Part shown: positions 1-49,011 of the stretch, piece by piece
Layout of the letters: every line of letters starts with the position of its first letter
Position numbering within the stretch: the stretch's first letter is position 1
Source: a virus
Lineage: Duplodnaviria > Heunggongvirae > Uroviricota > Caudoviricetes
DNA: 49,011 nucleotides
Virus record (IMG/VR): IMGVR_UViG_2687453442_000006
Direction: 5' to 3' (one strand)
Translations under genes and position numbers: made by a program
Notes under the pieces: model-generated
What the model was told of the DNA's origin: nothing
What the model saw: the letters and a program-made list of their open reading frames with translations, nothing else
Database searches by the model: none

Positions 1-585
1 CTATTCGATAATGGGTACTGTTGGCCATTCAATATCCTGTGAAGTTGACGTATCAACACGGTTCAGCAATACCCGATACTTTTTCCATGCTTCCAGCAAC
101 GAGATTTCTTCCTCCGTTGCAATTTCCAGATCTGCAGCATCCTGAAGCGGCGCAATATGCTCACTGGCTACCTGCATCAGGTTGTTTTTTATTTCTTCCG
201 CCTCCCGGATCCGGAACAGTTTTTCTGCTTCCGTATCCTTCACCCAGGCTGTGCCGTTCCACTTCTGAAACTCTCCTTCCGGCGATAACCAGGTAACATT
301 TTCCGGTAACGGACCGAGTTCAGAAATAAATAACGCGTCGCCGGAAGCCACGTCATAAACCGTTTTACCCCGATGATCTTCAACGAGATGCCACGATGAC
401 TCATCACTGTTGAAAACAGCCACGAAGCCTGCCGGAATATCTGGCGGTGCAATATCGGTACTGTTTGCTGGCAGACCTGTATGAGGCGGAATATATGCAT
501 CACCTTCACCAATAAATTCATTAGTTCCGGCCAGCAGATTATAAATTTTTATGGTCCGTGGTTGTTCACTCATTCTGAATGCCAT
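1..585 (-). CDS. tfa: Tail fiber assembly protein Tfa (lambda-like)
   Basis: 194-aa track ORF whose stop falls at window positions 1-3; sequence ([24 protein letters not shown]...) matches lambda Tfa as I recall it along its whole length; start overlaps stf stop. Confidence 0.9.
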
Positions 586-3500
586 TATGCAAGCCTCACA
601 ATATAGTTAAATGCGATGTTTTTGACGGTGTTTTCCGCGTTACCAGCAGCGTTAACGGTGATGGTGTGTCCATGTGAACCAATCGCAACGGAGTGCGTAT
701 GAGCACCAATACCGACAGTATGCGCGTGTGCACCTGCAGATGCTGCTGTGCCGGACAGTGAGTGGCTATGATTACCATCTGTACTGGTATTAGCTAACCA
801 CCCCGTAGACATACCTACTGAGCCTTGTACACCCCAGGTATTTTGACCTGAGCTTGTATAACCATATTGATAAGTATCTTTAAAAACACTGGGGTTAAAT
901 CGACGGCCATCTCTATGGCTGTGATTACCAGCTGCATTCGTGCTGCCACTTAAACTATGGGTATGCGCACCAGTGTTATTCGTGGATTTAGTGCCGTAAT
1001 CAAACGACGATGTGGTTTTCGTACCCAAATCCGTACTGGATGCGCTGGCGCTGTGGGTGTGCGATTTAATGCCGTCCTGTTCCTGAGACAATATGGCTCG
1101 ACCACTGGCGGGCTTGCCCTTAATCATCCAGCCACGCATATCAGGGATCACGCCTGACGGATAAGCAGCTGCAAGTTTCGGGTAAGCAGATTTGTCAAAA
1201 GTCTGCCCCTGCATCAGGGCATAACCAGACGGAACGGTATCTGATGGCCACGGGATTGGTGCGCCGACTGGGTAGCTTTCTGGTGGAAGATTTTTCGAGG
1301 TATAAACTTCTGCCCAGTCTTCCTCAAAACCATAACCGTCTCTTGAAGAACGGTAGAACAGACCACCATTTCTGTAATGCGCCTTCATCTGCAGGGTCCG
1401 GCAACTTCCGACTCCGGTATAGAAGTTAACCAGAATATAGCTGTCGCCAGAGCGGGTGACATTATAAGCGCCTGATTCGGCATTCCAGGGAACGCCACCA
1501 TCCGCATCGGCATATGTATCCGTTGCCCTTCTGGCAAAAGCAGCCACATGCGCGGCGGTTAAAGTAATATCTTTGGAACCATCAAACTCAACACCAGAAA
1601 CCCGTCTTGGCGTTTGCAGCTTTGTTGCTGTTAATGCATTACCGTTCAGACTTGCGGACAGTTTGGTTCCAATAACCAGTTCGCCGGTTGCGTTATCAAT
1701 AGCAAACGGTCTTAATGTATTCCAGCCACCATAAACATCACCTTGATTGGTAAGCAGCAGGTAAGTTTTAGCGCCATCATTACGCCATAATGCCCCATAC
1801 TCCCCACCTATCATTCGAATCTGATTACCACCACGCGCTACAATTTCGTCTGTGGCAAAAAGTTTTTTGCACGACAAGTTATCGTTAACGATTAATGAAT
1901 GAGACTCATAAAAACCACGCCCACTCTTAAAATCAAGGATAACGTCCGCCGCGATACATTCAGTCGCCGGATTTGTTGCCCCAAACTTATAGGTCGTATC
2001 ATTAACAACGAGATCAGCACCAGGTGCGGATATTGACAGGCCATCTTCGATAAACGCAAAAACAGGGAAAGCAGCGCCATCAACATAGAACACAGAGCGC
2101 AAATCATCGCCCTTATTACTCATCATTATTGAGTGGATGGCTCGTTCATTGTTTTGATATTGCCAGAACATTCCATAAGCATAACGCCCCCTGTCAGTCC
2201 AGCCACCAGGCATAACAAATCCGTTAAACTCGCAGTTATTCATCGGATCGCCTGCGGTTCGCGTTGCCGTGGTGATAATGACCCTTGATGCCAGTTCGCT
2301 TACTGAGCCAGCAGAACGCATAACAACAACAGGGTAATATTTTCCAGATGTTGCACCTGCAGGAGCGTTAACCCGCACATAACGCATACCACGCTTATCA
2401 GCAAAGTCTGTTTTACTGACCGCGTTAATGTTGTTCAGGAAGCGTCCCTTATCGGGTATATCAGCGCCGTTCTGGTCTTTCTGCAGACGTTTCTCTGCAT
2501 TGTCATAGGCTGATTTTACTGCCTTTGGCGTTGCCGCCAGCGTTTCAGACGTACTGTTGGTCGCACTGCTGAGCTGTACTATCCCCTTTTTCGTCGTACT
2601 TGCATCCTCAAGCGCCACGGCGGATGCAATATCCTCTGCCCGTTTTGCCGCTGTCTCGGCGCGCGTTGCCGCGGATTCCGCCGTACTTTTGCTCTGTGCT
2701 GCCGCCGTCGCACTGCCAGCTGCCTCTGTCGCCTTCGTGGATGCTGTCGTGGCGCTGCCCTTCGCTGCGGACGCTTGTCTGGTCGCCTCATCTTTTGAAG
2801 CAGACGCCGATGATGCCGATGACGCCGCCGAACTGGCGGACGATGCGGCAGCCGTTTTTGAGGATTCTGCGCTGGTTTCCGACGCTTTCGCGTTCGTCTC
2901 GGATGTCTTCGCTGCGGAAGCAGACCTCGCTGCTGCGCTGGCCTGTTCAGTGGCTTCGCCAGCCTTCGTTGTGGCTGTTGAAGCAGACGATGCGGCACTT
3001 TCTGCCGATTTTCCGGCGGCGGTGGCACTGGCTGAGGCCTGCCCGGCACTTGTTGACGCGGCACTGGCAGACGACGCAGCCGCTGTTTTTGAGCCTGCCG
3101 CAGCCGAGGCGCTCTGTCCCGCTGCCGTTTCAGAAGACCTGGCGTTTGTCTCAGACGTCTTTGCCGCCTTCGCGGAATTGCCTGCCGCCGTTGCCGAGGA
3201 AGCGGCACTACTGGCGCTTGATGATGCGTTCGTTTCTGATGATTTCGCTGCCTCTTTTGAGGCCGCCGCATCCCGGGCTGAGGTGGCTGCTTCTGACGCC
3301 TTCGTGGTCGCGGCGGATGCAGAAGTGGCTGCTGATTGTTGTGACGCTGCCGCATTCGTTTCTGACGTTTTCGCCGCAGCGGCACTGGTAGCTGCCGCGC
3401 TTTTTGAGGACTCTGCAGCAGCAGCACTTTTCGATGCTTCACTGGCCTTTGTTGATGCCGTTCCTGCGCTGGAAGATGCTGACTGAGCCGACGACGCGGC

Positions 3501-3983
3501 CTGTCCGGCTGACGTGCTGGCTGCGCGTGCTGAGCCTGCAGCATCAGTCGCATGGGTTGCCGCCTCACGTGCTGATGTGCCGGCATCGCTGGCTGACTTC
3601 TTCGCGGCTGCCGTGTTCTGTGCCACCGCGGACGCGTTACGCGCCACCTCTTCCACCATCAGTTCAAAACGGCGCAGTGCCTCAGGACGGGCATCATCCT
3701 CCGTCATGGCACCGAGAAAATCATTCAGCGTACCGGGTCGGGAATCTTCATACACGGTGATGGTCCCGGCATGTGACGGCGGGAATCCCTCCACCAACAG
3801 AATAACGCTGTACTGCCCGTACTCAACGTCCATGCTGTAACGCCCGGCTTCATCCGGATTTTCTGAGGCCAGCGTGTTCACCACCACCGTGGTGCTGTTA
3901 CGTTTTGCTTTCAGCTGGATTGTGCAGTTCTGTACCGGTTTTCCTGTGCCGTCTTTCAGTACACCTGAAATCTTTACTGCCAT
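585..3983 (-). CDS. stf: Side tail fiber protein Stf, lambda-like ends with expanded Ala/Ser/Thr-rich central repeat region (about 1132 aa)
   Basis: Track ORF 585..3989; N-terminus [26 protein letters not shown] and C-terminal His-box tip (GAHTHSLSG ... [27 protein letters not shown]) match lambda Stf from memory; start moved two codons in (MAVK) by homology; central KTSETNA-type repeats. Confidence 0.85.
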
Positions 3984-3992
3984 ATTCACCCC

Positions 3993-4023
3993 ACAAAAAA
4001 GCCCGCCTGAACCGGCGGGCTGT
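3993..4023 (-). terminator. Candidate rho-independent terminator downstream of lom
   Basis: GC-rich inverted repeat (gcccgcc ... ggcgggc) followed on the minus strand by a T-run; coordinates approximate. Confidence 0.5.
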
Positions 4024-4047
4024 CATAACACTGTGTTACCTGGCTAA

Positions 4048-4647
4048 TCAGAATTTATAACCGATACCCACGATGAAACCGTCAGTGCGCCAGTCACCAC
4101 TGCCGGAGCCTTCATAAGCAATATCAATGGCCACGGATTCGGTCGGGTTAAACTGCACGCCAGCCCCCCACGCCAGAGACGTGTTGCTGTGGCGACCGTC
4201 ATCACTTCCGGTCAGCACATCGTGCTTTTTCCCCTTGTTGTCAGTTACGCGAAGATAATCCCCGGAGAAAGTCGACACACGGCTGTAAGCCACACCCGCC
4301 ATCGCATACGCGCTGAACCATTCATTCACGCGCACAGACGGCCCCGCCATTACGCTGAACCAGCGGTTACGAACGGAATCTTCATGCCAGCGGGTATCGC
4401 TGTAACGGGTCAGCTGGCGATTCTTGTCTCCTGCATAGCTGAACGACGTCTCCAGCCCCAGTGTGTCCGTAAACTCATAACGGTATTTCACGTTAATCCC
4501 GTTCAGATCATCACTGCCGGGAACGTTCGTCGAGGCATGAAGATAGCCCGCGCTCAGCGTGGACTGATGTTCAGACGCCCATGCAGGCGCACCGGATACG
4601 GCCAGACAGATGGCTGCGGACAAAATGGCGGCATAAAGTTTACGCAT
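4048..4647 (-). CDS. lom: Outer membrane protein Lom (Ail/Lom family)
   Basis: 199-aa ORF MRKLYAAILSAAICLAVSGAPAWASEHQSTLSAGYLHA... matches lambda Lom from memory; signal peptide and C-terminal beta-barrel end GYKF. Confidence 0.9.
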   Translation of the reverse strand: MRKLYAAILSAAICLAVSGAPAWASEHQSTLSAGYLHASTNVPGSDDLNGINVKYRYEFTDTLGLETSFSYAGDKNRQLTRYSDTRWHEDSVRNRWFSVMAGPSVRVNEWFSAYAMAGVAYSRVSTFSGDYLRVTDNKGKKHDVLTGSDDGRHSNTSLAWGAGVQFNPTESVAIDIAYEGSGSGDWRTDGFIVGIGYKF

Positions 4648-4675
4648 AATTACCTCTCGCTTTTCTGCAATAAAA

Positions 4676-4700
4676 AAGGCGTCATTCCTGACGCCCTTTA
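4676..4700 (-). terminator. Candidate terminator hairpin between J and lom
   Basis: Inverted repeat ggcgtca/tgacgcc flanked by A/T runs on both strands; coordinates approximate. Confidence 0.4.
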
Positions 4701-4717
4701 TTGGGGTTATAAATATT

Positions 4718-7700
4718 TCAACGAATACTGATGCCGGAAGCGGCTTTTTTGGTCACAATCACCGTACAGTCGGTGATATTGCCTGCCCCCTGATTGCCTT
4801 TCTGGAAAATCTTAAACTCCAGAGTGACGCTTCCCCTGCCACTCGGCATATCAATAACTGCACTGTAACTACCGGGAATGGCCCCTTTAGTTTCTCTGGA
4901 TGCGATTAATACGCCGTTTTTGCGAACTTCAAAACCATAACCCGTGTATCGCGTGCCTCCTGGGTTATTTCCGCTCCCCGGATCGTCATACGCTATACCG
5001 TTAAAAATAATGGGCGGAATAATAATCTGGCGGTCAAAGTTATGATCATCGCTGATGGTGACTGTAACCGTACCGTTTGGTGTTTCCGTGTTACCCCACG
5101 TACCGACTTTTTTCGGGAAGGCTTTTGATACAGCTTTAACGAAATCTCCTCTGACCTGGGTCGCCTCCAGCATGCCCTTAATCGTACAGTTCTGGTTAAT
5201 CGTGACATTGTTGAGCGTTCCTGAGTTCGCATTCACACTGCCACTGATATCCACATTTTTCGCCGTCAGTCTCCCGTCTGATGTCAGGGAAAATGCCGGA
5301 GGATTACCGCCGCTGGTAATGGTGGGGGCCGTCAGGCGTTTCAGGAACACTTCATTCATGAATATCTGATCGCCCTGACCAACAAACATCGGCTTTGTGT
5401 TGCCATTCGCAGGATTAATCATCGCAATCCTGTCTGCTGCCAGCAGCACCTGACTCTGCATGCCGTCAGGGGTGTTCTCAATACCGGCACCGATACCCGC
5501 AATATAAAGGCGTCCGTCCTGCATCTGCTGCAGCTTCACTGCCCACATGCTGTTCAGGTTATTATTTGTATCAACCTGAACCTTCTGTATCTGCTGGATC
5601 GCTGCACTCTGGTCTTCCAGTTTCTTATTGACGGTCTGTGTTATTTCATTGCTGACATCCGTTATGGACGTCCTGATTTCAGTCAGGTCAGGCGCAAGCT
5701 GACCGTTATCAATCTGCGTCCACAGCTCCTGAGCCAGATGGGTTTTCCCTATCTCGCCTTTGAAAAAATCCAGATAGCCTGATGCATCATCACTCGGCTG
5801 ACCGACAGCCTCCACGAATGCCGATTTGCCAACGGTGTTCACACTGCGAACGTAAAAATAATAATCATGGCCCGGTTTGATATTGATACTGGCGGCTATC
5901 CAGTACAGTGCCGTACCAAGATAACGCGCGCTGGTTTCAACCTGCCTGATATCCGCAATCCGTTTTTCCGAGAACCAGAACTCAAACTGTACCGTCGGGT
6001 CATAAACCGCAAGATGCGGCGTGGCGGTTATCTGAAAATAGCCCGGCGTCAGCTCAATCCGCGACGGCGCTGCCGGTGCGGCAATCCGGAACGATACCGA
6101 CGCCGGATCGCCCTGCTGCCCCCACGCATTTACTGCCCGGACTGTCAGCCTGTAGTTCCCCAGAGCCAGTTGTGTGAAGCGGTAAGTGGTTTCCGTCGTC
6201 CGGGCCGTGCTGACCAGCCGCTCACGGCCGTCATCCGCTGCCACGGTCAGGCGAAGCAGGAAGCTCACGCCCTTCACCACCTTCGGCGTGTCCCAGCGCG
6301 CCAGCACCTGGTATTCCCCGCTGTCTGCGGTGACTTCTGCGGTCAGGTGCTGCACCGCTGGCGGCGTGACACCATTTACCGTGCCGCTCTGGTCGCCGTC
6401 AAAGTGCGCCCCGTTATCCACGATGGCCTCTTTTTCCGGTACATGCTGCACGGCGGTGATGGCATACGTGCCGTCGTCGTTCTCACGGATACTCACGCAG
6501 CGGAACAGGCGCTGGCGCAACGTCGGCAGCTTCAGCCCCCATACGCTGTATTCAGCAACGCCGTCAGGAACACGGCTCACTTTCACCTTCACGCCGTCGG
6601 TGACGGACTGAACCTCCACGCTGACCGGACTCCCCTGCCCGTCAACCAGGCTTATCAGCGTGGTGCCGGAAGATGGCAGCGTGATTTCACGGTCGAGCGT
6701 CAGCGTCCGGGTCTGGCTGTTTACCGCCAGCACGCGCCCGCCGGTGCGGATACCGGCATAGTCATCATCGCAGATTTCAATGACATCGCCCGGTACATGG
6801 CGAAGCCCTTCGGCACCCACGCTGAAGTCCACGGTCTGCGTTTCCAGCAGTTCTGTTTTAATCAGCCACAGCCCGGCGCGGTGTGCCTGCCCCCGGCTGG
6901 TACAGCCAAAAGCATCCATCTTCGTGACGTTACGACCGTAACGGGCAATGGCCTGCGTGTCCTCCACAAGCTCTGTCGCCGTCTCCCAGCCGTTATTCGG
7001 GTCAATCCAGTTCACCTCAACGGCATTATGGCGGTCCTTCAGGGCGCTGAAGCTGTAGCGGAACGGCGCACCATCATCCGGCATCACCACATTACTGCGG
7101 TTATAGGTCCACACCTTATCCGACGGTCGGTCCTGCACGAACGTCAGCGTCTGCCCGTTCCATACCGGCATACAGCGCATCGCAGAGCAGAAATCACTGA
7201 GCACATCCCACGCCTTGCGCTGTGTGGTCAGGTACGCATTACAGGTGATGCGCGGCTCCGTGCCGCCAAAACCGTCCGGCACCGACTGATCGCAATGCTG
7301 GCCGATGACATACAGCGCCCATTTGTCCACATCCGCCGCACCAAGACGTTTCCCCATGCCGTAGCGCGGATGGGTCAGCATATCCCACAGACACCAGGCC
7401 ATGTTGTTGCTGTATGCTGGCTTAAACGTTCCGTCCCAGATACCGCTGTATTGCCGCGTCTGCGGGTTATAGTTCGACGGCACCTGCAGAATGCGCCCGC
7501 GCAGATGATAATTACGGCTCACCTGCTGGCTGCCGAACTGCTCCGAATCCACCTGCACGCCGACCAGTGCCGTGTTCGGGTAGCACTGTTTCACATCGAT
7601 GATTTCGGTGTATGACGACCAGAGTGTTTTGTTCTGCAGCTGGTCTGTGGTGCTGTCCGGCGTCATCCTGCGCATCCGTATATTGAACGGGCGCGGCGGC

Positions 7701-8215
7701 AGGTTACCCACCACCACCGAGGCCAGATACTGCGAGGTGGTTTTGCCCTTAATGGTGATGTCTTTTTCCGTCACCCAGCCACCATTACGCTGGATCTGAA
7801 CCAGCAGGCGGACTTCCGACGGATTCCGGTCCCCCTTTGAGGTGGTTTCCACCAGTGCCTGCACGCCGAAGGTAAAGCGCAGACGGTCGATGTTTGCAGA
7901 CGTAATGGTGCGGGTGATCGGCGTGTCATATTTCACTTCCGTACCCAGCACCGTCTCGGAGCCGGAGGATTCAAACCCCTCCGGCGGTGTCTGCTCCTGC
8001 TCACCGGCACGGAACACCACCGTGACACCGGAGATGTTGGTATTCCCCTCAGTGTCCAGCACCGGCGTACTGTTCAGCAGCACGCTTTTTAATCCATCCA
8101 CCGGACCTTCAACCGGCCCTTCGCTGATGGCATCGATCACACTCAGCAGCTGCGTGGACTTCAGGTTGTCCTTCGCTTCGCGCGGGGTATGCCCCTTACT
8201 GCTGCCTTTACCCAT
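4718..8215 (-). CDS. J: Tail tip / host specificity protein J
   Basis: 1165-aa ORF; N-terminal [37 protein letters not shown]... matches lambda J from memory; position after I. Confidence 0.95.
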
Positions 8216-8275
8216 TCCTCACGCTCCATAAATGACAAAACCGCCCGCAGGCGGTTTCACATAAAACATTTTGCA

Positions 8276-8947
8276 TCAGCGACCAATCACCACAACCTGA
8301 CCACCGTCCCCTTCGTCTGCCGTGCTGATCTCCTGAGAAACCACGCGAGACCCCACGCGCATTTCCCCGTACAGAACAGGCAGAACATTGCCCTGGGCAA
8401 CCATGTTATCCAGTGAGGAGAAATAGGTGTTCTGCTTACCGTTATCCGTTGTCTGTGTACGGGGAGTTCTGGCTTTCGGTGCCAGCATCTGCGCCACACC
8501 ACCGAGCACCATACTGGCACCGAGAGAAAACAGGATGCCGGTCATACCACCGGTCCCAATGGCTGCCCCCCATGCTGCAAGGGTGGCTCCGGCGGTAAAG
8601 AATGATCCGGCAATGGCGGCAGCCCCCAGGACAATCTGGAATACGCCACCTGACTTGGCCCCGGCGACTCTGGGAACAATATGAATCACAGCGCCATCAG
8701 GCAGAGTCTCATGTAACTGCGCCGTTAACCCGGACGTGCTGACGTCCCGCCCGGCAATCCGTACCTGATACCAGCCGTCGCTCAGTTTCTGACGAAACGC
8801 CGGGAGCTGTGTGGCCAGTGCCCGGATGGCTTCAGCCCCCGTTTTCACACGAAGGTCGATGCGGCGACCAAATCGTTGTAAATCCCCGTAAAGGCAGATG
8901 CGCGCCATGCCCGGTGACGCCAGAGGGAGTGTGTGCGTCGCTGCCAT
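8276..8947 (-). CDS. I: Tail assembly protein I
   Basis: 223-aa ORF MAATHTLPLASPGMARICLYGDLQRFG... matches lambda I; about 60-bp gap to J as in lambda. Confidence 0.9.
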   Translation of the reverse strand: MAATHTLPLASPGMARICLYGDLQRFGRRIDLRVKTGAEAIRALATQLPAFRQKLSDGWYQVRIAGRDVSTSGLTAQLHETLPDGAVIHIVPRVAGAKSGGVFQIVLGAAAIAGSFFTAGATLAAWGAAIGTGGMTGILFSLGASMVLGGVAQMLAPKARTPRTQTTDNGKQNTYFSSLDNMVAQGNVLPVLYGEMRVGSRVVSQEISTADEGDGGQVVVIGR

Positions 8948-9588
8948 TTGTCGGTGTACCTCTCTCGTTTGCTCAGTTGTTCAGGAATATGGTGCAGCAG
9001 CTCGCCGTCGCCGCAGTAAATTGCGGCGTGATTCGGCACTGATGAACCAAAACAGCACAGCAGCACATCGCCCGGCTGTGCCGCTGACAACGGCACCTGA
9101 TACAGCCCCGTCGCCTCCAGATTATCCAGATAGAGATTCTGGCCGTTACGCCACCAGTCATCCTCACGATAAAAGTCCGGCATCTCAATCCCCGCCAGAT
9201 GATAAGCATCCCGGAACAGTGTGTAACAGTCCGTCACACCGTGCTCAAAGCGCCGCCCGGTGAGATGCGGCACACAGCGGAATTTATGAATCTCACCCCG
9301 GCAGACCAGCCACCACGGCAAATCGCTCTGCACCTGCAGCCGCCTGTCAGCCTCACTCAGCCAGGGCAGACCACCGGGGTGGCTGTGGACCAGCGCCACA
9401 ATCTCACCCTGCATTTCTGCCTGCAGCCAGTCTTCCGGCGACATCCGGAAATACGCCTCCGGCTCACCGGAGATATTCACGCAGGGAAAATATCTTTCCC
9501 CCTTCGGCGTTCTCACCACGAAGCCGCACGACTCCGCTGGCGCACATCGCCGGGCGTGCGCCAGAATCGCTGATTCTGTCTGTGTCAT
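8845..9588 (-). CDS. K: Tail assembly protein K (MPN/JAB plus NlpC/P60-like)
   Basis: 247-aa ORF MTQTESAILAHARRCAPAESCGF... with HSHP motif; overlaps I start by about 100 nt in another frame, the normal lambda K/I arrangement. Confidence 0.85.
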   Translation of the reverse strand: MTQTESAILAHARRCAPAESCGFVVRTPKGERYFPCVNISGEPEAYFRMSPEDWLQAEMQGEIVALVHSHPGGLPWLSEADRRLQVQSDLPWWLVCRGEIHKFRCVPHLTGRRFEHGVTDCYTLFRDAYHLAGIEMPDFYREDDWWRNGQNLYLDNLEATGLYQVPLSAAQPGDVLLCCFGSSVPNHAAIYCGDGELLHHIPEQLSKRERYTDKWQRRTHSLWRHRAWRASAFTGIYNDLVAASTFV

Positions 9589-9593
9589 GGGAT

Positions 9594-10292
9594 TTACTGC
9601 GAAAGTTTGTTAATGGAAAGGAAGCCGCCAAAGTTGCCGACGTTATTGCGGAACTTACAACCGCTCAGGCATTTGCTGCATTTATCCTTCGTGATATCGG
9701 ACGTTGGCTGGTCATATTCATCCGCGACAGCCGGACCGCTATAACCGCACTCGTCACCGCGATAGGTCCAGGTGCAGGTGTTGGCCAGCATGATACGTCC
9801 CGGAAAAACAGCGCCATCCGTTTCCGTCGGCGTGGACAGTACAAAGGAGGCACTCACCGCGCTCAGTTCGCTGCACTGCTCAATGCGCCAGCGGCTGATC
9901 ACCTCCTGCTCCGGATCGGCGTAACTGTTTCCGTTGACGAAGTTCACCGCATCCAGAAAACGGGCGTAAACCTTACGCCGGACCACCGTTCCGCCGACCA
10001 GACTCTGCAGATCTTCCGCCATCCCGGTGACCATACCGTACAGGTTAGAAACCGTCAGCGTGGGGCGCGTACTGGTGCCTTTGCCATTCAGTTCAAAACC
10101 GCTCCCCTGAATGGGATACGGCTGATACTGTCGCCCCTGCCAGGTGACCGGCTCACCTTTTTCGTTCTGCTCATTACAGAAAAAATAACGTTCTCCACCG
10201 ACCTCTGTCAGGTCGATTTCCCAGAGCACCACGCTGGCCGACTGCTCCGCACGGGTGCATTCATTCAGTGTTTCCTGCCGGATATCCTGCAT
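9594..10292 (-). CDS. L: Tail assembly protein L
   Basis: 232-aa ORF MQDIRQETLNECTRAEQSASVVLWEIDLTEVGGERYFFCNEQNEKGEP... matches lambda L. Confidence 0.9.
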   Translation of the reverse strand: MQDIRQETLNECTRAEQSASVVLWEIDLTEVGGERYFFCNEQNEKGEPVTWQGRQYQPYPIQGSGFELNGKGTSTRPTLTVSNLYGMVTGMAEDLQSLVGGTVVRRKVYARFLDAVNFVNGNSYADPEQEVISRWRIEQCSELSAVSASFVLSTPTETDGAVFPGRIMLANTCTWTYRGDECGYSGPAVADEYDQPTSDITKDKCSKCLSGCKFRNNVGNFGGFLSINKLSQ

Positions 10293-10621
10293 CAGTTCAC
10301 CACCTGTTCAAACTCTGCGCTGAACTCAACACGCAGCATACTGACCCGCGACGACCATTTTGCGCAGGTCACCTTTATCTGCTGCCACTCATAAGGCGGC
10401 GTCCACAGAAAGGATTTCCAGCCCCCGTGCTCTTCCAGAAACGACTCCAGTACCGTGGCCTCCTCACGGGGGACAGAAAGCGTCACGCTGTACGTTTTCA
10501 GGTTGGCATTCAGCCCGGCAGGCGCTCGCTGAGAATAGCCATCACCAAAGCGCACCTTTCTTACAGAAGGGACCGAAGCCACATCCATACCGGGTTTCAC
10601 TTTCCAGCGGAAGGTCTTCAT
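10292..10621 (-). CDS. M: Tail assembly protein M
   Basis: 109-aa ORF MKTFRWKVKPGMDVASVPSVRKVRFGDGYSQRA... matches lambda M; overlaps H stop. Confidence 0.9.
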   Translation of the reverse strand: MKTFRWKVKPGMDVASVPSVRKVRFGDGYSQRAPAGLNANLKTYSVTLSVPREEATVLESFLEEHGGWKSFLWTPPYEWQQIKVTCAKWSSRVSMLRVEFSAEFEQVVN

Positions 10622-13179
10622 CGTCCACCTCCGGAGAACAGGCCACCATCACGCATCTGTGTCTGAATTTCATCACGGGCACCCTTGCGGGCCATGTCAT
10701 ACACCGCCTTCAGAGCAGCCGGACCTATCTGCCCGTTCGTGCCGTCGTTGTTAATCACCACATGGTTATTCTGCTCAAACGTCCCGGACGCCTGCGACCG
10801 GCTGTCTGCCATGCTGCCCGGTGTACCGACATAACCGCCGGTGGCATAGCCGCGCATCAGCCGGTAAAGATTCCCCACGCCAATCCGGCTGGTTGCCTCC
10901 TTCGTGAAGACAAACTCACCACGGTGAACAATCCCCGCTGGCTCATATTTGCCGCCGGTTCCCGTAAATCCTCCGGTTGCAAAATGGAATTTCGCCGCAG
11001 CGGCCTGAATGGCTGTACCGCCTGACGCGGATGCGCCGCCACCAACAGCCCCGCCAATGGCGCTGCCGATACTCCCGACAATCCCCACCATTGCCTGCTT
11101 AAGCAGAATTTCTGTCATCATGGACAGCACGGAACGGGTGAAGCTGCGCCAGTTCTGCTCACTGCCGGTCAGCATCGCCGCCATATTCTGTGCAATACCA
11201 TCAAAGGTCTGCGTGGCTGCACTTTTTACCTGCGACATACTGTCCGTGGCGCTCTCTTCCCACTCACTCCAGCCGGACTTCAGGCCTGCCATCCAGTTCC
11301 CGCGAAGCTGGTCTTCAGCCGCCCAGGTCTTTTTCTGCTCTGACATGACGTTATTCAGCGCCAGCGGATTATCGCCATACTGTTCCTTCAGGCGCTGTTC
11401 CGTGGCTTCCCGTTCTGCCTGCCGGTCAGTCAGCCCCCGGCTTTTCGCATCAATGGCGGCCCGTTTTGCCCGTTGCTGCTGTGCGAATTTATCCGCCTGC
11501 TGCGCCAGCGCGTTCAGGCGCTCCTGATACGTAACCTTGTCGCCAAGTGCAGCCAGCTGGCGTTTGTACTCCAGCGTCTCATCTTTATGCGCCAGCAGGG
11601 ATTTCTCCTGTACAGACAGCTGGCGACGTTGCGCCGCCTCCTCCAGTACCGCGAACTGACTCTCCGCCTTCCACAAATCCCGGCGCTGCTGGCTGATTTT
11701 CTCATTTGCTCCGGCATGCTTCTCCAGCGTCCGGAGTTCAGCCTGAAGCGTCAGCAGGGCAGCATGAGCACTGTCTTCCTGACGATCGCCCGCAGACACC
11801 TTCACGCCGGACTGCTTCGGCTTTTTCAGTGTCGTTTCATAGTCCTTTTTCGCTGCCGCCATCAGCGTGTTGTAATCTGCCTGCAGGATTTTTCCGTCTT
11901 TCAGGGCCTTATTCAGTTCTTCCTGACGGGCGGCATATTTCTCCAGCGGCGTCTGCAGCCGTTCGTAAGCCTTCTGCGCCTCTTCGGTATATTTCAGCCG
12001 TGACGCTTCGGTATCGCTCTGCTGCTGCGCATTTTTGTCCTGTTGACTCTGCTGTTCAGCCTTCTTTCGGGCGGCTTCAAGCGCAAGACGGGCCTTTTCA
12101 CGATCATCCCAGTAACGCGCCCGCGCTTCATCGTTAACAAAATAATCATCCTTGCGCAGATTCCAGATGTCGTCTGCTTTCTTAAACGCAGCCTCTGCCT
12201 TAATCAGCATCTCCTGCGCGGTATCAGGACGACCAATATCCAGCACCGCATCCCACATGGATTTGAATGCCCGCGCAGTCCTGTCTGCCCAGGTCTCCAG
12301 CGTGCCCATGTTCTCTTTCAGGCGGCGGGTCTGGTCATCAAACCCTTTCGTTGCGGCCTCGTTCGCCGCCTGCAATGCCCCGGCTTCATCGCCGGAACGC
12401 TGCAACTGAGCAACATACGCAATCTGCTCCGCCGTCACGTTATGGAACTGGCGTGCCATCGCCGTCAGCCCCGACGTCGGGTCTGTGGTCAGCTTCCCGA
12501 AGGCTTCAGCGACCTTGTCCACCTCCACGCCGGATGCAGAGGAGAAACGCGCCACACTCTGGCTGATGGACGCAATCTGAGCCTCACCGCTTACCCCCGC
12601 CTTAACCAGTGCGCTGAGTGACTCGCTGGTCTGGTTAAACGTCAGCCCTGCCGCCTGCCCGGCTCTGGACAGGACCAGCATACGATCTGCCGTCAGACCC
12701 GCCTGATTGCCGGAAAGGACCAGCGTTTTGTTGAAATCGGACAGGGTTGAGTTGCCCTGATACCAGGCATACGCCAGCGCACCGGTCGCCACCGCCAGCG
12801 AGGTGGCCCCCACCATCGGCAGGGTGATCGCACCGGCAAGCCCCCTGAACATGGGGATCATCCCGCCGAAGGAGTCCTTCACCTGCCCCCCCTGTTGCAG
12901 CAGGATCAGCCACGGACTTTGCCCGCCTGCAAGCTGCGTGGCCACGTCGGTGAACTGTGCAGGCAGCATACGCATGGCGGCTTTATACTGCCCGACGGAA
13001 ATCCCCGCTTTCTGTGCAGCCAGCGCCTGTCGGCTCAGCGACTGTTCAACGACTGCCGCTGTTTTTTTCGCATCACTTTCCGTACCGGAAAAATGACGCC
13101 TGACTCTGGCCATCTGCTCGTCAAATCTGGCCGCATCCAGACTCAAATCAACGACCAGATCGCCTACCGGTTCAGCCAT
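10618..13179 (-). CDS. H: Tail tape measure protein H
   Basis: 853-aa ORF MAEPVGDLVVDLSLDAARFDEQMARVRRHFSG...; same length as lambda H with matching ends. Confidence 0.95.
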   Translation of the reverse strand: MAEPVGDLVVDLSLDAARFDEQMARVRRHFSGTESDAKKTAAVVEQSLSRQALAAQKAGISVGQYKAAMRMLPAQFTDVATQLAGGQSPWLILLQQGGQVKDSFGGMIPMFRGLAGAITLPMVGATSLAVATGALAYAWYQGNSTLSDFNKTLVLSGNQAGLTADRMLVLSRAGQAAGLTFNQTSESLSALVKAGVSGEAQIASISQSVARFSSASGVEVDKVAEAFGKLTTDPTSGLTAMARQFHNVTAEQIAYVAQLQRSGDEAGALQAANEAATKGFDDQTRRLKENMGTLETWADRTARAFKSMWDAVLDIGRPDTAQEMLIKAEAAFKKADDIWNLRKDDYFVNDEARARYWDDREKARLALEAARKKAEQQSQQDKNAQQQSDTEASRLKYTEEAQKAYERLQTPLEKYAARQEELNKALKDGKILQADYNTLMAAAKKDYETTLKKPKQSGVKVSAGDRQEDSAHAALLTLQAELRTLEKHAGANEKISQQRRDLWKAESQFAVLEEAAQRRQLSVQEKSLLAHKDETLEYKRQLAALGDKVTYQERLNALAQQADKFAQQQRAKRAAIDAKSRGLTDRQAEREATEQRLKEQYGDNPLALNNVMSEQKKTWAAEDQLRGNWMAGLKSGWSEWEESATDSMSQVKSAATQTFDGIAQNMAAMLTGSEQNWRSFTRSVLSMMTEILLKQAMVGIVGSIGSAIGGAVGGGASASGGTAIQAAAAKFHFATGGFTGTGGKYEPAGIVHRGEFVFTKEATSRIGVGNLYRLMRGYATGGYVGTPGSMADSRSQASGTFEQNNHVVINNDGTNGQIGPAALKAVYDMARKGARDEIQTQMRDGGLFSGGGR

Positions 13180-13606
13180 ACCGGACTCCTCCTGCGATCC
13201 CTTCTGATACTGTCATCAGCATTACGTCATCCTCCGTCATGTCCGCCACATCCGGGGAAGCGGGGATAACTTCATTCCCGTCCGGGCCAAAGCGGACACC
13301 TCCGGCAAGCCCTGCCGCTTTCTGCATCAGCACATCATCTTCAGGCTCTTCGTCAGCCTCGCGCCGGTTCAGCAGACTGAAATCCAGCGGATGCATATCC
13401 GGATCGCTGAAAAACAGGCTGAGCACGGTGTACGTCAGCCCGGAAAAGTGCATATCCAGCAGAACATCATGAAAATAATGGGTACTGTAAAAGCGGTGCC
13501 AGTCGGCATACTCCGTGGATGACATCCCGGCAAGCATGGCACGCCAGTCGGGTCGCCCCATCTCACGCGCCAGTTTCAGGGCAAAACTCAGCTCACCGTC
13601 GAACAC
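13172..13606 (-). CDS. T: Tail assembly chaperone T frame, expressed as G-T fusion by -1 programmed frameshift
   Basis: 144-aa ORF overlapping the 3' end of G in the -1 frame; matches lambda T; slippery heptamer GGGAAAG present in the overlap. Confidence 0.8.
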   Translation of the reverse strand: MFDGELSFALKLAREMGRPDWRAMLAGMSSTEYADWHRFYSTHYFHDVLLDMHFSGLTYTVLSLFFSDPDMHPLDFSLLNRREADEEPEDDVLMQKAAGLAGGVRFGPDGNEVIPASPDVADMTEDDVMLMTVSEGIAGGVRYG

Positions 13607-14010
13607 TTTCCCGCAGAAACAGGCTCTGCAGGCCCGGCGTCCTCTGCCTGTTCGGGGGCATTATTCACCACAAACTCATACATACCGGACAGCCGGTACA
13701 CCACGTTTTCAGCATGAGAAATTGCCTCTGTGGGCCAGGTGGTAAGCACTTCCTGCTCAATCTGTTTAACGGCTTCATTCATGGACGGCATCTGCGTCTT
13801 CTTCGGATGGTTATGCCACAGGGACATCGCCACCAGAAACGCGCCGGTTCTGATGACGTCTTCCACAGTAACCTGCCGGTTGCTGTCGGATCCCGCCGGT
13901 TCTGCCTGCCGTTTCATCAGGGCAAGATGCTCAATACGCTGCAGGGCTGACAGTTCAGAAAGCGTGACGGTCACGCCGTTATATTCAAATGATTCGGTTT
14001 TCAGGAACAT
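13588..14010 (-). CDS. G: Tail assembly chaperone G
   Basis: 140-aa ORF MFLKTESFEYNGVTVTLSELSALQRIEHLALMKRQAEPAG... matches lambda G; ends ...SAGKCSTVS with the codons for AGK forming the slippery site. Confidence 0.9.
   Translation of the reverse strand: MFLKTESFEYNGVTVTLSELSALQRIEHLALMKRQAEPAGSDSNRQVTVEDVIRTGAFLVAMSLWHNHPKKTQMPSMNEAVKQIEQEVLTTWPTEAISHAENVVYRLSGMYEFVVNNAPEQAEDAGPAEPVSAGKCSTVS
13597..13603 (-). other. Programmed -1 ribosomal frameshift slippery heptamer GGGAAAG (G to G-T)
   Basis: Plus-strand CTTTCCC (reverse complement GGGAAAG) inside the G/T overlap; known lambda G-T frameshift mechanism; position approximate to about 2 bp. Confidence 0.7.
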
Positions 14011-14025
14011 CGCTGACTCTCCGGA

Positions 14026-14766
14026 TTAACTGGCGGTGACGGTGATTTCTGCAACCGCAGCAAACTCACCATTACCGGATACAACCGGAATGTTGACCTT
14101 GCCTGCAGCAACGCCGTTCACGGTGATGGTCATACCGCTGACCGACACGGTGGCTTTTGTTTTATCCGCAGACACCGCACGGAAGCTCTTGTCGGTTGCG
14201 CCCTCCGGCTGGAATGCCACGGTCAGCGTAGTGCTCTGCCCTTTCACTACGGAAGCACTGGCGGGTGTCACCGTCATGCCGGTTGTCGCCGTCACCGTGC
14301 TGCGATCTTCTGCCATCGACGGACGTCCCACGTTGGTGACTTTCACCGTGCGGGTGATCACTTCCTTCGCCGTCACCGCCTTACCGATACTGCTGACCCA
14401 GCCGCGGAACACATCGACCGTGCCGTTCGGGAAGCGGATTTTATAGGCACGGGTATCCCCTTCATTAAACCACGCCAGCAGCGCCTGCTGCCCCTGCTCT
14501 CCGGGCATCCACGCCAGCGTGAAGCTGGTATCTCCGGCAGATTTCTGCCCCTGCCCGGTCGCAGTCCAGTCCGCATCTTCATCATCGAGATAGCTGTCGT
14601 CATAGGACTCAGCGCTCAGTTCGCCGGGCGTCAGGTCTTTAACTTTAGCCAGACGCGACCAGTCAACGTCTGAAAGCGGGTTCGCATAAGGGTCACCGTT
14701 CCCCTTATAAACCCACAGGGTGGTCCCGGCCCCTTTCACCGGCATTACTGGATTTGGTACAGGCAT
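14026..14766 (-). CDS. V: Major tail protein V
   Basis: Track ORF 14026..14796; start moved in to [22 protein letters not shown] by lambda V homology; C-terminal Ig-like region ...AEITVTAS. Confidence 0.9.
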
Positions 14767-14773
14767 ATCGTCC

Positions 14774-15169
14774 TCACATTTCATAGGTAATGACATAAGT
14801 CAGATCGGCTGAACTCCACAGGCCCGCATCATCGTCGCGCCGGTAGTCATAGCCACTGGCCACCATACTGGTGATCAAATCTGACAGTGCCGGGACATCG
14901 CTCATCACCGGATAAATCCGGGACTCCATCCACGAATCCAGCTCTGAATCCGGCACCTGAGCAGGCAGGAAAACTTCAATATGCAGCTCCGCCTGCCAGG
15001 TATCGCTGTCCAGCTCTTCGCCCGTGTATTCAGCGCCGGTGAGATAAACGGCAACTGCCGGAAAATCCGCCTCATCAAAAACAGCGGGGCGACCATCAAA
15101 AAGCGTCGCCCCGGTGTCATGCTTCTCCAGTGCATCCAGTACGGCTGCACGGAGTTCAGTATGTTTCAT
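14774..15169 (-). CDS. U: Tail terminator protein U
   Basis: 131-aa [55 protein letters not shown]... matches lambda U. Confidence 0.9.
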
Positions 15170-15744
15170 CGCTTTATTACCATTCTCAGTTGATGCTGCA
15201 GCGCATAGCCCAGCTCTTTCGGAAGACGTTCACGCCGTATCCGTTCAATATTCTGTTTAAACGCCGTGGTAAGCGGCACCGCCATCGGGATTTTCACCAC
15301 ATCAATGGGGTAACGGTTTTTCCCGGCCACACGCTGCATGACATGCCACCGGCCATTTTTCAGTTGCTGAATAAACGCGCCGGGAATACGACGGTTTCCC
15401 ACCACAAGCACGCTGCCGCCACCTTTCAGGGATGAACGCTGCCCCTTTTTACGACGTCTGCGGCGGGAAAGGACAACCCGCGCGTTACCCAGCTTGATTA
15501 CGGGCAAATCCCCCCGGTTAACCCTGATTCTGGCCTGCGGATTTTTGACCGTGGCCCTTTTCAGCCTGGCCCTTTCCTTTACCAGTTTCCGGCGTACCTT
15601 TGTCTCACGGGCAACCTGTGACGCAGACTGCGATATCGCGGATGACGCAACGCGGTTAATGGCCATTGCGGCGGCACCAGGCACCGCCGTTTTGCTGATA
15701 CGGCTGAGGTTTTCAACGGCCTGCTCAAGGCCTTTTATGGCCAT
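15166..15744 (-). CDS. Z: Tail completion protein Z
   Basis: 192-aa ORF MAIKGLEQAVENLSRISKTAVPGAAAMAINRVASS... matches lambda Z. Confidence 0.9.
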   Translation of the reverse strand: MAIKGLEQAVENLSRISKTAVPGAAAMAINRVASSAISQSASQVARETKVRRKLVKERARLKRATVKNPQARIRVNRGDLPVIKLGNARVVLSRRRRRKKGQRSSLKGGGSVLVVGNRRIPGAFIQQLKNGRWHVMQRVAGKNRYPIDVVKIPMAVPLTTAFKQNIERIRRERLPKELGYALQHQLRMVIKR

Positions 15745-15755
15745 ACATCCCCCTT

Positions 15756-16109
15756 TCAGCGGCGACGGTTAACGGCAGGCGGCACGCCACGCCCAAGCCA
15801 GAGATGACAGCTTCCGCCATCATCCGGCGAAATCCGGTCCACCCAGAAGTTTTCCTCGCCGATGGTCAGTGTGTCTCCACGCCGCAGCTGCCGCACATCA
15901 TCAGTCCGGACAAACAGGGACGGGCTGGAGCCTTCAACGCGCACCCCCTGTCCGGCATAGCTGATATTTTCAGGGTCATCAAAAACACCACGTATCACAG
16001 CACCGGACAGCTCACCGGATGTCATGGTGGCTGACGTTCCCATGTACCCGCGTATCGTTTCATCGGCGCGGGCAATGGCAGCATCGAACAGGTTATCGGA
16101 ATCAGCCAC
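15756..16109 (-). CDS. FII: Head-tail joining protein FII
   Basis: 117-aa ORF MADSDNLFDAAIARADETIRGYMGTSATMTSGELSGAVIRGVF... matches lambda FII. Confidence 0.9.
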   Translation of the reverse strand: MADSDNLFDAAIARADETIRGYMGTSATMTSGELSGAVIRGVFDDPENISYAGQGVRVEGSSPSLFVRTDDVRQLRRGDTLTIGEENFWVDRISPDDGGSCHLWLGRGVPPAVNRRR

Positions 16110-16120
16110 AGCGCCTCCCG

Positions 16121-16519
16121 TTATTGCATTCTGGCCAGGCCATGTTCTGTCATTTCGGCTGCCACACCGGCAGAGACACGAAACGCCGTTCCCGGCAGCA
16201 CAAATGCCACAGGCTCATCCCGCGTGGCGTGAAGTGCATCAGTATGCAGCGTCACCAGTGCCACGACCGTGACCAGTTCAGACGTATCCAGAATCACGGT
16301 ATCCGGCTGCGCTGATCCCACCTCATTTTCATGTCCGGTCAGCACATTTTCCCGGCTGAGAGGGGTGTCCTGACCGGCAGTTTCATCCGTGTCATCAAGC
16401 TCCTCTTCCAGCTCTGCCACACGGAGCGCCAGTTCTTCTTTCGTCCCCGTCAGGCTGACATCACGGTTCAGTTGCTCACCCAGCACCTGAAGACGGGCAA
16501 TCAGTTCATCTTTCGTCAT
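16121..16519 (-). CDS. FI: DNA packaging protein FI
   Basis: Track ORF 16121..16558; start moved in to MTKDELIARLQVLGEQLNRDVSLTGTKEELALRVAELEEE by lambda FI homology. Confidence 0.85.
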   Translation of the reverse strand: MTKDELIARLQVLGEQLNRDVSLTGTKEELALRVAELEEELDDTDETAGQDTPLSRENVLTGHENEVGSAQPDTVILDTSELVTVVALVTLHTDALHATRDEPVAFVLPGTAFRVSAGVAAEMTEHGLARMQ

Positions 16520-16560
16520 GGACTCCTCCACAGAGAGAAAATGGCCCCGAAGGGCCATGA

Positions 16561-17586
16561 TTACGCCAGTTGTACGGACACGAACGCATCAGGATCAGCC
16601 AGCAGCATCAGCGGTGCTGACTGAATCATGGTGAACTCACGCGCCGGATCGCCGGTGGTCACCCAGTTTTTCGGGTAGCGGGCAGAGGCGTTAATACCTT
16701 CGCGCTGTGCGTCCGCATCCTGAATGCAGCCATAGGTGCGCAGACCGCGTGCCTGAGTGTTCCCCAGCACCATCGTGTTGTCCGGCAGGAAGTTCTTTTT
16801 GACGTCGTTTTCCACGTACTGTCCGGAATACACGACGATCGCCGTATCGCCATACATCCCCTTATAGGACACCGCTTCGCCCAGGTCTTTTACCGCTGTC
16901 TCCAGCTCGGAATTAGAGCCGCGACGGGTATCCAGCTTCTCCTTGACGGCTTTGAAGGAACGGAACAGCGCCCAGCCTTTCGGATCAAACACGATGATAT
17001 TCACCACGCCGCTGGCGTTCAGCGCGTAGGCTTCGATATCGTCGGTCGGGTCATACGTGGACTTGTCACGCTTGCTCCACTCCGTGCCGCCGGACTGCGT
17101 GATGTTGTTCGCCGCACTGCGGCCCATATCCACCTCAACCGGATCGAAGGCTTCACCGGTCATGGTGTATTTGCCCTTGAGCACGGCAGAAACTGCCTGC
17201 ATCTCTTCGACCTGAGCAATGGCCAGCTCTTCGTCACGCATGTTCTGCAGGATGATGCGACGGCGGCGGTAAGCCGGGTCCGCCAGATTCTGCGGATCTT
17301 CATCCGGCAGGCGACGCAGGGTCATCTGCGGATTCACCTCATGCTTCGGCTTGACATAACCCGGCGTAAATTCAGAGGTGGAGCCGCCACGGGAACGGAT
17401 AACCTCACCGGAAACAATTGGCGAAACGTACAGCGCCATGTTTACCAGTCCAGGAATTTGTGAGAGATAGACTTTCTCCGTGGTGAAGGGATAGCTCTCA
17501 CGGAAAAAGAGACGCAGAAACAGCGGATCAAACTTAAATTTCTGCTCATTTGCCGCCAGCAGCTGGGCGGTTGTGTACATCGACAT
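16561..17586 (-). CDS. E: Major capsid protein E
   Basis: Track ORF 16561..17613; start moved in to MSMYTTAQLLAANEQKFKFDPLFLRLFFRESYPFTTEKVYLSQIPGLVNMALYVSP (341 aa) by lambda E homology. Confidence 0.95.
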   Translation of the reverse strand: MSMYTTAQLLAANEQKFKFDPLFLRLFFRESYPFTTEKVYLSQIPGLVNMALYVSPIVSGEVIRSRGGSTSEFTPGYVKPKHEVNPQMTLRRLPDEDPQNLADPAYRRRRIILQNMRDEELAIAQVEEMQAVSAVLKGKYTMTGEAFDPVEVDMGRSAANNITQSGGTEWSKRDKSTYDPTDDIEAYALNASGVVNIIVFDPKGWALFRSFKAVKEKLDTRRGSNSELETAVKDLGEAVSYKGMYGDTAIVVYSGQYVENDVKKNFLPDNTMVLGNTQARGLRTYGCIQDADAQREGINASARYPKNWVTTGDPAREFTMIQSAPLMLLADPDAFVSVQLA

Positions 17587-17641
17587 AAAAAAATCCCGTA
17601 AAAAAAGCCGCACAGGCGGCCTTTAGTGATGAAGGGTCAGG

Positions 17642-17974
17642 TTAAACGATGCTGATTGCCGTTCCGGCAAACGCGGTCCGTTTTTTCGTCTCGTCGCTGG
17701 CAGCCTCCGGCCAGAGCACATCCTCATAACGGAACGTGCCGGACTTGTAGAACGTCAGTGTGGTGCTGGTCTGGTCAGCAGCAACTGCAAGAATGCCAAC
17801 GGCAGCACCGTCGGTGGTGCCATCCCACGCAACCAGCTTACGGCTGGAGGTGTCCAGCATCAGCGGGGTCATTGCAGGCGCTTTCGCACTCAATCCGCCG
17901 GGCGCGGTTGCGGTATGAGCCGGGTCACTGTTGCCCAGCGGCTGGTAATGGGTAAAGGTTTCTTTGCTCGTCAT
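17642..17974 (-). CDS. D: Capsid decoration protein D
   Basis: Track ORF 17642..17980; start at [52 protein letters not shown] (110 aa) by lambda D homology. Confidence 0.9.
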
Positions 17975-17983
17975 AAACATCCC

Positions 17984-19283
17984 TTACACTGGTGTGTTCA
18001 GCAAATCGTTAACGGCATCAGATGCCAGGTTACCTGCAGCCAGCGGTGCCGGTGCCCCCTGCATCAGACGATCCAGCGCAGTGTCACTGCGCGCCTGTGC
18101 ACTCTGTGGTGCAACTGCCAGAATGCGGCGGGCCGTTTCCACGGTCATACCAGGGGTTTCGGCCAGCACGCGTGCCTGTTCTTCGCGTCCGTGAGCTTCC
18201 TCACAGTTGAGGATCCCCATAATGCGACTGTTTTCTGCCGCAACCGCTGCGGTGATCTGCGCGTTCACGTCCGGCTGCGCAGCGCTGGCGTTCTCGCCCT
18301 CCGTCGCTGGCACCACGCCAGTAACGTCAGCCTGCGAAGCAGTGGCTGAAACAGTTGTTGATTGAGTCTCTTTGGTCATTCGCCCTCCTGAGAGACGGGA
18401 TTTACGTGCATCCAGTGCATCACGCATGACGGTGATCGCATCGGTACTGTTAACAAGTTCATCAGCCAGTCCGGCATCAATGGCCTCCTGACCGCTGTAC
18501 ACTGCAGCCTCGGTATCCAGCACAGCCTGCACGGACAGGCCGGTATATGCCGACACCTTCTGTGCAAACATCCGGCGGGTTGCATCCATCCGGGACTGCA
18601 GTGTTTCCCGGACATCATCCGGTAGATGGCTGTAGGGGTTGCCATCCACCTTATGGCTGCCGCTGTAAATCAGCGTGATTTCCACGCCCTGTTTCTCCAG
18701 CGCAGCACCGTAATTACTGTGAGCCATCATGACGCCGATGGAGCCTGTCCGGGCGGTCTGCGTGACCAGACGTCGGGAGGCGGCGCTGGCAAGCAACTGA
18801 CCTGCACTGCAGTTCATGTCGTTGGCCAGCGCCCATACCGGCTTTATGTCACGCACACGGGCGATGATGTCAGCGCAGTCAAATGCCCCTGCCACCATCC
18901 CGCCTGGCGTATCCATATCGAGCAGAATGCCGTCCACCATCGGGTCGCTGGCAGCCTGTTGCAGACGGGCGATAATGCCGTTGTAACCGGTCATCCCCGA
19001 ATACGGCTGCAGCGCTCGCGTCCGACTGACCAGCGTGCCGGACACCGGCAGCACGGCGATGCCGTTCATGACCTGATAACTGCGGGCCTGTCGTGGTCCG
19101 TCATCATCAACGGATAACGCCAGCGCCGCGGGTGCCTCTCCGGCAGTCAGGCTGTCGCCGGATACCGCATCCGTCAGGCGGCTGATCCCAAGCTGGCCTG
19201 CAAGCGCACAAAAGAAAACCCGCGCATAGGCGGGTTCAAGCATCAGCGGCTCATTAAAGGCCATACTGGCAATATGCGGGAGA

Positions 19284-19303
<20 letters not shown>
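17984..19303 (-). CDS. C: Prohead protease / minor capsid protein C (scaffold Nu3 nested in-frame in its 3' part)
   Basis: Track ORF 17984..19438 contains lambda-C-like sequence from VTAELRNLPHIASMAFNEPLMLEPAYARVFFCALAGQLG; start placed at the in-frame GTG about 20 nt inside B, as in lambda; upstream extension rejected. Confidence 0.8.
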
Positions 19304-22984
<3,681 letters not shown>

Positions 22985-23010
<26 letters not shown>

Positions 23011-23530
23011 TCAGCAACCCCGGTATCAGTTCATCCAGCGCGGCTGCTTTGTTCATGGCTTTGATGATATCCCGTTTCAGGAAATCAACATGTCGGTTTT
23101 CCAGTTCCGGAAAACGCCGCTGCACCGACAGGGGGATCCCGTCGAGAATACTGGCAATTTCACCTGCGATCCGCGACAGCACGAAAGTACAGAATGCGGT
23201 TTCCACCACTTCAGCGGAGTCTCTGGCATTTTTCAGCTCCTGTGCGTCGGCCTGCGCACGCGTAAGTCGATGGCGTTCGTACTCAATAGTCCCTGGCTGG
23301 AGATCTGTCTCGCTGGCCTGTCGCAGTTCTTCAACCTCCCGGCGCAGCTTTTCGTTCTCAATTTCAGCATCCCTTTCGGCATACCATTTTATGACGTCGG
23401 CAGAGTCATAAAGCACCTCATTACCCTTCCCACCGCCTCGCAGAACGGGCATTCCCTGCTCCTGCCAGTTCTGAATAGTACGGATACTCGCGCCGAAAAT
23501 GTCAGCCAGCTGCTTTTTGTTGACTTCCAT
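22985..23530 (-). CDS. nu1: Terminase small subunit Nu1
   Basis: 181-aa ORF MEVNKKQLADIFGASIRTIQNWQEQGMPVLRGGGKGNEVLYDSADVIKWYAERD... matches lambda Nu1. Confidence 0.95.
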
Positions 23531-23760
23531 TGTTCATTCCACGGACAAAAACAGAGAAAGGAAACGACAGAGGCCAAAAAGCCCGTTTTCAGCACCTGTC
23601 GTTTCCTTTCTTTTCAGGGAGTGTTTTAAATAAAAACATTAAGTTACGACGAAGAAGAACGGAAACACCTTAAACCGGAAAATTTTCATAAATAGCGAAA
23701 ACCCGCGAGGTCGCCGCCCCGTAACCTGTCGGATCGCCGGAAAGGACCCGCAAAATGATA
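23531..23760. other. cos site (cosB, cosN with 12-nt cohesive end, cosQ side)
   Basis: Reverse complement of this region reads GGGCGGCGACCTCGCGGGTTTTCGCTATTTATGAAAATTTTCCGGTTTAAGG... (lambda left end), preceded by lambda-right-end-like sequence; cohesive-end 12-mer near 23708..23719 (approximate). Confidence 0.75.
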
Positions 23761-23918
23761 ATAATTATCATCTGCATGTCACAACGTGCATCTACGCCAT
23801 CAAACCACGTCAAATAATCAATTATGACGCAGGTATCGTATTAATTGATCTGCATCAACTTAACGTAAAAACAACTTCAGACAATACAAATCAGTGACAC
23901 TGAATACAGGGCAACCTC

Positions 23919-24152
23919 ATGTCAACGAAGAACAGAACCCGCAGAACAACAACCCGCAACATCCGCTTTCCTAACCAAATGATTGAACAAATTAACATCG
24001 CTCTTGATCAAAAAGGGTCCGGGAATTTCTCAGCCTGGGTCATTGAAGCCTGCCGCCGGAGACTGTGCTCAGAAAAAAGAGTTTCTCCTGAAGCAAACAA
24101 AGAAAAGAGTGACATTACTGAATTGCTCAGAAAACAGATCAGACCAGATTGA
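23919..24152 (+). CDS. Small DUF3950/YlcI-like protein (possible ribbon-helix-helix)
   Basis: 77-aa ORF MSTKNRTRRTTTRNIRFPNQMIEQINIALDQKGSGNFSAWVIEACRRRL...; resembles DLP12 YlcI as I recall it, which also sits next to the Nu1 homolog; family assignment from memory only. Confidence 0.5.
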   Translation: MSTKNRTRRTTTRNIRFPNQMIEQINIALDQKGSGNFSAWVIEACRRRLCSEKRVSPEANKEKSDITELLRKQIRPD

Positions 24153-24395
24153 AGCAATTTAGATAATCGTGCAGACTACGCCCCCCTCATATCACATGGA
24201 AGGTTTATCTATGGATCAGGTAGTCATTTTTAAACAAATATTTGATAAAGTTCGAAACGATTTAAACTATCAATGGTTTTATTCTGAGCTAAAACGTCAT
24301 AATGTCTCACATTACATTTACTATTTAGCCACAGAGAATGGGTAATGGTGCCAACTTACTGATTTAGTGTATGATGGTGTTTTTGAGGTGCTCCC

Positions 24396-24671
24396 GTGGC
24401 TTCCATCTCCATCAGTTGTCCCTCCTGCTCAGCTACTGAAGGCGTGGTGCGTAACGGTAAAAGTACTGCCGGACATCAGCGCTATCTCTGCTCTCACTGC
24501 CGTAAAACATGGCAACTGCAGTTCACTTACACCGCTTCTCAACCCGGTACACACCAGAAAATCATTGATATGGCCATGAATGGTGTTGGATGCCGGGCAA
24601 CCGCCCGCATTATGGGCGTTGGCCTCAACACGATTTTACGTCACTTAAAAAACTCAGGCCGCAGTCGGTAA
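24396..24671 (+). CDS. insA: IS1 InsA
   Basis: 91-aa [91 protein letters not shown]; canonical IS1 InsA with zinc finger and HTH. Confidence 0.9.
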
Positions 24672-25093
24672 CCTCGCGCATACAGCCGGGCAGTGATGTG
24701 ATTGTCTGCGCTGAAATGGACGAACAGTGGGGCTACGTCGGTGCTAAATCACGTCAGCGCTGGCTGTTTTACGCGTATGACAGGATACGGAGGACGGTTG
24801 TGGCGCACGTCTTCGGTGAACGCACTCTGGCCACACTGGAGCGTCTTCTGAGCCTGCTGTCGGCCTTTGAGGTCGTGGTATGGATGACGGATGGCTGGCC
24901 GCTGTATGAATCCCGCCTGAAGGGAAAGCTGCACGTAATCAGCAAGCGTTACACTCAGCGCATTGAGCGACATAACCTGAATCTGAGACAACATCTGGCA
25001 AGGCTGGGACGGAAGTCACTGTCGTTCTCAAAATCGGTGGAGCTGCATGACAAAGTCATCGGGCATTATCTGAACATAAAACACTATCAGTAA
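24590..25093 (+). CDS. insB: IS1 InsB' frame (expressed as InsAB' transposase by -1 frameshift)
   Basis: 167-aa ORF overlapping insA in the -1 frame; sequence ...[33 protein letters not shown]...[69 protein letters not shown] is IS1 InsB. Confidence 0.85.
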
Positions 25094-25700
25094 GTTGGAG
25101 TCATTACCCAGAGAATGTTCATATTGTATTAAAAAATGATAATACAGTGTTATTAAAGGGCCTAAAAAACATTGTGTCTGTCAAATTTTCAAAGGATAGG
25201 CATCTTATAGAAACGACCTCTAATAAGCTGAAATCCAGAGAGATCACATTTCAGGAATACAGAAGAAACCTTGCTAAAGCAGGAGTTTTTCGGTGGGTTA
25301 CAAATATCCACGAACAAAAAAGATATTACTATGCCTTTGATAATTCATTACTCTTTACTGAAAACATACAGAGCACATCACAAATGTTTCCACACTAAAC
25401 CATAACGTCCGGTTTCTTCTACCCCTGCACCGGACTGGCTGACATGAAGAGCAACCCCGCGTTCAGTTGACGCGTTAATAACCCGGTGTGCATCGTTTTT
25501 GATTATTCCCGCACACTCACGCAGAAGGAATTCCCCGTCGGGCTACGGTCATGGTTAATGCGGGAATACGGCGACGATACAGCGCATGATGTGTCAGGCT
25601 TGAATACCTTTATCCGTTAAAAGGGATATCAGTTAAGTTATCCCGTGCAGGGTATAAGCCATTATCAAGCCCCCCGTAGATAGGCTTTGTAATGACATCT

Positions 25701-26225
25701 TCAATTAATCAGCAGTTCAGGCTGTGTCACCTGCAAGATGTATTCATGCTCGACAGCCAGGACACGCTTCTCTTTCTTCCGTTCGTTCATTAACCGACTG
25801 CCGATCGTACCTTTCAGCTTTGAGCGTGTTTCTTTGATGGCGTAGCGGTGCTGCATTTCTTCGCCAATTGCCATGCGGCGGCTCAGTTGTTCTGCCATCC
25901 AGTTGAATGCTGCGATATAGCTCTCCTTGATTGCCGCAGCAGCTTTCCCGGTGAACCCCATCACAACCATGATCCAGCCATCTTTCGTCAGGCTGTACAT
26001 CGGGCGAACCTTGCCCTGCTCATCGATATAATCAGCCGACGCAAAATTGCGTTGGCTAAACTCACGCGAGCAATCAGCCTTAACCTGCTCGATTTTCCTG
26101 AGAACATCACCGTGTCGCTTGCCGAAGTACTTGGCAATTTTTCTGGATGTGGTAACGACCTCTCCGTTTTTGGCTTGCACCATTTCTCGGAAGTCGAAGG
26201 CTGGAATAACTGAATGATTATTCAT
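25701..26225 (-). CDS. Rha-family phage regulatory protein
   Basis: Track ORF 25701..26468; start placed at the internal ATG giving MNNHSVIPAFDFREMVQAKNGEVVTTSRKIAKYFGKRHGDVLRKIEQV, which carries the Phage_pRha signature (VTTS...FGKRH..VLR.I); Shine-Dalgarno-like sequence upstream. Confidence 0.65.
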   Translation of the reverse strand: MNNHSVIPAFDFREMVQAKNGEVVTTSRKIAKYFGKRHGDVLRKIEQVKADCSREFSQRNFASADYIDEQGKVRPMYSLTKDGWIMVVMGFTGKAAAAIKESYIAAFNWMAEQLSRRMAIGEEMQHRYAIKETRSKLKGTIGSRLMNERKKEKRVLAVEHEYILQVTQPELLIN

Positions 26226-26567
26226 AGCGTCTTTACCTTTTAGAAAGTGAGCCTGTCTCACAGAAAAGCCGCCCGAGAGAGGTCGCCACCTATAACGGCA
26301 TTTCTCAGGCTCGCTTACTGAAAGGCTCTCGTTAATATGCGCGTGAGATGCGCTGTGAAATTCAGATATAAAAAGCCCCGCGAATGCGAGGCTAAATCCT
26401 GGTATTTGTAATGAACTGGCTCTTATCTCAACGCAGCCCCTTACTGCGCGCCAGATGCTCAATATCAAGCATCAGCAATGAGATGTTTAATCTGGATTTA
26501 CTCCAGAAGTGATCACCACCCTGTCTACAGAGCCAGATGTGAAGGATGATGAGTAAAATTATCGCTA

Positions 26568-27035
26568 TCATCGAAGGCATTGCGTCCTAATGTATTCCTG
26601 AAGCGTTCTCAGTGCTGTTTGGTCGCGGATAATTCCGTCCCGGATATCGAGAACGTTTCGTCCAGCAACTGGAGAGAGTTCGACGGTGGCATCATTGCCC
26701 ATGCCGGAGGCGCTGGAGGTTTCGGCAGAGGATGGCACAGGGCATTTTCCTTTGACGAGCACCCTGCCACCATTATCAAGCTTCCGCAGAAGAGCATCAT
26801 TTTCAGCTTTCGCATCAGCTAACTCCTTCGTGTATTTTGCATCGAGCGCAGCAACATCACGCTGACGCATCTGCATGTCAGTAATTGCCGCGTTCGCCAG
26901 CTTCAGTTCTCTGACATTTTTGTCGCGCTGGGCTTTGTAGGTAATGGCGTTATCACGGTAATGATTAACAGCCCATGACAGGCAGACGATGATGCAGATA
27001 ACCAGAGCGGAGATAATCGCGGTTACTCTGTTCAT
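26568..27035 (-). CDS. Rz: Spanin inner-membrane subunit Rz (i-spanin)
   Basis: Track ORF 26568..27047; N-terminal TM helix ([23 protein letters not shown]) then coiled-coil periplasmic domain; directly downstream of the endolysin; contains embedded Rz1. Confidence 0.8.
26609..26815 (-). CDS. Rz1: Spanin outer-membrane lipoprotein Rz1 (o-spanin), embedded in the +1 frame of Rz
   Basis: 68-aa [24 protein letters not shown]... with lipobox (VAGC) and Pro-rich segment [11 protein letters not shown]; fully inside Rz in another frame, the classic Rz/Rz1 arrangement. Confidence 0.65.
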
Positions 27036-27529
27036 TGCTGACCCCACAAACAGATTTCACGCTCAATCTCACGACGAGTCATGAGACCTTTCCATTGCTT
27101 ACCGCCAGCATATGTCCAGCGACGTAGCTGATCACATGCGCCTTTGATATCGCCCTGGTTTATTTTGCGAAGAAGCGTCGATGTTCTGAAATTGCCAGCA
27201 CCCACGTTGTAAACGAATGAGTAAAGAGCGCCGCGCATTGTTTCCGGTATATCGACTTTGATGTACGGGTTAATTTGTCTGGCGACCGTGGCAAGGTCTT
27301 TATTCAGGAGGGCTTTGCATTCTGCTTTGGTATACGTTTTACCGAGCATGATGTCTTTTCCTGTATGCCCGTGACATACAGTCCATACACCAACAATATC
27401 TTTGTATGGTATGTAGCTGACACCTTCCAGACCATCGTTACCACTTGGGCCAGTAATTAACACTGATGCTGTAGCAATTGCTCCGCCACCAATAGCAGCA
27501 GCAACGGCTTTTCGTAATGATGGAGGCAT
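27032..27529 (-). CDS. R: SAR-endolysin (phage 21 R / DLP12 RrrD-like lysozyme, GH24)
   Basis: 165-aa ORF; N-terminal Gly/Ala-rich signal-anchor-release segment ([20 protein letters not shown]) followed by T4-lysozyme-like fold; matches the phage 21-type endolysin as I recall it. Confidence 0.9.
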
Positions 27530-27744
27530 TATTCACCTCTCGCAGCCTTGCGCTTATCTTCTTTAATCTTGAAATAAAGGTTTGTCAGGTACGTCAGCAG
27601 GCCAAATACCAGGCTACCCAGCACACCTATTGCTGCCCACTGTGAGGGCGTGACTTTATCGAGCAGCTGTAAAAACCAGTAACCGGCACTACCTGCTGAG
27701 GTGCCATAGGCGACACCCGTTGTTAACTTATCCATGGATTTCAT
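27529..27744 (-). CDS. S: Pinholin S21-type holin (71-aa form)
   Basis: Track ORF 27529..27789; start placed at [71 protein letters not shown] (dual-start motif MKSMDK typical of the S21 71/68 pair); stop overlaps R start. Confidence 0.85.
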
Positions 27745-28332
27745 AACCCCACCTCGCAGACAAAGCGGGTGTAAATTGAGGGAATACAACGTATCGCAAA
27801 AAAGCAGAAACGTAACAGACTCGGAGTCAGTGAATAACTCAGGTATTGAGTTATCAGCTAATATCGAGACTCAAAAAATGGAAAAACCAGCTCGACGGCG
27901 GGTTTAAGCTGTGTGACGAAGTAACCACTCTTAACAGCATAACCAATTTTTTACGTACGTAAACCACTGAATGATATTTATGAGAATGCTACCGAGTGTT
28001 CAAAACTCCACCACAAATACATAAGAAAACCTCAACAAATAACCAATAAATAATTTCAGACGTTATTTTTAGTTGATTTAAATTAGACTGCCGAATTATA
28101 GAACCCCCATAAATAACAGCCATTAATATAAATTAGCTAATAGGTTTATTTTTGTTCAAATAAGAGCCATAAATAGGTTTCGATAGAAAAAGTTCAGATA
28201 AAAATAGAGATCTACTTCACAAATTAAATGAGAAACTAAAACTTACATCTTGAAATAATCACATTGATTAGATGAATATTTATCGCGCAGTGACATCATT
28301 TTTTAATAATAGTTCAAAAAAAAGGGCTCACG

Positions 28333-29415
28333 ATGAAAAAATTAACAGTGGCAATTTCTGCTGTAGCTGCATCAGTACTGATGGCGATGTCTGCTCAGGC
28401 AGCTGAAATTTATAATAAAGACAGTAACAAGCTGGATCTGTACGGGAAAGTTAATGCTAAGCACTACTTCTCCTCTAATGATGCAGATGATGGTGATACT
28501 ACTTATGCCCGTCTTGGCTTCAAAGGTGAAACCCAAATCAACGATCAACTGACTGGTTTCGGTCAGTGGGAATATGAATTCAAAGGCAACCGCGCTGAAT
28601 CTCAAGGTTCCTCCAAAGACAAAACCCGTCTTGCATTTGCAGGCCTGAAATTCGGTGACTACGGCTCAATCGATTACGGCCGTAACTACGGTGTAGCATA
28701 CGACATCGGTGCGTGGACTGACGTTCTGCCAGAATTCGGTGGCGATACCTGGACCCAAACAGATGTATTCATGACTGGTCGCACCACAGGTGTTGCAACT
28801 TATCGTAACAACGACTTCTTTGGTCTGGTTGATGGCCTGAACTTTGCAGCTCAGTATCAGGGCAAAAATGACCGAAATGAAGTAACTGAAGCTAATGGCG
28901 ATGGTTTCGGTTTCTCAACTACTTATGAGTATGAAGGATTCGGCGTGGGTGCAACCTATGCTAAATCTGATCGCACTAATAATCAGGTTATCTACGGTAA
29001 CAACGGTCTGAATGCTTCTGGTCAAAATGCTGAAGTATGGGCAGCTGGTCTGAAATATGATGCGAACAACATCTATCTGGCCACCACCTATTCTGAAACC
29101 CAGAACATGACTGTTTTTGGTAATAACCATATTGCCAACAAAGCACAAAACTTCGAAGCTGTTGCACAATATCAGTTCGACTTCGGCCTGCGTCCATCCG
29201 TTGCTTACCTGCATTCTAAAGGAAAAGACTTGGGTGTTTGGGGTGATCAGGACCTGGTTGAATATGTTGATGTAGGTGCAACCTATTACTTCAACAAAAA
29301 TATGTCCACTTTTGTTGACTACAAAATCAACCTGATTGATAAGAGCGATTTCACGAAAGCATCTGGCGTTGCTACCGATGATATCGTTGCTGTAGGTATG
29401 GTTTACCAGTTCTAA
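28333..29415 (+). CDS. Prophage-encoded general porin (OmpC/OmpF/PhoE family; NmpC/Lc-like)
   Basis: 360-aa ORF with signal peptide [46 protein letters not shown] and C-terminal ...VAVGMVYQF typical of 16-strand enterobacterial porins; opposite strand to late genes, between Q and the lysis cassette, as in DLP12 (nmpC) and PA-2 (lc). Confidence 0.9.
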
Positions 29416-29435
29416 TTTGATTACTAAAAGATATG

Positions 29436-29580
29436 TTGTGGGAGGCTTTGCCTCCCCAACATATAAGTGGCTCCCTCAAGCCACTTCCTTTAGAAGCACA
29501 ACCTTGCTTCTAACTATACAAACCTTCTGTTATATATTACCCTTTATTTTTGGGGGCGTTTCAACGCCCCATTTTTAATA
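29436..29580. terminator. Cluster of hairpins between the porin gene and Q (candidate porin terminator on plus strand; candidate late tR'-like terminator on minus strand)
   Basis: Three GC-rich inverted repeats (gggaggc/gcctccc; agtggct/agccact; gggggcg/cgcccc) each with adjacent T-runs; boundaries approximate; functional assignment is inference. Confidence 0.4.
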
Positions 29581-29603
29581 ACTTTTAGTAAATAATTGGC
29601 GTA

Positions 29604-29987
29604 TTAATTAGAGTTATTAACAACGATATCCATCTCTAACCGGATATCTAATGCCATTAACATCCCTTCAATTATGCCCTCAGCCTTTTGTAACCTTTTC
29701 CCGATATAACCATCAGAGCAGCAATGCTTACCTGCCAGTGACATGAATGTCATACCGACTACATAATAATCTACTAATAAATCGTGCAAATCGCTGTTGT
29801 TCTTTTTCAGACGGGCCATGCACCCGCAAATAATCATCGCGTCATCGTCACAACATTGCGGGCGAGATTTTACTTTTGAAGTAATTAATCCCTTAAAACC
29901 GGCGGCAATGGACGACCAGGTCACATCTTCATGATTATTAGCCGCCCACGCTCCCCAACGCTCAAGAACCATCTGAATATCACGCAT
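29604..29987 (-). CDS. Q: Late gene antiterminator Q (phage 21/82/DLP12 QuuD type)
   Basis: Track ORF 29604..30002; [60 protein letters not shown]... matches DLP12 QuuD as I recall it; start at MRDIQM chosen (alternative 15 nt upstream). Confidence 0.8.
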
Positions 29988-30209
29988 CAACTTACTCCAC
30001 AAAAATCAGGCCAGAACGCCAATTACAAGCAAAAATCAACAAAACAGTATTAGTTGATTGTTATCTCTGACTTCATACTCCTGCTCCTGTCAGGGTTTTG
30101 GCGTAATTCTTCAGTATTCGGTAATCGGTCAAAACAGAACCGGGGGAACGATATAAGCGCAGACGCCCCCAGCGGTGGAGAAGAAGTTCTGCCATATTAA
30201 ACTCAAACA

Positions 30210-30572
30210 TCATTCATTCCCCATTTCGGTGATGGTCAGTTCCAGCCTCCCACCTTTGGTAACAGGCATCTTCACAACGCGGTAATCAACGACCTGAGCA
30301 TCATCCAGCCAGAAACCTGCTTTGGTAAGTGCGTCAAAAGCAGCTTTTTGCAGATTATCCAGGTCACGGCGACGGCGATCCGGCATGTGACACTCAATGC
30401 GGATTTTCACAGGAATAGCCAGGCCGATATCCAGCATTGCGTTTTTAATGATTCGGGCGACGTTATCGCGGTATGCCTGCCCCTCTGCGCTGATGTGCGT
30501 GCGCCCGCGATTATGGCGGTAATAGCGATTATTGCTCGGAGGCCAGGGTAATGTGATGTGGTAAGTATTCAC
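30210..30572 (-). CDS. rusA: Holliday junction resolvase RusA
   Basis: Track ORF 30210..30635; homology to RusA begins at (V/M)[37 protein letters not shown]; GTG start with GAGGGGG Shine-Dalgarno chosen, overlapping ybcO stop; 120 aa. Confidence 0.85.
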
Positions 30573-30859
30573 GCCTTGATTACCCCCTCTTTCAGCCAGA
30601 TAACCTGCGTTCTCGCCATACCTTCCAGCGCGCATTCTTTTGCGTACTCAGCATCGACAAAATGCGTGCGGCGATCGATTTCGTCGTGGCAGGCAGAACA
30701 TGCAATGGTGGCAATCAGGTCTGGCGGTTTAATACCGGTGCCGCACAATCCAGCCAGCCGGATATATGCCAGTACAGACGTTTCAGGGTTGCCATTACAT
30801 ACGCCAGGGATTCTTACCTGGCATTCCCGACCACGCGCTGCTTTTCTCAAATCAGCCAT
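30569..30859 (-). CDS. ybcO: YbcO-like (DUF1364) putative nuclease
   Basis: Track ORF 30569..30898; start moved in to [42 protein letters not shown]..., Cys-rich; matches DLP12 YbcO from memory; start overlaps ninE stop. Confidence 0.8.
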
Positions 30860-31022
30860 GATTCCTCCTTGCTGCCAGTCGCAACCATTTTTTATCAACC
30901 AGGCTGGCGGTATATCCGAGCAGTGTTGGTATTTCGGATGGCTTCAGCTCAGGTTTACGCTTACGACGATTTGGTACTTTGTAGATGTGTCCGTTCATGA
31001 CACGAATAAGCGGTGTAGCCAT
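30852..31022 (-). CDS. ninE: NinE
   Basis: 56-aa ORF not in the track (below 60 aa), translated by eye as [56 protein letters not shown]; near-identical to lambda NinE; ATG overlaps ybcN stop (TAATG). Confidence 0.7.
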   Translation of the reverse strand: MATPLIRVMNGHIYKVPNRRKRKPELKPSEIPTLLGYTASLVDKKWLRLAARRNHG

Positions 31023-31477
31023 TACGCCTCCTGCTTGTCGCGCAGCAGCTGGAACTCGCAGCTCTGCGGAATAGTCAGGTGACAGCCAATATTCATCGCC
31101 CAGGCTTCAACCTTACACAGGAAGACATACATCTCTCCGGTATCAAGATCGGAGGTATGGCGTAACGACTGGATAGTAGTGATTTCGCCGGTTACGACAT
31201 CAACCAGGTCCTTGGTTTCATAACCGAGGTATGTGTGTTTGAGAGCATCTTTTACCCATGCTGCGGTAGCGAACGATTTCCCCCTGCTGATGAGGTATTC
31301 ACTGATTTCGCTGTACCACATGTGGCTGAGTGCATTCTGGGAAAGACTGCGTCTCTCTCGCCACGGTTTAAGCACCATGCGAAAGCATTTGCCTTCCTCC
31401 AGATAAGGCTGGATCTGCTGGCCGATAGCGGTGAAGTTGCCGCGATGTAATTTGATGCCGTCTTGTGAGAGGTTCAC
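31022..31477 (-). CDS. ybcN: YbcN-like protein (DLP12 nin-region protein)
   Basis: 151-aa ORF (GTG start, GGAGG Shine-Dalgarno) [62 protein letters not shown]...; matches DLP12 YbcN as I recall it. Confidence 0.8.
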
Positions 31478-32065
31478 GCTTCACCTCCGCAGAGGTCAAA
31501 CGTTAGATGCAAAGAATTGCAGGTGCATTTCTGCATCTGTGACGGGAGAAGTGAGTTTGGATTGTGTGTGCGCATAAACGTCCCCGTTTAGCGCAGAAGT
31601 CACCGGAGTTGTTCAGGCTCCGATGAGATGATTATGGCGGGTTGATTATTGAAAATCAATTTTGTGGATTTAGGCGCAATATGAAGGATCATTAGCAGCT
31701 CTAATACCGTTCTGAATCGATTGCTCGCACCCTATTGTGAGCCAGGAAATATTTTTGCTCGATGTAAGTCAAGCCACCGGCTTCACGTCGCTCAGATACT
31801 TGAGGAAGTGGAGTGACATTCTGGCAGGCGGTTAGCATCACCTGCTCGCCATAACCAAGCGAGTGTACAAAGTTCGCTGTCGGTGAATCACCTTTTTATT
31901 GGAGCGCGCTGCACTTCTCATTGAGGATAATTGGTACCCAGTAGACGTATTTTTTCGCTACTGAGTACCTGTGACGATGGCAATCAGATCGGCACTACGA
32001 CAAGTGAAAAAAATCACATTGTATTAAGCATGATTTCATTAAAAACTGGCCAATAGTTATTAAAA

Positions 32066-32086
32066 GACCCCTTGCGGGGTCTTTTA
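32066..32086. terminator. Bidirectional rho-independent terminator downstream of the SIR2-like gene
   Basis: Perfect hairpin gaccccTTGCggggtc flanked by an A-run upstream and T-run downstream (aaaagacccc...ggggtctttt); about 125 bp past the SIR2-like stop. Confidence 0.6.
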
Positions 32087-32208
32087 ATTTATTGTTTTTT
32101 AAGCATTTCCTTGATTTTTTTCTTACTTTCTTCAGAAATTCTGCTTTGGTTGTTGATATTTTTCTGCTTCATAAGCCCCTTCACTCTCAGTTAATCACTG
32201 TTCAATTA

Positions 32209-34191
32209 TTAAGCTGGTTTGCTTATACTTTCTTCGCCAGTGCGTAATCCATCAAATGCCTCATCATTGTCTGCTGATTTGTGAGTTATGGCTTTCTTTT
32301 TATCTGTAGGTATTTCTCTCACATCAGGGCTGAGACTTTGAGTCTCATCCTCAGCAGGAACAACCTCTGGTAACTCCGTTTCTTCTTCGAATGAAACGTT
32401 ATAACCACGCTCTATAGCTACTAGCTTGACCTTTTCATAAAACTCTGTAGAAATCAAGTCAAAAATCGGCATTGATTGCGTCAATATTGTAACTATCTCA
32501 GTTTCATCTAATGCTGATAGCACTTCTTCAGCAATGTCCCATTTTTCTAAAAGTATAGCAGCCCCCAGAGCAAGCCAAGCTTCGTTTTTATCTATCACTT
32601 CATTCAGCACTTCCTCAAGCTCTTGTTGCTGTTTTGCTGAAAGCGGCTGCTTTTGTAATTTGTTGCAAAGAACTCTATTTATAAGCAATAACTGCTTATG
32701 TTTAGACGGTATTGTTCGGGATTCAAGTATGTCCATAAGGCTATTCGCAATTTTGAATTTTTTAGCATCCATTAAGTCCACTAATCCATTTACAAGCTTG
32801 CCAACTTCACCATCATTCATTTTGTTATAACTTGTTATTCTTTCTATTGACTTTTGTATTTCAGAATCATTATCCAAATGAATATAGGAACGAAGTATTA
32901 ATACTTCTGTTTCGAGAGATTTCCCATTAGCCAGATGTTTAGTAGCATATTCTACACATTCATTATACTCTCCAGCACGAAATGCAGAGTTTGCAATCAA
33001 ATAATTGGGGGTATTATAAAAATGAATCCCCTCAGGAGAACCAGCAAATTTAGTTTCCTTTAACATTATTTCTAAAGATTTAGTGATCGAATTATCATCT
33101 AACGATGAGTCTTTCTCTGAAAGAAGTACTTTTATTTTTTTTACAAACTGGCTTACTGTATTCACTCTCCTGACATGATCAGCAAGATTATTCATATCTC
33201 TTTTAATAATCTCATGCTGGACATCTGCGTCATCTTCTTCAGCTATAGAGAAATATCTATCTAGTTTATTAGATAATGCAGAGTATGGCTCTACTACCTC
33301 TTGCTGCAAATTACAGCCTAATGCGTAATGTAATTCAGCCATGAACTCATCAAATCCATTAATTTTAATAAGATGAAAATGAGGAAAGCGGGCCAGATTT
33401 TTAAGTTGCTCAGAAAGTTTTTCAGTGTCTGAGTCACGGATACACCAATAAATCCCATGAGGAAAACAACTACCGGAATGCAATAACGTATTGAGAGTAT
33501 CCATAATTGAACGGTCGTGTCCCGAGTACCCAATAACGATCATGCCAAATTCAGTTGCAAACTGTCTAAATTTGGCCCTCATGTTATCTTCAAGTGACTC
33601 AAGCTCCCTTATAGTATTCTTGATATTGTCAAATAAAAAATCACCATGTAATTTTATTATTTTTGGCCGAGCTGTGGTTAAACGTATGCTGTTGATACTT
33701 GAATCGTGGGCACACACTATTGGTCTCAGATTATTAGAAAAGGTAAAGCAAGCTTCATTGACTAAATCATCGAAGTTAGTCGTAAAAATTGTATTAAAAT
33801 GGCCTTTATCCAATAGATTTGTGAGATAAACGTATCCCCAAGATGGTTTAGCTGCGGTAATACAACTTTCAATAAATTCTCTTCTTTGAGTTGGTTGATC
33901 ATATAATGCTTCAAAAAGCTCTGAATACTCATTATCTTTATCGTACCAAACTTGTTTTTTGAGAGCATCTTCTCCATACATTAGAGTGTAAGCATCTCTC
34001 CAGCGCCTTATCATCCCACCAGCACTATCAACACCACTTGAGATACTAGCACCTGCACCAAGAAAAAGAGTAAAATTTGGATGATGTTGTTTGGTTGAAG
34101 TCAGGATGTTAATTAGGTGCTGCTGTGGTCTAATTTTCATATATATACCGAGACATTCCATGAAAGTTATCATCGGTTCCATATGATACAC
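32209..34191 (-). CDS. SIR2-like (SIR2_2 family) NAD-binding protein with C-terminal helical domain; candidate anti-phage defence NADase
   Basis: 660-aa ORF; N-terminal half has sirtuin-like motifs in order: FTLFLGAGASISSGV, TTNFDDLVNEA, KIIKLHGDF, IVIGYSGHD; C-terminal about 350 aa Leu/Glu/Lys-rich helical with acidic tail; strongly AT-rich; true start uncertain (several in-frame GTG/ATG). Confidence 0.7.
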   Translation of the reverse strand: MYHMEPMITFMECLGIYMKIRPQQHLINILTSTKQHHPNFTLFLGAGASISSGVDSAGGMIRRWRDAYTLMYGEDALKKQVWYDKDNEYSELFEALYDQPTQRREFIESCITAAKPSWGYVYLTNLLDKGHFNTIFTTNFDDLVNEACFTFSNNLRPIVCAHDSSINSIRLTTARPKIIKLHGDFLFDNIKNTIRELESLEDNMRAKFRQFATEFGMIVIGYSGHDRSIMDTLNTLLHSGSCFPHGIYWCIRDSDTEKLSEQLKNLARFPHFHLIKINGFDEFMAELHYALGCNLQQEVVEPYSALSNKLDRYFSIAEEDDADVQHEIIKRDMNNLADHVRRVNTVSQFVKKIKVLLSEKDSSLDDNSITKSLEIMLKETKFAGSPEGIHFYNTPNYLIANSAFRAGEYNECVEYATKHLANGKSLETEVLILRSYIHLDNDSEIQKSIERITSYNKMNDGEVGKLVNGLVDLMDAKKFKIANSLMDILESRTIPSKHKQLLLINRVLCNKLQKQPLSAKQQQELEEVLNEVIDKNEAWLALGAAILLEKWDIAEEVLSALDETEIVTILTQSMPIFDLISTEFYEKVKLVAIERGYNVSFEEETELPEVVPAEDETQSLSPDVREIPTDKKKAITHKSADNDEAFDGLRTGEESISKPA

Positions 34192-34299
34192 GATATCCAG
34201 CTGGTTCGATCATTTTCGCAACAATAAAATGATGCATTCCACTATCTTATACTCCCTATGTTACCCCTAATGTTAACGAGAACTTAACACAGTTGTCTT

Positions 34300-35001
34300 T
34301 CATGCTCTTGCTCCTTTCAGTCCGAACTTAGCTTTGATTTCTGCGATCTTCGCCAGAGCCTGTGCACGATTTAGAGGTCTACCGCCCATGACAGGAAGTT
34401 GTTTTACTGGTTCAGGTATAGCCTCACCACGGTTAATTCGTGCGGACATACAGGACAGTTCATCGGCAGCCTTGCGCCGTAATTCCGCGTCAGTCAACGC
34501 ATTGGCCCGCATGTTCTGATACAGGTTGGTAACCAGCCAGTAGTGCGCGTTTGATTTCCACGGATAAGACTCTGCATCAGGATACAGCCCGCGCTTCCGG
34601 CAATACTCGTAAACCATATCAACCAGCTCGCTGGCGTTTGGCAGCCCGGCGGTAACGGATGCTTCTTCCCGGCACCAGGCGACAAACTGCCCGGGTGATG
34701 GCAGGAATGGTCGATTCTGCCGACGGGCTACGCGCATTCCAGCGTTAACCTGTTCCATTGTGGTGATCCCGTTTTCCCGAAAAGCCAGCACCCACTGGCG
34801 GCGGATTTCGTTCAGTTCATTCTGGTCACGGTTAGCCAGGCTCGCCGGGAAAGTTGCCAGTAACTGGCTGAACACACCGTTGATGATCTGCGCTACCTGC
34901 TGTACCTGCGGCTTTTCGTCGTACTGTTCCGGCATGTTGTTGGCGATCCGGCGCATCTGCTCACAGTCAAAGTTAACCATCTGTGCGGCGATGTTTTTCA
35001 T
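34300..35001 (-). CDS. P: Replication protein P (DnaB helicase loader)
   Basis: 233-aa ORF MKNIAAQMVNFDCEQMRRIANNMPEQYDEKPQVQQVAQIINGVFSQLLATFPASLANRDQNE... near-identical to lambda P. Confidence 0.95.
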   Translation of the reverse strand: MKNIAAQMVNFDCEQMRRIANNMPEQYDEKPQVQQVAQIINGVFSQLLATFPASLANRDQNELNEIRRQWVLAFRENGITTMEQVNAGMRVARRQNRPFLPSPGQFVAWCREEASVTAGLPNASELVDMVYEYCRKRGLYPDAESYPWKSNAHYWLVTNLYQNMRANALTDAELRRKAADELSCMSARINRGEAIPEPVKQLPVMGGRPLNRAQALAKIAEIKAKFGLKGARA

Positions 35002-35927
35002 AGCTCCACCCCGTAAATCCAGTCAGTGTTCGTCAGGTCGAGTTTTGGTTTGCCGGCTGTCACGCCAGCCTGTTGCTTGTTTCGGTTGATTTCGAGCTGG
35101 GTCCACTTGTCGCGGAGTTTGGCCGGACTCAGCACGTTACCGGACCAGAAGTTGTCCTGGCATGCCCAGCGGAACAGTACACACATATCGCGGTGGTTAC
35201 GTCCGTCACGTTCACGCATCAGGCGGATATCGTTAGCCCACCCTGCAAAATTCGGTTTTCTGGCTGATGGCGCGATGGTCTTCACCATGTCAAACATCCA
35301 CTCTGCGGCGGTCAGGTCTTCTGCTGTCCCCCACTTGCTGCCGCTCTGAATTGCAGCATCCGGTTTCACCACAGGAAGATCGTTTTCTGGCTGGTCAGAG
35401 GATTCGCCAGAATTCTCGGACGAAAAAGGTTTTATATTGTCTTTTGTTAGTTTGTCTTTTGTGTTTACCTGATTCGGGTAAACGTCTTTACCTGATTTGG
35501 GTAAACTTTTCTTACCTGATTCAGGTAAATTTACCTCTTTCAGGTAAACTTTATTTTTCTTACCTGATTCGGGTAATGTTGACCATTCACTGACCACATT
35601 ATTAATGCCGATATTCCGCCCGCTCTGAATAAGAATCCCACGCTTTACCAGAACGCTTTTTGCAGCAGAACACTTGTGCGGCAATATCCCGGTCAATTCG
35701 GAAAGTTGCTCGTTGCTCACCCAATCCAGTTTTTTATTAAAGCCATATGTTTTGCGCATGACAGCCAGGAAGACCAGAAGCTGGTGCTGTGTTAATCCGG
35801 CCAGCATCACAGCTTCCAGCAACTCATTTGCAATGCGCGTATAACCATCATCGAGATCTGCCACGCGCGGCTCCTTTTGTGCCACATCCGGCACTGGAAA
35901 ATTGAATATCTCAGCAGTGTTTGCCAT
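34998..35927 (-). CDS. O: Replication initiator O (lambda-type C-terminal domain, divergent N-terminal iteron-binding domain)
   Basis: Track ORF 34998..36017; start chosen at MANTAEIFNF preceded by GGGAGG; C-terminus ...WANDIRLMRERDGRNHRDMCVLFRWACQDNFWSGNVLSPAKLRDKWTQLEINRNKQQAGV...DWIYGVEL matches lambda O; N-terminal domain differs; iterons lie inside the gene. Confidence 0.85.
   Translation of the reverse strand: MANTAEIFNFPVPDVAQKEPRVADLDDGYTRIANELLEAVMLAGLTQHQLLVFLAVMRKTYGFNKKLDWVSNEQLSELTGILPHKCSAAKSVLVKRGILIQSGRNIGINNVVSEWSTLPESGKKNKVYLKEVNLPESGKKSLPKSGKDVYPNQVNTKDKLTKDNIKPFSSENSGESSDQPENDLPVVKPDAAIQSGSKWGTAEDLTAAEWMFDMVKTIAPSARKPNFAGWANDIRLMRERDGRNHRDMCVLFRWACQDNFWSGNVLSPAKLRDKWTQLEINRNKQQAGVTAGKPKLDLTNTDWIYGVEL
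35455..35590. repeat. Origin of replication iterons (ori) inside O
   Basis: At least four direct repeats of a TTACCTGATTCGGGTAA-like unit spaced about 20-30 bp apart, followed by an AT-rich stretch; the lambdoid ori sits in the middle of O; boundaries approximate. Confidence 0.65.
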
Positions 35928-36013
35928 AATTCCTCCCGCAATGAGTGTGTTACGATTTGCACCTGAAAGTCGGTTCTGTTCGCGCAGACCGGCTTTCGCC
36001 ATTTCTGAACCTG

Positions 36014-36559
36014 TCATATTGCCCCCAGCATGGTGGTGACCATCGCCATCAGTGGACCAGCCAGATCCGGGTCCACACGAAACATCGACACAATGCCTTC
36101 ACTCATCTCCTTCAGTTTCTGGTGGCGTGGTGCGTTGAGAATGACAGCCTGTTTTGCCTCACTGAGTTCCTTTTCCATTTCAGCCAGCCGAGCCATGAAG
36201 CTATCCTGCTCAACCAGGTGGCCGCGATATTCCAGCGGTAGTACCGCCAGAATTGCCGGGGTCAGTTCACGCACGTTATTTCGGTATTTTTCAGAATCGA
36301 ATTTGTTATCGAGGAAGCGGAACAGCTTCTGGCGTGCACGGCTGACATCATCAGGGAAATCGATGGTGCCGCCGCCCTGCTCCCGATACTCATTCACAAT
36401 GAGTGCGGCAACAACATCCTGATTATCTGCAGCCGACCAGGCGCGGACGGCATCACGGATTTTTTCGTGGCCTGGAGCTTGTTTTGTTTGAGAACGATTT
36501 ATCACCGCAGTCGGGCTAAATCCGCTAGTCTGTTGGTATGTAAGTGGTTGCATAGTCAT
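36014..36559 (-). CDS. CII-position regulatory protein (YdaT-like, tentative)
   Basis: 181-aa ORF between cro and O, overlapping O by 4 nt; no similarity to lambda CII (97 aa) that I can recognise; YdaT-like call is from memory of YdaS/YdaT pairs and is tentative. Confidence 0.45.
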   Translation of the reverse strand: MTMQPLTYQQTSGFSPTAVINRSQTKQAPGHEKIRDAVRAWSAADNQDVVAALIVNEYREQGGGTIDFPDDVSRARQKLFRFLDNKFDSEKYRNNVRELTPAILAVLPLEYRGHLVEQDSFMARLAEMEKELSEAKQAVILNAPRHQKLKEMSEGIVSMFRVDPDLAGPLMAMVTTMLGAI

Positions 36560-36583
36560 TGCCTTATCAGTTAACGCCGCAGA

Positions 36584-36811
36584 TTAGGCGGCAGAATTAC
36601 TCGCGTTAAACAATGGTGCGAGGTCGGGACGAATATCTGCTGGTTTAATCTTTCCACCAGTGGCTGAGACAATTTTCATTACATAGCGGGCATCAATTCC
36701 GCCACCGTGTAGCCAACGCCAAACAGTGGGCTGGGCTACACCGCATAGATCTGCCAGTCGTTTTTGACTACCTGTAATACTGATTGCGAGTTGAATGGTT
36801 TGATTTGTCAT
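36584..36811 (-). CDS. cro: Cro-like HTH regulator (YdaS/Cro family)
   Basis: 75-aa ORF MTNQTIQLAISITGSQKRLADLCGVAQPTVWRWLHGGGIDARYVMKIVSATGGKIKPADIRPDL...; helix-turn-helix signature; divergent from cI across an operator region. Confidence 0.7.
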   Translation of the reverse strand: MTNQTIQLAISITGSQKRLADLCGVAQPTVWRWLHGGGIDARYVMKIVSATGGKIKPADIRPDLAPLFNASNSAA

Positions 36812-36921
36812 TATTAATTCCTATTGGTATTACAATAAATAAATAATAGCAATACGTATTAATCATAACAATAGCAAAACGTGTTTTGACCATCAATACG
36901 CAAGCGTATAAATTAAAACTT
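36812..36921. promoter_or_regulatory. Immunity control region (oR/pR/pRM analogue) with repeated AATAGCAA(T/A) operator-like motifs
   Basis: Divergent cI/cro intergenic region; motif AATAGCAATACG / ACAATAGCAAAAC repeated; TTGACC ... TATAAA elements placed so that the cI ATG lies just downstream of the predicted start (near-leaderless, as at lambda pRM). Confidence 0.5.
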
Positions 36922-37614
36922 ATGAAAAAAGAAACTCTTGCTGATCGCTTAAACCTAGCGATGGAACAATCTGGAATGTCTCAAGGCGCTCTTGCAAAGG
37001 CGTCTGGCGTAGCTCAACCCACAATCTGGAGACTGACAAGCGGCAACGCGCGCGGCTCAACAAAAATTGTTGAAATAGCTAATGCATTGGGTGTTCGAAC
37101 AGAGTGGCTCTCATCAGGCATAGGCCCGATGAGAAATGACGGTCAACAATTAGGGAAGCCTACTGCCAACCATCCCAAATACTTCAAGATTGACGTTCTT
37201 GATATAGAAGTGAGTGCCGGGCCGGGAGTCATCAACCGTGAGTTTGTAGAAGTTCTACGCTCGGTTGAGTACTCGTTTGACGATGCTCGTCACATGTTCG
37301 ATGGTAGGAAGGCAGAAAATATCCGCATCATTAACGTACGCGGTGACAGCATGTCAGGAACGATTGAACCTGGTGATCTTCTATTCGTTGATATCACGGT
37401 TAAATCTTTCGACGGTGATGGTATCTATGCGTTTCTGTACGACGACACAGCCCATGTAAAGCGCTTGCAAATGATGAAGGATAAGCTGCTGGTTATCTCT
37501 GATAACAAAAGCTACTCACCGTGGGACCCGATCGAGAAAGATGAGATGAACCGGGTATTTATCTTCGGGAAAGTTATTGGGAGCATGCCGCAGACGTATA
37601 GGAAGCATGGATAG
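36922..37614 (+). CDS. cI: CI-type prophage repressor (HTH plus LexA-like S24 peptidase domain)
   Basis: Track ORF 36886..37614 (TTG); ATG at 36922 (MKKETLADRLNLAMEQSGMSQGALAKASGVAQPTIWRL) preferred; N-terminal HTH; C-terminal S24 motifs (RGDSMSGT..., KRL); divergent from cro. Confidence 0.85.
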   Translation: MKKETLADRLNLAMEQSGMSQGALAKASGVAQPTIWRLTSGNARGSTKIVEIANALGVRTEWLSSGIGPMRNDGQQLGKPTANHPKYFKIDVLDIEVSAGPGVINREFVEVLRSVEYSFDDARHMFDGRKAENIRIINVRGDSMSGTIEPGDLLFVDITVKSFDGDGIYAFLYDDTAHVKRLQMMKDKLLVISDNKSYSPWDPIEKDEMNRVFIFGKVIGSMPQTYRKHG

Positions 37615-37682
37615 TACCAATTAAAAATTATCAACCGGGCATTGTGCTCATTCAGTAAAACAACTTAATTATTCATTTTAGA

Positions 37683-38756
37683 ATGGAGAACTTAATGGAT
37701 ACTTTAAAATATGAGAAATTCTCTGATTTTGATCACAATGACCCATTTTTTGACTCTTTAAAAAAAGATTATAAAGAGTTTCCTCTTTGGTTAGAAAAAA
37801 AAGCCAGAGAAGGAGAATCAGCTTATGTGCTCTATGATGACAAGCATAAAATCGAAGGTTTTATGTATCTAAAAGAAAATGATGATGCAAATGACATTAA
37901 TCCAGCGCTCCCACCAGGACGTCATCTAAAGATAGGAACATTCAAATTTGAATCTAAAGGCACCCTTCGCGGACAACGATTTCTAAAAAAAGCGTTTGAC
38001 CATGCATTTTCATCAAAATCTGATGATATTTATGTTACTGTTTTCGACAAACACGTCCATCTAATAAAACTTTTCCAAACGTACGGATTTTACATTCATG
38101 GTGAAAAAGAAACACATAACGGGAAAGAGTTTGTATATGCGAGGTCTTTGCATGAGCCTTATGGTGATATTTTATTAGATTACCCTCGAATAATGACATC
38201 AAGGGCCAACAAATATTTACTGGCGATTTATCCCGAATATCACACTAGACTATTCCCTGATTCAAAACTTGTAAATGAATCACCAGATATTGTCAAAGAT
38301 ATATCCCATGCTAACAGCATTCATAAAATTTACATATGTGGAATGCGTTCTGTGATGGGAATGAAAAGAGGAGATATCATTGTCATCTATAGAACCGGAG
38401 ACAAAAAAGGGCCAGCTCGCTATCGTTCTGTAGCCAGTACATTATGTGTAGTTGAGAGCGTAAAAAATATTTCTGAATTTTTAAGCGAAGATAGTTTTGT
38501 AGACTATTGTATTCGTTTTAGCGTATTTTCTGAAGATGAACTCAGAAAAATCTATAAAGAACGTCGATACCCTTTCATTATAAGATTCACATACAATCTG
38601 TCTTTGCCAAAGAGACCCAATCGTGCTATTTTAATAGATCATGTGGGGCTAAATGGTTCGCGTGCATTCCGATGGAGTCACTTTAAACTCACAAATGAGC
38701 AGTTCTTAAAGATCATCGAGTTAGGCAAGATAAATGAAAGTTTTATTATCCATTAA
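37683..38756 (+). CDS. Two-domain protein: N-terminal acetyltransferase-like (GNAT-like, tentative) plus C-terminal PUA-like (ASCH/EVE-like) domain; first gene of rex-locus cassette
   Basis: 357-aa AT-rich ORF; N-terminal 160 aa has a GNAT-like beta-alpha pattern (HLKIGTFKFESKGTLRGQRFLKKAFDHAF ... DIYVTVFDKHVHLIKLFQTYGFYIHGE); C-terminal half resembles PUA-like beta-barrels (KYLLAIYPEY ... GDIIVIYRTG ... VASTLCVVESV); domain calls are pattern recognition only. Confidence 0.55.
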   Translation: MENLMDTLKYEKFSDFDHNDPFFDSLKKDYKEFPLWLEKKAREGESAYVLYDDKHKIEGFMYLKENDDANDINPALPPGRHLKIGTFKFESKGTLRGQRFLKKAFDHAFSSKSDDIYVTVFDKHVHLIKLFQTYGFYIHGEKETHNGKEFVYARSLHEPYGDILLDYPRIMTSRANKYLLAIYPEYHTRLFPDSKLVNESPDIVKDISHANSIHKIYICGMRSVMGMKRGDIIVIYRTGDKKGPARYRSVASTLCVVESVKNISEFLSEDSFVDYCIRFSVFSEDELRKIYKERRYPFIIRFTYNLSLPKRPNRAILIDHVGLNGSRAFRWSHFKLTNEQFLKIIELGKINESFIIH

Positions 38757-39111
38757 GCCTGAGTTTGCAGAAAAAATATTGAACGGAACAAAGCGGTTCG
38801 AGTTTCGTAAAGGTATATTCAAAAATCCGCAAATTAGCACCGTTGTTATTTATGCCACGATGCCATTAGGTAAAGTTGTTGGCCAATTCCGTATTGAATC
38901 AATACTAAGTGACGAACCGGAATCTCTTTGGAAAAAGACGGAAAAACACGCAGGTATTTCTAAGCAATTTTATGACTCATATTATTCAGGTAGAGAAAAG
39001 GCCTACGCAATAAAAATTGGTGAAGTGGAAAGATATAAAGAACCAATTCCTATCTCTGCTCTAGGTAGTAATATTAAGCCACCACAATCATATCTTTACC
39101 TACCTGCGTAA
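38734..39111 (+). CDS. ASCH-domain protein (PUA-like superfamily); second gene of rex-locus cassette
   Basis: 125-aa ORF MKVLLSIKPEFAEKILNGTKRFEFRKGIFKNPQISTVVIYATMPLGKVVGQFRIESILSDEPESLWKKT... follows the ASCH domain pattern; overlaps the upstream gene by 23 nt. Confidence 0.65.
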   Translation: MKVLLSIKPEFAEKILNGTKRFEFRKGIFKNPQISTVVIYATMPLGKVVGQFRIESILSDEPESLWKKTEKHAGISKQFYDSYYSGREKAYAIKIGEVERYKEPIPISALGSNIKPPQSYLYLPA

Positions 39112-39113
39112 GA

Positions 39114-39142
39114 ATCCCGGCCACCGTGCCGGGTTTTCTTTT
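39114..39142 (+). terminator. Rho-independent terminator after the ASCH gene
   Basis: Hairpin cccggccACCGtgccggg followed by TTTTCTTTT immediately after the ASCH stop; coordinates approximate. Confidence 0.55.
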
Positions 39143-39239
39143 GTCCCCTCATCACACAAACCGTTCGAAAAACCACCACATCCTCCCTTCAGTTATCGCT
39201 ATGCGATGCAAGTCACAAAATTAATTCTTTTTGCTATCA

Positions 39240-39320
39240 AACAGTTAATATCAAAACACATCAATCAATAGCAATAAGTATTGATACAGCCAATAGCAAT
39301 AGCTATTATTACCATGTCGC
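39240..39320 (+). promoter_or_regulatory. Candidate oL/pL region (operator-like AATAGCAAT repeats)
   Basis: Same AATAGCAA(T/A) motif as in the cI/cro intergenic region (CAATAGCAATAAGTATTG, CCAATAGCAATAGCTATT), with dyad symmetry, upstream of the early-left genes. Confidence 0.45.
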
Positions 39321-39382
39321 AACAACACAACGATACGGCAATCACCTGATTCACCGTTGCGATTACCGCTTAGATCCGCAGC

Positions 39383-39793
39383 TTGAATTTCAGCAGGCTC
39401 CGGGGAGTGCGAGGGGTGAAGCGGACGCGTGAACGTCGGTGTGACCAGCTGAAATCAACTCAACACCTCATACCTCAGTCGCTTCAACGAGGCGGCTTAG
39501 TTATGACAACCGGCGGCCATCCACCGCCTGAATACGCGCAGAAGTCTTTATATGTTCAGCAGCCCAGCTTACGGGCAGGAGTTTTTATGGTTCATCAACA
39601 TTACGGAACGCAGACCGTTAATCGCGGTGCGGTCATGCCAGGAATGCTGGTCAAACACAAAGATGGTACCTGGACTGCATCAGCTAATTTACGCGGACGG
39701 CTATATCTGCATCGCGGCATCGAGCGCACTTATACCCGTGATTTGCTCGTGGAAGTTTTTCTCGACGGACGCGGTAACGGCCTGAATCGCTAA
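39383..39793 (+). CDS. Hypothetical protein in the N position (possible N-like antiterminator, unverified)
   Basis: 136-aa track ORF from a TTG; Arg-rich N-terminal segment ([17 protein letters not shown]); alternative ATG start at about 39503 ([11 protein letters not shown]..., 97 aa); no recognisable similarity to lambda N. Confidence 0.3.
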
Positions 39794-39868
39794 TCCCCTT
39801 TCCTGTTTTCCTAATCAGCCTGGCATTTCGCGGGCGATATTTTCACAGCCATTTTCAGGAGTTCAGCC

Positions 39869-40165
39869 ATGAACGCTTATTACATTCAGGATCGTCTTGA
39901 GGCTCAGAGCTGGGCGCGTCACTACCAGCAGATCGCCCGTGAAGAGAAAGAGGCAGAACTGGCAGACGACATGGAAAAAGGTCTGCCCCAGCACCTGTTT
40001 GAATCGCTATGCATCGATCATTTGCAACGCCACGGGGCCAGCAAAAAAGCCATTACCCGTGCGTTTGATGACGATGTTGAGTTTCAGGAGCGCATGGCAG
40101 AACACATCCAGTACATGGTTGAAACCATTGCTCACCACCAGGTTGATATTGATTCAGAGGTATAA
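39869..40165 (+). CDS. gam: Gam (RecBCD inhibitor), short GamS-sized form
   Basis: 98-aa [101 protein letters not shown], near-identical to lambda Gam C-terminal 98 aa; upstream in-frame codons (..FRSSA) are cut by a stop, so no long form. Confidence 0.9.
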
Positions 40166-40170
40166 AACGG

Positions 40171-40956
40171 ATGAGTACAGCACTCGCAACGCTGGCAGGG
40201 AAACTGGCTGAACGTGTCGGCATGGATTCTGTCGACCCACAGGAACTGATCACCACTCTTCGCCAGACGGCATTTAAAGGTGATGCCAGCGATGCGCAGT
40301 TCATCGCATTGCTGATCGTCGCCAACCAGTACGGCCTTAATCCGTGGACGAAAGAAATTTACGCCTTCCCTGATAAGCAGAACGGCATTGTTCCGGTGGT
40401 GGGCGTTGATGGCTGGTCCCGCATCATCAATGAAAACCAGCAGTTTGATGGCATGGACTTTGAGCAGGACAATGAATCCTGTACATGCCGGATTTACCGC
40501 AAGGACCGTAATCATCCGATCTGCGTTACCGAATGGATGGATGAATGCCGCCGCGAACCATTCAAAACCCGCGAAGGCAGAGAAATCACGGGGCCGTGGC
40601 AGTCGCATCCCAAACGGATGTTACGGCATAAAGCCATGATTCAGTGTGCCCGTCTGGCCTTCGGATTTGCTGGTATCTATGACAAGGATGAAGCCGAGCG
40701 CATTGTCGAAAATACTGCATACACTGCAGAACGTCAGCCAGAACGCGACATCACCCCGGTTAACGATGAAACCATGCAGGAGATTAACACTCTGCTGATC
40801 GCCCTGGATAAAACATGGGATGACGACTTATTGCCGCTCTGTTCCCAGATATTTCGCCGCGACATTCGCGCATCGTCAGAACTGACACAGGCCGAAGCAG
40901 TGAAAGCTCTTGGATTCCTGAAACAGAAAGCCACTGAGCAGAAGGTGGCAGCATGA
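40171..40956 (+). CDS. bet: Bet (Red-beta single-strand annealing recombinase)
   Basis: 261-aa [69 protein letters not shown]... essentially identical to lambda Bet from memory. Confidence 0.95.
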
Positions 40957-41633
40957 TACCGGACATTATCCTGCAGCGTACCGGGATCGACGTGAGAGCT
41001 GTCGAACAGGGGGATGATGCATGGCACAAATTACGGCTCGGCGTCATCACCGCTTCAGAAGTTCACAACGTGATAGCAAAACCCCGCTCCGGAAAGAAAT
41101 GGCCTGACATGAAAATGTCCTACTTCCACACCCTGCTTGCCGAGGTTTGCACCGGTGTGGCTCCGGAAGTTAACGCTAAAGCACTGGCCTGGGGAAAACA
41201 GTACGAGAACGACGCCAGAGCCCTGTTTGAGTTTACTTCCGGCGTGAATGTTACTGAATCCCCGATCATCTATCGCGACGAAAGTATGCGTACCGCCTGC
41301 TCTCCGGATGGTTTATGCAGTGACGGCAACGGCCTTGAACTGAAATGCCCGTTTACCTCCCGGGATTTCATGAAATTCCGGCTCGGTGGTTTCGAGGCCA
41401 TAAAGTCGGCTTACATGGCCCAGGTGCAGTACAGCATGTGGGTGACGCGAAAAGATGCCTGGTACTTTGCCAACTATGACCCGCGTATGAAGCGTGAAGG
41501 CCTGCATTATGTCGTGGTTGAGCGGGATGAAAAGTACATGGCGAGTTTTGACGAGATGGTGCCGGAGTTCATCGAAAAAATGGACGAGGCACTGGCTGAA
41601 ATTGGTTTTGTATTTGGGGAGCAATGGCGATGA
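40953..41633 (+). CDS. exo: Exo (lambda exonuclease, Red-alpha)
   Basis: 226-aa [71 protein letters not shown]... matches lambda Exo. Confidence 0.95.
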
Positions 41634-41788
41634 AGCATCCTCACGATAATATCCGGGTAGGTGCGATCACTTTCGTCTACTCCGTTACAAAGCGAGGCTG
41701 GGTATTTCCCGGCCTTTCTGTTATCAGAAATCCCCTGAAAGCACAGCGGCTGGCTGAGGAGATAAATAATAAACGGGAGAGTGTATGA
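41630..41788 (+). CDS. Small protein, lambda orf60a-like
   Basis: 52-aa ORF not in the track, read by eye: [52 protein letters not shown]; ATG overlaps exo stop (ATGA) and its stop overlaps the next ATG. Confidence 0.55.
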
Positions 41789-42537
41789 TTCATTTTCACG
41801 GTGGTCCAATAACTCCCGATACCTGTGCGTTGAAAGCCTGGAAAGGCAGACACGCATTCATCAGTTTTGCTAATCCAGCTCAGATTGATCTGGCTTCCGA
41901 AGTCACCCAATCATTTGCTCTTGATAATGGTGCATTCACATTCTGGACAAAAAACAAGGCCGTAGACTGGAATGAATATTACAGATTTGTTGAACGCTGG
42001 GGCAATCACCCTCGTTTCTCATTCGCGGTTATCCCGGATGTTATCGGCGGAACCAGTGAAGAGAATGACGCCCTGATTGCGGCATGGCCTCACGGTAAAT
42101 TTATTGGTGCTCCGGTGTGGCACATGAACGAACCAGATGAGCGATTTATTCGTCTGTGCCATGAGTTTCCCCGCGTCTGCATCGGCTCGATGGGGGAATA
42201 CGATGCAAAACGACCGAGAGCGTGTCGGGCTAAACTACGCGATCTTATACGTCATGTTGTAGATCAGTACGGCTACCCAATCACCAAGATTCATGGGTTA
42301 CGGATGTTAAATAAAGACATTTTTACTCATGTACCGCTTTCGTCTGCAGACAGCACGAACGTCGCAAGAAATATAGGCATCGACAAATCCTGGGTAGGTT
42401 CGCCATATGCTCCCGCAAGTAAAGAAACCCGTACGCAAGTTCTTGTGGAACGCATTGAATCATTCAACAGTGCCAGTTCACTTAATTACAACGCTGAACG
42501 GGACGTCTTTACCCCTCAACTGGCATTCGAAGTGTGA
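41785..42537 (+). CDS. Hypothetical protein (250 aa), accessory gene of the early-left b2-type region
   Basis: Track [92 protein letters not shown]...; translationally coupled to the upstream small ORF; I cannot assign a family with confidence. Confidence 0.6.
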   Translation: MIHFHGGPITPDTCALKAWKGRHAFISFANPAQIDLASEVTQSFALDNGAFTFWTKNKAVDWNEYYRFVERWGNHPRFSFAVIPDVIGGTSEENDALIAAWPHGKFIGAPVWHMNEPDERFIRLCHEFPRVCIGSMGEYDAKRPRACRAKLRDLIRHVVDQYGYPITKIHGLRMLNKDIFTHVPLSSADSTNVARNIGIDKSWVGSPYAPASKETRTQVLVERIESFNSASSLNYNAERDVFTPQLAFEV

Positions 42538-42543
42538 GGCCAA

Positions 42544-42760
42544 TATGACAATAGAACATAATAACGCCCTTCGCAGCATTGCCCGTCAGGCTAATTATGA
42601 AATCAAAAAAGCCAGACAGCAGTTTCCGGATAAAAACGTCAATGACATTTGCCGTAGCGTACTAAAGAAGCACCGCGAAACGGTAACGCTGATGGGATTC
42701 ACACCGACTCACTTAAGTCTGGCAATCGGTATGTTAAACGGCGTCTTTAAGGAACGGTGA
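42544..42760 (+). CDS. Hypothetical small protein (71 aa)
   Basis: Track ORF 42407..42760 overlaps the previous gene out of frame; internal ATG with GAGG upstream (MTIEHNNALRSIARQANYEIKKARQQFPDKNVNDICRSVLKKHRETVTLMGFTPTHLSLAIGMLNGVFKER) preferred. Confidence 0.4.
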
Positions 42761-42858
42761 ACATGAAAAGCAAAATCATCAGGGAGCTACAGGCTCCTTT
42801 TTTATTATTCGCATTCACCCTCAAGCGTATTAACCAACAATTCAGGGATTAATGAAAG

Positions 42859-43080
42859 ATGGCAGACATCATTGATTCAGCATCAGAAATCGAAGAATTA
42901 CAGCGCAATACAGCAATAAAAATGCGCCGCCTGAACCACCAGGCTATATCTGCCACTCATTGTTGTGAGTGTGGCGATCCCATAGATGAGCGAAGACGCC
43001 TGGCCGTTCAGGGTTGTCGGACTTGTGCAAGTTGCCAGGAAGATCTGGAGCTTATCAGTAAACAGAGAGGTTCGAAGTGA
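42859..43080 (+). CDS. DksA/TraR-family C4 zinc-finger protein
   Basis: 73-aa ORF MADIIDSASEIEELQRNTAIKMRRLNHQAISATHCCECGDPIDERRRLAVQGCRTCASCQEDLELISKQRGSK; two CxxC pairs; typical phage TraR-like protein. Confidence 0.7.
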   Translation: MADIIDSASEIEELQRNTAIKMRRLNHQAISATHCCECGDPIDERRRLAVQGCRTCASCQEDLELISKQRGSK

Positions 43081-43628
43081 GCGAAATTAACTCTCAGGCA
43101 CTGCGGGCCAAGGCAGAAAAAGCAACGTGTGGTGAGTGGTCGCTCGAATATGGAGAGAGCCGATTTGATGGTGATGATGCGCTAATTCATCGTGAAGTTG
43201 CTGGATATATTCCTATTTGCAGAATTGAAGGAGCGCATCCAGAAAGCGGTTTCGATGAAGATTTCCAAATGGAACAGCAGGCCAATGCTGAATTCATCGC
43301 CGCAGCCAATCCCGCTACCGTCTTGGCGCTGCTGGATGAGCTGGAAAGAAACCAGCAATACATCAAACGCCGCGACCAGGAGAACGAGGAGATTGCGTTA
43401 ACGGTAGGGAAGTTGCGCGTTGAGCTTGAGGCAGAAAAACAGCGGGCAAAGGATCTGTTTATGGAAAATGCTCGGCTTAAGTCAGGTATAGCCGGTCTGA
43501 TACACCTCGGTATTCGATATGCAGATGTTGAGATCATGAGAATTGCTGGAGATGCCCAGCTTTCTACCCCATGCACTGACAGCATCATAAACAGCATTGC
43601 AACAGGCATTCGCATCAAAGGAGAGTGA
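43077..43628 (+). CDS. ea22: Ea22-like protein (lambda b-region), with divergent central/C-terminal segment
   Basis: 183-aa ORF; first about 105 aa (MSEINSQALRAKAEKATCGEWSLEYGESRFDGDDALIHREVAGYIPICRIEGAHPESGFDEDFQMEQQANAEFIAAANPATVLALLDELERNQQYIKRRDQENE) and the last residues (..GIRIKGE) match lambda Ea22; the middle differs. Confidence 0.8.
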   Translation: MSEINSQALRAKAEKATCGEWSLEYGESRFDGDDALIHREVAGYIPICRIEGAHPESGFDEDFQMEQQANAEFIAAANPATVLALLDELERNQQYIKRRDQENEEIALTVGKLRVELEAEKQRAKDLFMENARLKSGIAGLIHLGIRYADVEIMRIAGDAQLSTPCTDSIINSIATGIRIKGE

Positions 43629-43830
43629 TATGAGCAGGAATACGGGTTTGTAAAAGATAACGCTTGTGAAAATGCTGAATTTCGCGTCGTCTTCACAGCG
43701 ATGCCAGAGTCTGTAGTGTCAGATGATGACCGTACTCAAACATCGGGTTGAGTATTATTTTACTGTTTCTTTACATAAACATTGCTGATACCGTTTAGCT
43801 GAAACGACATACATTGCAAGGAGTTTATAA

Positions 43831-44112
43831 ATGAGTATCAATGAGTTAGAGTCTGAGCAAAAAGATTGGGCGTTATCAATGTTGTGCAGATCCGGTGTCT
43901 TGTCTCCATGCAGACATCACGAAGGTATTTATGTAGATGAAGGTATAGATATAAAGTCGGCATACAAATATTCCATGAAGGTTTATAAGTCTAATGAAGA
44001 CAAATCCCCATTCTGCAATGTGCGAGAAATGACTGATACCGTGCAAAATTATTATCACGAGTACGGTGGAAACGATACTTGCCCTCTCTGTACAAAACAT
44101 ATAGATGATTAA
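43831..44112 (+). CDS. ea8.5: Ea8.5 protein
   Basis: 93-aa ORF MSINELESEQKDWALSMLCRSGVLSPCRHHEGIYVDEGIDIKSAYKYSMKVYKSNEDKSPFCNVREMTDTVQNYYHEYGGNDTCPLCTKHIDD matches lambda Ea8.5. Confidence 0.85.
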   Translation: MSINELESEQKDWALSMLCRSGVLSPCRHHEGIYVDEGIDIKSAYKYSMKVYKSNEDKSPFCNVREMTDTVQNYYHEYGGNDTCPLCTKHIDD

Positions 44113-44200
44113 ACCCAATATTACATAACAATCCTCGCACTCGCGGGGATTTATTTTATCTGAACTCGCTACGGCGGGTTTTGTTTTATGGAGATGATAA

Positions 44201-44368
44201 ATGCACTTCCGAGTCACAGGAGAATGGAATGGAGAGCCATTCAACAGAGTTATCGAAGCGGAGAACATCAACGACTGCTACGACCACTGGATGATATGGG
44301 CGCAGATAGCACATGCAGACATAACCAATATTCGAATTGAAGAACTGAAAGAACACCAAGCCGCCTGA
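44201..44368 (+). CDS. Small protein, lambda orf55-like
   Basis: 55-aa ORF not in the track, read by eye (MHFRVTGEWNGEPFNRVIEAENINDCYDHWMIWAQIAHADITNIRIEELKEHQAA), followed by a hairpin plus T-run; coordinates approximate to about 2 bp. Confidence 0.5.
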   Translation: MHFRVTGEWNGEPFNRVIEAENINDCYDHWMIWAQIAHADITNIRIEELKEHQAA

Positions 44369-44407
44369 TGGCGGTTTTTTCTTGCGTGTAATTGCGGAGA
44401 CTTTGCG

Positions 44408-44626
44408 ATGTACTTGACACTTCAGGAGTGGAACGCACGCCAGCGACGCCCAAGAAGCCTTGAAACAGTTCGTCGATGGGTACGCGAGTGCAGGATATTC
44501 CCTCCTCCGGTTAAGGATGGAAGAGAGTATCTGTTCCACGAATCAGCGGTAAAGGTTGACTTAAATCGACCAGTAACAGGTAGCCTTTTGAAGAGGATCA
44601 GAAATGGGAAGAAGGCGAAGTCATGA
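44408..44626 (+). CDS. xis: Excisionase Xis
   Basis: 72-aa ORF MYLTLQEWNARQRRPRSLETVRRWVRECRIFPPPVKDGREYLFHESAVKVDLNRPVTGSLLKRIRNGKKAKS, essentially identical to lambda Xis; overlaps int start. Confidence 0.95.
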   Translation: MYLTLQEWNARQRRPRSLETVRRWVRECRIFPPPVKDGREYLFHESAVKVDLNRPVTGSLLKRIRNGKKAKS

Positions 44627-45674
44627 GCGCCGGGATTTACCCCCTAACCTTTATATAAGAAACAATGGATATTACTGCTACAGGGACCCAAGGACGGGTA
44701 AAGAGTTTGGATTAGGCAGAGACAGGCGAATCGCAATCACTGAAGCCATACAGGCCAACATTGAGTTATTTTCAGGACACAAACACAAGCCTCTGACAGC
44801 GAGAATCAACAGTGATAATTCCGTTACGTTACATTCATGGCTTGATCGCTACGAAAAAATCCTGGCCAGCAGAGGAATCAAGCAGAAGACACTCATAAAT
44901 TACATGAGCAAAATTAAAGCAATAAGGAGGGGTCTGCCTGATGCTCCACTTGAAGACATCACCACAAAAGAAATTGCGGCAATGCTCAATGGATACATAG
45001 ACGAGGGCAAGGCGGCGTCAGCCAAGTTAATCAGATCAACACTGAGCGATGCATTCCGAGAGGCAATAGCTGAAGGCCATATAACAACAAACCCTGTCGC
45101 TGCCACTCGCGCAGCAAAATCAGAGGTAAGGAGATCAAGACTTACGGCTGACGAATACCTGAAAATTTATCAAGCAGCAGAATCATCACCATGTTGGCTC
45201 AGACTTGCAATGGAACTGGCTGTTGTTACCGGGCAACGAGTTGGTGATTTATGCGAAATGAAGTGGTCTGATATCGTAGATGGATATCTTTATGTCGAGC
45301 AAAGCAAAACAGGCGTAAAAATTGCCATCCCAACAACATTGCATGTTGATGCTCTCGGGATATCAATGAAGGAAACACTTGATAAATGCAAAGAGATTCT
45401 TGGCGGAGAAACCATAATTGCATCTACTCGTCGTGAACCGCTTTCATCCGGCACAGTATCAAGGTATTTTATGCGCGCACGAAAAGCATCAGGTCTTTCC
45501 TTCGAAGGGGATCCGCCTACCTTTCACGAGTTGCGCAGTTTGTCTGCAAGACTCTATGAGAAGCAGATAAGCGATAAGTTTGCTCAACATCTTCTCGGGC
45601 ATAAGTCGGACACCATGGCATCACAGTATCGTGATGACAGAGGCAGGGAGTGGGACAAAATTGAAATCAAATAA
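44604..45674 (+). CDS. int: Integrase Int (tyrosine recombinase)
   Basis: 356-aa ORF MGRRRSHERRDLPPNLYIRNNGYYCYRDPRTGKEFGLGRDRRIAITEAIQANIELFSGHKHKPLTAR..., essentially identical to lambda Int including the catalytic C-terminal region (HELRSLSARLY ... LLGHKSDTMASQY). Confidence 0.95.
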   Translation: MGRRRSHERRDLPPNLYIRNNGYYCYRDPRTGKEFGLGRDRRIAITEAIQANIELFSGHKHKPLTARINSDNSVTLHSWLDRYEKILASRGIKQKTLINYMSKIKAIRRGLPDAPLEDITTKEIAAMLNGYIDEGKAASAKLIRSTLSDAFREAIAEGHITTNPVAATRAAKSEVRRSRLTADEYLKIYQAAESSPCWLRLAMELAVVTGQRVGDLCEMKWSDIVDGYLYVEQSKTGVKIAIPTTLHVDALGISMKETLDKCKEILGGETIIASTRREPLSSGTVSRYFMRARKASGLSFEGDPPTFHELRSLSARLYEKQISDKFAQHLLGHKSDTMASQYRDDRGREWDKIEIK

Positions 45675-45747
45675 TGATTTTATTTTGACTGATAGTGACC
45701 TGTTCGTTGCAACAAATTGATAAGCAATGCTTTTTTATAATGCCAAC

Positions 45748-45762
45748 TTAGTATAAAAAAGC
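45748..45762. other. att core (lambda 15-bp overlap sequence) at the prophage-host junction
   Basis: Reverse complement reads TGAAGCCTGCTTTTTTATACTAAGTTGGCATTATAAAAAAGCATTGCTTATCAATTTGTTGCAACGAACAGGTCACTATCAGTCAAAATAAAATCATT: bacterial arm, core GCTTTTTTATACTAA, then lambda P' arm next to int; coordinates approximate. Confidence 0.75.
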
Positions 45763-45808
45763 AGGCTTCAACGGATTCATTTTTCTATTTCATAGCCCGG
45801 AGCAACCT

Positions 45809-47092
45809 GTGAACACATTTTCAGTTTCCCGTCTGGCGCTGGCATTGGCTTTTGGCGTGACGCTGACCGCCTGTAGCTCAACACCGCCCGATCAACGTCC
45901 TTCTGATCAAACCGCGCCTGGTACCTCTTCTCGCCCGATTCTGTCGGCAAAAGAAGCGCAGAATTTCGATGCTCAACACTATTTTGCATCCCTGACACCA
46001 GGTGCGGCAGCGTGGAATCCTTCCCCGATTACCCTGCCTGCGCAACCTGACTTTGTTGTCGGCCCGGCGGGTACTCAAGGTGTAACGCATACCACGATTC
46101 AGGCGGCGGTAGATGCGGCAATTATCAAGCGTACCAACAAGCGCCAGTATATTGCCGTGATGCCTGGTGAGTATCAGGGAACGGTGTATGTCCCTGCCGC
46201 TCCGGGTGGAATTACTCTGTACGGTACAGGTGAAAAACCGATTGATGTGAAGATTGGGCTTTCCCTTGATGGTGGCATGAGCCCTGCCGACTGGCGTCAC
46301 GACGTCAACCCGCGCGGCAAATATATGCCAGGTAAACCGGCGTGGTATATGTACGATAGCTGCCAGAGTAAACGCAGCGACAGTATCGGTGTTCTCTGCT
46401 CTGCGGTCTTCTGGTCACAAAACAATGGCCTGCAACTGCAAAACCTGACCATCGAAAACACGCTGGGCGATAGCGTAGATGCGGGTAACCATCCGGCGGT
46501 GGCACTGCGTACTGATGGCGACAAAGTGCAGATCAATAACGTCAACATTCTCGGTCGTCAGAACACCTTCTTTGTCACCAACAGCGGTGTGCAGAACCGT
46601 CTGGAAACGAATCGCCAGCCGCGTACGCTGGTGACCAACAGCTATATTGAAGGGGATGTGGATATCGTTTCTGGTCGCGGCGCAGTGGTGTTCGATAACA
46701 CCGAATTCCGCGTGGTGAACTCCCGTACCCAGCAAGAAGCGTATGTGTTTGCACCGGCTACGCTGTCCAACATTTACTACGGTTTCCTCGCCGTAAACAG
46801 CCGTTTCAATGCTTCCGGTGATGGCGTGGCGCAACTGGGCCGCTCGCTGGATGTTGATGCCAATACCAACGGTCAGGTAGTGATCCGTGATAGCGCCATC
46901 AACGAAGGTTTTAACACAGCCAAACCGTGGGCTGATGCGGTGATCTCTAATCGCCCGTTTGCGGGTAACACCGGCAGCGTTGATGATAACGACGAAGTAC
47001 AACGCAATCTGAATGACACTAACTACAACCGCATGTGGGAATACAATAACCGCGGCGTGGGTAGCAAAGTGGTTGCAGAGGCGAAGAAGTAG
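45809..47092 (+). CDS. ybhC: YbhC, pectinesterase-family outer membrane lipoprotein (host gene flanking the lambda attachment site)
   Basis: 427-aa ORF (GTG start) with lipoprotein signal (LALALAFGVTLTACSS) and pectinesterase-like beta-helix body; matches E. coli YbhC as I recall it; lies next to the att core, consistent with attB between ybhC and ybhB. Confidence 0.85.
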   Translation: MNTFSVSRLALALAFGVTLTACSSTPPDQRPSDQTAPGTSSRPILSAKEAQNFDAQHYFASLTPGAAAWNPSPITLPAQPDFVVGPAGTQGVTHTTIQAAVDAAIIKRTNKRQYIAVMPGEYQGTVYVPAAPGGITLYGTGEKPIDVKIGLSLDGGMSPADWRHDVNPRGKYMPGKPAWYMYDSCQSKRSDSIGVLCSAVFWSQNNGLQLQNLTIENTLGDSVDAGNHPAVALRTDGDKVQINNVNILGRQNTFFVTNSGVQNRLETNRQPRTLVTNSYIEGDVDIVSGRGAVVFDNTEFRVVNSRTQQEAYVFAPATLSNIYYGFLAVNSRFNASGDGVAQLGRSLDVDANTNGQVVIRDSAINEGFNTAKPWADAVISNRPFAGNTGSVDDNDEVQRNLNDTNYNRMWEYNNRGVGSKVVAEAKK

Positions 47093-47104
47093 GAGCTGTT
47101 AACT

Positions 47105-47225
<121 letters not shown>

Positions 47226-47232
47226 GCGCTTT

Positions 47233-47367
47233 TTACATCTGACGGTTTTTATTGAAGTTAATCAAACTACCCGCCTTGATAATCTCGCGTTCTTCGGCAG
47301 TCAGACTTTCCATATAGAGCGTGATTTCCGTTACCGGTGCATCTTCATGGATCACATAACCTTTAAA
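47233..47367 (-). pseudogene. Possible 3' fragment of a convergent host gene truncated by the IS66 insertion
   Basis: By-eye translation of the minus strand gives an open frame ...[44 protein letters not shown]-stop that abuts the IS66 terminal repeat; identity of the gene not established. Confidence 0.3.
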
Positions 47368-49011
47368 GTAAGCGTCAACGGAGCACCGTATTGACGCTTA
47401 TTTATTGGTGAGTACTACGTTCCATGGCAGGAGTTCGTCAACTCGGTTGGAAGGCCATTCCGGCAGTACGCTCAGGATATGGCGCAGATACGCTTCCGGA
47501 TCGATACCGTTCAGACGGCAGGTGCCGATCAGCCCGTACAACAGTGCTCCACGCTCGCCGCCGTGATCGCTGCCAAAGAACATAAAGTTTTTCTTTCCGA
47601 GACAGACTGCACGAAGCGCTCTTTCCGCAGCATTATTATCCGCCTCCGCCAGACCGTCATCACTGTAATAACAGAGGGCATCCCACTGATTCAGTACATA
47701 GCTGAACGCTTCGCCCAGTCTGGATTTTTTCGACAGCGTACCATTCTTCTCCACCATCCATTCATGCAGCGACGTCAGTAACACTTTGCTTCGCTGCTGC
47801 CTGACGGCAAGACGCTCTGACTCCGGTAATCCCCGTATTTCATCCTCGATGGCGTACAGTTCACTGATTCGCTTCAGGGCTTCTTCTGCCGTCGCACTTT
47901 TGCTGCTGATGTATACATCGTGGATTTTTCGCCGGGCATGGGCCCAGCACGCAACTTCTGTCAGTGCACCACCTTCACGTTCTGCACTGAACAACCTGTC
48001 GTAACCTGTGAACGCATCCGCCTGCAGGATACCCCGGAAGGGGCGGAGGTGTTGCTCCGGGTGTTTCCCCTGCCGGTTCGGCGAGTACGCGAACCAGACC
48101 GCTGGAGGAGATGACGAACCCACATTGCGATCATCCCGGACATACGTCCAGATACGCCCTGTTTTCGCCTTTTTCTGACCCGGTGCCAGTACCTTTACCG
48201 GTGTGTCATCAGTGTGAACCTTGCGGGTGTTCATTACATAACGGTACAGGGCATCATTCACCGGTGTCATTAACTGGCAGCACGCGTCAACCCAGTTGGA
48301 GAGTAAGGCCCGGCTCAGTTCGACACCCTGGCGGGCAAAGATTTCACTCTGACGATACAGTGGCAGATGTTCGCAGTATTTTCCCGTTAACACGCGGGCA
48401 AGTAATCCGGGGCCCGCGATACCACGCTCTATCGGGCGGGACGGCGCCGGTGCTTCAACAATACAGTCACATTTTGTACAGGCTTTTTTTACCCGTTCTG
48501 TGCGGATCACTTTCAGGGCACTGCTCACCAGTTCCAGCTGTTCAGCGCTGACTTCCCCCAGATAATCCAGCTCACCGCCACACTCCGGGCAACAGCTTTC
48601 TTCTGGCTCCAGGCGGTGTATTTCACGGGGAAGGTGTGCCGGTAACGGACGACGATGGCGCGACTGTCGCAACTGGCGGGGAACCTGAGGATCGTCTTCC
48701 CGCCCACTGTAACGATCGCTGTCCTGTTCACGTTGTTTCAGCAGAGCCTCAGCCAGTTCAACTTCACGACGCAGTTTTTCAGAACGGGTACCGAACAGCA
48801 TCCGGCGCAGTTTTTCTATCTGAGCCCGCAGATGTTCTATTTCCCGTTCATCTTCTTCGATCTTTTCTTCGGCACGTGTCAGTGCAGAGCGCAGGAAGGC
48901 TTCCGTCTCTTCAACCAGACTCAGTTGCTGGTCTTTCTGACGGAGGGCTTCAGCCTGCTCAGAGAGCAACCTTTCCAGCTCTGCGATGCGAATGAGGTAT
49001 TTCTGACTCAT
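47368..49011 (-). mobile_element. IS66-family insertion sequence, partial (terminal inverted repeat plus transposase; continues beyond window end)
   Basis: Terminal sequence GTAAGCGTCAACGGAGCACC... of IS66-type at about 47368, immediately followed by the transposase stop; element runs off the window end. Confidence 0.65.
47398..49011 (-). CDS. IS66-family transposase (TnpC / orf3)
   Basis: 537-aa ORF with N-terminal coiled-coil/leucine-zipper (IRIAELERLLSEQAEALRQKDQQL), CxxC...CxxC zinc motif (CCPECGGELD ... CTKCDC) and DDE-type core, as in IS66 TnpC; start codon is the last 3 nt of the window. Confidence 0.85.
   Translation of the reverse strand: MSQKYLIRIAELERLLSEQAEALRQKDQQLSLVEETEAFLRSALTRAEEKIEEDEREIEHLRAQIEKLRRMLFGTRSEKLRREVELAEALLKQREQDSDRYSGREDDPQVPRQLRQSRHRRPLPAHLPREIHRLEPEESCCPECGGELDYLGEVSAEQLELVSSALKVIRTERVKKACTKCDCIVEAPAPSRPIERGIAGPGLLARVLTGKYCEHLPLYRQSEIFARQGVELSRALLSNWVDACCQLMTPVNDALYRYVMNTRKVHTDDTPVKVLAPGQKKAKTGRIWTYVRDDRNVGSSSPPAVWFAYSPNRQGKHPEQHLRPFRGILQADAFTGYDRLFSAEREGGALTEVACWAHARRKIHDVYISSKSATAEEALKRISELYAIEDEIRGLPESERLAVRQQRSKVLLTSLHEWMVEKNGTLSKKSRLGEAFSYVLNQWDALCYYSDDGLAEADNNAAERALRAVCLGKKNFMFFGSDHGGERGALLYGLIGTCRLNGIDPEAYLRHILSVLPEWPSNRVDELLPWNVVLTNK

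What the first reader, a model, noticed from the sequence alone, without database searches (positions are those of the whole stretch)
13172..14010. Conserved G / G-T programmed -1 frameshift with GGGAAAG slippery site
Seen in sequence: G ends ...SAGKCSTVS and the -1 frame ORF T begins within the overlap; the heptamer GGGAAAG is present at the expected place. Established knowledge: lambda makes the tail assembly chaperones G and G-T in a fixed ratio by this frameshift. Not novel, but it should be annotated as a frameshift fusion rather than two independent genes.
Basis: established knowledge. Interest (0 to 1): 0.2.

Follow-up and report, generated by a model that had tools for sequence, protein, structure and literature searches.

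The report
Lambda G/GT tail-chaperone frameshift site
This is the well-known phage lambda tail-assembly gene pair G and T, where a few percent of ribosomes slip back one base at GGGAAAG to make a fused G-T protein. It is real and intact here, and entirely ordinary.

Summary
The genes lie on the minus strand. G runs 14010..13588 (140 aa, ending SAGKCSTVS*). The heptamer G_GGA_AAG sits at 13612..13606 in the X_XXY_YYZ register and ends 15 nt before the G stop. The -1 frame is open from 13660 to the T stop at 13172. A -1 slip gives a 279-aa fusion (...PVSAGK|VFDGELSF...).

The 839 nt are 98.0% identical to lambda J02459 9711..10549. The heptamer, its flanks and all of T match lambda exactly; the 17 differences are all in G. 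Many E. coli prophages carry 100% identical copies.

Pfam finds PF06894 (G) and PF06223 (T), and PHROG 32165 spans the whole fusion. The pair lies between the major tail gene V and the tape-measure gene H.

In diverged relatives a slippery motif sits at exactly the same place, five codons before the G stop: GGGAAAG, AAAAAAG or GGAAAAG. Conservation of the -1 frame starts at the slip site. Neither candidate T start codon is conserved.

Its one practical point also holds: most databases, RefSeq included, annotate T as a separate GTG-start gene. A joined GT CDS is the correct annotation.

The parts
13588..14010 (-). Gene G, tail assembly chaperone gpG: 140 aa, the zero-frame product. ATG at 14010..14008, TGA at 13590..13588.
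   Evidence: ORF list and translation. Pfam PF06894 Phage_TAC_2 covers residues 1-125, E=3.6e-58. 94% aa identity to the G part of lambda gpG (8 substitutions in the first 135 residues).
13606..13612 (-). Slippery heptamer G_GGA_AAG (Gly-Lys in both frames), the site of the -1 tandem tRNA slip. It ends 15 nt (5 codons) before the G stop.
   Evidence: Direct reading and register check. Same position in lambda, PhiR12_1, VT1-Sakai (AAAAAAG), and N15/LLS/mEp213 (GGAAAAG). Annotated as a slippery site in N15 and LLS.
13172..13606 (-). T segment, read in the -1 frame (144 codons). It is translated only as the C-terminal part of gpGT. The databases' 'T' CDS starts at the GTG that overlaps the last base of the heptamer.
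   Evidence: Translation. Pfam PF06223 Phage_tail_T covers fusion residues 164-239, E=7e-14. 100% nt identity to lambda T.
13172..14010 (-). GT fusion CDS, join(14010..13606, 13606..13172) on the minus strand. 279 aa, junction ...AEPVSAGK|VFDGELSFALK...
   Evidence: Constructed translation. PHROG 32165 matches residues 1-278 against profile positions 1-285 of 290, E=2e-125. Same length as the lambda fusion.
13588..13660 (-). Overlap window: the stretch of G in which the -1 frame is already open, about 24 codons. A productive shift must happen here.
   Evidence: The last -1-frame stop ends at region nt 350, which is window 13661. There is only one in-register XXXYYYZ heptamer inside it.
14017..14022 (-). 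Shine-Dalgarno GGAGAG for G, 6 nt upstream of the ATG. No comparable element precedes T.
   Evidence: Direct reading. The bases upstream of GTG 13606 are GCGGGAAA, so any SD-like GGG is only 3 nt away. The bases upstream of ATG 13561 are GCGCGTGAG, directly abutting the ATG.
14026..14766 (-). Context: major tail protein gene V, using the start equivalent to lambda's. It lies immediately upstream of G.
   Evidence: ORF list, lambda annotation, RefSeq annotation of the identical prophage copy.
10618..13179 (-). Context: tape measure protein gene H (853 aa). Its ATG overlaps the T stop (ATGGCTGA).
   Evidence: ORF list, direct reading, lambda and RefSeq annotation.

Best explanation
This is the lambda-type tail assembly chaperone locus G/GT of a lambdoid phage or prophage.

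Ribosomes start at the G ATG (14010, minus strand). Most terminate at the G stop and make gpG (140 aa). A small fraction slip when the GGA (Gly) and AAG (Lys) codons of G_GGA_AAG occupy the P and A sites. Both tRNAs re-pair one base upstream, on GGG and AAA. The ribosome then continues in the -1 frame, passes the G stop, and ends at 13172, giving gpGT (279 aa).

By analogy with lambda, many gpG molecules and a few gpGT molecules coat the tape measure protein H through their G domains. The T domain recruits the major tail protein V to polymerise around H. Neither chaperone remains in the finished tail.

Shown here: the anatomy, the orthology to lambda, and the conserved position of the slip site. 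Inferred from lambda experiments: the slip frequency (about 4%, roughly 30:1) and the assembly role.
For: The heptamer is in the correct register, 5 codons before the G stop, and the -1 ORF is open across it.

The region is 98.0% identical in nucleotides to lambda 9711..10549. All 17 differences lie upstream of the slip site, and T is 100% identical. Exact copies occur in many E. coli chromosomes, and 3704 of 5426 complete genomes carry a homologue.

Pfam finds PF06894 and PF06223 on the fusion, and PHROG 32165 spans the whole fusion. The gene order is V-G-T-H.

In six other lambdoid phages whose G part is 41-94% identical in protein, a slippery motif ending in AAAG sits at the identical distance from the G stop. 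Identity in the -1 frame over the 20 residues right after the slip site is 60-100%. 74 of 80 IMG/VR loci have GGGAAAG, a 140-aa G and a 144-codon extension.

The literature covers the lambda mechanism, ratio and function.
Against: Nothing in the sequence argues against it. No experiment exists on this particular phage.

No significant RNA structure is predicted downstream (z = -1.55 for 100 nt, +0.10 for 55 nt). There is no Rfam family. So the efficiency here rests on the heptamer alone. From my memory of Levin 1993, which I could not read here, that is consistent with lambda's low, roughly 4% rate.
Confidence: 0.97

Rival explanations
1. G and T are two independent genes. T starts on its own, either at the GTG at 13606 (as most database records annotate it) or at the internal ATG at 13561.
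For: the ORF listing gives a 144-aa GTG-start ORF. GenBank lambda, RefSeq/PGAP and many phage records annotate T this way, and one record even adds an 'RBS'. Some relatives are annotated from the internal ATG.
Against: The GTG is the last base of the heptamer plus two, and no Shine-Dalgarno sits at a workable spacing. The codon at that position is GCA or GCC (Ala) in VT1-Sakai, N15, LLS and mEp213, so the 'start' is not conserved. The internal Met is Phe in N15, LLS and mEp213. Amino-acid conservation in the -1 frame begins at the slip site, upstream of any ATG. Reviews state that the T frame is expressed as the frameshift product gpGT.
Confidence: 0.02
2. The fusion is made by transcriptional slippage. 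RNA polymerase adds or drops a base in the GGGAAA run, rather than the ribosome slipping.
For: It would give a similar fusion protein, and it is known for some phage and IS genes (reviewed in PMC5009743).
Against: From general knowledge, productive RNA polymerase slippage needs homopolymer runs of about 6-9 or more; here the runs are only G3 and A3. What relatives conserve is the tRNA re-pairing pattern X_XXY_YYZ or N_NNA_AAG in a fixed register, not a long homopolymer. Frameshifting in lambda responds to modification of tRNA-Lys, which is a ribosomal signature (PMC3296357).
Confidence: 0.005
3. The heptamer is a chance occurrence, or the locus is a decayed prophage remnant in which T is no longer expressed.
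For: GGGAAAG is common in this window, 13 copies. In-register XXXYYYZ heptamers followed by -1 extensions also turn up in spurious antisense frames. A few IMG/VR relatives carry indels that truncate G.
Against: Here both reading frames are intact and full length, identical or nearly identical to functional lambda. The position of the motif is conserved across diverged phages. All neighbouring tail genes are intact.
Confidence: 0.005

Closest known systems
Bacteriophage lambda genes G and T (gpG / gpGT), J02459 9711..10549
   Same: Same gene order (V-G-T-H) and same lengths (140 aa, 279-aa fusion). The heptamer G_GGA_AAG, its 12 bases upstream and all sequence downstream through the T stop are identical. 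The T segment is 100% identical in nucleotides.
   Different: 17 nucleotide differences, all inside G at region nt 28-381. Eight change the protein: H10Y, Q38P, E40G, K46Q, F47V, A52V, Q70K, T122A. The nearest difference is a synonymous CCC>CCT 18 nt upstream of the heptamer.
G/T homologues of other lambdoid phages (PhiR12_1, VT1-Sakai, N15 genes 14/15, LLS genes 11/12, mEp213)
   Same: A -1 overlap at the 3' end of the G homologue, with the slippery motif ending exactly 15 nt before the G stop. The motif LAREx-GRxDWRAMLAGM is conserved just after the slip.
   Different: Their heptamers vary: AAAAAAG in VT1-Sakai and the imperfect GGAAAAG in N15, LLS and mEp213. Their T segments lack the roughly 30-40-residue C-terminal tail seen in lambda and this window. 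G-part identity to the window is only 41-69%.
The conserved tail-assembly-chaperone frameshift of long-tailed dsDNA phages in general (Xu, Hendrix and Duda 2004; e.g. TP901-1, P2 E/E')
   Same: Two overlapping ORFs between the major tail gene and the tape measure gene. A low-level programmed frameshift sets the ratio of short to long chaperone (PMC5009743, PMC4493119).
   Different: Those systems mostly share no detectable sequence similarity with lambda G/T. Some use other heptamers, +1 shifts or higher efficiencies. The window belongs to the lambda sequence family itself.

Membership tests
Lambda-type tail assembly chaperone G/GT with programmed -1 ribosomal frameshift | Two overlapping ORFs located between the major tail protein gene and the tape measure protein gene | tested here: met
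   V 14026..14766, G 13588..14010, T 13172..13606 and H 10618..13179 all lie on the minus strand. The names come from the lambda and RefSeq annotation of orthologous or identical DNA.
Lambda-type tail assembly chaperone G/GT with programmed -1 ribosomal frameshift | The downstream ORF is in the -1 frame relative to the upstream ORF and is open across the 3' end of the upstream ORF | tested here: met
   The -1 frame is open 13660..13172 and the G stop is at 13590..13588.
Lambda-type tail assembly chaperone G/GT with programmed -1 ribosomal frameshift | A slippery heptamer X_XXY_YYZ in the zero-frame register inside the overlap | tested here: met
   G_GGA_AAG at 13612..13606 is the only such heptamer in the overlap.
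Lambda-type tail assembly chaperone G/GT with programmed -1 ribosomal frameshift | The downstream ORF lacks its own conserved start codon and ribosome binding site | tested here: met
   No Shine-Dalgarno sits at usable spacing before GTG 13606 or ATG 13561. Neither codon is conserved in relatives.
Lambda-type tail assembly chaperone G/GT with programmed -1 ribosomal frameshift | Sequence membership of the two parts in Pfam PF06894 (Phage_TAC_2, lambda G) and PF06223 (Phage_tail_T) | tested here: met
   195.3 bits against a cutoff of 27, and 52.5 bits against a cutoff of 25.9. PHROG 32165, 42 and 39 also match.
Lambda-type tail assembly chaperone G/GT with programmed -1 ribosomal frameshift | The slip site keeps its position across diverged family members | tested here: met
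   All seven sequences compared (the window plus six phage relatives) have a slippery motif ending in AAAG that stops 15 nt before the G stop. 74 of 80 IMG/VR loci have the canonical arrangement.
Lambda-type tail assembly chaperone G/GT with programmed -1 ribosomal frameshift | GT fusion protein actually made at a few percent of G, and both proteins required for tail assembly | not testable with these tools
   Shown experimentally for lambda, which has an identical slip site and T segment (Levin 1993 and Xu 2013/2014, as cited in PMC3296357, PMC5009743 and PMC7618472). Not measured for this phage.
Structured-RNA-stimulated -1 PRF signals (dnaX / IS / retroviral type: heptamer plus downstream hairpin or pseudoknot, or upstream SD) | A stable stimulatory RNA structure 5-9 nt downstream of the heptamer | tested here: not met
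   Downstream folds are no better than shuffles (z = -1.55 and +0.10). There is no Rfam hit. The site works like a heptamer-only, low-efficiency signal.

The most novel reading that the evidence does not exclude
The G allele here might behave differently from lambda's. It carries eight substitutions, six of them within residues 38-70 (Q38P, E40G, K46Q, F47V, A52V, Q70K), plus a synonymous change 18 nt upstream of the slip site. These lie next to a T/H-N-terminal block that is nearly identical to lambda. The allele could have altered chaperone/tape-measure specificity or a slightly different frameshift efficiency. That would make it a natural variant for probing how the G:GT ratio is tuned. Nothing in the data suggests this. 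It is simply not excluded.
Probability: 0.04. Interest if true: 0.15.

Novelty: already known. Interest (0 to 1): 0.05.

Why it matters
Scientifically it adds nothing new. It is one more copy of a textbook recoding event, one that is present in about two thirds of complete E. coli genomes.

Its value is for annotation. The correct gene model is G plus a joined GT CDS with ribosomal slippage at 13606, join(14010..13606, 13606..13172) on the minus strand. A free-standing 144-aa 'T' protein that starts at a GTG inside the heptamer is wrong, yet that is how RefSeq/PGAP and most GenBank records present it.

An intact G/GT site also indicates that the tail-assembly module of this phage or prophage is probably functional.

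Tried and rejected
- **Downstream stimulatory RNA.** I folded 100 nt and 55 nt downstream of the heptamer. Neither is more stable than shuffled sequence.
- **Rfam.** The E-value scan of 13000..14200 gave only a sub-threshold snoRNA chance hit.
- **PDB sequence search with the GT fusion.** No hits at E <= 0.01, so no solved relative is detectable by sequence. I did not run structure prediction because it would not change the verdict.
- **IMG/VR relatives.** 80 loci were returned, almost all about 99% identical. They are useful only as a tally, not for covariation. The INPHARED 'distant' BLAST gave the informative diverged relatives.
- **Heptamer as evidence on its own.** Rejected, because GGGAAAG is over-represented in the window and in-register XXXYYYZ heptamers with -1 extensions occur in spurious antisense frames.
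- **Xu et al. 2013 (PMC3762263).** Not held. Levin 1993 is also unavailable. Statements about them are taken from citing papers or marked as memory.
- **The large protein databases.** I did not search them, because the orthology to lambda is already unambiguous.
Full report
**1. The observation**

- The ORF list gives a 140-aa ATG ORF at 14010..13588. It starts MFLKTESFEYNG and ends PAEPVSAGKCSTVS*.
- It also gives an overlapping 144-aa ORF at 13606..13172.
- On the minus strand, the end of G reads GCG GGA AAG TGT TCG ACG GTG AGC TGA.
- GGGAAAG therefore occupies 13612..13606 in the X_XXY_YYZ register, and it ends 15 nt before the G stop.
- The -1 frame has its last upstream stop at region nt 348-350. 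It is open from window 13660 through the TGA at 13174..13172.
- Reading G through AAG and then stepping back one base gives a 279-aa protein with the junction ...AEPVSAGK|VFDGELSFALKLAREMGRPDW....
- Within the 72 nt where a -1 shift could be productive, this is the only in-register XXXYYYZ heptamer.

**2. Is it more than chance?**

The heptamer by itself is weak evidence.
- It occurs 13 times in the window, against 6.0 +/- 2.3 in dinucleotide shuffles.
- Four copies are in register in some open frame of at least 80 codons.
- Only the copy in G is followed by a long -1 frame (144 codons, versus 8-15 for the others). Only that copy sits five codons before the zero-frame stop.
- A wider scan for any XXXYYYZ heptamer with a -1 extension also picks up spurious antisense frames.

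The case therefore rests on orthology and on conserved position, not on the motif.

**3. What it is**

- The 839 nt are 98.0% identical, without gaps, to phage lambda J02459 9711..10549, which is annotated G (140) and T (144).
- There are 17 substitutions, all at region nt 28-381, inside G. Eight change the protein: H10Y, Q38P, E40G, K46Q, F47V, A52V, Q70K and T122A.
- The heptamer, the 12 nt before it and the whole T segment are identical to lambda.
- Many E. coli chromosomes carry 100% identical copies. Homologues occur in 3704 of 5426 complete E. coli genomes.
- The fusion matches Pfam PF06894 (lambda tail assembly chaperone G) over residues 1-125, at 195 bits.
- It also matches PF06223 (minor tail protein T) over residues 164-239, at 52.5 bits. 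Both scores are above the gathering thresholds.
- PHROG 32165 covers the entire fusion.
- The neighbours are the major tail gene V upstream (14026..14766) and the 853-aa tape measure gene H downstream (10618..13179). The H ATG overlaps the T stop.
- The whole window is a mosaic lambdoid genome. Its structural arm is about 97-98% identical to Lambdavirus isolates.

**4. Comparative evidence for the mechanism**

I compared the window with six other phages: lambda, PhiR12_1, VT1-Sakai, N15, LLS and mEp213. Their G-part protein identity to the window ranges from 94% down to 41%.
- All six have a slippery motif that ends exactly 15 nt before the G stop.
- The motif is G_GGA_AAG in lambda and PhiR12_1, A_AAA_AAG in VT1-Sakai, and G_GAA_AAG in N15, LLS and mEp213.
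- N15 and LLS carry explicit annotations of the slippery site.
- Amino-acid conservation in the -1 frame begins immediately after the slip site. Identity over the first 20 residues is 60-100%.
- The GTG that databases use as the 'T start' is an Ala codon (GCA or GCC) in four of the relatives.
- The first internal Met of lambda T is Phe in N15, LLS and mEp213.
- G has a good Shine-Dalgarno (GGAGAG, 6 nt from the ATG). T has none at a workable spacing.

Together these points exclude independent initiation of T as the conserved mode of expression. In a tally of 80 IMG/VR loci, 74 have GGGAAAG with a 140-aa G and a 144-codon extension. The other six are truncated at a contig end or carry indels in G.

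**5. How it works**

Shown here: the anatomy and its conservation.

Taken from experiments on lambda, as reported in papers I could read:
- gpGT depends on -1 frameshifting at GGGAAAG, which encodes Gly-Lys in both frames. The zero frame is kept about 96% of the time (PMC3296357).
[quoted passage not shown] Neither protein is present in the virion.
- The G parts bind the tape measure protein. The T domain binds the major tail protein and recruits it to polymerise around the tape measure (PMC5009743; PMC4493119).
- Hypomodified tRNA-Lys (mnm5s2U34) raises frameshifting and lowers phage yield (PMC3296357 and PMC7618472).

The slip site and the T segment here are identical to lambda's, so the same behaviour is the straightforward inference.

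I found no downstream RNA structure better than shuffled controls and no Rfam family. That fits a heptamer-only, low-efficiency signal. My recollection that Levin 1993 found little dependence on flanking sequence comes from memory and was not checked here.

Transcriptional slippage is unlikely. The homopolymer runs are only three bases long, and relatives conserve the tRNA re-pairing pattern in a fixed register rather than a long run.

**6. Comparison with what is known, and novelty**

This is a member of the lambda G/GT family by every sequence-testable criterion (see the membership table). Only the biochemical criterion, that the fusion protein is actually made, cannot be tested with these tools. 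The feature is already known. It differs from lambda by eight substitutions in G and nothing else.

- GenBank lambda, RefSeq/PGAP and most phage records list T as a separate CDS.
- One record even assigns it an RBS.
- Only a few records, such as LLS, use a joined CDS.

**7. Verdict**

Confidence is 0.97, novelty is 'already known', and interest is 0.05.

Noticed in passing
window, whole; sites listed: GGGAAAG occurs 13 times on both strands, against 6.0 +/- 2.3 in dinucleotide-preserving shuffles (0 of 100 shuffles reach 13). Only the G/T copy is in register with a long -1 ORF behind it. The excess is probably a codon-usage effect (GGG-AAA, GGA-AAG, GAA-AG), but I did not examine it.
   Followed up: partly
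window ~13630..12110 (-), compared with L001 (lambda 8211..12049): Divergence from lambda is about 2-4% across Z, U, V and G. It drops to at most 1 difference per 200 nt from just upstream of the slip site through T and the N-terminal half of H, then rises again (10 differences in 11910..11711). This looks like a recombination or mosaic block whose left boundary falls near the end of G.
   Followed up: partly
window 44..242 (-): Rfam gathering-level hit to IS009 (RF02111): 219 bits, full length. It was the only Rfam family found in the whole window. No tRNA genes were found.
   Followed up: no
L009 (NZ_CP023844.1), L001 (J02459), L010 (OM418625): Public annotation is inconsistent. RefSeq/PGAP and GenBank lambda list T as an independent 144-aa CDS that starts at the GTG inside the heptamer. 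The Lambda imm21 record assigns that CDS a 3-nt 'ribosome_binding_site'. PhiR12_1, VT1-Sakai and mEp213 start T at an internal ATG. Only LLS uses a joined CDS.
   Followed up: yes
L011, L012, L013 (IMG/VR UViGs), G at 1501 onward: These relatives have G cut short to 124, 99 and 12 codons by indels, while the T frame stays open. They are either decaying prophages or assembly errors.
   Followed up: no
window 14767..14796 (-): The mechanical V ORF has a 10-codon in-frame upstream ATG extension ([16 protein letters not shown]...). The start equivalent to lambda's is 14766, giving 246 aa. The old lambda record labels V as '256' although its coordinates encode 246 aa.
   Followed up: partly
window 25001..49011: The non-structural arm is much more mosaic than the structural arm. 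The best phage record covers only 61% of it at 96.8% identity (features there include integrase, an OmpD-like porin and a mobile-element protein). No record covers 80% or more. The window order (b-region, int ... lysis, cos, head, tail) is permuted relative to the lambda virion map.
   Followed up: no

Follow-up and report, generated by a model that had tools for sequence, protein, structure and literature searches.

We have found that the SIR2 gene of this lambdoid prophage, which the preliminary description presented as solitary, is not so, since a conserved gene for a 27-residue peptide with a strong Shine-Dalgarno sequence travels with it and follows every acidic-tailed member of the family examined. 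It is probable that the two genes form a mobile NAD-depletion defence cassette in which the micropeptide regulates the enzyme. The enzyme, referred to below as the SIR2-TPR protein, joins an N-terminal SIR2 domain to a predicted C-terminal TPR superhelix and an acidic tail. The cassette is 2.3 kb in length (about 31994-34299 of the window, by which we mean the whole stretch of 49,011 nucleotides of viral DNA that was analysed) and lies in the ren slot of a prophage integrated beside ybhC.

Matches to lambda, phage 21, HK140 and DE3 stop at window position 34300, where the stop codon of P ends, and the records of these phages annotate ren across the P junction; the gene had thus been correctly assigned to the ren slot. 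On the other side, lambdoid homology, in the form of a Rha/antirepressor remnant, restarts at about 31993 (blastn against phage records covers only 31480-31993), with a P22AR C-terminal pseudogene annotated at about 31719-31931, and positions 31994..32058 were delimited by blastn and annotation as the distal end of the cassette-specific DNA. The AT-richness reported earlier is real, as the GC content is 0.32-0.39 within the SIR2 gene compared with 0.48-0.56 in the P, O and nin genes and about 0.52 in the flanks. Between P and the SIR2 gene lies an AT-rich spacer (34141..34299, minus strand), defined by upstream comparison, sequence and a promoter scan, and the conserved ATG start is 159 nt past the P stop codon rather than the approximately 100 bp first estimated. 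In the upstream comparison, a conserved block within this spacer (34179-34216) was found again in the Klebsiella and Citrobacter cassettes; it is what remains of the 3' end of an ORF of 81-97 aa located ahead of the SIR2 gene in those two genera. This ORF was rejected as a partner, being missing from other contexts and reduced in the window to a remnant of about 40 nt. Weak promoter-like hexamers were seen in the conserved upstream block, and no consensus promoter was detected on the minus strand in the promoter scan of the spacer. A second candidate defence pair, PDC-M11, occupies the rexAB slot of the same prophage.

The SIR2-TPR gene is an accessory insert and not a core replication or nin gene, in agreement with what had been proposed; it is present in 26 of 5,426 complete E. 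coli genomes, in all of which the ORF is intact, 643 aa long and 99.6-100% identical. The cassette is mobile, and at least five genomic slots carry the pair of acidic-tailed SIR2-TPR gene and micro-ORF, which follows P (in the window and in the Klebsiella and Citrobacter loci), a cI-like repressor or Q, adjoins the integrase of a PM2-like Vibrio prophage, and also lies next to thrABC in the Aeromonas chromosome. It was also found on 18 IMG/VR viral contigs. In its deviant GC, sporadic occurrence, terminator of its own and position between conserved genes, the cassette has the traits of a lambdoid "moron". When the PhiR-named E. coli phages in the phage collection were searched with the SIR2 protein (tblastn), no match was obtained. 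In one E. coli genome (H45) IS2 adjoins the cassette.

The gene maps to 32209..34140 on the minus strand and encodes 643 aa from a conserved ATG. The 660-aa minus-strand ORF first described does exist as the longest form (32209..34191, from the GTG at 34191), and a further alternative upstream start is the ATG at 34161. The ATG at 34140 (MKIRPQQHLINIL) is conserved in 31/31 aligned homologues and is also the start chosen by PGAP (WP_225876873.1; identical ZH193 locus), and a longer N-terminus is ruled out by an in-frame TAA six codons upstream in the Klebsiella locus. The N-terminal sequence MK[IT][RK]PQQHLINIL is common to the 31 homologues, and PHROG 23427 matches the protein over its full length; in all, about 2,200 homologues of the protein were detected. 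All four sirtuin motifs listed in the preliminary description are present and (nearly) invariant across the family alignment, FLGAGASISSGV at aa 26-37, TTNFDD at 120-125, KLHGD at 163-167 and GYSGHD at 204-209.

The SIR2 (NADase-type) domain covers aa 1-290 (33271..34140, minus strand), and its SIR2-like nature was confirmed with Pfam, PADLOC, PDB and Foldseek. PF13289 (SIR2_2) was matched over aa 134-264 with 52.6 bits against a cut-off of 24.5 (E 7e-14), the SPARSA Sir2 in the PDB (8jkz/8in8) with an E value of 5e-24, and 8jl0_A, in the Foldseek comparison of the SIR2 domain, with an E value of 2e-11. The PADLOC profile Aga_SIR2-PNTD1-PNTD2 was matched with an E value of 5e-63, over profile positions 73-294 of 558 only, which are its SIR2 part. 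By these sequence relationships, the domain belongs to the Argonaute-associated (SPARSA) clade. The predicted catalytic and NAD-binding residues N122 (33775-33777), H165 (33646-33648) and D209 (33514-33516, all on the minus strand) align with N142, H186 and D230 of GsSir2 and are invariant in 31 homologues. In GsSir2 these residues are required for NAD binding or hydrolysis, and the D230A substitution abolished both NAD binding and defence. A CxxC zinc module, which is present in canonical sirtuin deacetylases, was not visible when the family alignment was inspected by eye. We infer that the SIR2-TPR protein hydrolyses NAD+.

Beyond the SIR2 domain, the AlphaFold models contain a linker (aa 291-378; 33007..33270, minus strand) with an acidic patch (EEDDAD), a long helix (aa 310-342) and then a second helix, predicted with lower confidence. 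The C-terminal domain was predicted by structure prediction and comparison to be a TPR-like superhelix of about 12 helices (aa 379-577; 32410..33006, minus strand), the putative sensor domain of the protein. This domain is fast-evolving, with 16-79% identity across the family compared with 60-92% for the SIR2 domain. The protein ends in a disordered acidic tail (aa 585-643; 32212..32388, minus strand; pLDDT about 30), and the net charge over its last 60 residues is -10. In the alignment, the enteric homologues have the tail motif ADNDEAF and the extreme C-terminus [KR]PA in common. A tail charge of -5 to -19 was found in 20/20 micro-ORF-bearing family members, and the tail is missing in seven relatives.

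Between the SIR2 stop codon and the terminator hairpin lies an unannotated micro-ORF of 27 aa (MKQKNINNQSRISEESKKKIKEMLKKQ; 32089..32172, minus strand), the product of which has a net charge of +6 and a predicted amphipathic C-terminal helix. Its Shine-Dalgarno sequence, GAAGGGG (32176..32182, minus strand), forms an anti-SD duplex of -7.1 kcal/mol, compared with -3.4 kcal/mol for the weak Shine-Dalgarno of the SIR2 start. A strong Shine-Dalgarno was found at 19/19 micro-ORF loci, and the mean duplex energy was -8.2 kcal/mol for the 19 micro-ORFs and -3.2 kcal/mol for 18 SIR2 starts (p = 2e-7). From these signals and the conservation described below, we infer that the micro-ORF is translated. 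A micro-ORF follows 20/20 acidic-tailed members examined, from E. coli, Klebsiella, Citrobacter, Aeromonas and Vibrio, and a basic micro-ORF was present in all 20 compared with 0/7 of the tail-less relatives (Fisher p = 1e-6). Six of these seven relatives have no micro-ORF and one (L142) has an acidic one, which is not predicted by a simple charge-pairing model; by inspection of 19 pairs, peptide charge did not track tail charge. Tail and micro-ORF may be linked through one ancestral event and not through repeated co-selection.

Within the micro-ORF nucleotide identity is 81-85%, compared with 56-64% in the flanks, the third codon position varies most, and pN/pS is 0.07-0.56; by this pattern of substitution the micro-ORF is under purifying selection. 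Even where the SIR2 partners are only about 45% identical, the micro-ORFs retain their frame, a length of 26-34 codons, an MK[EDQ]K start and an amphipathic C-terminus, although both the nucleotides and the terminator hairpin have diverged among loci. Distant micro-ORFs were sought by positional scanning, with an 18-sequence HMM and with leave-clade-out HMMs. A peptide HMM built without Vibrio recovered the Vibrio copies, one seeded with four close sequences did not reach distant copies, and no other match to the peptide HMM was found among 25,956 small ORFs. Gene callers sporadically report the micro-ORF as "hypothetical" or "uncharacterised", and an Rfam search of 31400-34500 returned no credible RNA family.

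The unit is closed by a bidirectional intrinsic terminator (32059..32088, identified by terminator scan and RNA fold), a hairpin with a 13-bp perfect stem, a GACCCC/GGGGTC core and U-tracts on both strands, which directly adjoins the micro-ORF stop codon. The hairpin folds with -22.6 kcal/mol (z = -4.3), and 0/200 shuffles folded as well. The perfect bidirectional hairpin terminator noticed earlier therefore exists, but it does not come next after the SIR2 gene, from which it is separated by 120 nt and the 27-codon gene in between. A hairpin with a T-run closes every homologous cassette, its sequence differing by lineage.

As was stated previously, the gene has no TIR, HerA, Argonaute or STAND partner next to it, the neighbours being P, O and nin genes. 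The closest SIR2 domain by sequence and structure is that of SPARSA/GsSir2-APAZ, in which the N/H/D active-site residues are identical. Unlike SPARSA, the SIR2-TPR protein lacks APAZ (PNTD), its C-terminal half being predicted to fold as TPR, and no short pAgo gene was found beside it, either in the window or at the homologous loci that were inspected. As there is no APAZ and no Argonaute gene nearby, guide-RNA-directed sensing is impossible for the SIR2-TPR protein. A Vibrio homologue is labelled "pAgo__SIR2APAZ" in its record. It was suggested in the preliminary description that the protein is of the DSR type. This likeness stands for the architecture, in that both DSR2 and the modelled SIR2-TPR protein have an N-terminal SIR2 domain and a C-terminal alpha-helical repeat in a single polypeptide and Foldseek aligned the model with DSR2 at full length (about 700 columns, E 6e-9 to 1e-6), but not for membership of the DSR family, as no Dsr1 or Dsr2 profile was matched in PADLOC at E <= 1, the library including Dsr2 (PDLC02184), and the SIR2 domain is from another clade. 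The SIR2-TPR protein is also about 350 aa shorter, and to our knowledge neither an acidic tail nor a linked micropeptide gene is part of DSR2. It was established that DSR2 is activated by a phage tail-tube protein binding its C-terminal solenoid (PMC11850899, PMC10973363).

PDC-S65, a computational candidate system of PADLOC, has its SIR2 domain and the first part of its linker in common with the SIR2-TPR protein (E 1e-33, aa 14-345 against profile positions 8-344 of 592, the C-terminus not being shared), as does PHROG 14359, which comprises SIR2 proteins of 860-930 aa (E 4e-95, aa 17-352). These are single proteins on prophages and islands with a similar terminal W/M-P-x-hydrophobic motif; their C-terminal regions differ from that of the SIR2-TPR protein, and they have neither the acidic tail nor the micro-ORF. 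Several other systems were considered and rejected. Neither SLOG nor TIR was matched in Pfam or PADLOC, and the similarity to Thoeris ThsA is only via the SIR2 fold; no HerA ORF as in SIR2-HerA (Nezha) is found in the window or in homologous loci, and the V. cholerae NAD-depletion study concerns Nezha. Sole-Sir2 (bioRxiv 2024.12.27.630466) has its Sir2 domain at the C-terminus of a 440-aa protein and is thus of a different architecture. Avs5/STAND was dismissed as the SIR2-TPR protein has no Walker A motif ([AG]xxxxGK[ST]) and no NTPase profile match and is much smaller. There is a likeness to Avs5 in the coupling of a SIR2 effector to a helical-repeat sensor, which in Avs5 recognises phage proteins (PMC12931631).

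With regard to the small downstream gene, SoFic is comparable in being a "single-gene" defence effector later found with such a gene, whose product, AS1, neutralises the SoFic toxin (PMC12249575). SoFic differs in that it is a FIC AMPylase and not a SIR2 protein, and the small proteins are non-homologous. RRNPP peptides (Rap-Phr, AimR-AimP) are secreted, processed pro-peptides of Gram-positive bacteria and their phages. Unlike these, the micropeptide carries a high charge, lacks a hydrophobic signal sequence and belongs to Gram-negative hosts, and would therefore act inside the cell. In the searchable literature we found no named system in which SIR2, TPR and a micropeptide occur together, and no experiment on NADase activity, toxicity or phage protection for members of the SIR2-TPR family.

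In the two-gene defence cassette that we favour, the first gene would encode the sensor-effector, in which a SIR2 NAD+ hydrolase is joined through the helical linker to the TPR superhelix with its disordered acidic tail, and the second a 27-residue basic amphipathic peptide with a ribosome-binding site far stronger than that of the enzyme, the terminator closing the unit. In an uninfected lysogen the enzyme would be made at a low level and held inactive, with abundant micropeptide contributing to its control. The micropeptide would most plausibly bind the TPR groove and/or the acidic tail, serving as a safety catch or as an assembly cofactor. The trigger might be a protein of a superinfecting phage that is recognised by the fast-evolving TPR domain or that displaces or depletes the peptide, whereupon the SIR2 domains would oligomerise or be released and, thus activated, hydrolyse NAD+ and abort the infection. 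A point against this model is that the gene forms part of the early rightward operon in the window and has no convincing promoter to itself; it may thus not be expressed in the lysogen, and it would be transcribed upon induction of the prophage. It is conceivable, though rather unlikely, that the SIR2-TPR protein and the micropeptide make up an intracellular receptor-ligand pair that senses infection by "guarding the micropeptide". An abundantly translated and probably short-lived basic peptide seated in the TPR groove or on the acidic tail would then hold the NADase off, and a phage-induced halt of host expression, or capture of the peptide by a phage protein, would lift the brake. Such a pair would join an RRNPP-like gene organisation to an NAD-depleting effector in Gram-negative prophages.

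It could be argued, as in the preliminary description, that the SIR2 gene is a single-gene, DSR-like defence protein, and further that the micro-ORF stretch serves mRNA 3'-end stability or termination, as PGAP and most gene callers annotate the SIR2 gene alone, DSR2 and many SIR2 effectors act as single polypeptides, and there are sister SIR2 families of 480-930 aa without a micro-ORF. We regard this as distinctly improbable, given that the micro-ORF keeps its frame, length, start and C-terminus while the nucleotides and the hairpin diverge, that its pN/pS and third-position variability are those described above, and that its strong Shine-Dalgarno is found at all 19 loci and no Rfam family was matched. 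Similarly improbable, in our judgement, is a toxin-antitoxin or addiction module that mainly stabilises the prophage or element, with the SIR2-TPR protein as toxin and the abundant, presumably short-lived micropeptide as antitoxin. The weak enzyme and strong peptide translation signals do fit the stoichiometry of such a module, the cassette moves with mobile elements, and SoFic/AS1 is a precedent for a small downstream antitoxin; nonetheless, a TPR domain so large and so fast-evolving would seem to call for an external ligand, and the toxin-first order and a basic 27-aa antitoxin are atypical of type II modules. This proposal overlaps with a defence cassette, as many toxin-antitoxin modules also act in defence.

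Another suggestion is that the gene aids the lytic growth of the phage itself, by NAD/ADP-ribose remodelling, by ADP-ribosylation or deacylation, or by countering host defence. Its place and orientation in the O-P-nin (pR) early unit resemble those of ren, it has no clear promoter of its own, and SIR2 domains can be ADP-ribosyltransferases (PMC9503650). However, the cassette is not tied to the early operon, since it also follows Q or a cI-like repressor, adjoins an integrase, and has been located at a non-phage site in a chromosome; as its closest SIR2 relatives are defence NADases and it is rare among otherwise similar prophages, we consider a role in lytic growth very unlikely. The gene remnants that flank the cassette (the P22 antirepressor pseudogene and the truncated upstream ORF) and the IS2 next to it in E. 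coli H45 might raise the suspicion that it is an inert or decaying passenger, at present functionless. The nearly identical, intact 643-aa ORF in 26 genomes, the invariance of all catalytic motifs across genera and the purifying selection on the micro-ORF make this extremely improbable.

SIR2 NAD+-depleting effectors recur in bacterial immunity. The present family looks "single-gene" to the annotation examined, PGAP calling the SIR2 gene alone and PADLOC giving Argonaute-SIR2 models and a single-gene candidate. If the peptide does control the enzyme, as in the two-gene cassette proposed here, it would constitute a new regulatory layer in sirtuin-based defence, and other "single-gene" defence systems may hide micro-partners that are skipped by standard gene calling.

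The 660-aa minus-strand ORF of the preliminary description is present at 32209..34191 (-) when read from a GTG. The biological start of this SIR2-TPR gene is likely the ATG at 34140, giving a product of 643 aa, since MK[IT][RK]PQQHLINIL opens every one of the 31 aligned homologues, the PGAP annotation of E. coli ZH193, whose locus is identical, starts its 'SIR2 family protein' (WP_225876873.1) at the same ATG, and an in-frame stop lies six codons 5' of the SIR2 start in the Klebsiella locus. The gene is indeed AT-rich, with a GC content of 0.32-0.39 as against 0.48-0.56 in the adjoining replication and nin genes, and the bidirectional hairpin that follows it was located at 32059-32088, where a 13-bp perfect stem is flanked by U-tracts on both strands (RNA fold -22.6 kcal/mol, z = -4.3).

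The N-terminal 290 residues form the SIR2 domain, an identity proposed earlier and borne out by the Pfam SIR2_2 profile (52.6 bits, cut-off 24.5); all four sirtuin motifs that had been named were found, and in the family alignment they are invariant or nearly so. Among defence systems, its nearest relatives are SIR2 domains with short Argonautes as partners. The PADLOC profile Aga_SIR2-PNTD1-PNTD2 was matched at E 5e-63 over its SIR2 part only, the PDB search gave the SPARSA Sir2 chains 8jkz and 8in8 (E 5e-24), and Foldseek matched the protein to 8jl0_A (E 2e-11). Residues N122, H165 and D209 align with N142, H186 and D230 of GsSir2. A study of GsSir2/Ago equates N142 and H186 with the residues that ThsA needs for NAD+ hydrolysis, and reports that D230A loses both NAD+ binding and defence (bioRxiv 10.1101/2021.12.14.472599).

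Although closely related to the SPARSA Sir2 in its catalytic domain, the SIR2-TPR protein is not a SPARSA member; profile searches gave no APAZ, SLOG, TIR or HerA signal and a sequence scan found no Walker A motif. Membership of Thoeris, Nezha and Avs5 was rejected on the lack of the SLOG, TIR, HerA and Walker A features. The suggested likeness to DSR-type proteins holds in so far as a SIR2 domain is joined to a helical sensor as in DSR2, and the two are proposed to work alike, yet the PADLOC Dsr1/Dsr2 profiles did not match and the protein is not a member of that family. The nearest catalogue entry is PHROG 23427 (function unknown), and the PADLOC candidate PDC-S65 is partially matched.

The 120-nt gap that separates the SIR2 stop codon from the hairpin contains a micro-ORF, 32172..32089 (-), which encodes MKQKNINNQSRISEESKKKIKEMLKKQ, is preceded by GAAGGGG and has a stop codon that abuts the hairpin. 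The same arrangement was seen after every acidic-tailed member examined, in 20 distinct lineages and more than 40 loci, with micropeptides in Klebsiella (MKPKNVNSQSKISEESKIKIKEMLKNK), Citrobacter (MKQKSQHASSKISEESKKKLKELLKKQ), a second Klebsiella lineage (MKDKNAATNVKKLDLEEKKKLIEQIESKK), Aeromonas (MKEKFQKPRVITSQEVKDKMVELIKKNKKKQ) and Vibrio (MKEKKVVNRKKLTQEQKARLKRLAKL and MKEKMPKATYKLSNEEREKLKKLTKK). The micro-ORF and the SIR2 stop codon overlap in two loci from Vibrio, in one case as ATGA. The micropeptide alignment is almost gap-free, with the consensus MK[EDQ]K, about 8 variable residues, and then K[LI]SxEEKKKLKELLKK. Some gene callers report it as a 'hypothetical' or 'uncharacterised' protein (e.g. 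SLN92561.1, DAO54696.1), and it is absent from the PGAP annotation of the identical ZH193 locus.

Conservation of so short an element might reflect either a translated gene or a conserved RNA. The evidence argues for translation, because pN/pS was 0.07-0.56 in 15/15 close pairs, codon-position entropy was highest at the third position (1.18, 1.05 and 1.46 for positions 1, 2 and 3), nucleotide identity was 81-85% in the micro-ORF whereas it was only 47-64% around it (spacer, SIR2 tail and the following 60 nt), and the terminator hairpins differ in sequence from lineage to lineage. It was also found that no Rfam family matches the cassette region and that the peptide HMMs are specific, which again favours a gene over an RNA: only these ORFs were matched in a scan of 1.66 Mb with 25,956 small ORFs (next best E = 1.1), and an HMM trained without Vibrio ranked two Vibrio copies 1 and 2 of 18,368 small ORFs (E 5e-5 and 0.096). 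Judged by mean anti-SD duplex energy, the micro-ORF consistently has a strong ribosome-binding site and the enzyme a weak one (-8.2 vs -3.2 kcal/mol, p = 2e-7).

All 20 enzymes accompanied by a basic micropeptide (net +1 to +9) carry a disordered, acidic C-terminal tail; their final 60 residues have a net charge of -5 to -19. Seven tail-less relatives (loci L013, L014, L017, L019, L141, L142 and L143) stop shortly past a conserved [MW]PI motif, and a basic micro-ORF was found in none of the seven (Fisher p = 1e-6 for the link); neither tail nor micro-ORF was found in 14 sister-family proteins. The tailed clade may be monophyletic, in which case the link could be a single evolutionary event. 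Downstream of the tail-less L142 enzyme (582 aa, metagenome contig ERZ21849169) lies an acidic 35-aa micro-ORF (3294-3401, MNSLLNPEHNNETMDDTLKSLINELIEELHSGQAD; net charge -7) that has an SD and a terminator to itself. Such a micro-ORF falls outside the predictions of a simple charge-pairing model, and gives the impression that the acidic element shifted from the enzyme tail to a separate peptide. The enteric acidic tails (window 32212-32388 (-); columns ~740-795 of the homologue alignment) share the motif [KT]P-A-[DE]-N-D-E-A-[FY], and their extreme C-terminus, [KR]-P-A, is invariant and could be a TPR-binding end. With its acidic and aromatic residues, the tail pattern is reminiscent of the tips through which SSB-type tails dock proteins.

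The SIR2-TPR gene is rare and mobile. Among 5,426 complete E. coli genomes, 26 carry it (identity 99.6-100%), as do three identical viral contigs in IMG/VR; full-length homologues are 73-81% identical in Klebsiella, Citrobacter, Enterobacter and Buttiauxella, ~54% in a second Klebsiella/Enterobacter lineage and 44-49% in Aeromonas, Vibrio and Photobacterium. In one of the 26 genomes, E. coli PEC301 (NZ_CM168013.1), an IS2 lies inside the matched region (SIR2 gene, spacer and end of P), which could amount to a natural knockout or alter expression. The cassette is located between P and the late-regulator region in lambdoid prophages, immediately 3' of a cI-like repressor in a Rac-like prophage, immediately 3' of Q, adjoining the integrase in a PM2-like Vibrio prophage, or adjoining thrABC on the Aeromonas chromosome. 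Family-wide identity is 60-92% in the SIR2 domain and falls to 16-26% in the TPR region, a pattern expected where a conserved effector is fused to a sensor that evolves fast. The sister proteins (480-930 aa) have 45-52% identical SIR2 domains and different C-termini; among them no Argonaute partner and no Dsr-profile match was found, except one faint Dsr2 match in the sister locus L016. A protein of the archaeal Haloferax virus Halfgib1 (MW344766.1 12969-14162), annotated 'tetratricopeptide repeat protein', matches aa 22-404 of the SIR2-TPR protein (28% identity, E 3e-35), and therefore archaeal viruses carry SIR2-plus-TPR proteins as well.

The placement in the lambda ren slot was right. DNA matches to lambda, phage 21, HK140 and DE3, whose records annotate ren across the P junction, end at 34300, the last base of the P stop codon, and other lambdoid homology restarts only at ~31993, in a Rha/antirepressor remnant, so that the insert spans ~2.3 kb (31994-34299). 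The host element is a lambdoid prophage adjoining ybhC, the region of the lambda attachment site. Just past the cassette lies what remains, in frameshifted form, of a P22-type antirepressor C-terminal domain (~31719-31931 (-)), so the P-nin interval is a mosaic scar region; in Citrobacter prophages it also contains a complete ars (arsenic resistance) operon (locus L006 1308-7170). The spacer 5' of the SIR2 gene shares a ~40-nt block (34179-34216 (-)), containing weak promoter-like hexamers, with Klebsiella and Citrobacter cassettes, where it is the 3' end of an 81-97-aa ORF (L002 7740-7985; L006 7736-8011) that is preceded by dinI and abuts or overlaps the SIR2 start. The block is all that is left of this ORF in the window and marks the recombination breakpoint.

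Elsewhere on the prophage, a YdaT_toxin-domain protein (36014-36556 (-); Pfam E 7.5e-30) holds the cII position between cro-like and O-like genes, a YdaS/YdaT-type arrangement also found in Klebsiella prophages bearing the SIR2 homologue. An OmpC/NmpC-type porin gene with AT-rich flanks (28333-29415 (+), 360 aa; ompC according to PGAP in the identical ZH193 locus) has the Q-like antiterminator on one side and the lysis genes on the other, as in DLP12. Two AT-rich genes directly 3' of the cI-like repressor (37695-38753 (+) and 38734-39108 (+)), in the slot of lambda rexAB, match the PADLOC candidate two-gene system PDC-M11 (A component E 3e-133, full length, no Pfam domain; B component E 7e-52, ASCH domain), and so provide the prophage with a second candidate cassette for defence.

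On the model of DSR2 and SPARSA, the SIR2 domain would be an NAD+ hydrolase kept inactive until the TPR domain binds a phage-derived ligand, and NAD+ depletion would then abort infection; the micropeptide may serve as inhibitor, activator or assembly aid of the enzyme. In the window the gene lies within the early rightward operon and has no convincing promoter, which weakens a simple lysogen-defence model; in other hosts the cassette sits 3' of a repressor gene. A literature search found no description or test of the SIR2-TPR family or its micropeptide. A SIR2 defence gene on a prophage is in itself expected; what is new is that the micro-ORF is obligate and linked to the acidic tail, and both points are directly testable.

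Follow-up and report, generated by a model that had tools for sequence, protein, structure and literature searches.

Two plus-strand genes lie directly downstream of a cI-type repressor gene in the window (the whole stretch of viral DNA that was analysed, 49,011 nucleotides) and are referred to here as gevT and gevA, after the names given in GenBank to the products of a closely similar phage cassette. The features of the locus are the following.

36812..36885, no strand assigned: cro-cI intergenic region (oR/pRM-like), between a cro-like ORF (36584..36811, minus strand) and cI (plus strand)
36886..37614, plus strand: cI-type repressor ORF (Pfam Peptidase_S24, 1.5e-18; HTH_3, 1.5e-6), annotated as cI in phage PhiR47_2
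37615..37694, plus strand: cI-gevT spacer, containing GGAG at 37685-37688, 6 nt 5' of the ATG at 37695
37695..38756, plus strand: gevT-like gene (gene 1), 353 aa, or 357 aa from an alternative upstream ATG at 37683; putative toxin, a GNAT-PUA-like fusion
37695..38159, plus strand: GNAT acetyltransferase domain of GevT, about residues 1-155
38187..38753, plus strand: basic PUA-like (EVE/ASCH-like) beta-barrel of GevT, about residues 165-353, pI 9.6
38734..38756, plus strand: overlap of the gevT 3' end and the gevA 5' end, 23 nt
38734..39111, plus strand: gevA-like gene (gene 2), 125 aa; GKER-subgroup ASCH protein, putative antitoxin
38785..38808, plus strand: ASCH octapeptide GxKxxExR of GevA (G18, K20, E23, R25), invariant in 40/40 homologues
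39116..39143, plus strand: intrinsic-terminator-like hairpin CCCGGC..GCCGGG at 39116-39133, with a T-run
39260..39310, plus strand: oL/pL-like region, with a promoter-like TTGATA-17-TATTAT between CAATAGCAAT operator-like motifs

The layout given in the initial annotation, two plus-strand ORFs at 37683..38756 and 38734..39111 that overlap by 23 nt and begin 68 nt past the cI stop codon, was confirmed, and ORF analysis of the window placed gevA in the +1 frame relative to gevT. The ORF of 357 aa originally assigned to gene 1 exists, but translation more likely starts at the ATG at 37695 (353 aa) than at 37683, because GGAG is found 6 nt upstream of the former, no Shine-Dalgarno sequence precedes the latter, and alignments with homologues, which are mostly 350-357 aa long, begin at Met 37695. 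The cI gene itself probably starts at an internal ATG near 36922. No terminator-like site was found in the cI-gevT spacer (37615..37694). The cassette was also described at the outset as more AT-rich than the phage backbone, and this is so: the GC content of 37650-39150 is 0.31-0.40, compared to 0.44-0.57 in the adjacent cI, replication and recombination genes, with averages of ∼35% for the two-gene cassette and ∼52% for its flanks. Promoter-like sites at 38604-38632 (plus strand, upstream of gevA) and 38604-38577 (antisense) were set aside and left uninterpreted because the promoter scan of the window performed at chance level (8 sites found versus 9 expected). An Rfam search of the gevT-gevA cassette detected no RNA family.

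Operator-like CAATAGCAA(T) motifs are present in the cro-cI intergenic region at 36845 and 36869 and are seen again at 39266 and 39291. The promoter-like site at 39281-39309 is flanked by CAATAGCAAT motifs, and because these recur between cro and cI, the interval 39260..39310 fits an oL/pL region; bet and exo are located past it on the same strand. The terminator that had been taken to close the cassette before oL/pL is present, but it does not mark the cassette's end. The segment 39109-39300, which holds the terminator and oL, is common to 1,232 E. coli genomes, whereas the cassette is present in 275 (∼5% of the 5,426 complete genomes). This segment is part of the shared lambdoid phage backbone and lies outside the cassette, the boundary of which on the 3' side is the gevA stop codon.

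In lambda, the slot downstream of cI is held by rexA-rexB, and bstA of Salmonella BTP1 is another cI-proximal exclusion cargo. The proposal that the cassette takes a rexAB-like place within the lysogenic operon was borne out: gevTA shares with rexA-rexB its place behind cI, on the same strand and ahead of the terminator and oL/pL, and both are presumably expressed in lysogens. The likeness is positional only. No RexA or RexB family was found among the Pfam matches, the folds are GNAT/PUA-like and ASCH, and GevA is soluble, as an ASCH protein, rather than membrane bound. Sister phages differ in what they carry between cI and the immunity terminator; PDC-M63 occupies this slot in PhiR30_1 and three unknown ORFs occupy it in PhiR70_1. 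Phage PhiR47_2 (PV340567.1) carries a cassette that is 99.2% identical to that of the window and is named "GevT toxin / GevA antitoxin" in GenBank, which agrees with the early guess of a toxin-antidote pair. GevTA is a clean and useful example of how temperate phages exchange defence-type cargo at the slot next to cI.

The two proteins belong to described families. GevT matched PADLOC PDC-M11A (2.1e-133, residues 6-356 on profile positions 10-356 of 357) and phrog_6345 of PHROG (1e-186), and GevA matched PDC-M11B (6.8e-52, residues 1-123 on profile positions 1-122 of 132) and a PHROG family (1e-57). Because these matches are so strong, gevT and gevA are not chance ORFs. By sequence, the pair is already known: it belongs to the GNAT-EVE/ASCH operon class, is PDC-M11 of PADLOC, and is the GevT/GevA pair of the public record, so that the initial view that it corresponds to no named defence system did not hold. 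A toxin-antitoxin function of the operon class was predicted earlier by Iyer in 2013 (via PMC7641849), and Bell et al. in 2020 (PMC7641849) described GNAT-EVE fusions that always have an ASCH partner and often an AAA_17 gene beside them, found the operons to be common in beta- and gamma-proteobacterial prophages, and likewise predicted them to be toxin-antitoxin systems. The window copy has the GNAT domain with a C-terminal PUA-like fusion, followed by an overlapping ASCH gene, and the gamma-proteobacterial prophage habitat in common with this class; it is without the optional AAA_17 and N-terminal PIN parts, and nothing substantive differs.

In PADLOC, PDC-M11 has the status of a candidate system only. 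We take Brenes & Laub 2025 to be the probable source behind the names GevT and GevA. The toxin and antitoxin labels come from one GenBank record, PV340567.1. The searchable literature, the scope of which does not extend to Brenes & Laub 2025, yielded no experimental paper on PDC-M11, GevT/GevA/GevTA or GNAT-EVE; the sole mention of PDC-M11 in it was as a PADLOC call, in a preprint on O157:H7, and the examined papers that cite Brenes & Laub 2025 do not mention GevTA. Given a class described computationally in 2013 and 2020, flagged by PADLOC and named in a 2025 GenBank record, the discovery value of the pair is small.

The initial reading of gene 1 as an acetyltransferase joined to a PUA-like barrel is matched by the GNAT and PUA-like folds that were found. 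GevT has an N-terminal GNAT domain and, fused C-terminal to it, a domain of the PUA superfamily (EVE), as in the GNAT-EVE/ASCH class; the AF2 model has a pLDDT of 87. The best match of the PUA-like barrel among solved structures was ZmASCH, which was closer by structure than any EVE entry among the matches listed. The GNAT domain was nearest to PaiA, a spermidine/spermine acetyltransferase, and to N-alpha-acetyltransferases, and homologues of GevT carry the plain database name 'N-acetyltransferase'. Pfam gave no match for gene 1 of the window, and in NCBIfam GevT had GNAT matches only, far below threshold. The kinship to PaiA and N-alpha-acetyltransferases counts against a toxin, as does the absence of known GNAT toxins among the matches listed for this domain; nor can the canonical Q/RxxGxG/A motif be made out cleanly in GevT.

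The second gene had been called an ASCH protein, and both the Pfam match (ASCH, 2.5e-8) and a profile match to ZmASCH (5guq, E value of 4e-18) agree; the AF2 model of GevA has a pLDDT of 96. In NCBIfam, GevA matched, far below the cut-off, the unknown domain in a model for an L22 fusion. Positions that are invariant among homologues include G18, K20, E23, R25, Y40, T42, Y83, Q118 and S119, the last five of which align with the RNA-cleft residues Y47, T49, Y90, Q127 and S128 of ZmASCH. GevA thus has the GKER octapeptide with its Lys/Glu dyad (K20, E23) and conserved RNA-cleft residues. The C-terminal domain of GevT retains sequence similarity to GevA (E value of 1.7e-4), and both have a pI of ∼9.6.

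A 2026 preprint defined ASCH subgroups by the octapeptide, with GK[T/S]R for the YqfB group, and identification of GevA as a YqfB-type ac4C amidohydrolase was rejected because its octapeptide is GKER. In the same preprint, all of the ASCH proteins tested (19/19), GKER members included, deacetylated ac4C in tRNA, and the Lys/Glu dyad was reported to be essential for this activity in GKER proteins. ZmASCH was the weakest ac4C eraser of that set and is also reported to be an RNase; it was shown to cleave ssRNA, not ssDNA, while binding both ssDNA and RNA. The weak erasure and the RNase report count against the interpretation favoured below. The stand-alone cellular proteins ZmASCH, TthASCH, EOLA1 and TRIP4-ASCH (GKER) bind RNA and have the GxKxxExR octapeptide and cleft residues in common with GevA, whereas GevA is paired with a GNAT-PUA partner and its activity is predicted from sequence. 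In alignment, none of the residues of an active ASCH RNA enzyme is missing from GevA.

Pairing of the two genes is strict. The ASCH gene overlaps the 3' end of the GNAT-PUA gene in 76/80 genome loci from many phyla and in 77/80 viral loci, and 23 nt is the commonest overlap in the genome loci and is found in 49 of the 77 viral ones. The apparent exceptions comprise loci at contig ends, an inversion, an insertion of 882 nt and two copies from alpha-proteobacteria that have an ASCH gene close by, and these account for the apparent cases of a GNAT-PUA toxin without a partner, a candidate arrangement that was rejected. Gene order and overlap are preserved in relatives across many phyla, with 43-75% identity between phyla and a patchy distribution that tracks mobile elements. 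In some relatives an ASCH domain is fused at the N terminus of the GNAT-PUA protein, and in one close relative the fused domain is TIR in place of ASCH.

A survey of prophages, as had been suggested at the outset, revealed the pair downstream of repressors in two unrelated temperate-phage families, lambdoid and P2/186-like, and this is its usual place in phages. On viral contigs, HTH repressors made up 25 of the 48 distinct upstream neighbours, and 14 of these repressors have an S24 domain; in Klebsiella P2/186-like prophages CI and int flank the pair, on the same strand. Neighbours at other loci include integrases and transposases, as well as KwaB, a methylase and ResIII, and many copies are found outside phages in chromosomal, defence-island-like contexts.

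GevT resembles the toxins of the GNAT/RHH type II toxin-antitoxin systems (TacAT, AtaRT, KacAT and ItaRT) in having a GNAT fold encoded on a mobile element. Those toxins acetylate the amine of charged tRNA, which by analogy would be plausible for GNAT-EVE proteins too, according to Bell et al. (PMC7641849). However, their antitoxin is an upstream RHH/DUF1778 DNA-binding protein, whereas GevA is a downstream ASCH barrel, the gene upstream of gevT is cI, and GevT has an extra PUA-like domain. In a comparison with solved structures, GevT had no sequence-level match to the TacAT, AtaRT, KacAT or ItaRT toxins. With another kind of antitoxin, a different order of genes and no match in sequence, GevT is not a classic GNAT/RHH toxin, and a TacT/AtaT-type identity was rejected. 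The likeness to DarT-DarG is conceptual only, a modifying toxin with an antitoxin that is possibly a hydrolase with an intact catalytic dyad; the chemistry of DarT-DarG is ADP-ribosylation of DNA, as opposed to the acetylation presumed for GevT, and the folds also differ. Reversal of the mark by GevA, in the manner of DarG, may be hypothesized by this analogy.

We favour, with moderate confidence, the interpretation that gevTA is a prophage-borne, two-gene module of the GNAT-EVE/ASCH type with a toxin-antitoxin-type function, acquired horizontally as cargo of the rexAB-like slot. As synteny suggests, gevT and gevA would share the pRM transcript of cI in lysogens, and they would be translationally coupled. 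The GNAT domain of GevT would use acetyl-CoA to acetylate a target borne on nucleic acid that is picked by the basic PUA-like domain; the likeliest target would be a tRNA-linked amine, either the alpha-amine of aminoacyl-tRNA or a base amine such as cytidine N4, and the result would be a block of translation. GevA would hold GevT harmless, either because it hydrolyses the acetyl mark or because it sits on the same ligand or on GevT itself, a neutralising role that is proposed because GevA has the fold of the GevT targeting domain together with an intact RNA cleft and Lys/Glu dyad. Superinfection or loss of the prophage would tip the balance, so that growth stops and the incoming phage is excluded. 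The toxin-first gene order and the single chains of ASCH, GNAT and PUA-like domains are unusual for a labile protein antitoxin and argue against a toxin-antitoxin function.

The strict pairing, the overlap that suggests translational coupling, the residence on prophages close to integrases and transposases, and the annotation of PV340567.1 as toxin and antitoxin without a defence-system label would all suit a pair that mainly stabilises the prophage, killing or arresting cured cells rather than excluding phages. This addiction role is compatible with phage exclusion, and the two are not mutually exclusive. As the main function, though, addiction seems unlikely, if worth serious consideration: related phages use the same slot for exclusion or defence genes (PDC-M63 in PhiR30_1, rexAB in lambda), PADLOC lists the pair as a defence candidate, a TIR domain is fused in a close relative, and KwaB, a methylase and ResIII are among the neighbours at other loci. 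A different proposal, made by Iyer in 2013 as summarised by Bell et al. in 2020 (PMC7641849), is that GNAT-EVE acetylates a DNA base, possibly one already modified, and that ASCH reads the mark or regulates, so that the pair would serve epigenetic self/non-self recognition or regulation instead of poisoning translation. Fusions of HTH and HsdS with ASCH, PIN-GNAT-EVE proteins associated with type I RM, the argument of Bell et al. that the operon ASCH binds modified DNA (PMC7641849), and the binding of ssDNA besides RNA by ZmASCH speak for it. For the window pair we consider DNA-base modification improbable: the sequence of GevA is nearest to ZmASCH, with its cleavage of ssRNA and not ssDNA, GevA carries the dyad used in tRNA deacetylation, the prophage subgroup of GNAT-EVE is not RM associated (PMC7641849), and Pfam detected no DNA-binding HTH in the window's GevA.

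Since the genes are borne by a phage, GNAT-EVE might help it to withstand restriction or other immunity of the host, with ASCH as an accessory or regulator and not as a protector of the lysogen; Bell et al. raised this idea as speculation (PMC7641849). Such a counter-defence function seems quite improbable, because in both lambdoid and 186-like phages the pair follows cI on the lysogenic transcript, which speaks for expression in the prophage and not at lytic entry, and many copies are chromosomal, in defence-island-like settings outside phages. It is very improbable that gevT encodes an ordinary metabolic acetyltransferase (acting, e.g., on polyamines or antibiotics) beside an unrelated neighbour, with no function in conflict. 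PaiA, which the GNAT domain matches best in sequence, and the 'N-acetyltransferase' name of the homologues would fit, but the fusion to a PUA-like domain and the overlapping ASCH gene as an obligate partner are kept across phyla, the 43-75% identity between phyla goes with patchy spread on mobile elements, and the TIR and ASCH fusions and the PADLOC candidate match are also at odds with a metabolic enzyme.

Within the preferred toxin-antitoxin interpretation, a more specific and rather speculative possibility is that GevTA is a writer/eraser pair for RNA acetylation, in which GevT marks tRNA and GevA removes the mark rather than sequestering. The mark may be ac4C, acetylation of another base, or acetylation of the aminoacyl amine, with the PUA-like domain providing targeting, and GevA may be a paralogue of the GevT targeting domain that has kept the ASCH Lys/Glu dyad. 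If this is true, GevTA would be an RNA-acetylation counterpart of DarTG and a prophage abortive-infection switch, and it would give the ASCH 'ac4C erasers' a natural biological role. The target of GevT, once found, would connect GNAT toxins and PUA-like readers with the ASCH proteins that have lately been put forward as tRNA deacetylases.

The AT-rich pair of overlapping plus-strand genes that the initial annotation had placed downstream of cI was confirmed. The two reading frames overlap by 23 nt, with gene 2 in the +1 frame relative to gene 1, and the GC content is 0.31-0.40 over the cassette versus 0.44-0.57 in the flanking genes. The features of the locus are as follows.

36886..37614, upstream of gene 1: cI-type repressor with HTH_3 and Peptidase_S24 domains
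37683..38756 (+): gene 1 open reading frame, 357 aa
38734..39111 (+): gene 2 open reading frame, 125 aa
39116-39133: GC-rich hairpin followed by a T-run, terminator-like
39281-39309: promoter-like site, TTGATA-17-TATTAT

Because genes resembling cro, cII, O and P are on the strand opposite to cI and the cassette, and bet and exo follow downstream on the cassette strand, the locus is a lambdoid immunity region running in the cI/pL direction. Motifs of the form CAATAGCAAT flank the promoter-like site and occur again in the cro-cI intergenic region, the pattern that would be expected of oL and oR operators. The position proposed for the cassette, between cI and oL/pL, was essentially right. A scan of the interval between cI and gene 1 found no terminator-like site.

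Both ends of the cassette required adjustment. The 357-aa reading frame first assigned to gene 1 exists, but its ATG at 37683 has no Shine-Dalgarno sequence, whereas the ATG at 37695 has GGAG 6 nt upstream; most homologues, at 350-357 aa, align from the Met at 37695. Gene 1 therefore probably starts at 37695 and encodes 353 aa. The hairpin thought to close the cassette is present, but the stretch 39109-39300, which comprises the terminator and oL, is common to 1232 complete E. coli genomes, compared to 275 of 5426 with the cassette; this places the end of the mobile unit at the gene 2 stop codon and makes the terminator part of the backbone. Promoter-like sites were also seen inside gene 1, at 38604..38632 (+), about 100 nt upstream of gene 2 (9/12 matches plus TG), and antisense at 38604..38577 (-) (10/12 matches); in this AT-rich stretch the scan is at chance level.

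The gene 1 product had no Pfam match of its own. A profile of 40 homologues matched the GNAT enzyme PaiA (1tiq; 2.7e-5), and the AlphaFold model has two domains (pLDDT 87, pTM 0.84). The GNAT folds nearest to the N-terminal domain are alpha-amine acetyltransferases. Y130-G131-F132 (motif-B-like), H120 and the loop R92-G93-x-R95 are invariant in the family; the textbook Q/RxxGxG/A motif was not obvious.

The gene 2 product is an ASCH protein (Pfam, 2.5e-8; model pLDDT 96) whose family profile matched ZmASCH, described as a Mg-dependent, single-stranded RNA-specific RNase, at 4e-18. The octapeptide G18-x-K20-x-x-E23-x-R25 is kept in 40/40 aligned homologues, as are Y40, T42, Y83, Q118 and S119, whose aligned counterparts in the ZmASCH cleft are Y47, T49, Y90, Q127 and S128. 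The gene 2 product retains a complete ASCH active site. The octapeptide is of the GKER type, a group that has been set apart from YqfB-type amidohydrolases, which carry GK[T/S]R (10.64898/2026.02.27.708502). All ASCH proteins tested in that preprint removed ac4C from tRNA in vitro, for which a Lys/Glu dyad was essential (10.64898/2026.02.27.708502). Sequence similarity to gene 2 is detectable in the first strand and helix of the gene 1 C-terminal domain (KYLLAIYPEYHTRLF aligned to KVLLSIKPEFAEKIL; hhalign E 1.7e-4), where the octapeptide is degenerate (PDSxLxxE, without the conserved Lys in register). Both barrels are basic (pI ~9.6), and the two domains have the same fold. These matches and models agree with the GNAT, PUA-like and ASCH folds originally suggested.

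The suggestion that the cassette was not any named defence system did not hold. Both components gave full-length matches to PDC-M11, a "phage defence candidate" in PADLOC-DB (2e-133 for gene 1 and 7e-52 for gene 2). Phages Lambda_4C10, 4A7, D2, 1W, 3W, IdasGreatGrand and PhiR47_2 carry the cassette with 99-100% identity, and in the last of these (PV340567.1) the two genes are annotated as "GevT toxin" and "GevA antitoxin," where "Gev" is presumably short for GNAT-EVE. We take PV340567.1 to derive from the ECOR temperate-phage study of Brenes and Laub (2025); in the accessible literature, a scope outside which that study falls, GevT is mentioned nowhere. The cassette also fits exactly the class, set out by Bell, Wolf, and Koonin (2020) after Iyer et al. 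(2013), in which EVE is fused C-terminally to GNAT, sometimes with an N-terminal PIN domain, in operons that almost always contain an ASCH gene and often an AAA_17 ATPase, none experimentally tested as of 2020 (PMC7641849). Novelty cannot be claimed for the cassette: it is a textbook example of a class whose existence was predicted years earlier, a defence-candidate database includes it, and a public record of this very cassette gives it a name.

The family comprises 1421 clusters at 50% identity (E up to 1e-3), and one of its architectures is ~350 aa long. A ~500-aa form is extended at its N terminus, where PIN_3 matches weakly. In P0324 and P0338 (about 615-620 aa) an N-terminal ASCH domain precedes GNAT-PUA within one polypeptide, a Rosetta-stone fusion of the putative toxin and antitoxin. 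One relative, P0244 (532 aa; 49% identical to the window protein), is a TIR-GNAT-PUA protein with the TIR domain at its N terminus.

A survey of one genome per species yielded 168 relatives. The best 80, from gamma-, beta-, and alphaproteobacteria, Bacteroidota, Firmicutes, Verrucomicrobia, Campylobacterota, Acidobacteria, and others, are 43-75% identical across these phyla, which indicates horizontal spread. Pairing is obligate with a conserved overlap: an ASCH gene lies at the 3' end of the GNAT-PUA gene in 76 of these 80, typically overlapping, most commonly by 23 nt (the count takes in one locus with an 882-nt insertion between the genes instead). The other loci are a contig end, an inverted ASCH gene, and two solo alphaproteobacterial copies. 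The inverted gene, in Photobacterium damselae (L015:7059-7457, minus strand), is directly downstream of the GNAT-PUA gene. The solo genes, in Rhizobium and Agrobacterium (loci L073 and L082), lie 1-5 kb from a longer, 512-aa relative that pairs with a 263-aa ASCH-containing protein, the ASCH gene coming first.

Immediate genome neighbours include S24/HTH repressors, integrases, transposases, KwaB, a DNA methylase, and ResIII and UvrD helicases. An AAA_17/AAA_18/adenylate-kinase-like P-loop protein of ~175 aa (13 of 138 immediate neighbours; weak PADLOC VakA match, 1e-5) abuts the pair on either side.

Upstream of the pair: L021:5467-5997, L024:5463-5996, L069:5433-5978, L071:5462-5992
Downstream of the pair: L014:1720-2232, L020:7431-7946, L057:7455-7952, L067:7434-7961

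Bell et al. (PMC7641849) recorded this protein as an optional third component, one that the window lacks.

Relatives are encoded on 212 IMG/VR contigs. Among the best 80, the ASCH gene overlaps in 77 (by 23 nt in 49 and 29 nt in 20), and the gene upstream shares the strand in nearly all cases. Cro/CI-type HTH repressors account for 25 of the 48 distinct viral upstream proteins (14 of the 25 with an S24 domain), so that the cI-adjacent pair does recur elsewhere. The other upstream neighbours are genes of unknown type in P2/186-like prophages (e.g., of Klebsiella), where CI is followed in turn by an unknown 355-aa gene, GNAT-PUA, ASCH, and int. Placement on the repressor strand is found in two unrelated temperate-phage families.

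Gene between CI and GNAT-PUA: L085-L090:4909-5976 (+); L142:3835-4974; L151:4216-4998

This gene (355-379 aa or ~260 aa, same strand) had no match in Pfam; the ~260-aa form gave a weak PADLOC DUF3644 match (2e-5). It could represent extra cargo or an additional component. In sister phages, the interval from cI to the terminator is filled by PDC-M63 in PhiR30_1 (L003:2138-3492; PADLOC, 8e-36 and 4e-42) and by three open reading frames with no significant PADLOC match in PhiR70_1 (L002:1965-3487).

Elsewhere in the window, the ren/nin position immediately downstream of replication gene P is occupied by an AT-rich 660-aa reading frame (32209..34191, minus strand; GC 0.32-0.38). The protein begins with a SIR2-like domain (GAGAS...TTNFDD...KLHGDF) and matched SIR2 domains of pAgo-associated proteins (5e-63) and candidate PDC-S65 (1e-33) in PADLOC; the prophage thus probably carries a second moron of the defence type. 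The sole Rfam match in the window is a full-length IS009 (RF02111; 44..242, minus strand; 219 bits).

GevT is probably a GNAT enzyme taken by its basic PUA-like domain to a nucleic-acid-borne substrate. Known GNAT toxins acetylate aminoacyl-tRNA; this, the alpha-amine acetyltransferases as the nearest GNAT folds, and a partner from an RNA-acting ASCH group suggest a charged tRNA or a tRNA base as that substrate. In lysogens gevT and gevA would be transcribed together with cI, with their translation coupled. On infection, or when the prophage is lost, GevT would become active and growth would stop. A role in defence is the one favoured by the TIR fusion, by the PADLOC candidacy, and by the location in a hot spot; a role in prophage addiction is inseparable from it on sequence data alone.

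GevA probably acts either by reversing the GevT modification or by competing for the same ligand or binding to GevT. The single-chain ASCH-GNAT-PUA fusions suggest that the two proteins act on one substrate or complex, and are a poor fit to a simple labile-antitoxin model. It seems unlikely that GevA is an enzymatic eraser of a mark written by GevT, but such a writer/eraser pair, if real, would be of considerable interest.

Follow-up and report, generated by a model that had tools for sequence, protein, structure and literature searches.

The early-left interval described here is a variant of the lambdoid early-left region that contains two conserved structured RNA modules absent from Rfam. 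The window, i.e. the whole 49,011-nt stretch of DNA that was analysed, is a complete lambdoid phage with its leftward operon on the + strand, and we propose, with a probability of about 0.8, that the interval consists of pL, a ~270-nt untranslated leader carrying both modules, and kil, with tL1A and the gene or genes between the modules missing. Confidence in this anatomy is high, and confidence in any specific function predicted for either module is low. The phage represents a prophage lineage, very common in E. coli, that has neither N nor put and in which both early operons contain terminator-like hairpins; two conserved, structured and unannotated RNA modules are present in its pL leader, one of them exactly at the place of nutL or putL in other phages.

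The interval between pL and gam and its kil gene

On the near side of pL, the - strand carries O (34998-36017), a YdaT-like 'cII' (36014-36559) and a YdaS-like cro (36584-36811), and the + strand carries cI, an S24 peptidase (36886-37614), and two accessory genes (37683-38756 and 38734-39111), followed by a rho-independent terminator (39116-39133, + strand; CCCGGCCACCGTGCCGGG then TTTTCTTTTG, 6 G-C pairs) that closes the immunity operon (cI, PDC-M11A, PDC-M11B). The oL operators, with CAATAGCAA motifs that are also present at oR, span 39266-39315 (strand not assigned) and overlap pL, a TTGATA-17-TATTAT promoter on the + strand (39281-39309; -35 at 39281-39286 and -10 at 39304-39309) with 10/12 matches in a promoter scan. 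The operator repeats pointed out in the first-pass annotation correspond to a 49-nt repeat common to oL and oR (36845-36893 versus 39267-39315, 73%). Transcription from pL is predicted to start at ~39316, and in phages of other immunity types or with a different oL/pL the homology to the window starts at 39317, the predicted transcription start.

Downstream of pL, a long ORF of 136 aa from a TTG (39383-39793), composed of kil and an upstream open frame, precedes the kil-gam spacer (39794-39868), which is ~99% identical in many lambdoid and Stx phages, and then gam (39869-40165; 98 aa, the short-form size; Pfam Gam, E 2e-64), bet (40171-40956) and exo (40953-41633), with relatives' annotations as further evidence and all of these on the + strand; a Q-type late antiterminator lies at 29604-30002 on the - strand. 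The physical features given in the first description of the interval are all confirmed: ~550 bp from pL (39281-39309) to gam (39869) hold one long ORF, which is in the frame of gam and separated from it by two stops (TAA at 39791-93 and TAA at 39812-14, the latter within the spacer), and gam lacks the long-form N-terminus, Pfam Gam being matched over positions 1-98 of 98. The ORF is indeed 136 aa long from the TTG at 39383, and the internal ATG at 39503 gives 96 aa, not the 97 reported. The genes cIII, ral, ea10 and sieB are absent from the interval as described, and kil, which had been counted among the absent genes, is the ORF itself (39587-39793).

As judged by homology, the last 68 codons of the long ORF are kil, the sole real gene in it, encoding a 68-aa protein of the KilR/phi80-Kil family of FtsZ (cell-division) inhibitors (39587-39793, + strand). 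The product matches phrog_294, 'Kil protein for bacterial septation inhibition' (E 1.7e-37, profile positions 13-79 of 83), and NCBIfam NF008465 (KilR; E 3.6e-17, positions 1-67 of 73), the latter with 62 bits, under the curated cutoff of 92 bits. It is 40% identical to phi80 Kil, has homologues in 146 phage records, with all matches beginning at residue 1-5 of 68, and the identical 207-nt CDS is called by PGAP as 'phage encoded cell division inhibitor protein' (WP_000233577.1). A Shine-Dalgarno sequence read from the DNA, AGGAG at 39577-39581, lies 5 nt 5' of the kil ATG (39587). From its family membership, the protein would be predicted to block formation of the FtsZ ring and to cause filamentation.

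Similar small genes adjoin gam or recombination genes in the early-left operons of HK225, KO-TP1, HK639 and phi80. Like Rac KilR and phi80 Kil, to which it is similar over the full length and which span 68-73 aa with it, the window kil is situated early-left just 5' of anti-RecBCD and recombination genes; unlike them, it leads the pL operon and is not a distal gene. It is also unrelated to the lambda Kil Pfam family, Pfam giving no match.

A tL1-region cassette in the kil leader

Module 2 (39468-39586, + strand) is a copy of a 'tL1-region' cassette without the tL1A hairpin, as identified by homology, covariation and covariance model R1. It comprises a long hairpin (hairpin 1: 39468-39472/39502-39506, C39474-G39500 and 39477-39485/39489-39497), hairpin 2 (39512-39516/39524-39528, loop CCAUCCA) and hairpin 3 (39562-39565/39573-39576). 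Copies were gathered by an exact 26-mer search and then by a pattern without the 26-mer requirement, yielding more than 90 in enterobacterial (pro)phages (from 16 species representatives plus 77 or more IMG/VR contigs); a 60-nt core of module 2 also matches HK225, phi80 and Enterobacter and Klebsiella phages. In its canonical form the cassette follows a variable gene and displays, in its 5' part, a rho-independent hairpin (AGCCGCCTAACCAGCGGCTTTTTT, itself covarying), CATACC, hairpin 1 and TTAGTTATGACAACC, and in its 3' part hairpin 2 (GGCGG-CCATCCA-CCGCC), a hypervariable spacer, GCGCAGAAGTCTTGTATTAAC, hairpin 3 and the Shine-Dalgarno sequence and ATG of a variable gene. It overlaps the final codons of the preceding gene and extends up to the start codon of the following one; the flanking genes fall into at least 25 unrelated families on the upstream side and at least 16 on the downstream side, and the sub-blocks reassort. 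In phi80, HK225, HK639 and many prophages, it comes immediately 3' of tL1A and leads straight into the first delayed-early gene. Over 162 nt the consensus shares 92% identity with phi80, and model R1 scores 88.5 bits at 39469-39531 of the window and 69 bits on the phi80 copy, each phage region having a single copy.

Hairpin 1 is 98.6% paired and shows compensatory changes in 6/9 pairs; its covariation is 0.496, whereas shuffles give 0.178 +/- 0.015 and sliding the pairing partners gives no more than 0.09. Little or no covariation can be scored for hairpins 2 and 3. RNAalifold recovers hairpin 1 extended by UCAUA/UAUGA, which places ATG 39503 within the helix. A leader peptide or uORF starting at this ATG (MTTGGHPP...) was considered and rejected, since 1-2-nt indels between the ATG and hairpin 2 shift the frame in other cassette copies, so that no conserved peptide is encoded.

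Other conserved intergenic elements include the T4 PeSL cassettes and the T7 intergenic RNase III sites; the lambdoid 'boundary sequences' of HK620, reportedly described by Clark and colleagues in 2001, are likewise said to be conserved intergenic elements by variable genes. Set against these elements, module 2 is alike in lying between unrelated genes and in the reassortment of its sub-blocks. It differs from boundary-type elements in its compensatory changes, which show selection on RNA structure and not only on DNA homology for recombination.

The cassette occurs independently of the type of antitermination, after N in phi80 and 3' of putL in HK639, CobraSix, S9-5 and at least 12 IMG/VR contigs. 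The phi80 early-left region (pL, nutL, N, tL1A/tL1B, kil; M11919, X13065, NC_021190) is a close parallel to the window in that module 2 is homologous to the stretch after N, with a Kil homologue downstream, and in that the first ~25 nt of the window transcript resemble a phi80-type start. Unlike phi80, the window has no N, no boxA (phi80 boxA, CTGCTTTTTAA) and no tL1A, and holds module 1 at the place of nutL. Neither a tL1A hairpin nor a T-run was found before the window cassette, where AACTCAACACC directly precedes TCATACC. Our literature search found no account matching the cassette sequence strings or phi80 tL1.

We consider that module 2 would act as a structured 5' UTR, possibly serving as a processing or stability site, as a Rho-loading region or in presenting the kil ribosome-binding site; candidate roles also include an attenuator, an RNase III-type processing site and a translation-initiation cassette. 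Lambda pL RNA is processed near tL1 by RNase III, and this is the model for the processing-site idea. The strongest of the competing readings, a minority possibility that deserves weight, is that module 2 may still be a transcription attenuator, i.e. a Rho-dependent tL1-type terminator or rut region limiting kil and red expression unless translated or antiterminated. The homologous phi80 stretch is annotated with tL1A and a 't-L1 regulatory signal' (M11919, NC_021190), with the rho-dependent tL1B just 3' of it; that tL1B, however, falls outside the conserved cassette, within a variable gene. The single-stranded parts of module 2 are C-rich and G-poor, with a GC skew of -0.17 to -0.27 over 39440-39537, but a rut site needs no covarying long hairpin. 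Finally, the HK639 record annotates hairpin 2 and its T-run as a terminator and some other copies also have the T-run, whereas hairpin 2 of the window has none.

An RNA block at the nutL/putL position

Module 1 (39365-39457, + strand) is a conserved 93-nt RNA block at the nutL/putL position, delineated by homology, covariation and covariance model R3. It contains hairpin A (39375-39378/39401-39404 and 39380-39385/39394-39399; loop AAUUUCAG, 39386-39393) and hairpin B (39421-39427/39434-39440), and a modeled pseudoknot between the hairpin A loop (39387-39393) and 39449-39455 is possible. One distant homologue was found by nhmmer in the Enterobacter prophage L029 (E 7e-15), where the block stands ~60 nt after a phi80-like transcript start and a 63-aa ORF, an antisense ORF, tL1A and then the cassette come next. 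In a sister contig, L162, the operators and flanks are as in L029 and the block is replaced by a boxA-type nutL cassette (CGCCTGCTCATTAAGAA); in a MAFFT alignment, the start of module 1 falls over the phi80 nutL boxA. A targeted scan returned 18 further loci, in which module 1 precedes at least 8 unrelated first ORFs, with the cassette 0.6-1.2 kb later.

Both hairpins are kept in the three sequence lineages available, with 91.4% of cells paired and compensatory changes in 4 pairs (hairpin A, for instance, has A-U/G-C replaced by C-G/A-U, and hairpin B has A-U replaced by G-C). The covariation is 0.206, compared with 0.121 +/- 0.012 in shuffles (0/500 reach 0.206) and at most 0.064 when slid, a value that comes from three lineages only and from a structure derived from the same sequences; support for the modeled structure is moderate. 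The common single changes among E. coli copies of module 1 are all wobble-compatible, including those in the possible loop-to-3' pseudoknot. Model R3 detects module 1 with 117 bits as a single copy in the window, the next best match scoring 12.5 bits. Neither single-sequence folding (z = -1.6) nor folding of the whole leader (z = -1.0, -1.6 and -1.2) was significant, and the minimum-free-energy stem 39366-71/39419-24 was rejected because it is broken by G39421A, a change present in most relatives that suits hairpin B.

A boxA (GCTCTTTA, at most 1 mismatch) was found neither in the leader nor near cro, and the cro-ydaT gap of 25 nt leaves no room for a nutR there; a nutL boxA/boxB 3' of pL with a nutR 3' of cro, as envisaged in the first-pass annotation, is therefore not borne out, boxA being missing at either place. 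Blastn and covariance models gave no further copy of either leader module in the pR operon that would resemble a nutR or putR. For put, we built covariance model R2 from 7 put sequences (HK022 putL and putR, HK639, phiEt88, CobraSix, S9-5 and PdC23). With filters off, no stretch of the window exceeds 9.0 bits, whereas true puts reach 56-99 bits, and the model finds no match in close relatives; as a positive control, it detects the untrained phiEt88 putR with 56 bits. Blastn against HK022 put returned only noise, and the put-like RNA system that had been raised as an alternative is not supported as one of the HK022 family. Rfam finds nothing in the early-left region, the leader giving weak chance matches on the wrong strand. 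The only Rfam match in the window, IS009, lies away from the leader.

Put RNA works via the zinc-binding domain of the beta' subunit of RNA polymerase, at sites 3' of pL and pR. The window resembles HK022 and HK639 in being N-less and lambdoid with a ~70-90-nt two-hairpin RNA directly 3' of pL, and put phages also carry tL1A and the cassette further down the operon. It differs from them in having no sequence or structure match (9 bits versus 56-99) and no putR-like copy.

No intrinsic terminator was found between pL and kil. After cI cleavage, polymerase starting at pL would read into kil-gam-bet-exo without meeting an intrinsic terminator, so that these genes would be immediate-early and would need no N. 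Further along, terminator-like sites are more frequent than expected in the pL operon (17 found versus 6.8 +/- 3.0), with hairpins at 42781-42799, 44130-44151, 44162-44181 and 44358-44377, and a strong terminator precedes ninB and Q in the pR operon (GACCCCGCAAGGGGTC then TTTTAAT, 32088-32059). These downstream terminators could be passed by read-through, by internal promoters or by a further antitermination mechanism. Module 1, as a putative cis-acting RNA on transcription elongation or on the mRNA, would be the obvious candidate for passing them, given its nutL/putL position and its exchange with nutL.

That module 1 is a previously undescribed cis-acting antiterminator RNA, a put analogue or a nut-like site using host factors only that would explain N-independence, is nevertheless a tentative proposal on the doubtful side. 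It stands directly 3' of pL like putL, is exchanged for a boxA-type nutL cassette while the flanks are identical (L162 versus L029), has two hairpins with compensatory changes, and precedes variable genes and the tL1A terminator in L029-type prophages; the phage itself has neither N nor put, with terminator-like sites still downstream in the pL operon. However, tL1A, the nearest terminator, is gone in the window and the block could thus be a relic, there is no put similarity, and the covariation stems from three lineages only. Among 85 cassette-bearing loci, module 1 was found in L029 only, within the range examined. Moreover, no second copy serves the pR operon even though a strong terminator precedes Q, which calls for caution over an antiterminator role. 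If module 1 were an antiterminator, processive antitermination would gain a new mechanism; otherwise, these phages would show lambdoid early regulation simplified by the removal of tL1.

The most far-reaching proposal, which we rate as unlikely, combines both modules: module 1 would be a third, undescribed class of pL-proximal RNA, conferring terminator resistance alone or with host factors, and module 2 a second new structured RNA family at the boundary between immediate-early and delayed-early genes. If the third RNA class were true, it would explain a lineage present in ~40% of E. coli genomes without N or put.

Lineage history and the open frame upstream of kil

The leader and the start of kil are present in 2231/5426 complete E. 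coli genomes (41%), and 2206 of the 2231 have full-length copies of leader and kil with 95-100% identity. Identity over the region 39120-39900 amounts to 98.6% with phages 4A7, 4C10, 1W and 3W, 97.9% with Perceval (genus Bievrevirus) and 91-97% with the PhiR series, Turner and IdasGreatGrand. The architecture is lineage-wide and successful, being carried by 41% of complete E. coli genomes and by viable phages, and hence is not damage to this prophage. The phage belongs to an already known N-less lambdoid group, and the ORF finding as it was first stated is largely ordinary. Comparison with the L029-type order (module 1, variable gene(s), tL1A, module 2) indicates that the lineage has lost the N-position gene(s) and tL1A between the modules. 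Of the two explanations originally put forward for the interval, a deletion or recombination scar removing N and its neighbours holds as lineage history, with the 0.6-1.2 kb of L029-type prophages missing, and fails as damage to this prophage.

That this is a defective prophage with a recent deletion of its own, rendered non-inducible by the loss of N, is accordingly very improbable: N, cIII, ral and ea10 are absent and the leader resembles a junction of two modules, but full-length leader and kil occur in those 2206 complete genomes, are combined with at least three different immunity regions, and are found in plaque-forming or induced isolates (4A7, 4C10, 1W, 3W, Perceval, the PhiR series and Turner).

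The other original explanation, a divergent N-like antiterminator, concerns the 68 codons preceding kil (39383-39586, + strand), which include the Arg-rich stretch and which appear to be non-coding, an accidental open frame across the leader. Among 18-19 distinct close relatives, this false 5' extension shows 5 synonymous versus 9 non-synonymous changes, 2 nonsense changes among them, whereas the kil codons of close relatives show 11 synonymous versus 7 non-synonymous changes, a pattern that points to purifying selection on kil and to none on the upstream stretch. C39476T (CAG to TAG) is found in 11/18 distinct relatives and T39549A creates a second stop, in-frame stops occurring overall in 12/18; two relatives also carry 1-nt indels at ~39577 and ~39581, i.e. 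frameshifts between 39503 and 39587. The extension starts at a TTG without Shine-Dalgarno, and the translations of the leader have no protein-level homologues outside their own phage group. A stop-free extension of 68 codons arises in 9.1% of dinucleotide shuffles of the stretch, so that the long ORF is weak evidence for a gene.

The statement that the ORF does not resemble lambda N was correct: in tblastn against the window, lambda N (an approximate query sequence), HK022 Nun and phi80 N gave a best E of 0.9. Among Pfam, PHROG and NCBIfam, Kil is the sole family matched by the ORF, and a scan of both early operons for other small Arg-rich ORFs gave none but Xis. The frame from 39383 contains KRTRERR, superficially like the arginine-rich motif of lambda N. 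That the ORF or its Arg-rich N-terminal part is an N-like antiterminator with an arginine-rich RNA-binding motif has next to no probability, since beyond this motif and the location in the N position it is faced with the stops and frameshifts in relatives, an excess of non-synonymous changes that includes an R to W within the motif, the TTG start, the lack of homologues, of N, Nun or phi80 N similarity and of boxA, and a 3' half of the 'N-terminal' region that is a non-coding cassette seen in many reading-frame contexts. The real part of the ORF is kil, with which the Arg-rich part is not translated, and because kil is a conserved, known non-antiterminator protein, the N-like reading is refuted on the terms of the annotation that proposed it.

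Note that the start of kil is often mis-called in GenBank, as a 139-aa protein in Perceval and in wrong frames in PhiR30_1 and Turner, and the present analysis corrects several of these annotations.

Immunity region and flanking genes

The immunity region (36014-36811, minus strand) is Rac-like, not lambda-like. Its cro matches YdaS (Pfam, E = 1e-14) and the position of cII is occupied by a gene for a YdaT-domain protein (E = 8e-30); as these two genes lie just 25 nt apart, a nutR would not fit between them.

Beside cI we observed two genes matching the PADLOC candidate defence system PDC-M11, both on the plus strand: A (37683-38756, E = 2e-133) and B, which carries an ASCH domain (38734-39111, E = 7e-52). 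The pair occupies the rexAB position, with cI on one side and the oL terminator on the other, and its homologues in the PhiR47_2 record are named GevT toxin and GevA antitoxin. The pR operon harbors a moron of 660 aa (32209-34191, minus strand) whose N-terminal domain is SIR2-like (PADLOC Aga_SIR2, E = 5e-63; PDC-S65), followed by a strong bidirectional terminator (32059-32088, GACCCCTTGCGGGGTC with T-runs on both flanks). From this terminator to ninB, ~580 bp are devoid of ORFs and contain a promoter-like site (31659-31631).

Leader modules and kil in other phages

Module 2, the cassette preceding kil, has a long hairpin that is present in reduced form in HK022 (4442-4488, minus strand; GCATAAC...AACGCTTCACTCGAGGCGTT...GTTATGC), with a terminator immediately before it. 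The HK022 hairpin scores 20 bits with R1, the module-2 covariance model, and differs from module 2 by compensatory changes in the closing pairs. The Enterobacter-type prophage contigs L162 and L029 are identical in their operators and in the sequence downstream, whereas their pL leaders display a clean cassette swap (about 5300-5500 in L029): L162 has a boxA-type nutL leader of ~200 nt and L029 a 115-nt segment holding module 1, the leader RNA block in nutL position.

The gene annotated as 'Kil' in public records of Perceval (3749-4168), PhiR30_1 (3801-4007), Turner (1606-1887) and PhiR47_2 (3091-3477) either includes the spurious 5' extension or is in the wrong frame, in PhiR30_1 and Turner because of 1-nt indels preceding the true start. 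In some of these records, the true 68-aa kil CDS is left without annotation.

Terminator-like sites in the pL operon

From exo to xis/int, the pL operon contains 17 terminator-like sites, compared to 6.8 ± 3.0 expected. Good intrinsic-terminator-like hairpins are found on the plus strand at 42781-42799, 44130-44151, 44162-44181 and 44358-44377, the last of which (AAGCCGCCTGATGGCGGTTTTTT) resembles tL1A, the rho-independent hairpin preceding the module-2 cassette in phi80. The operon also encodes a 250-aa protein (41785-42537, plus strand) matching phrog_887, 'queuine tRNA-ribosyltransferase' (E = 4e-99), which may be a DpdA-like DNA-modification gene product. IS009 (44-242, minus strand, 219 bits), which lies at the window's far end, is the sole Rfam match above gathering score in the window.
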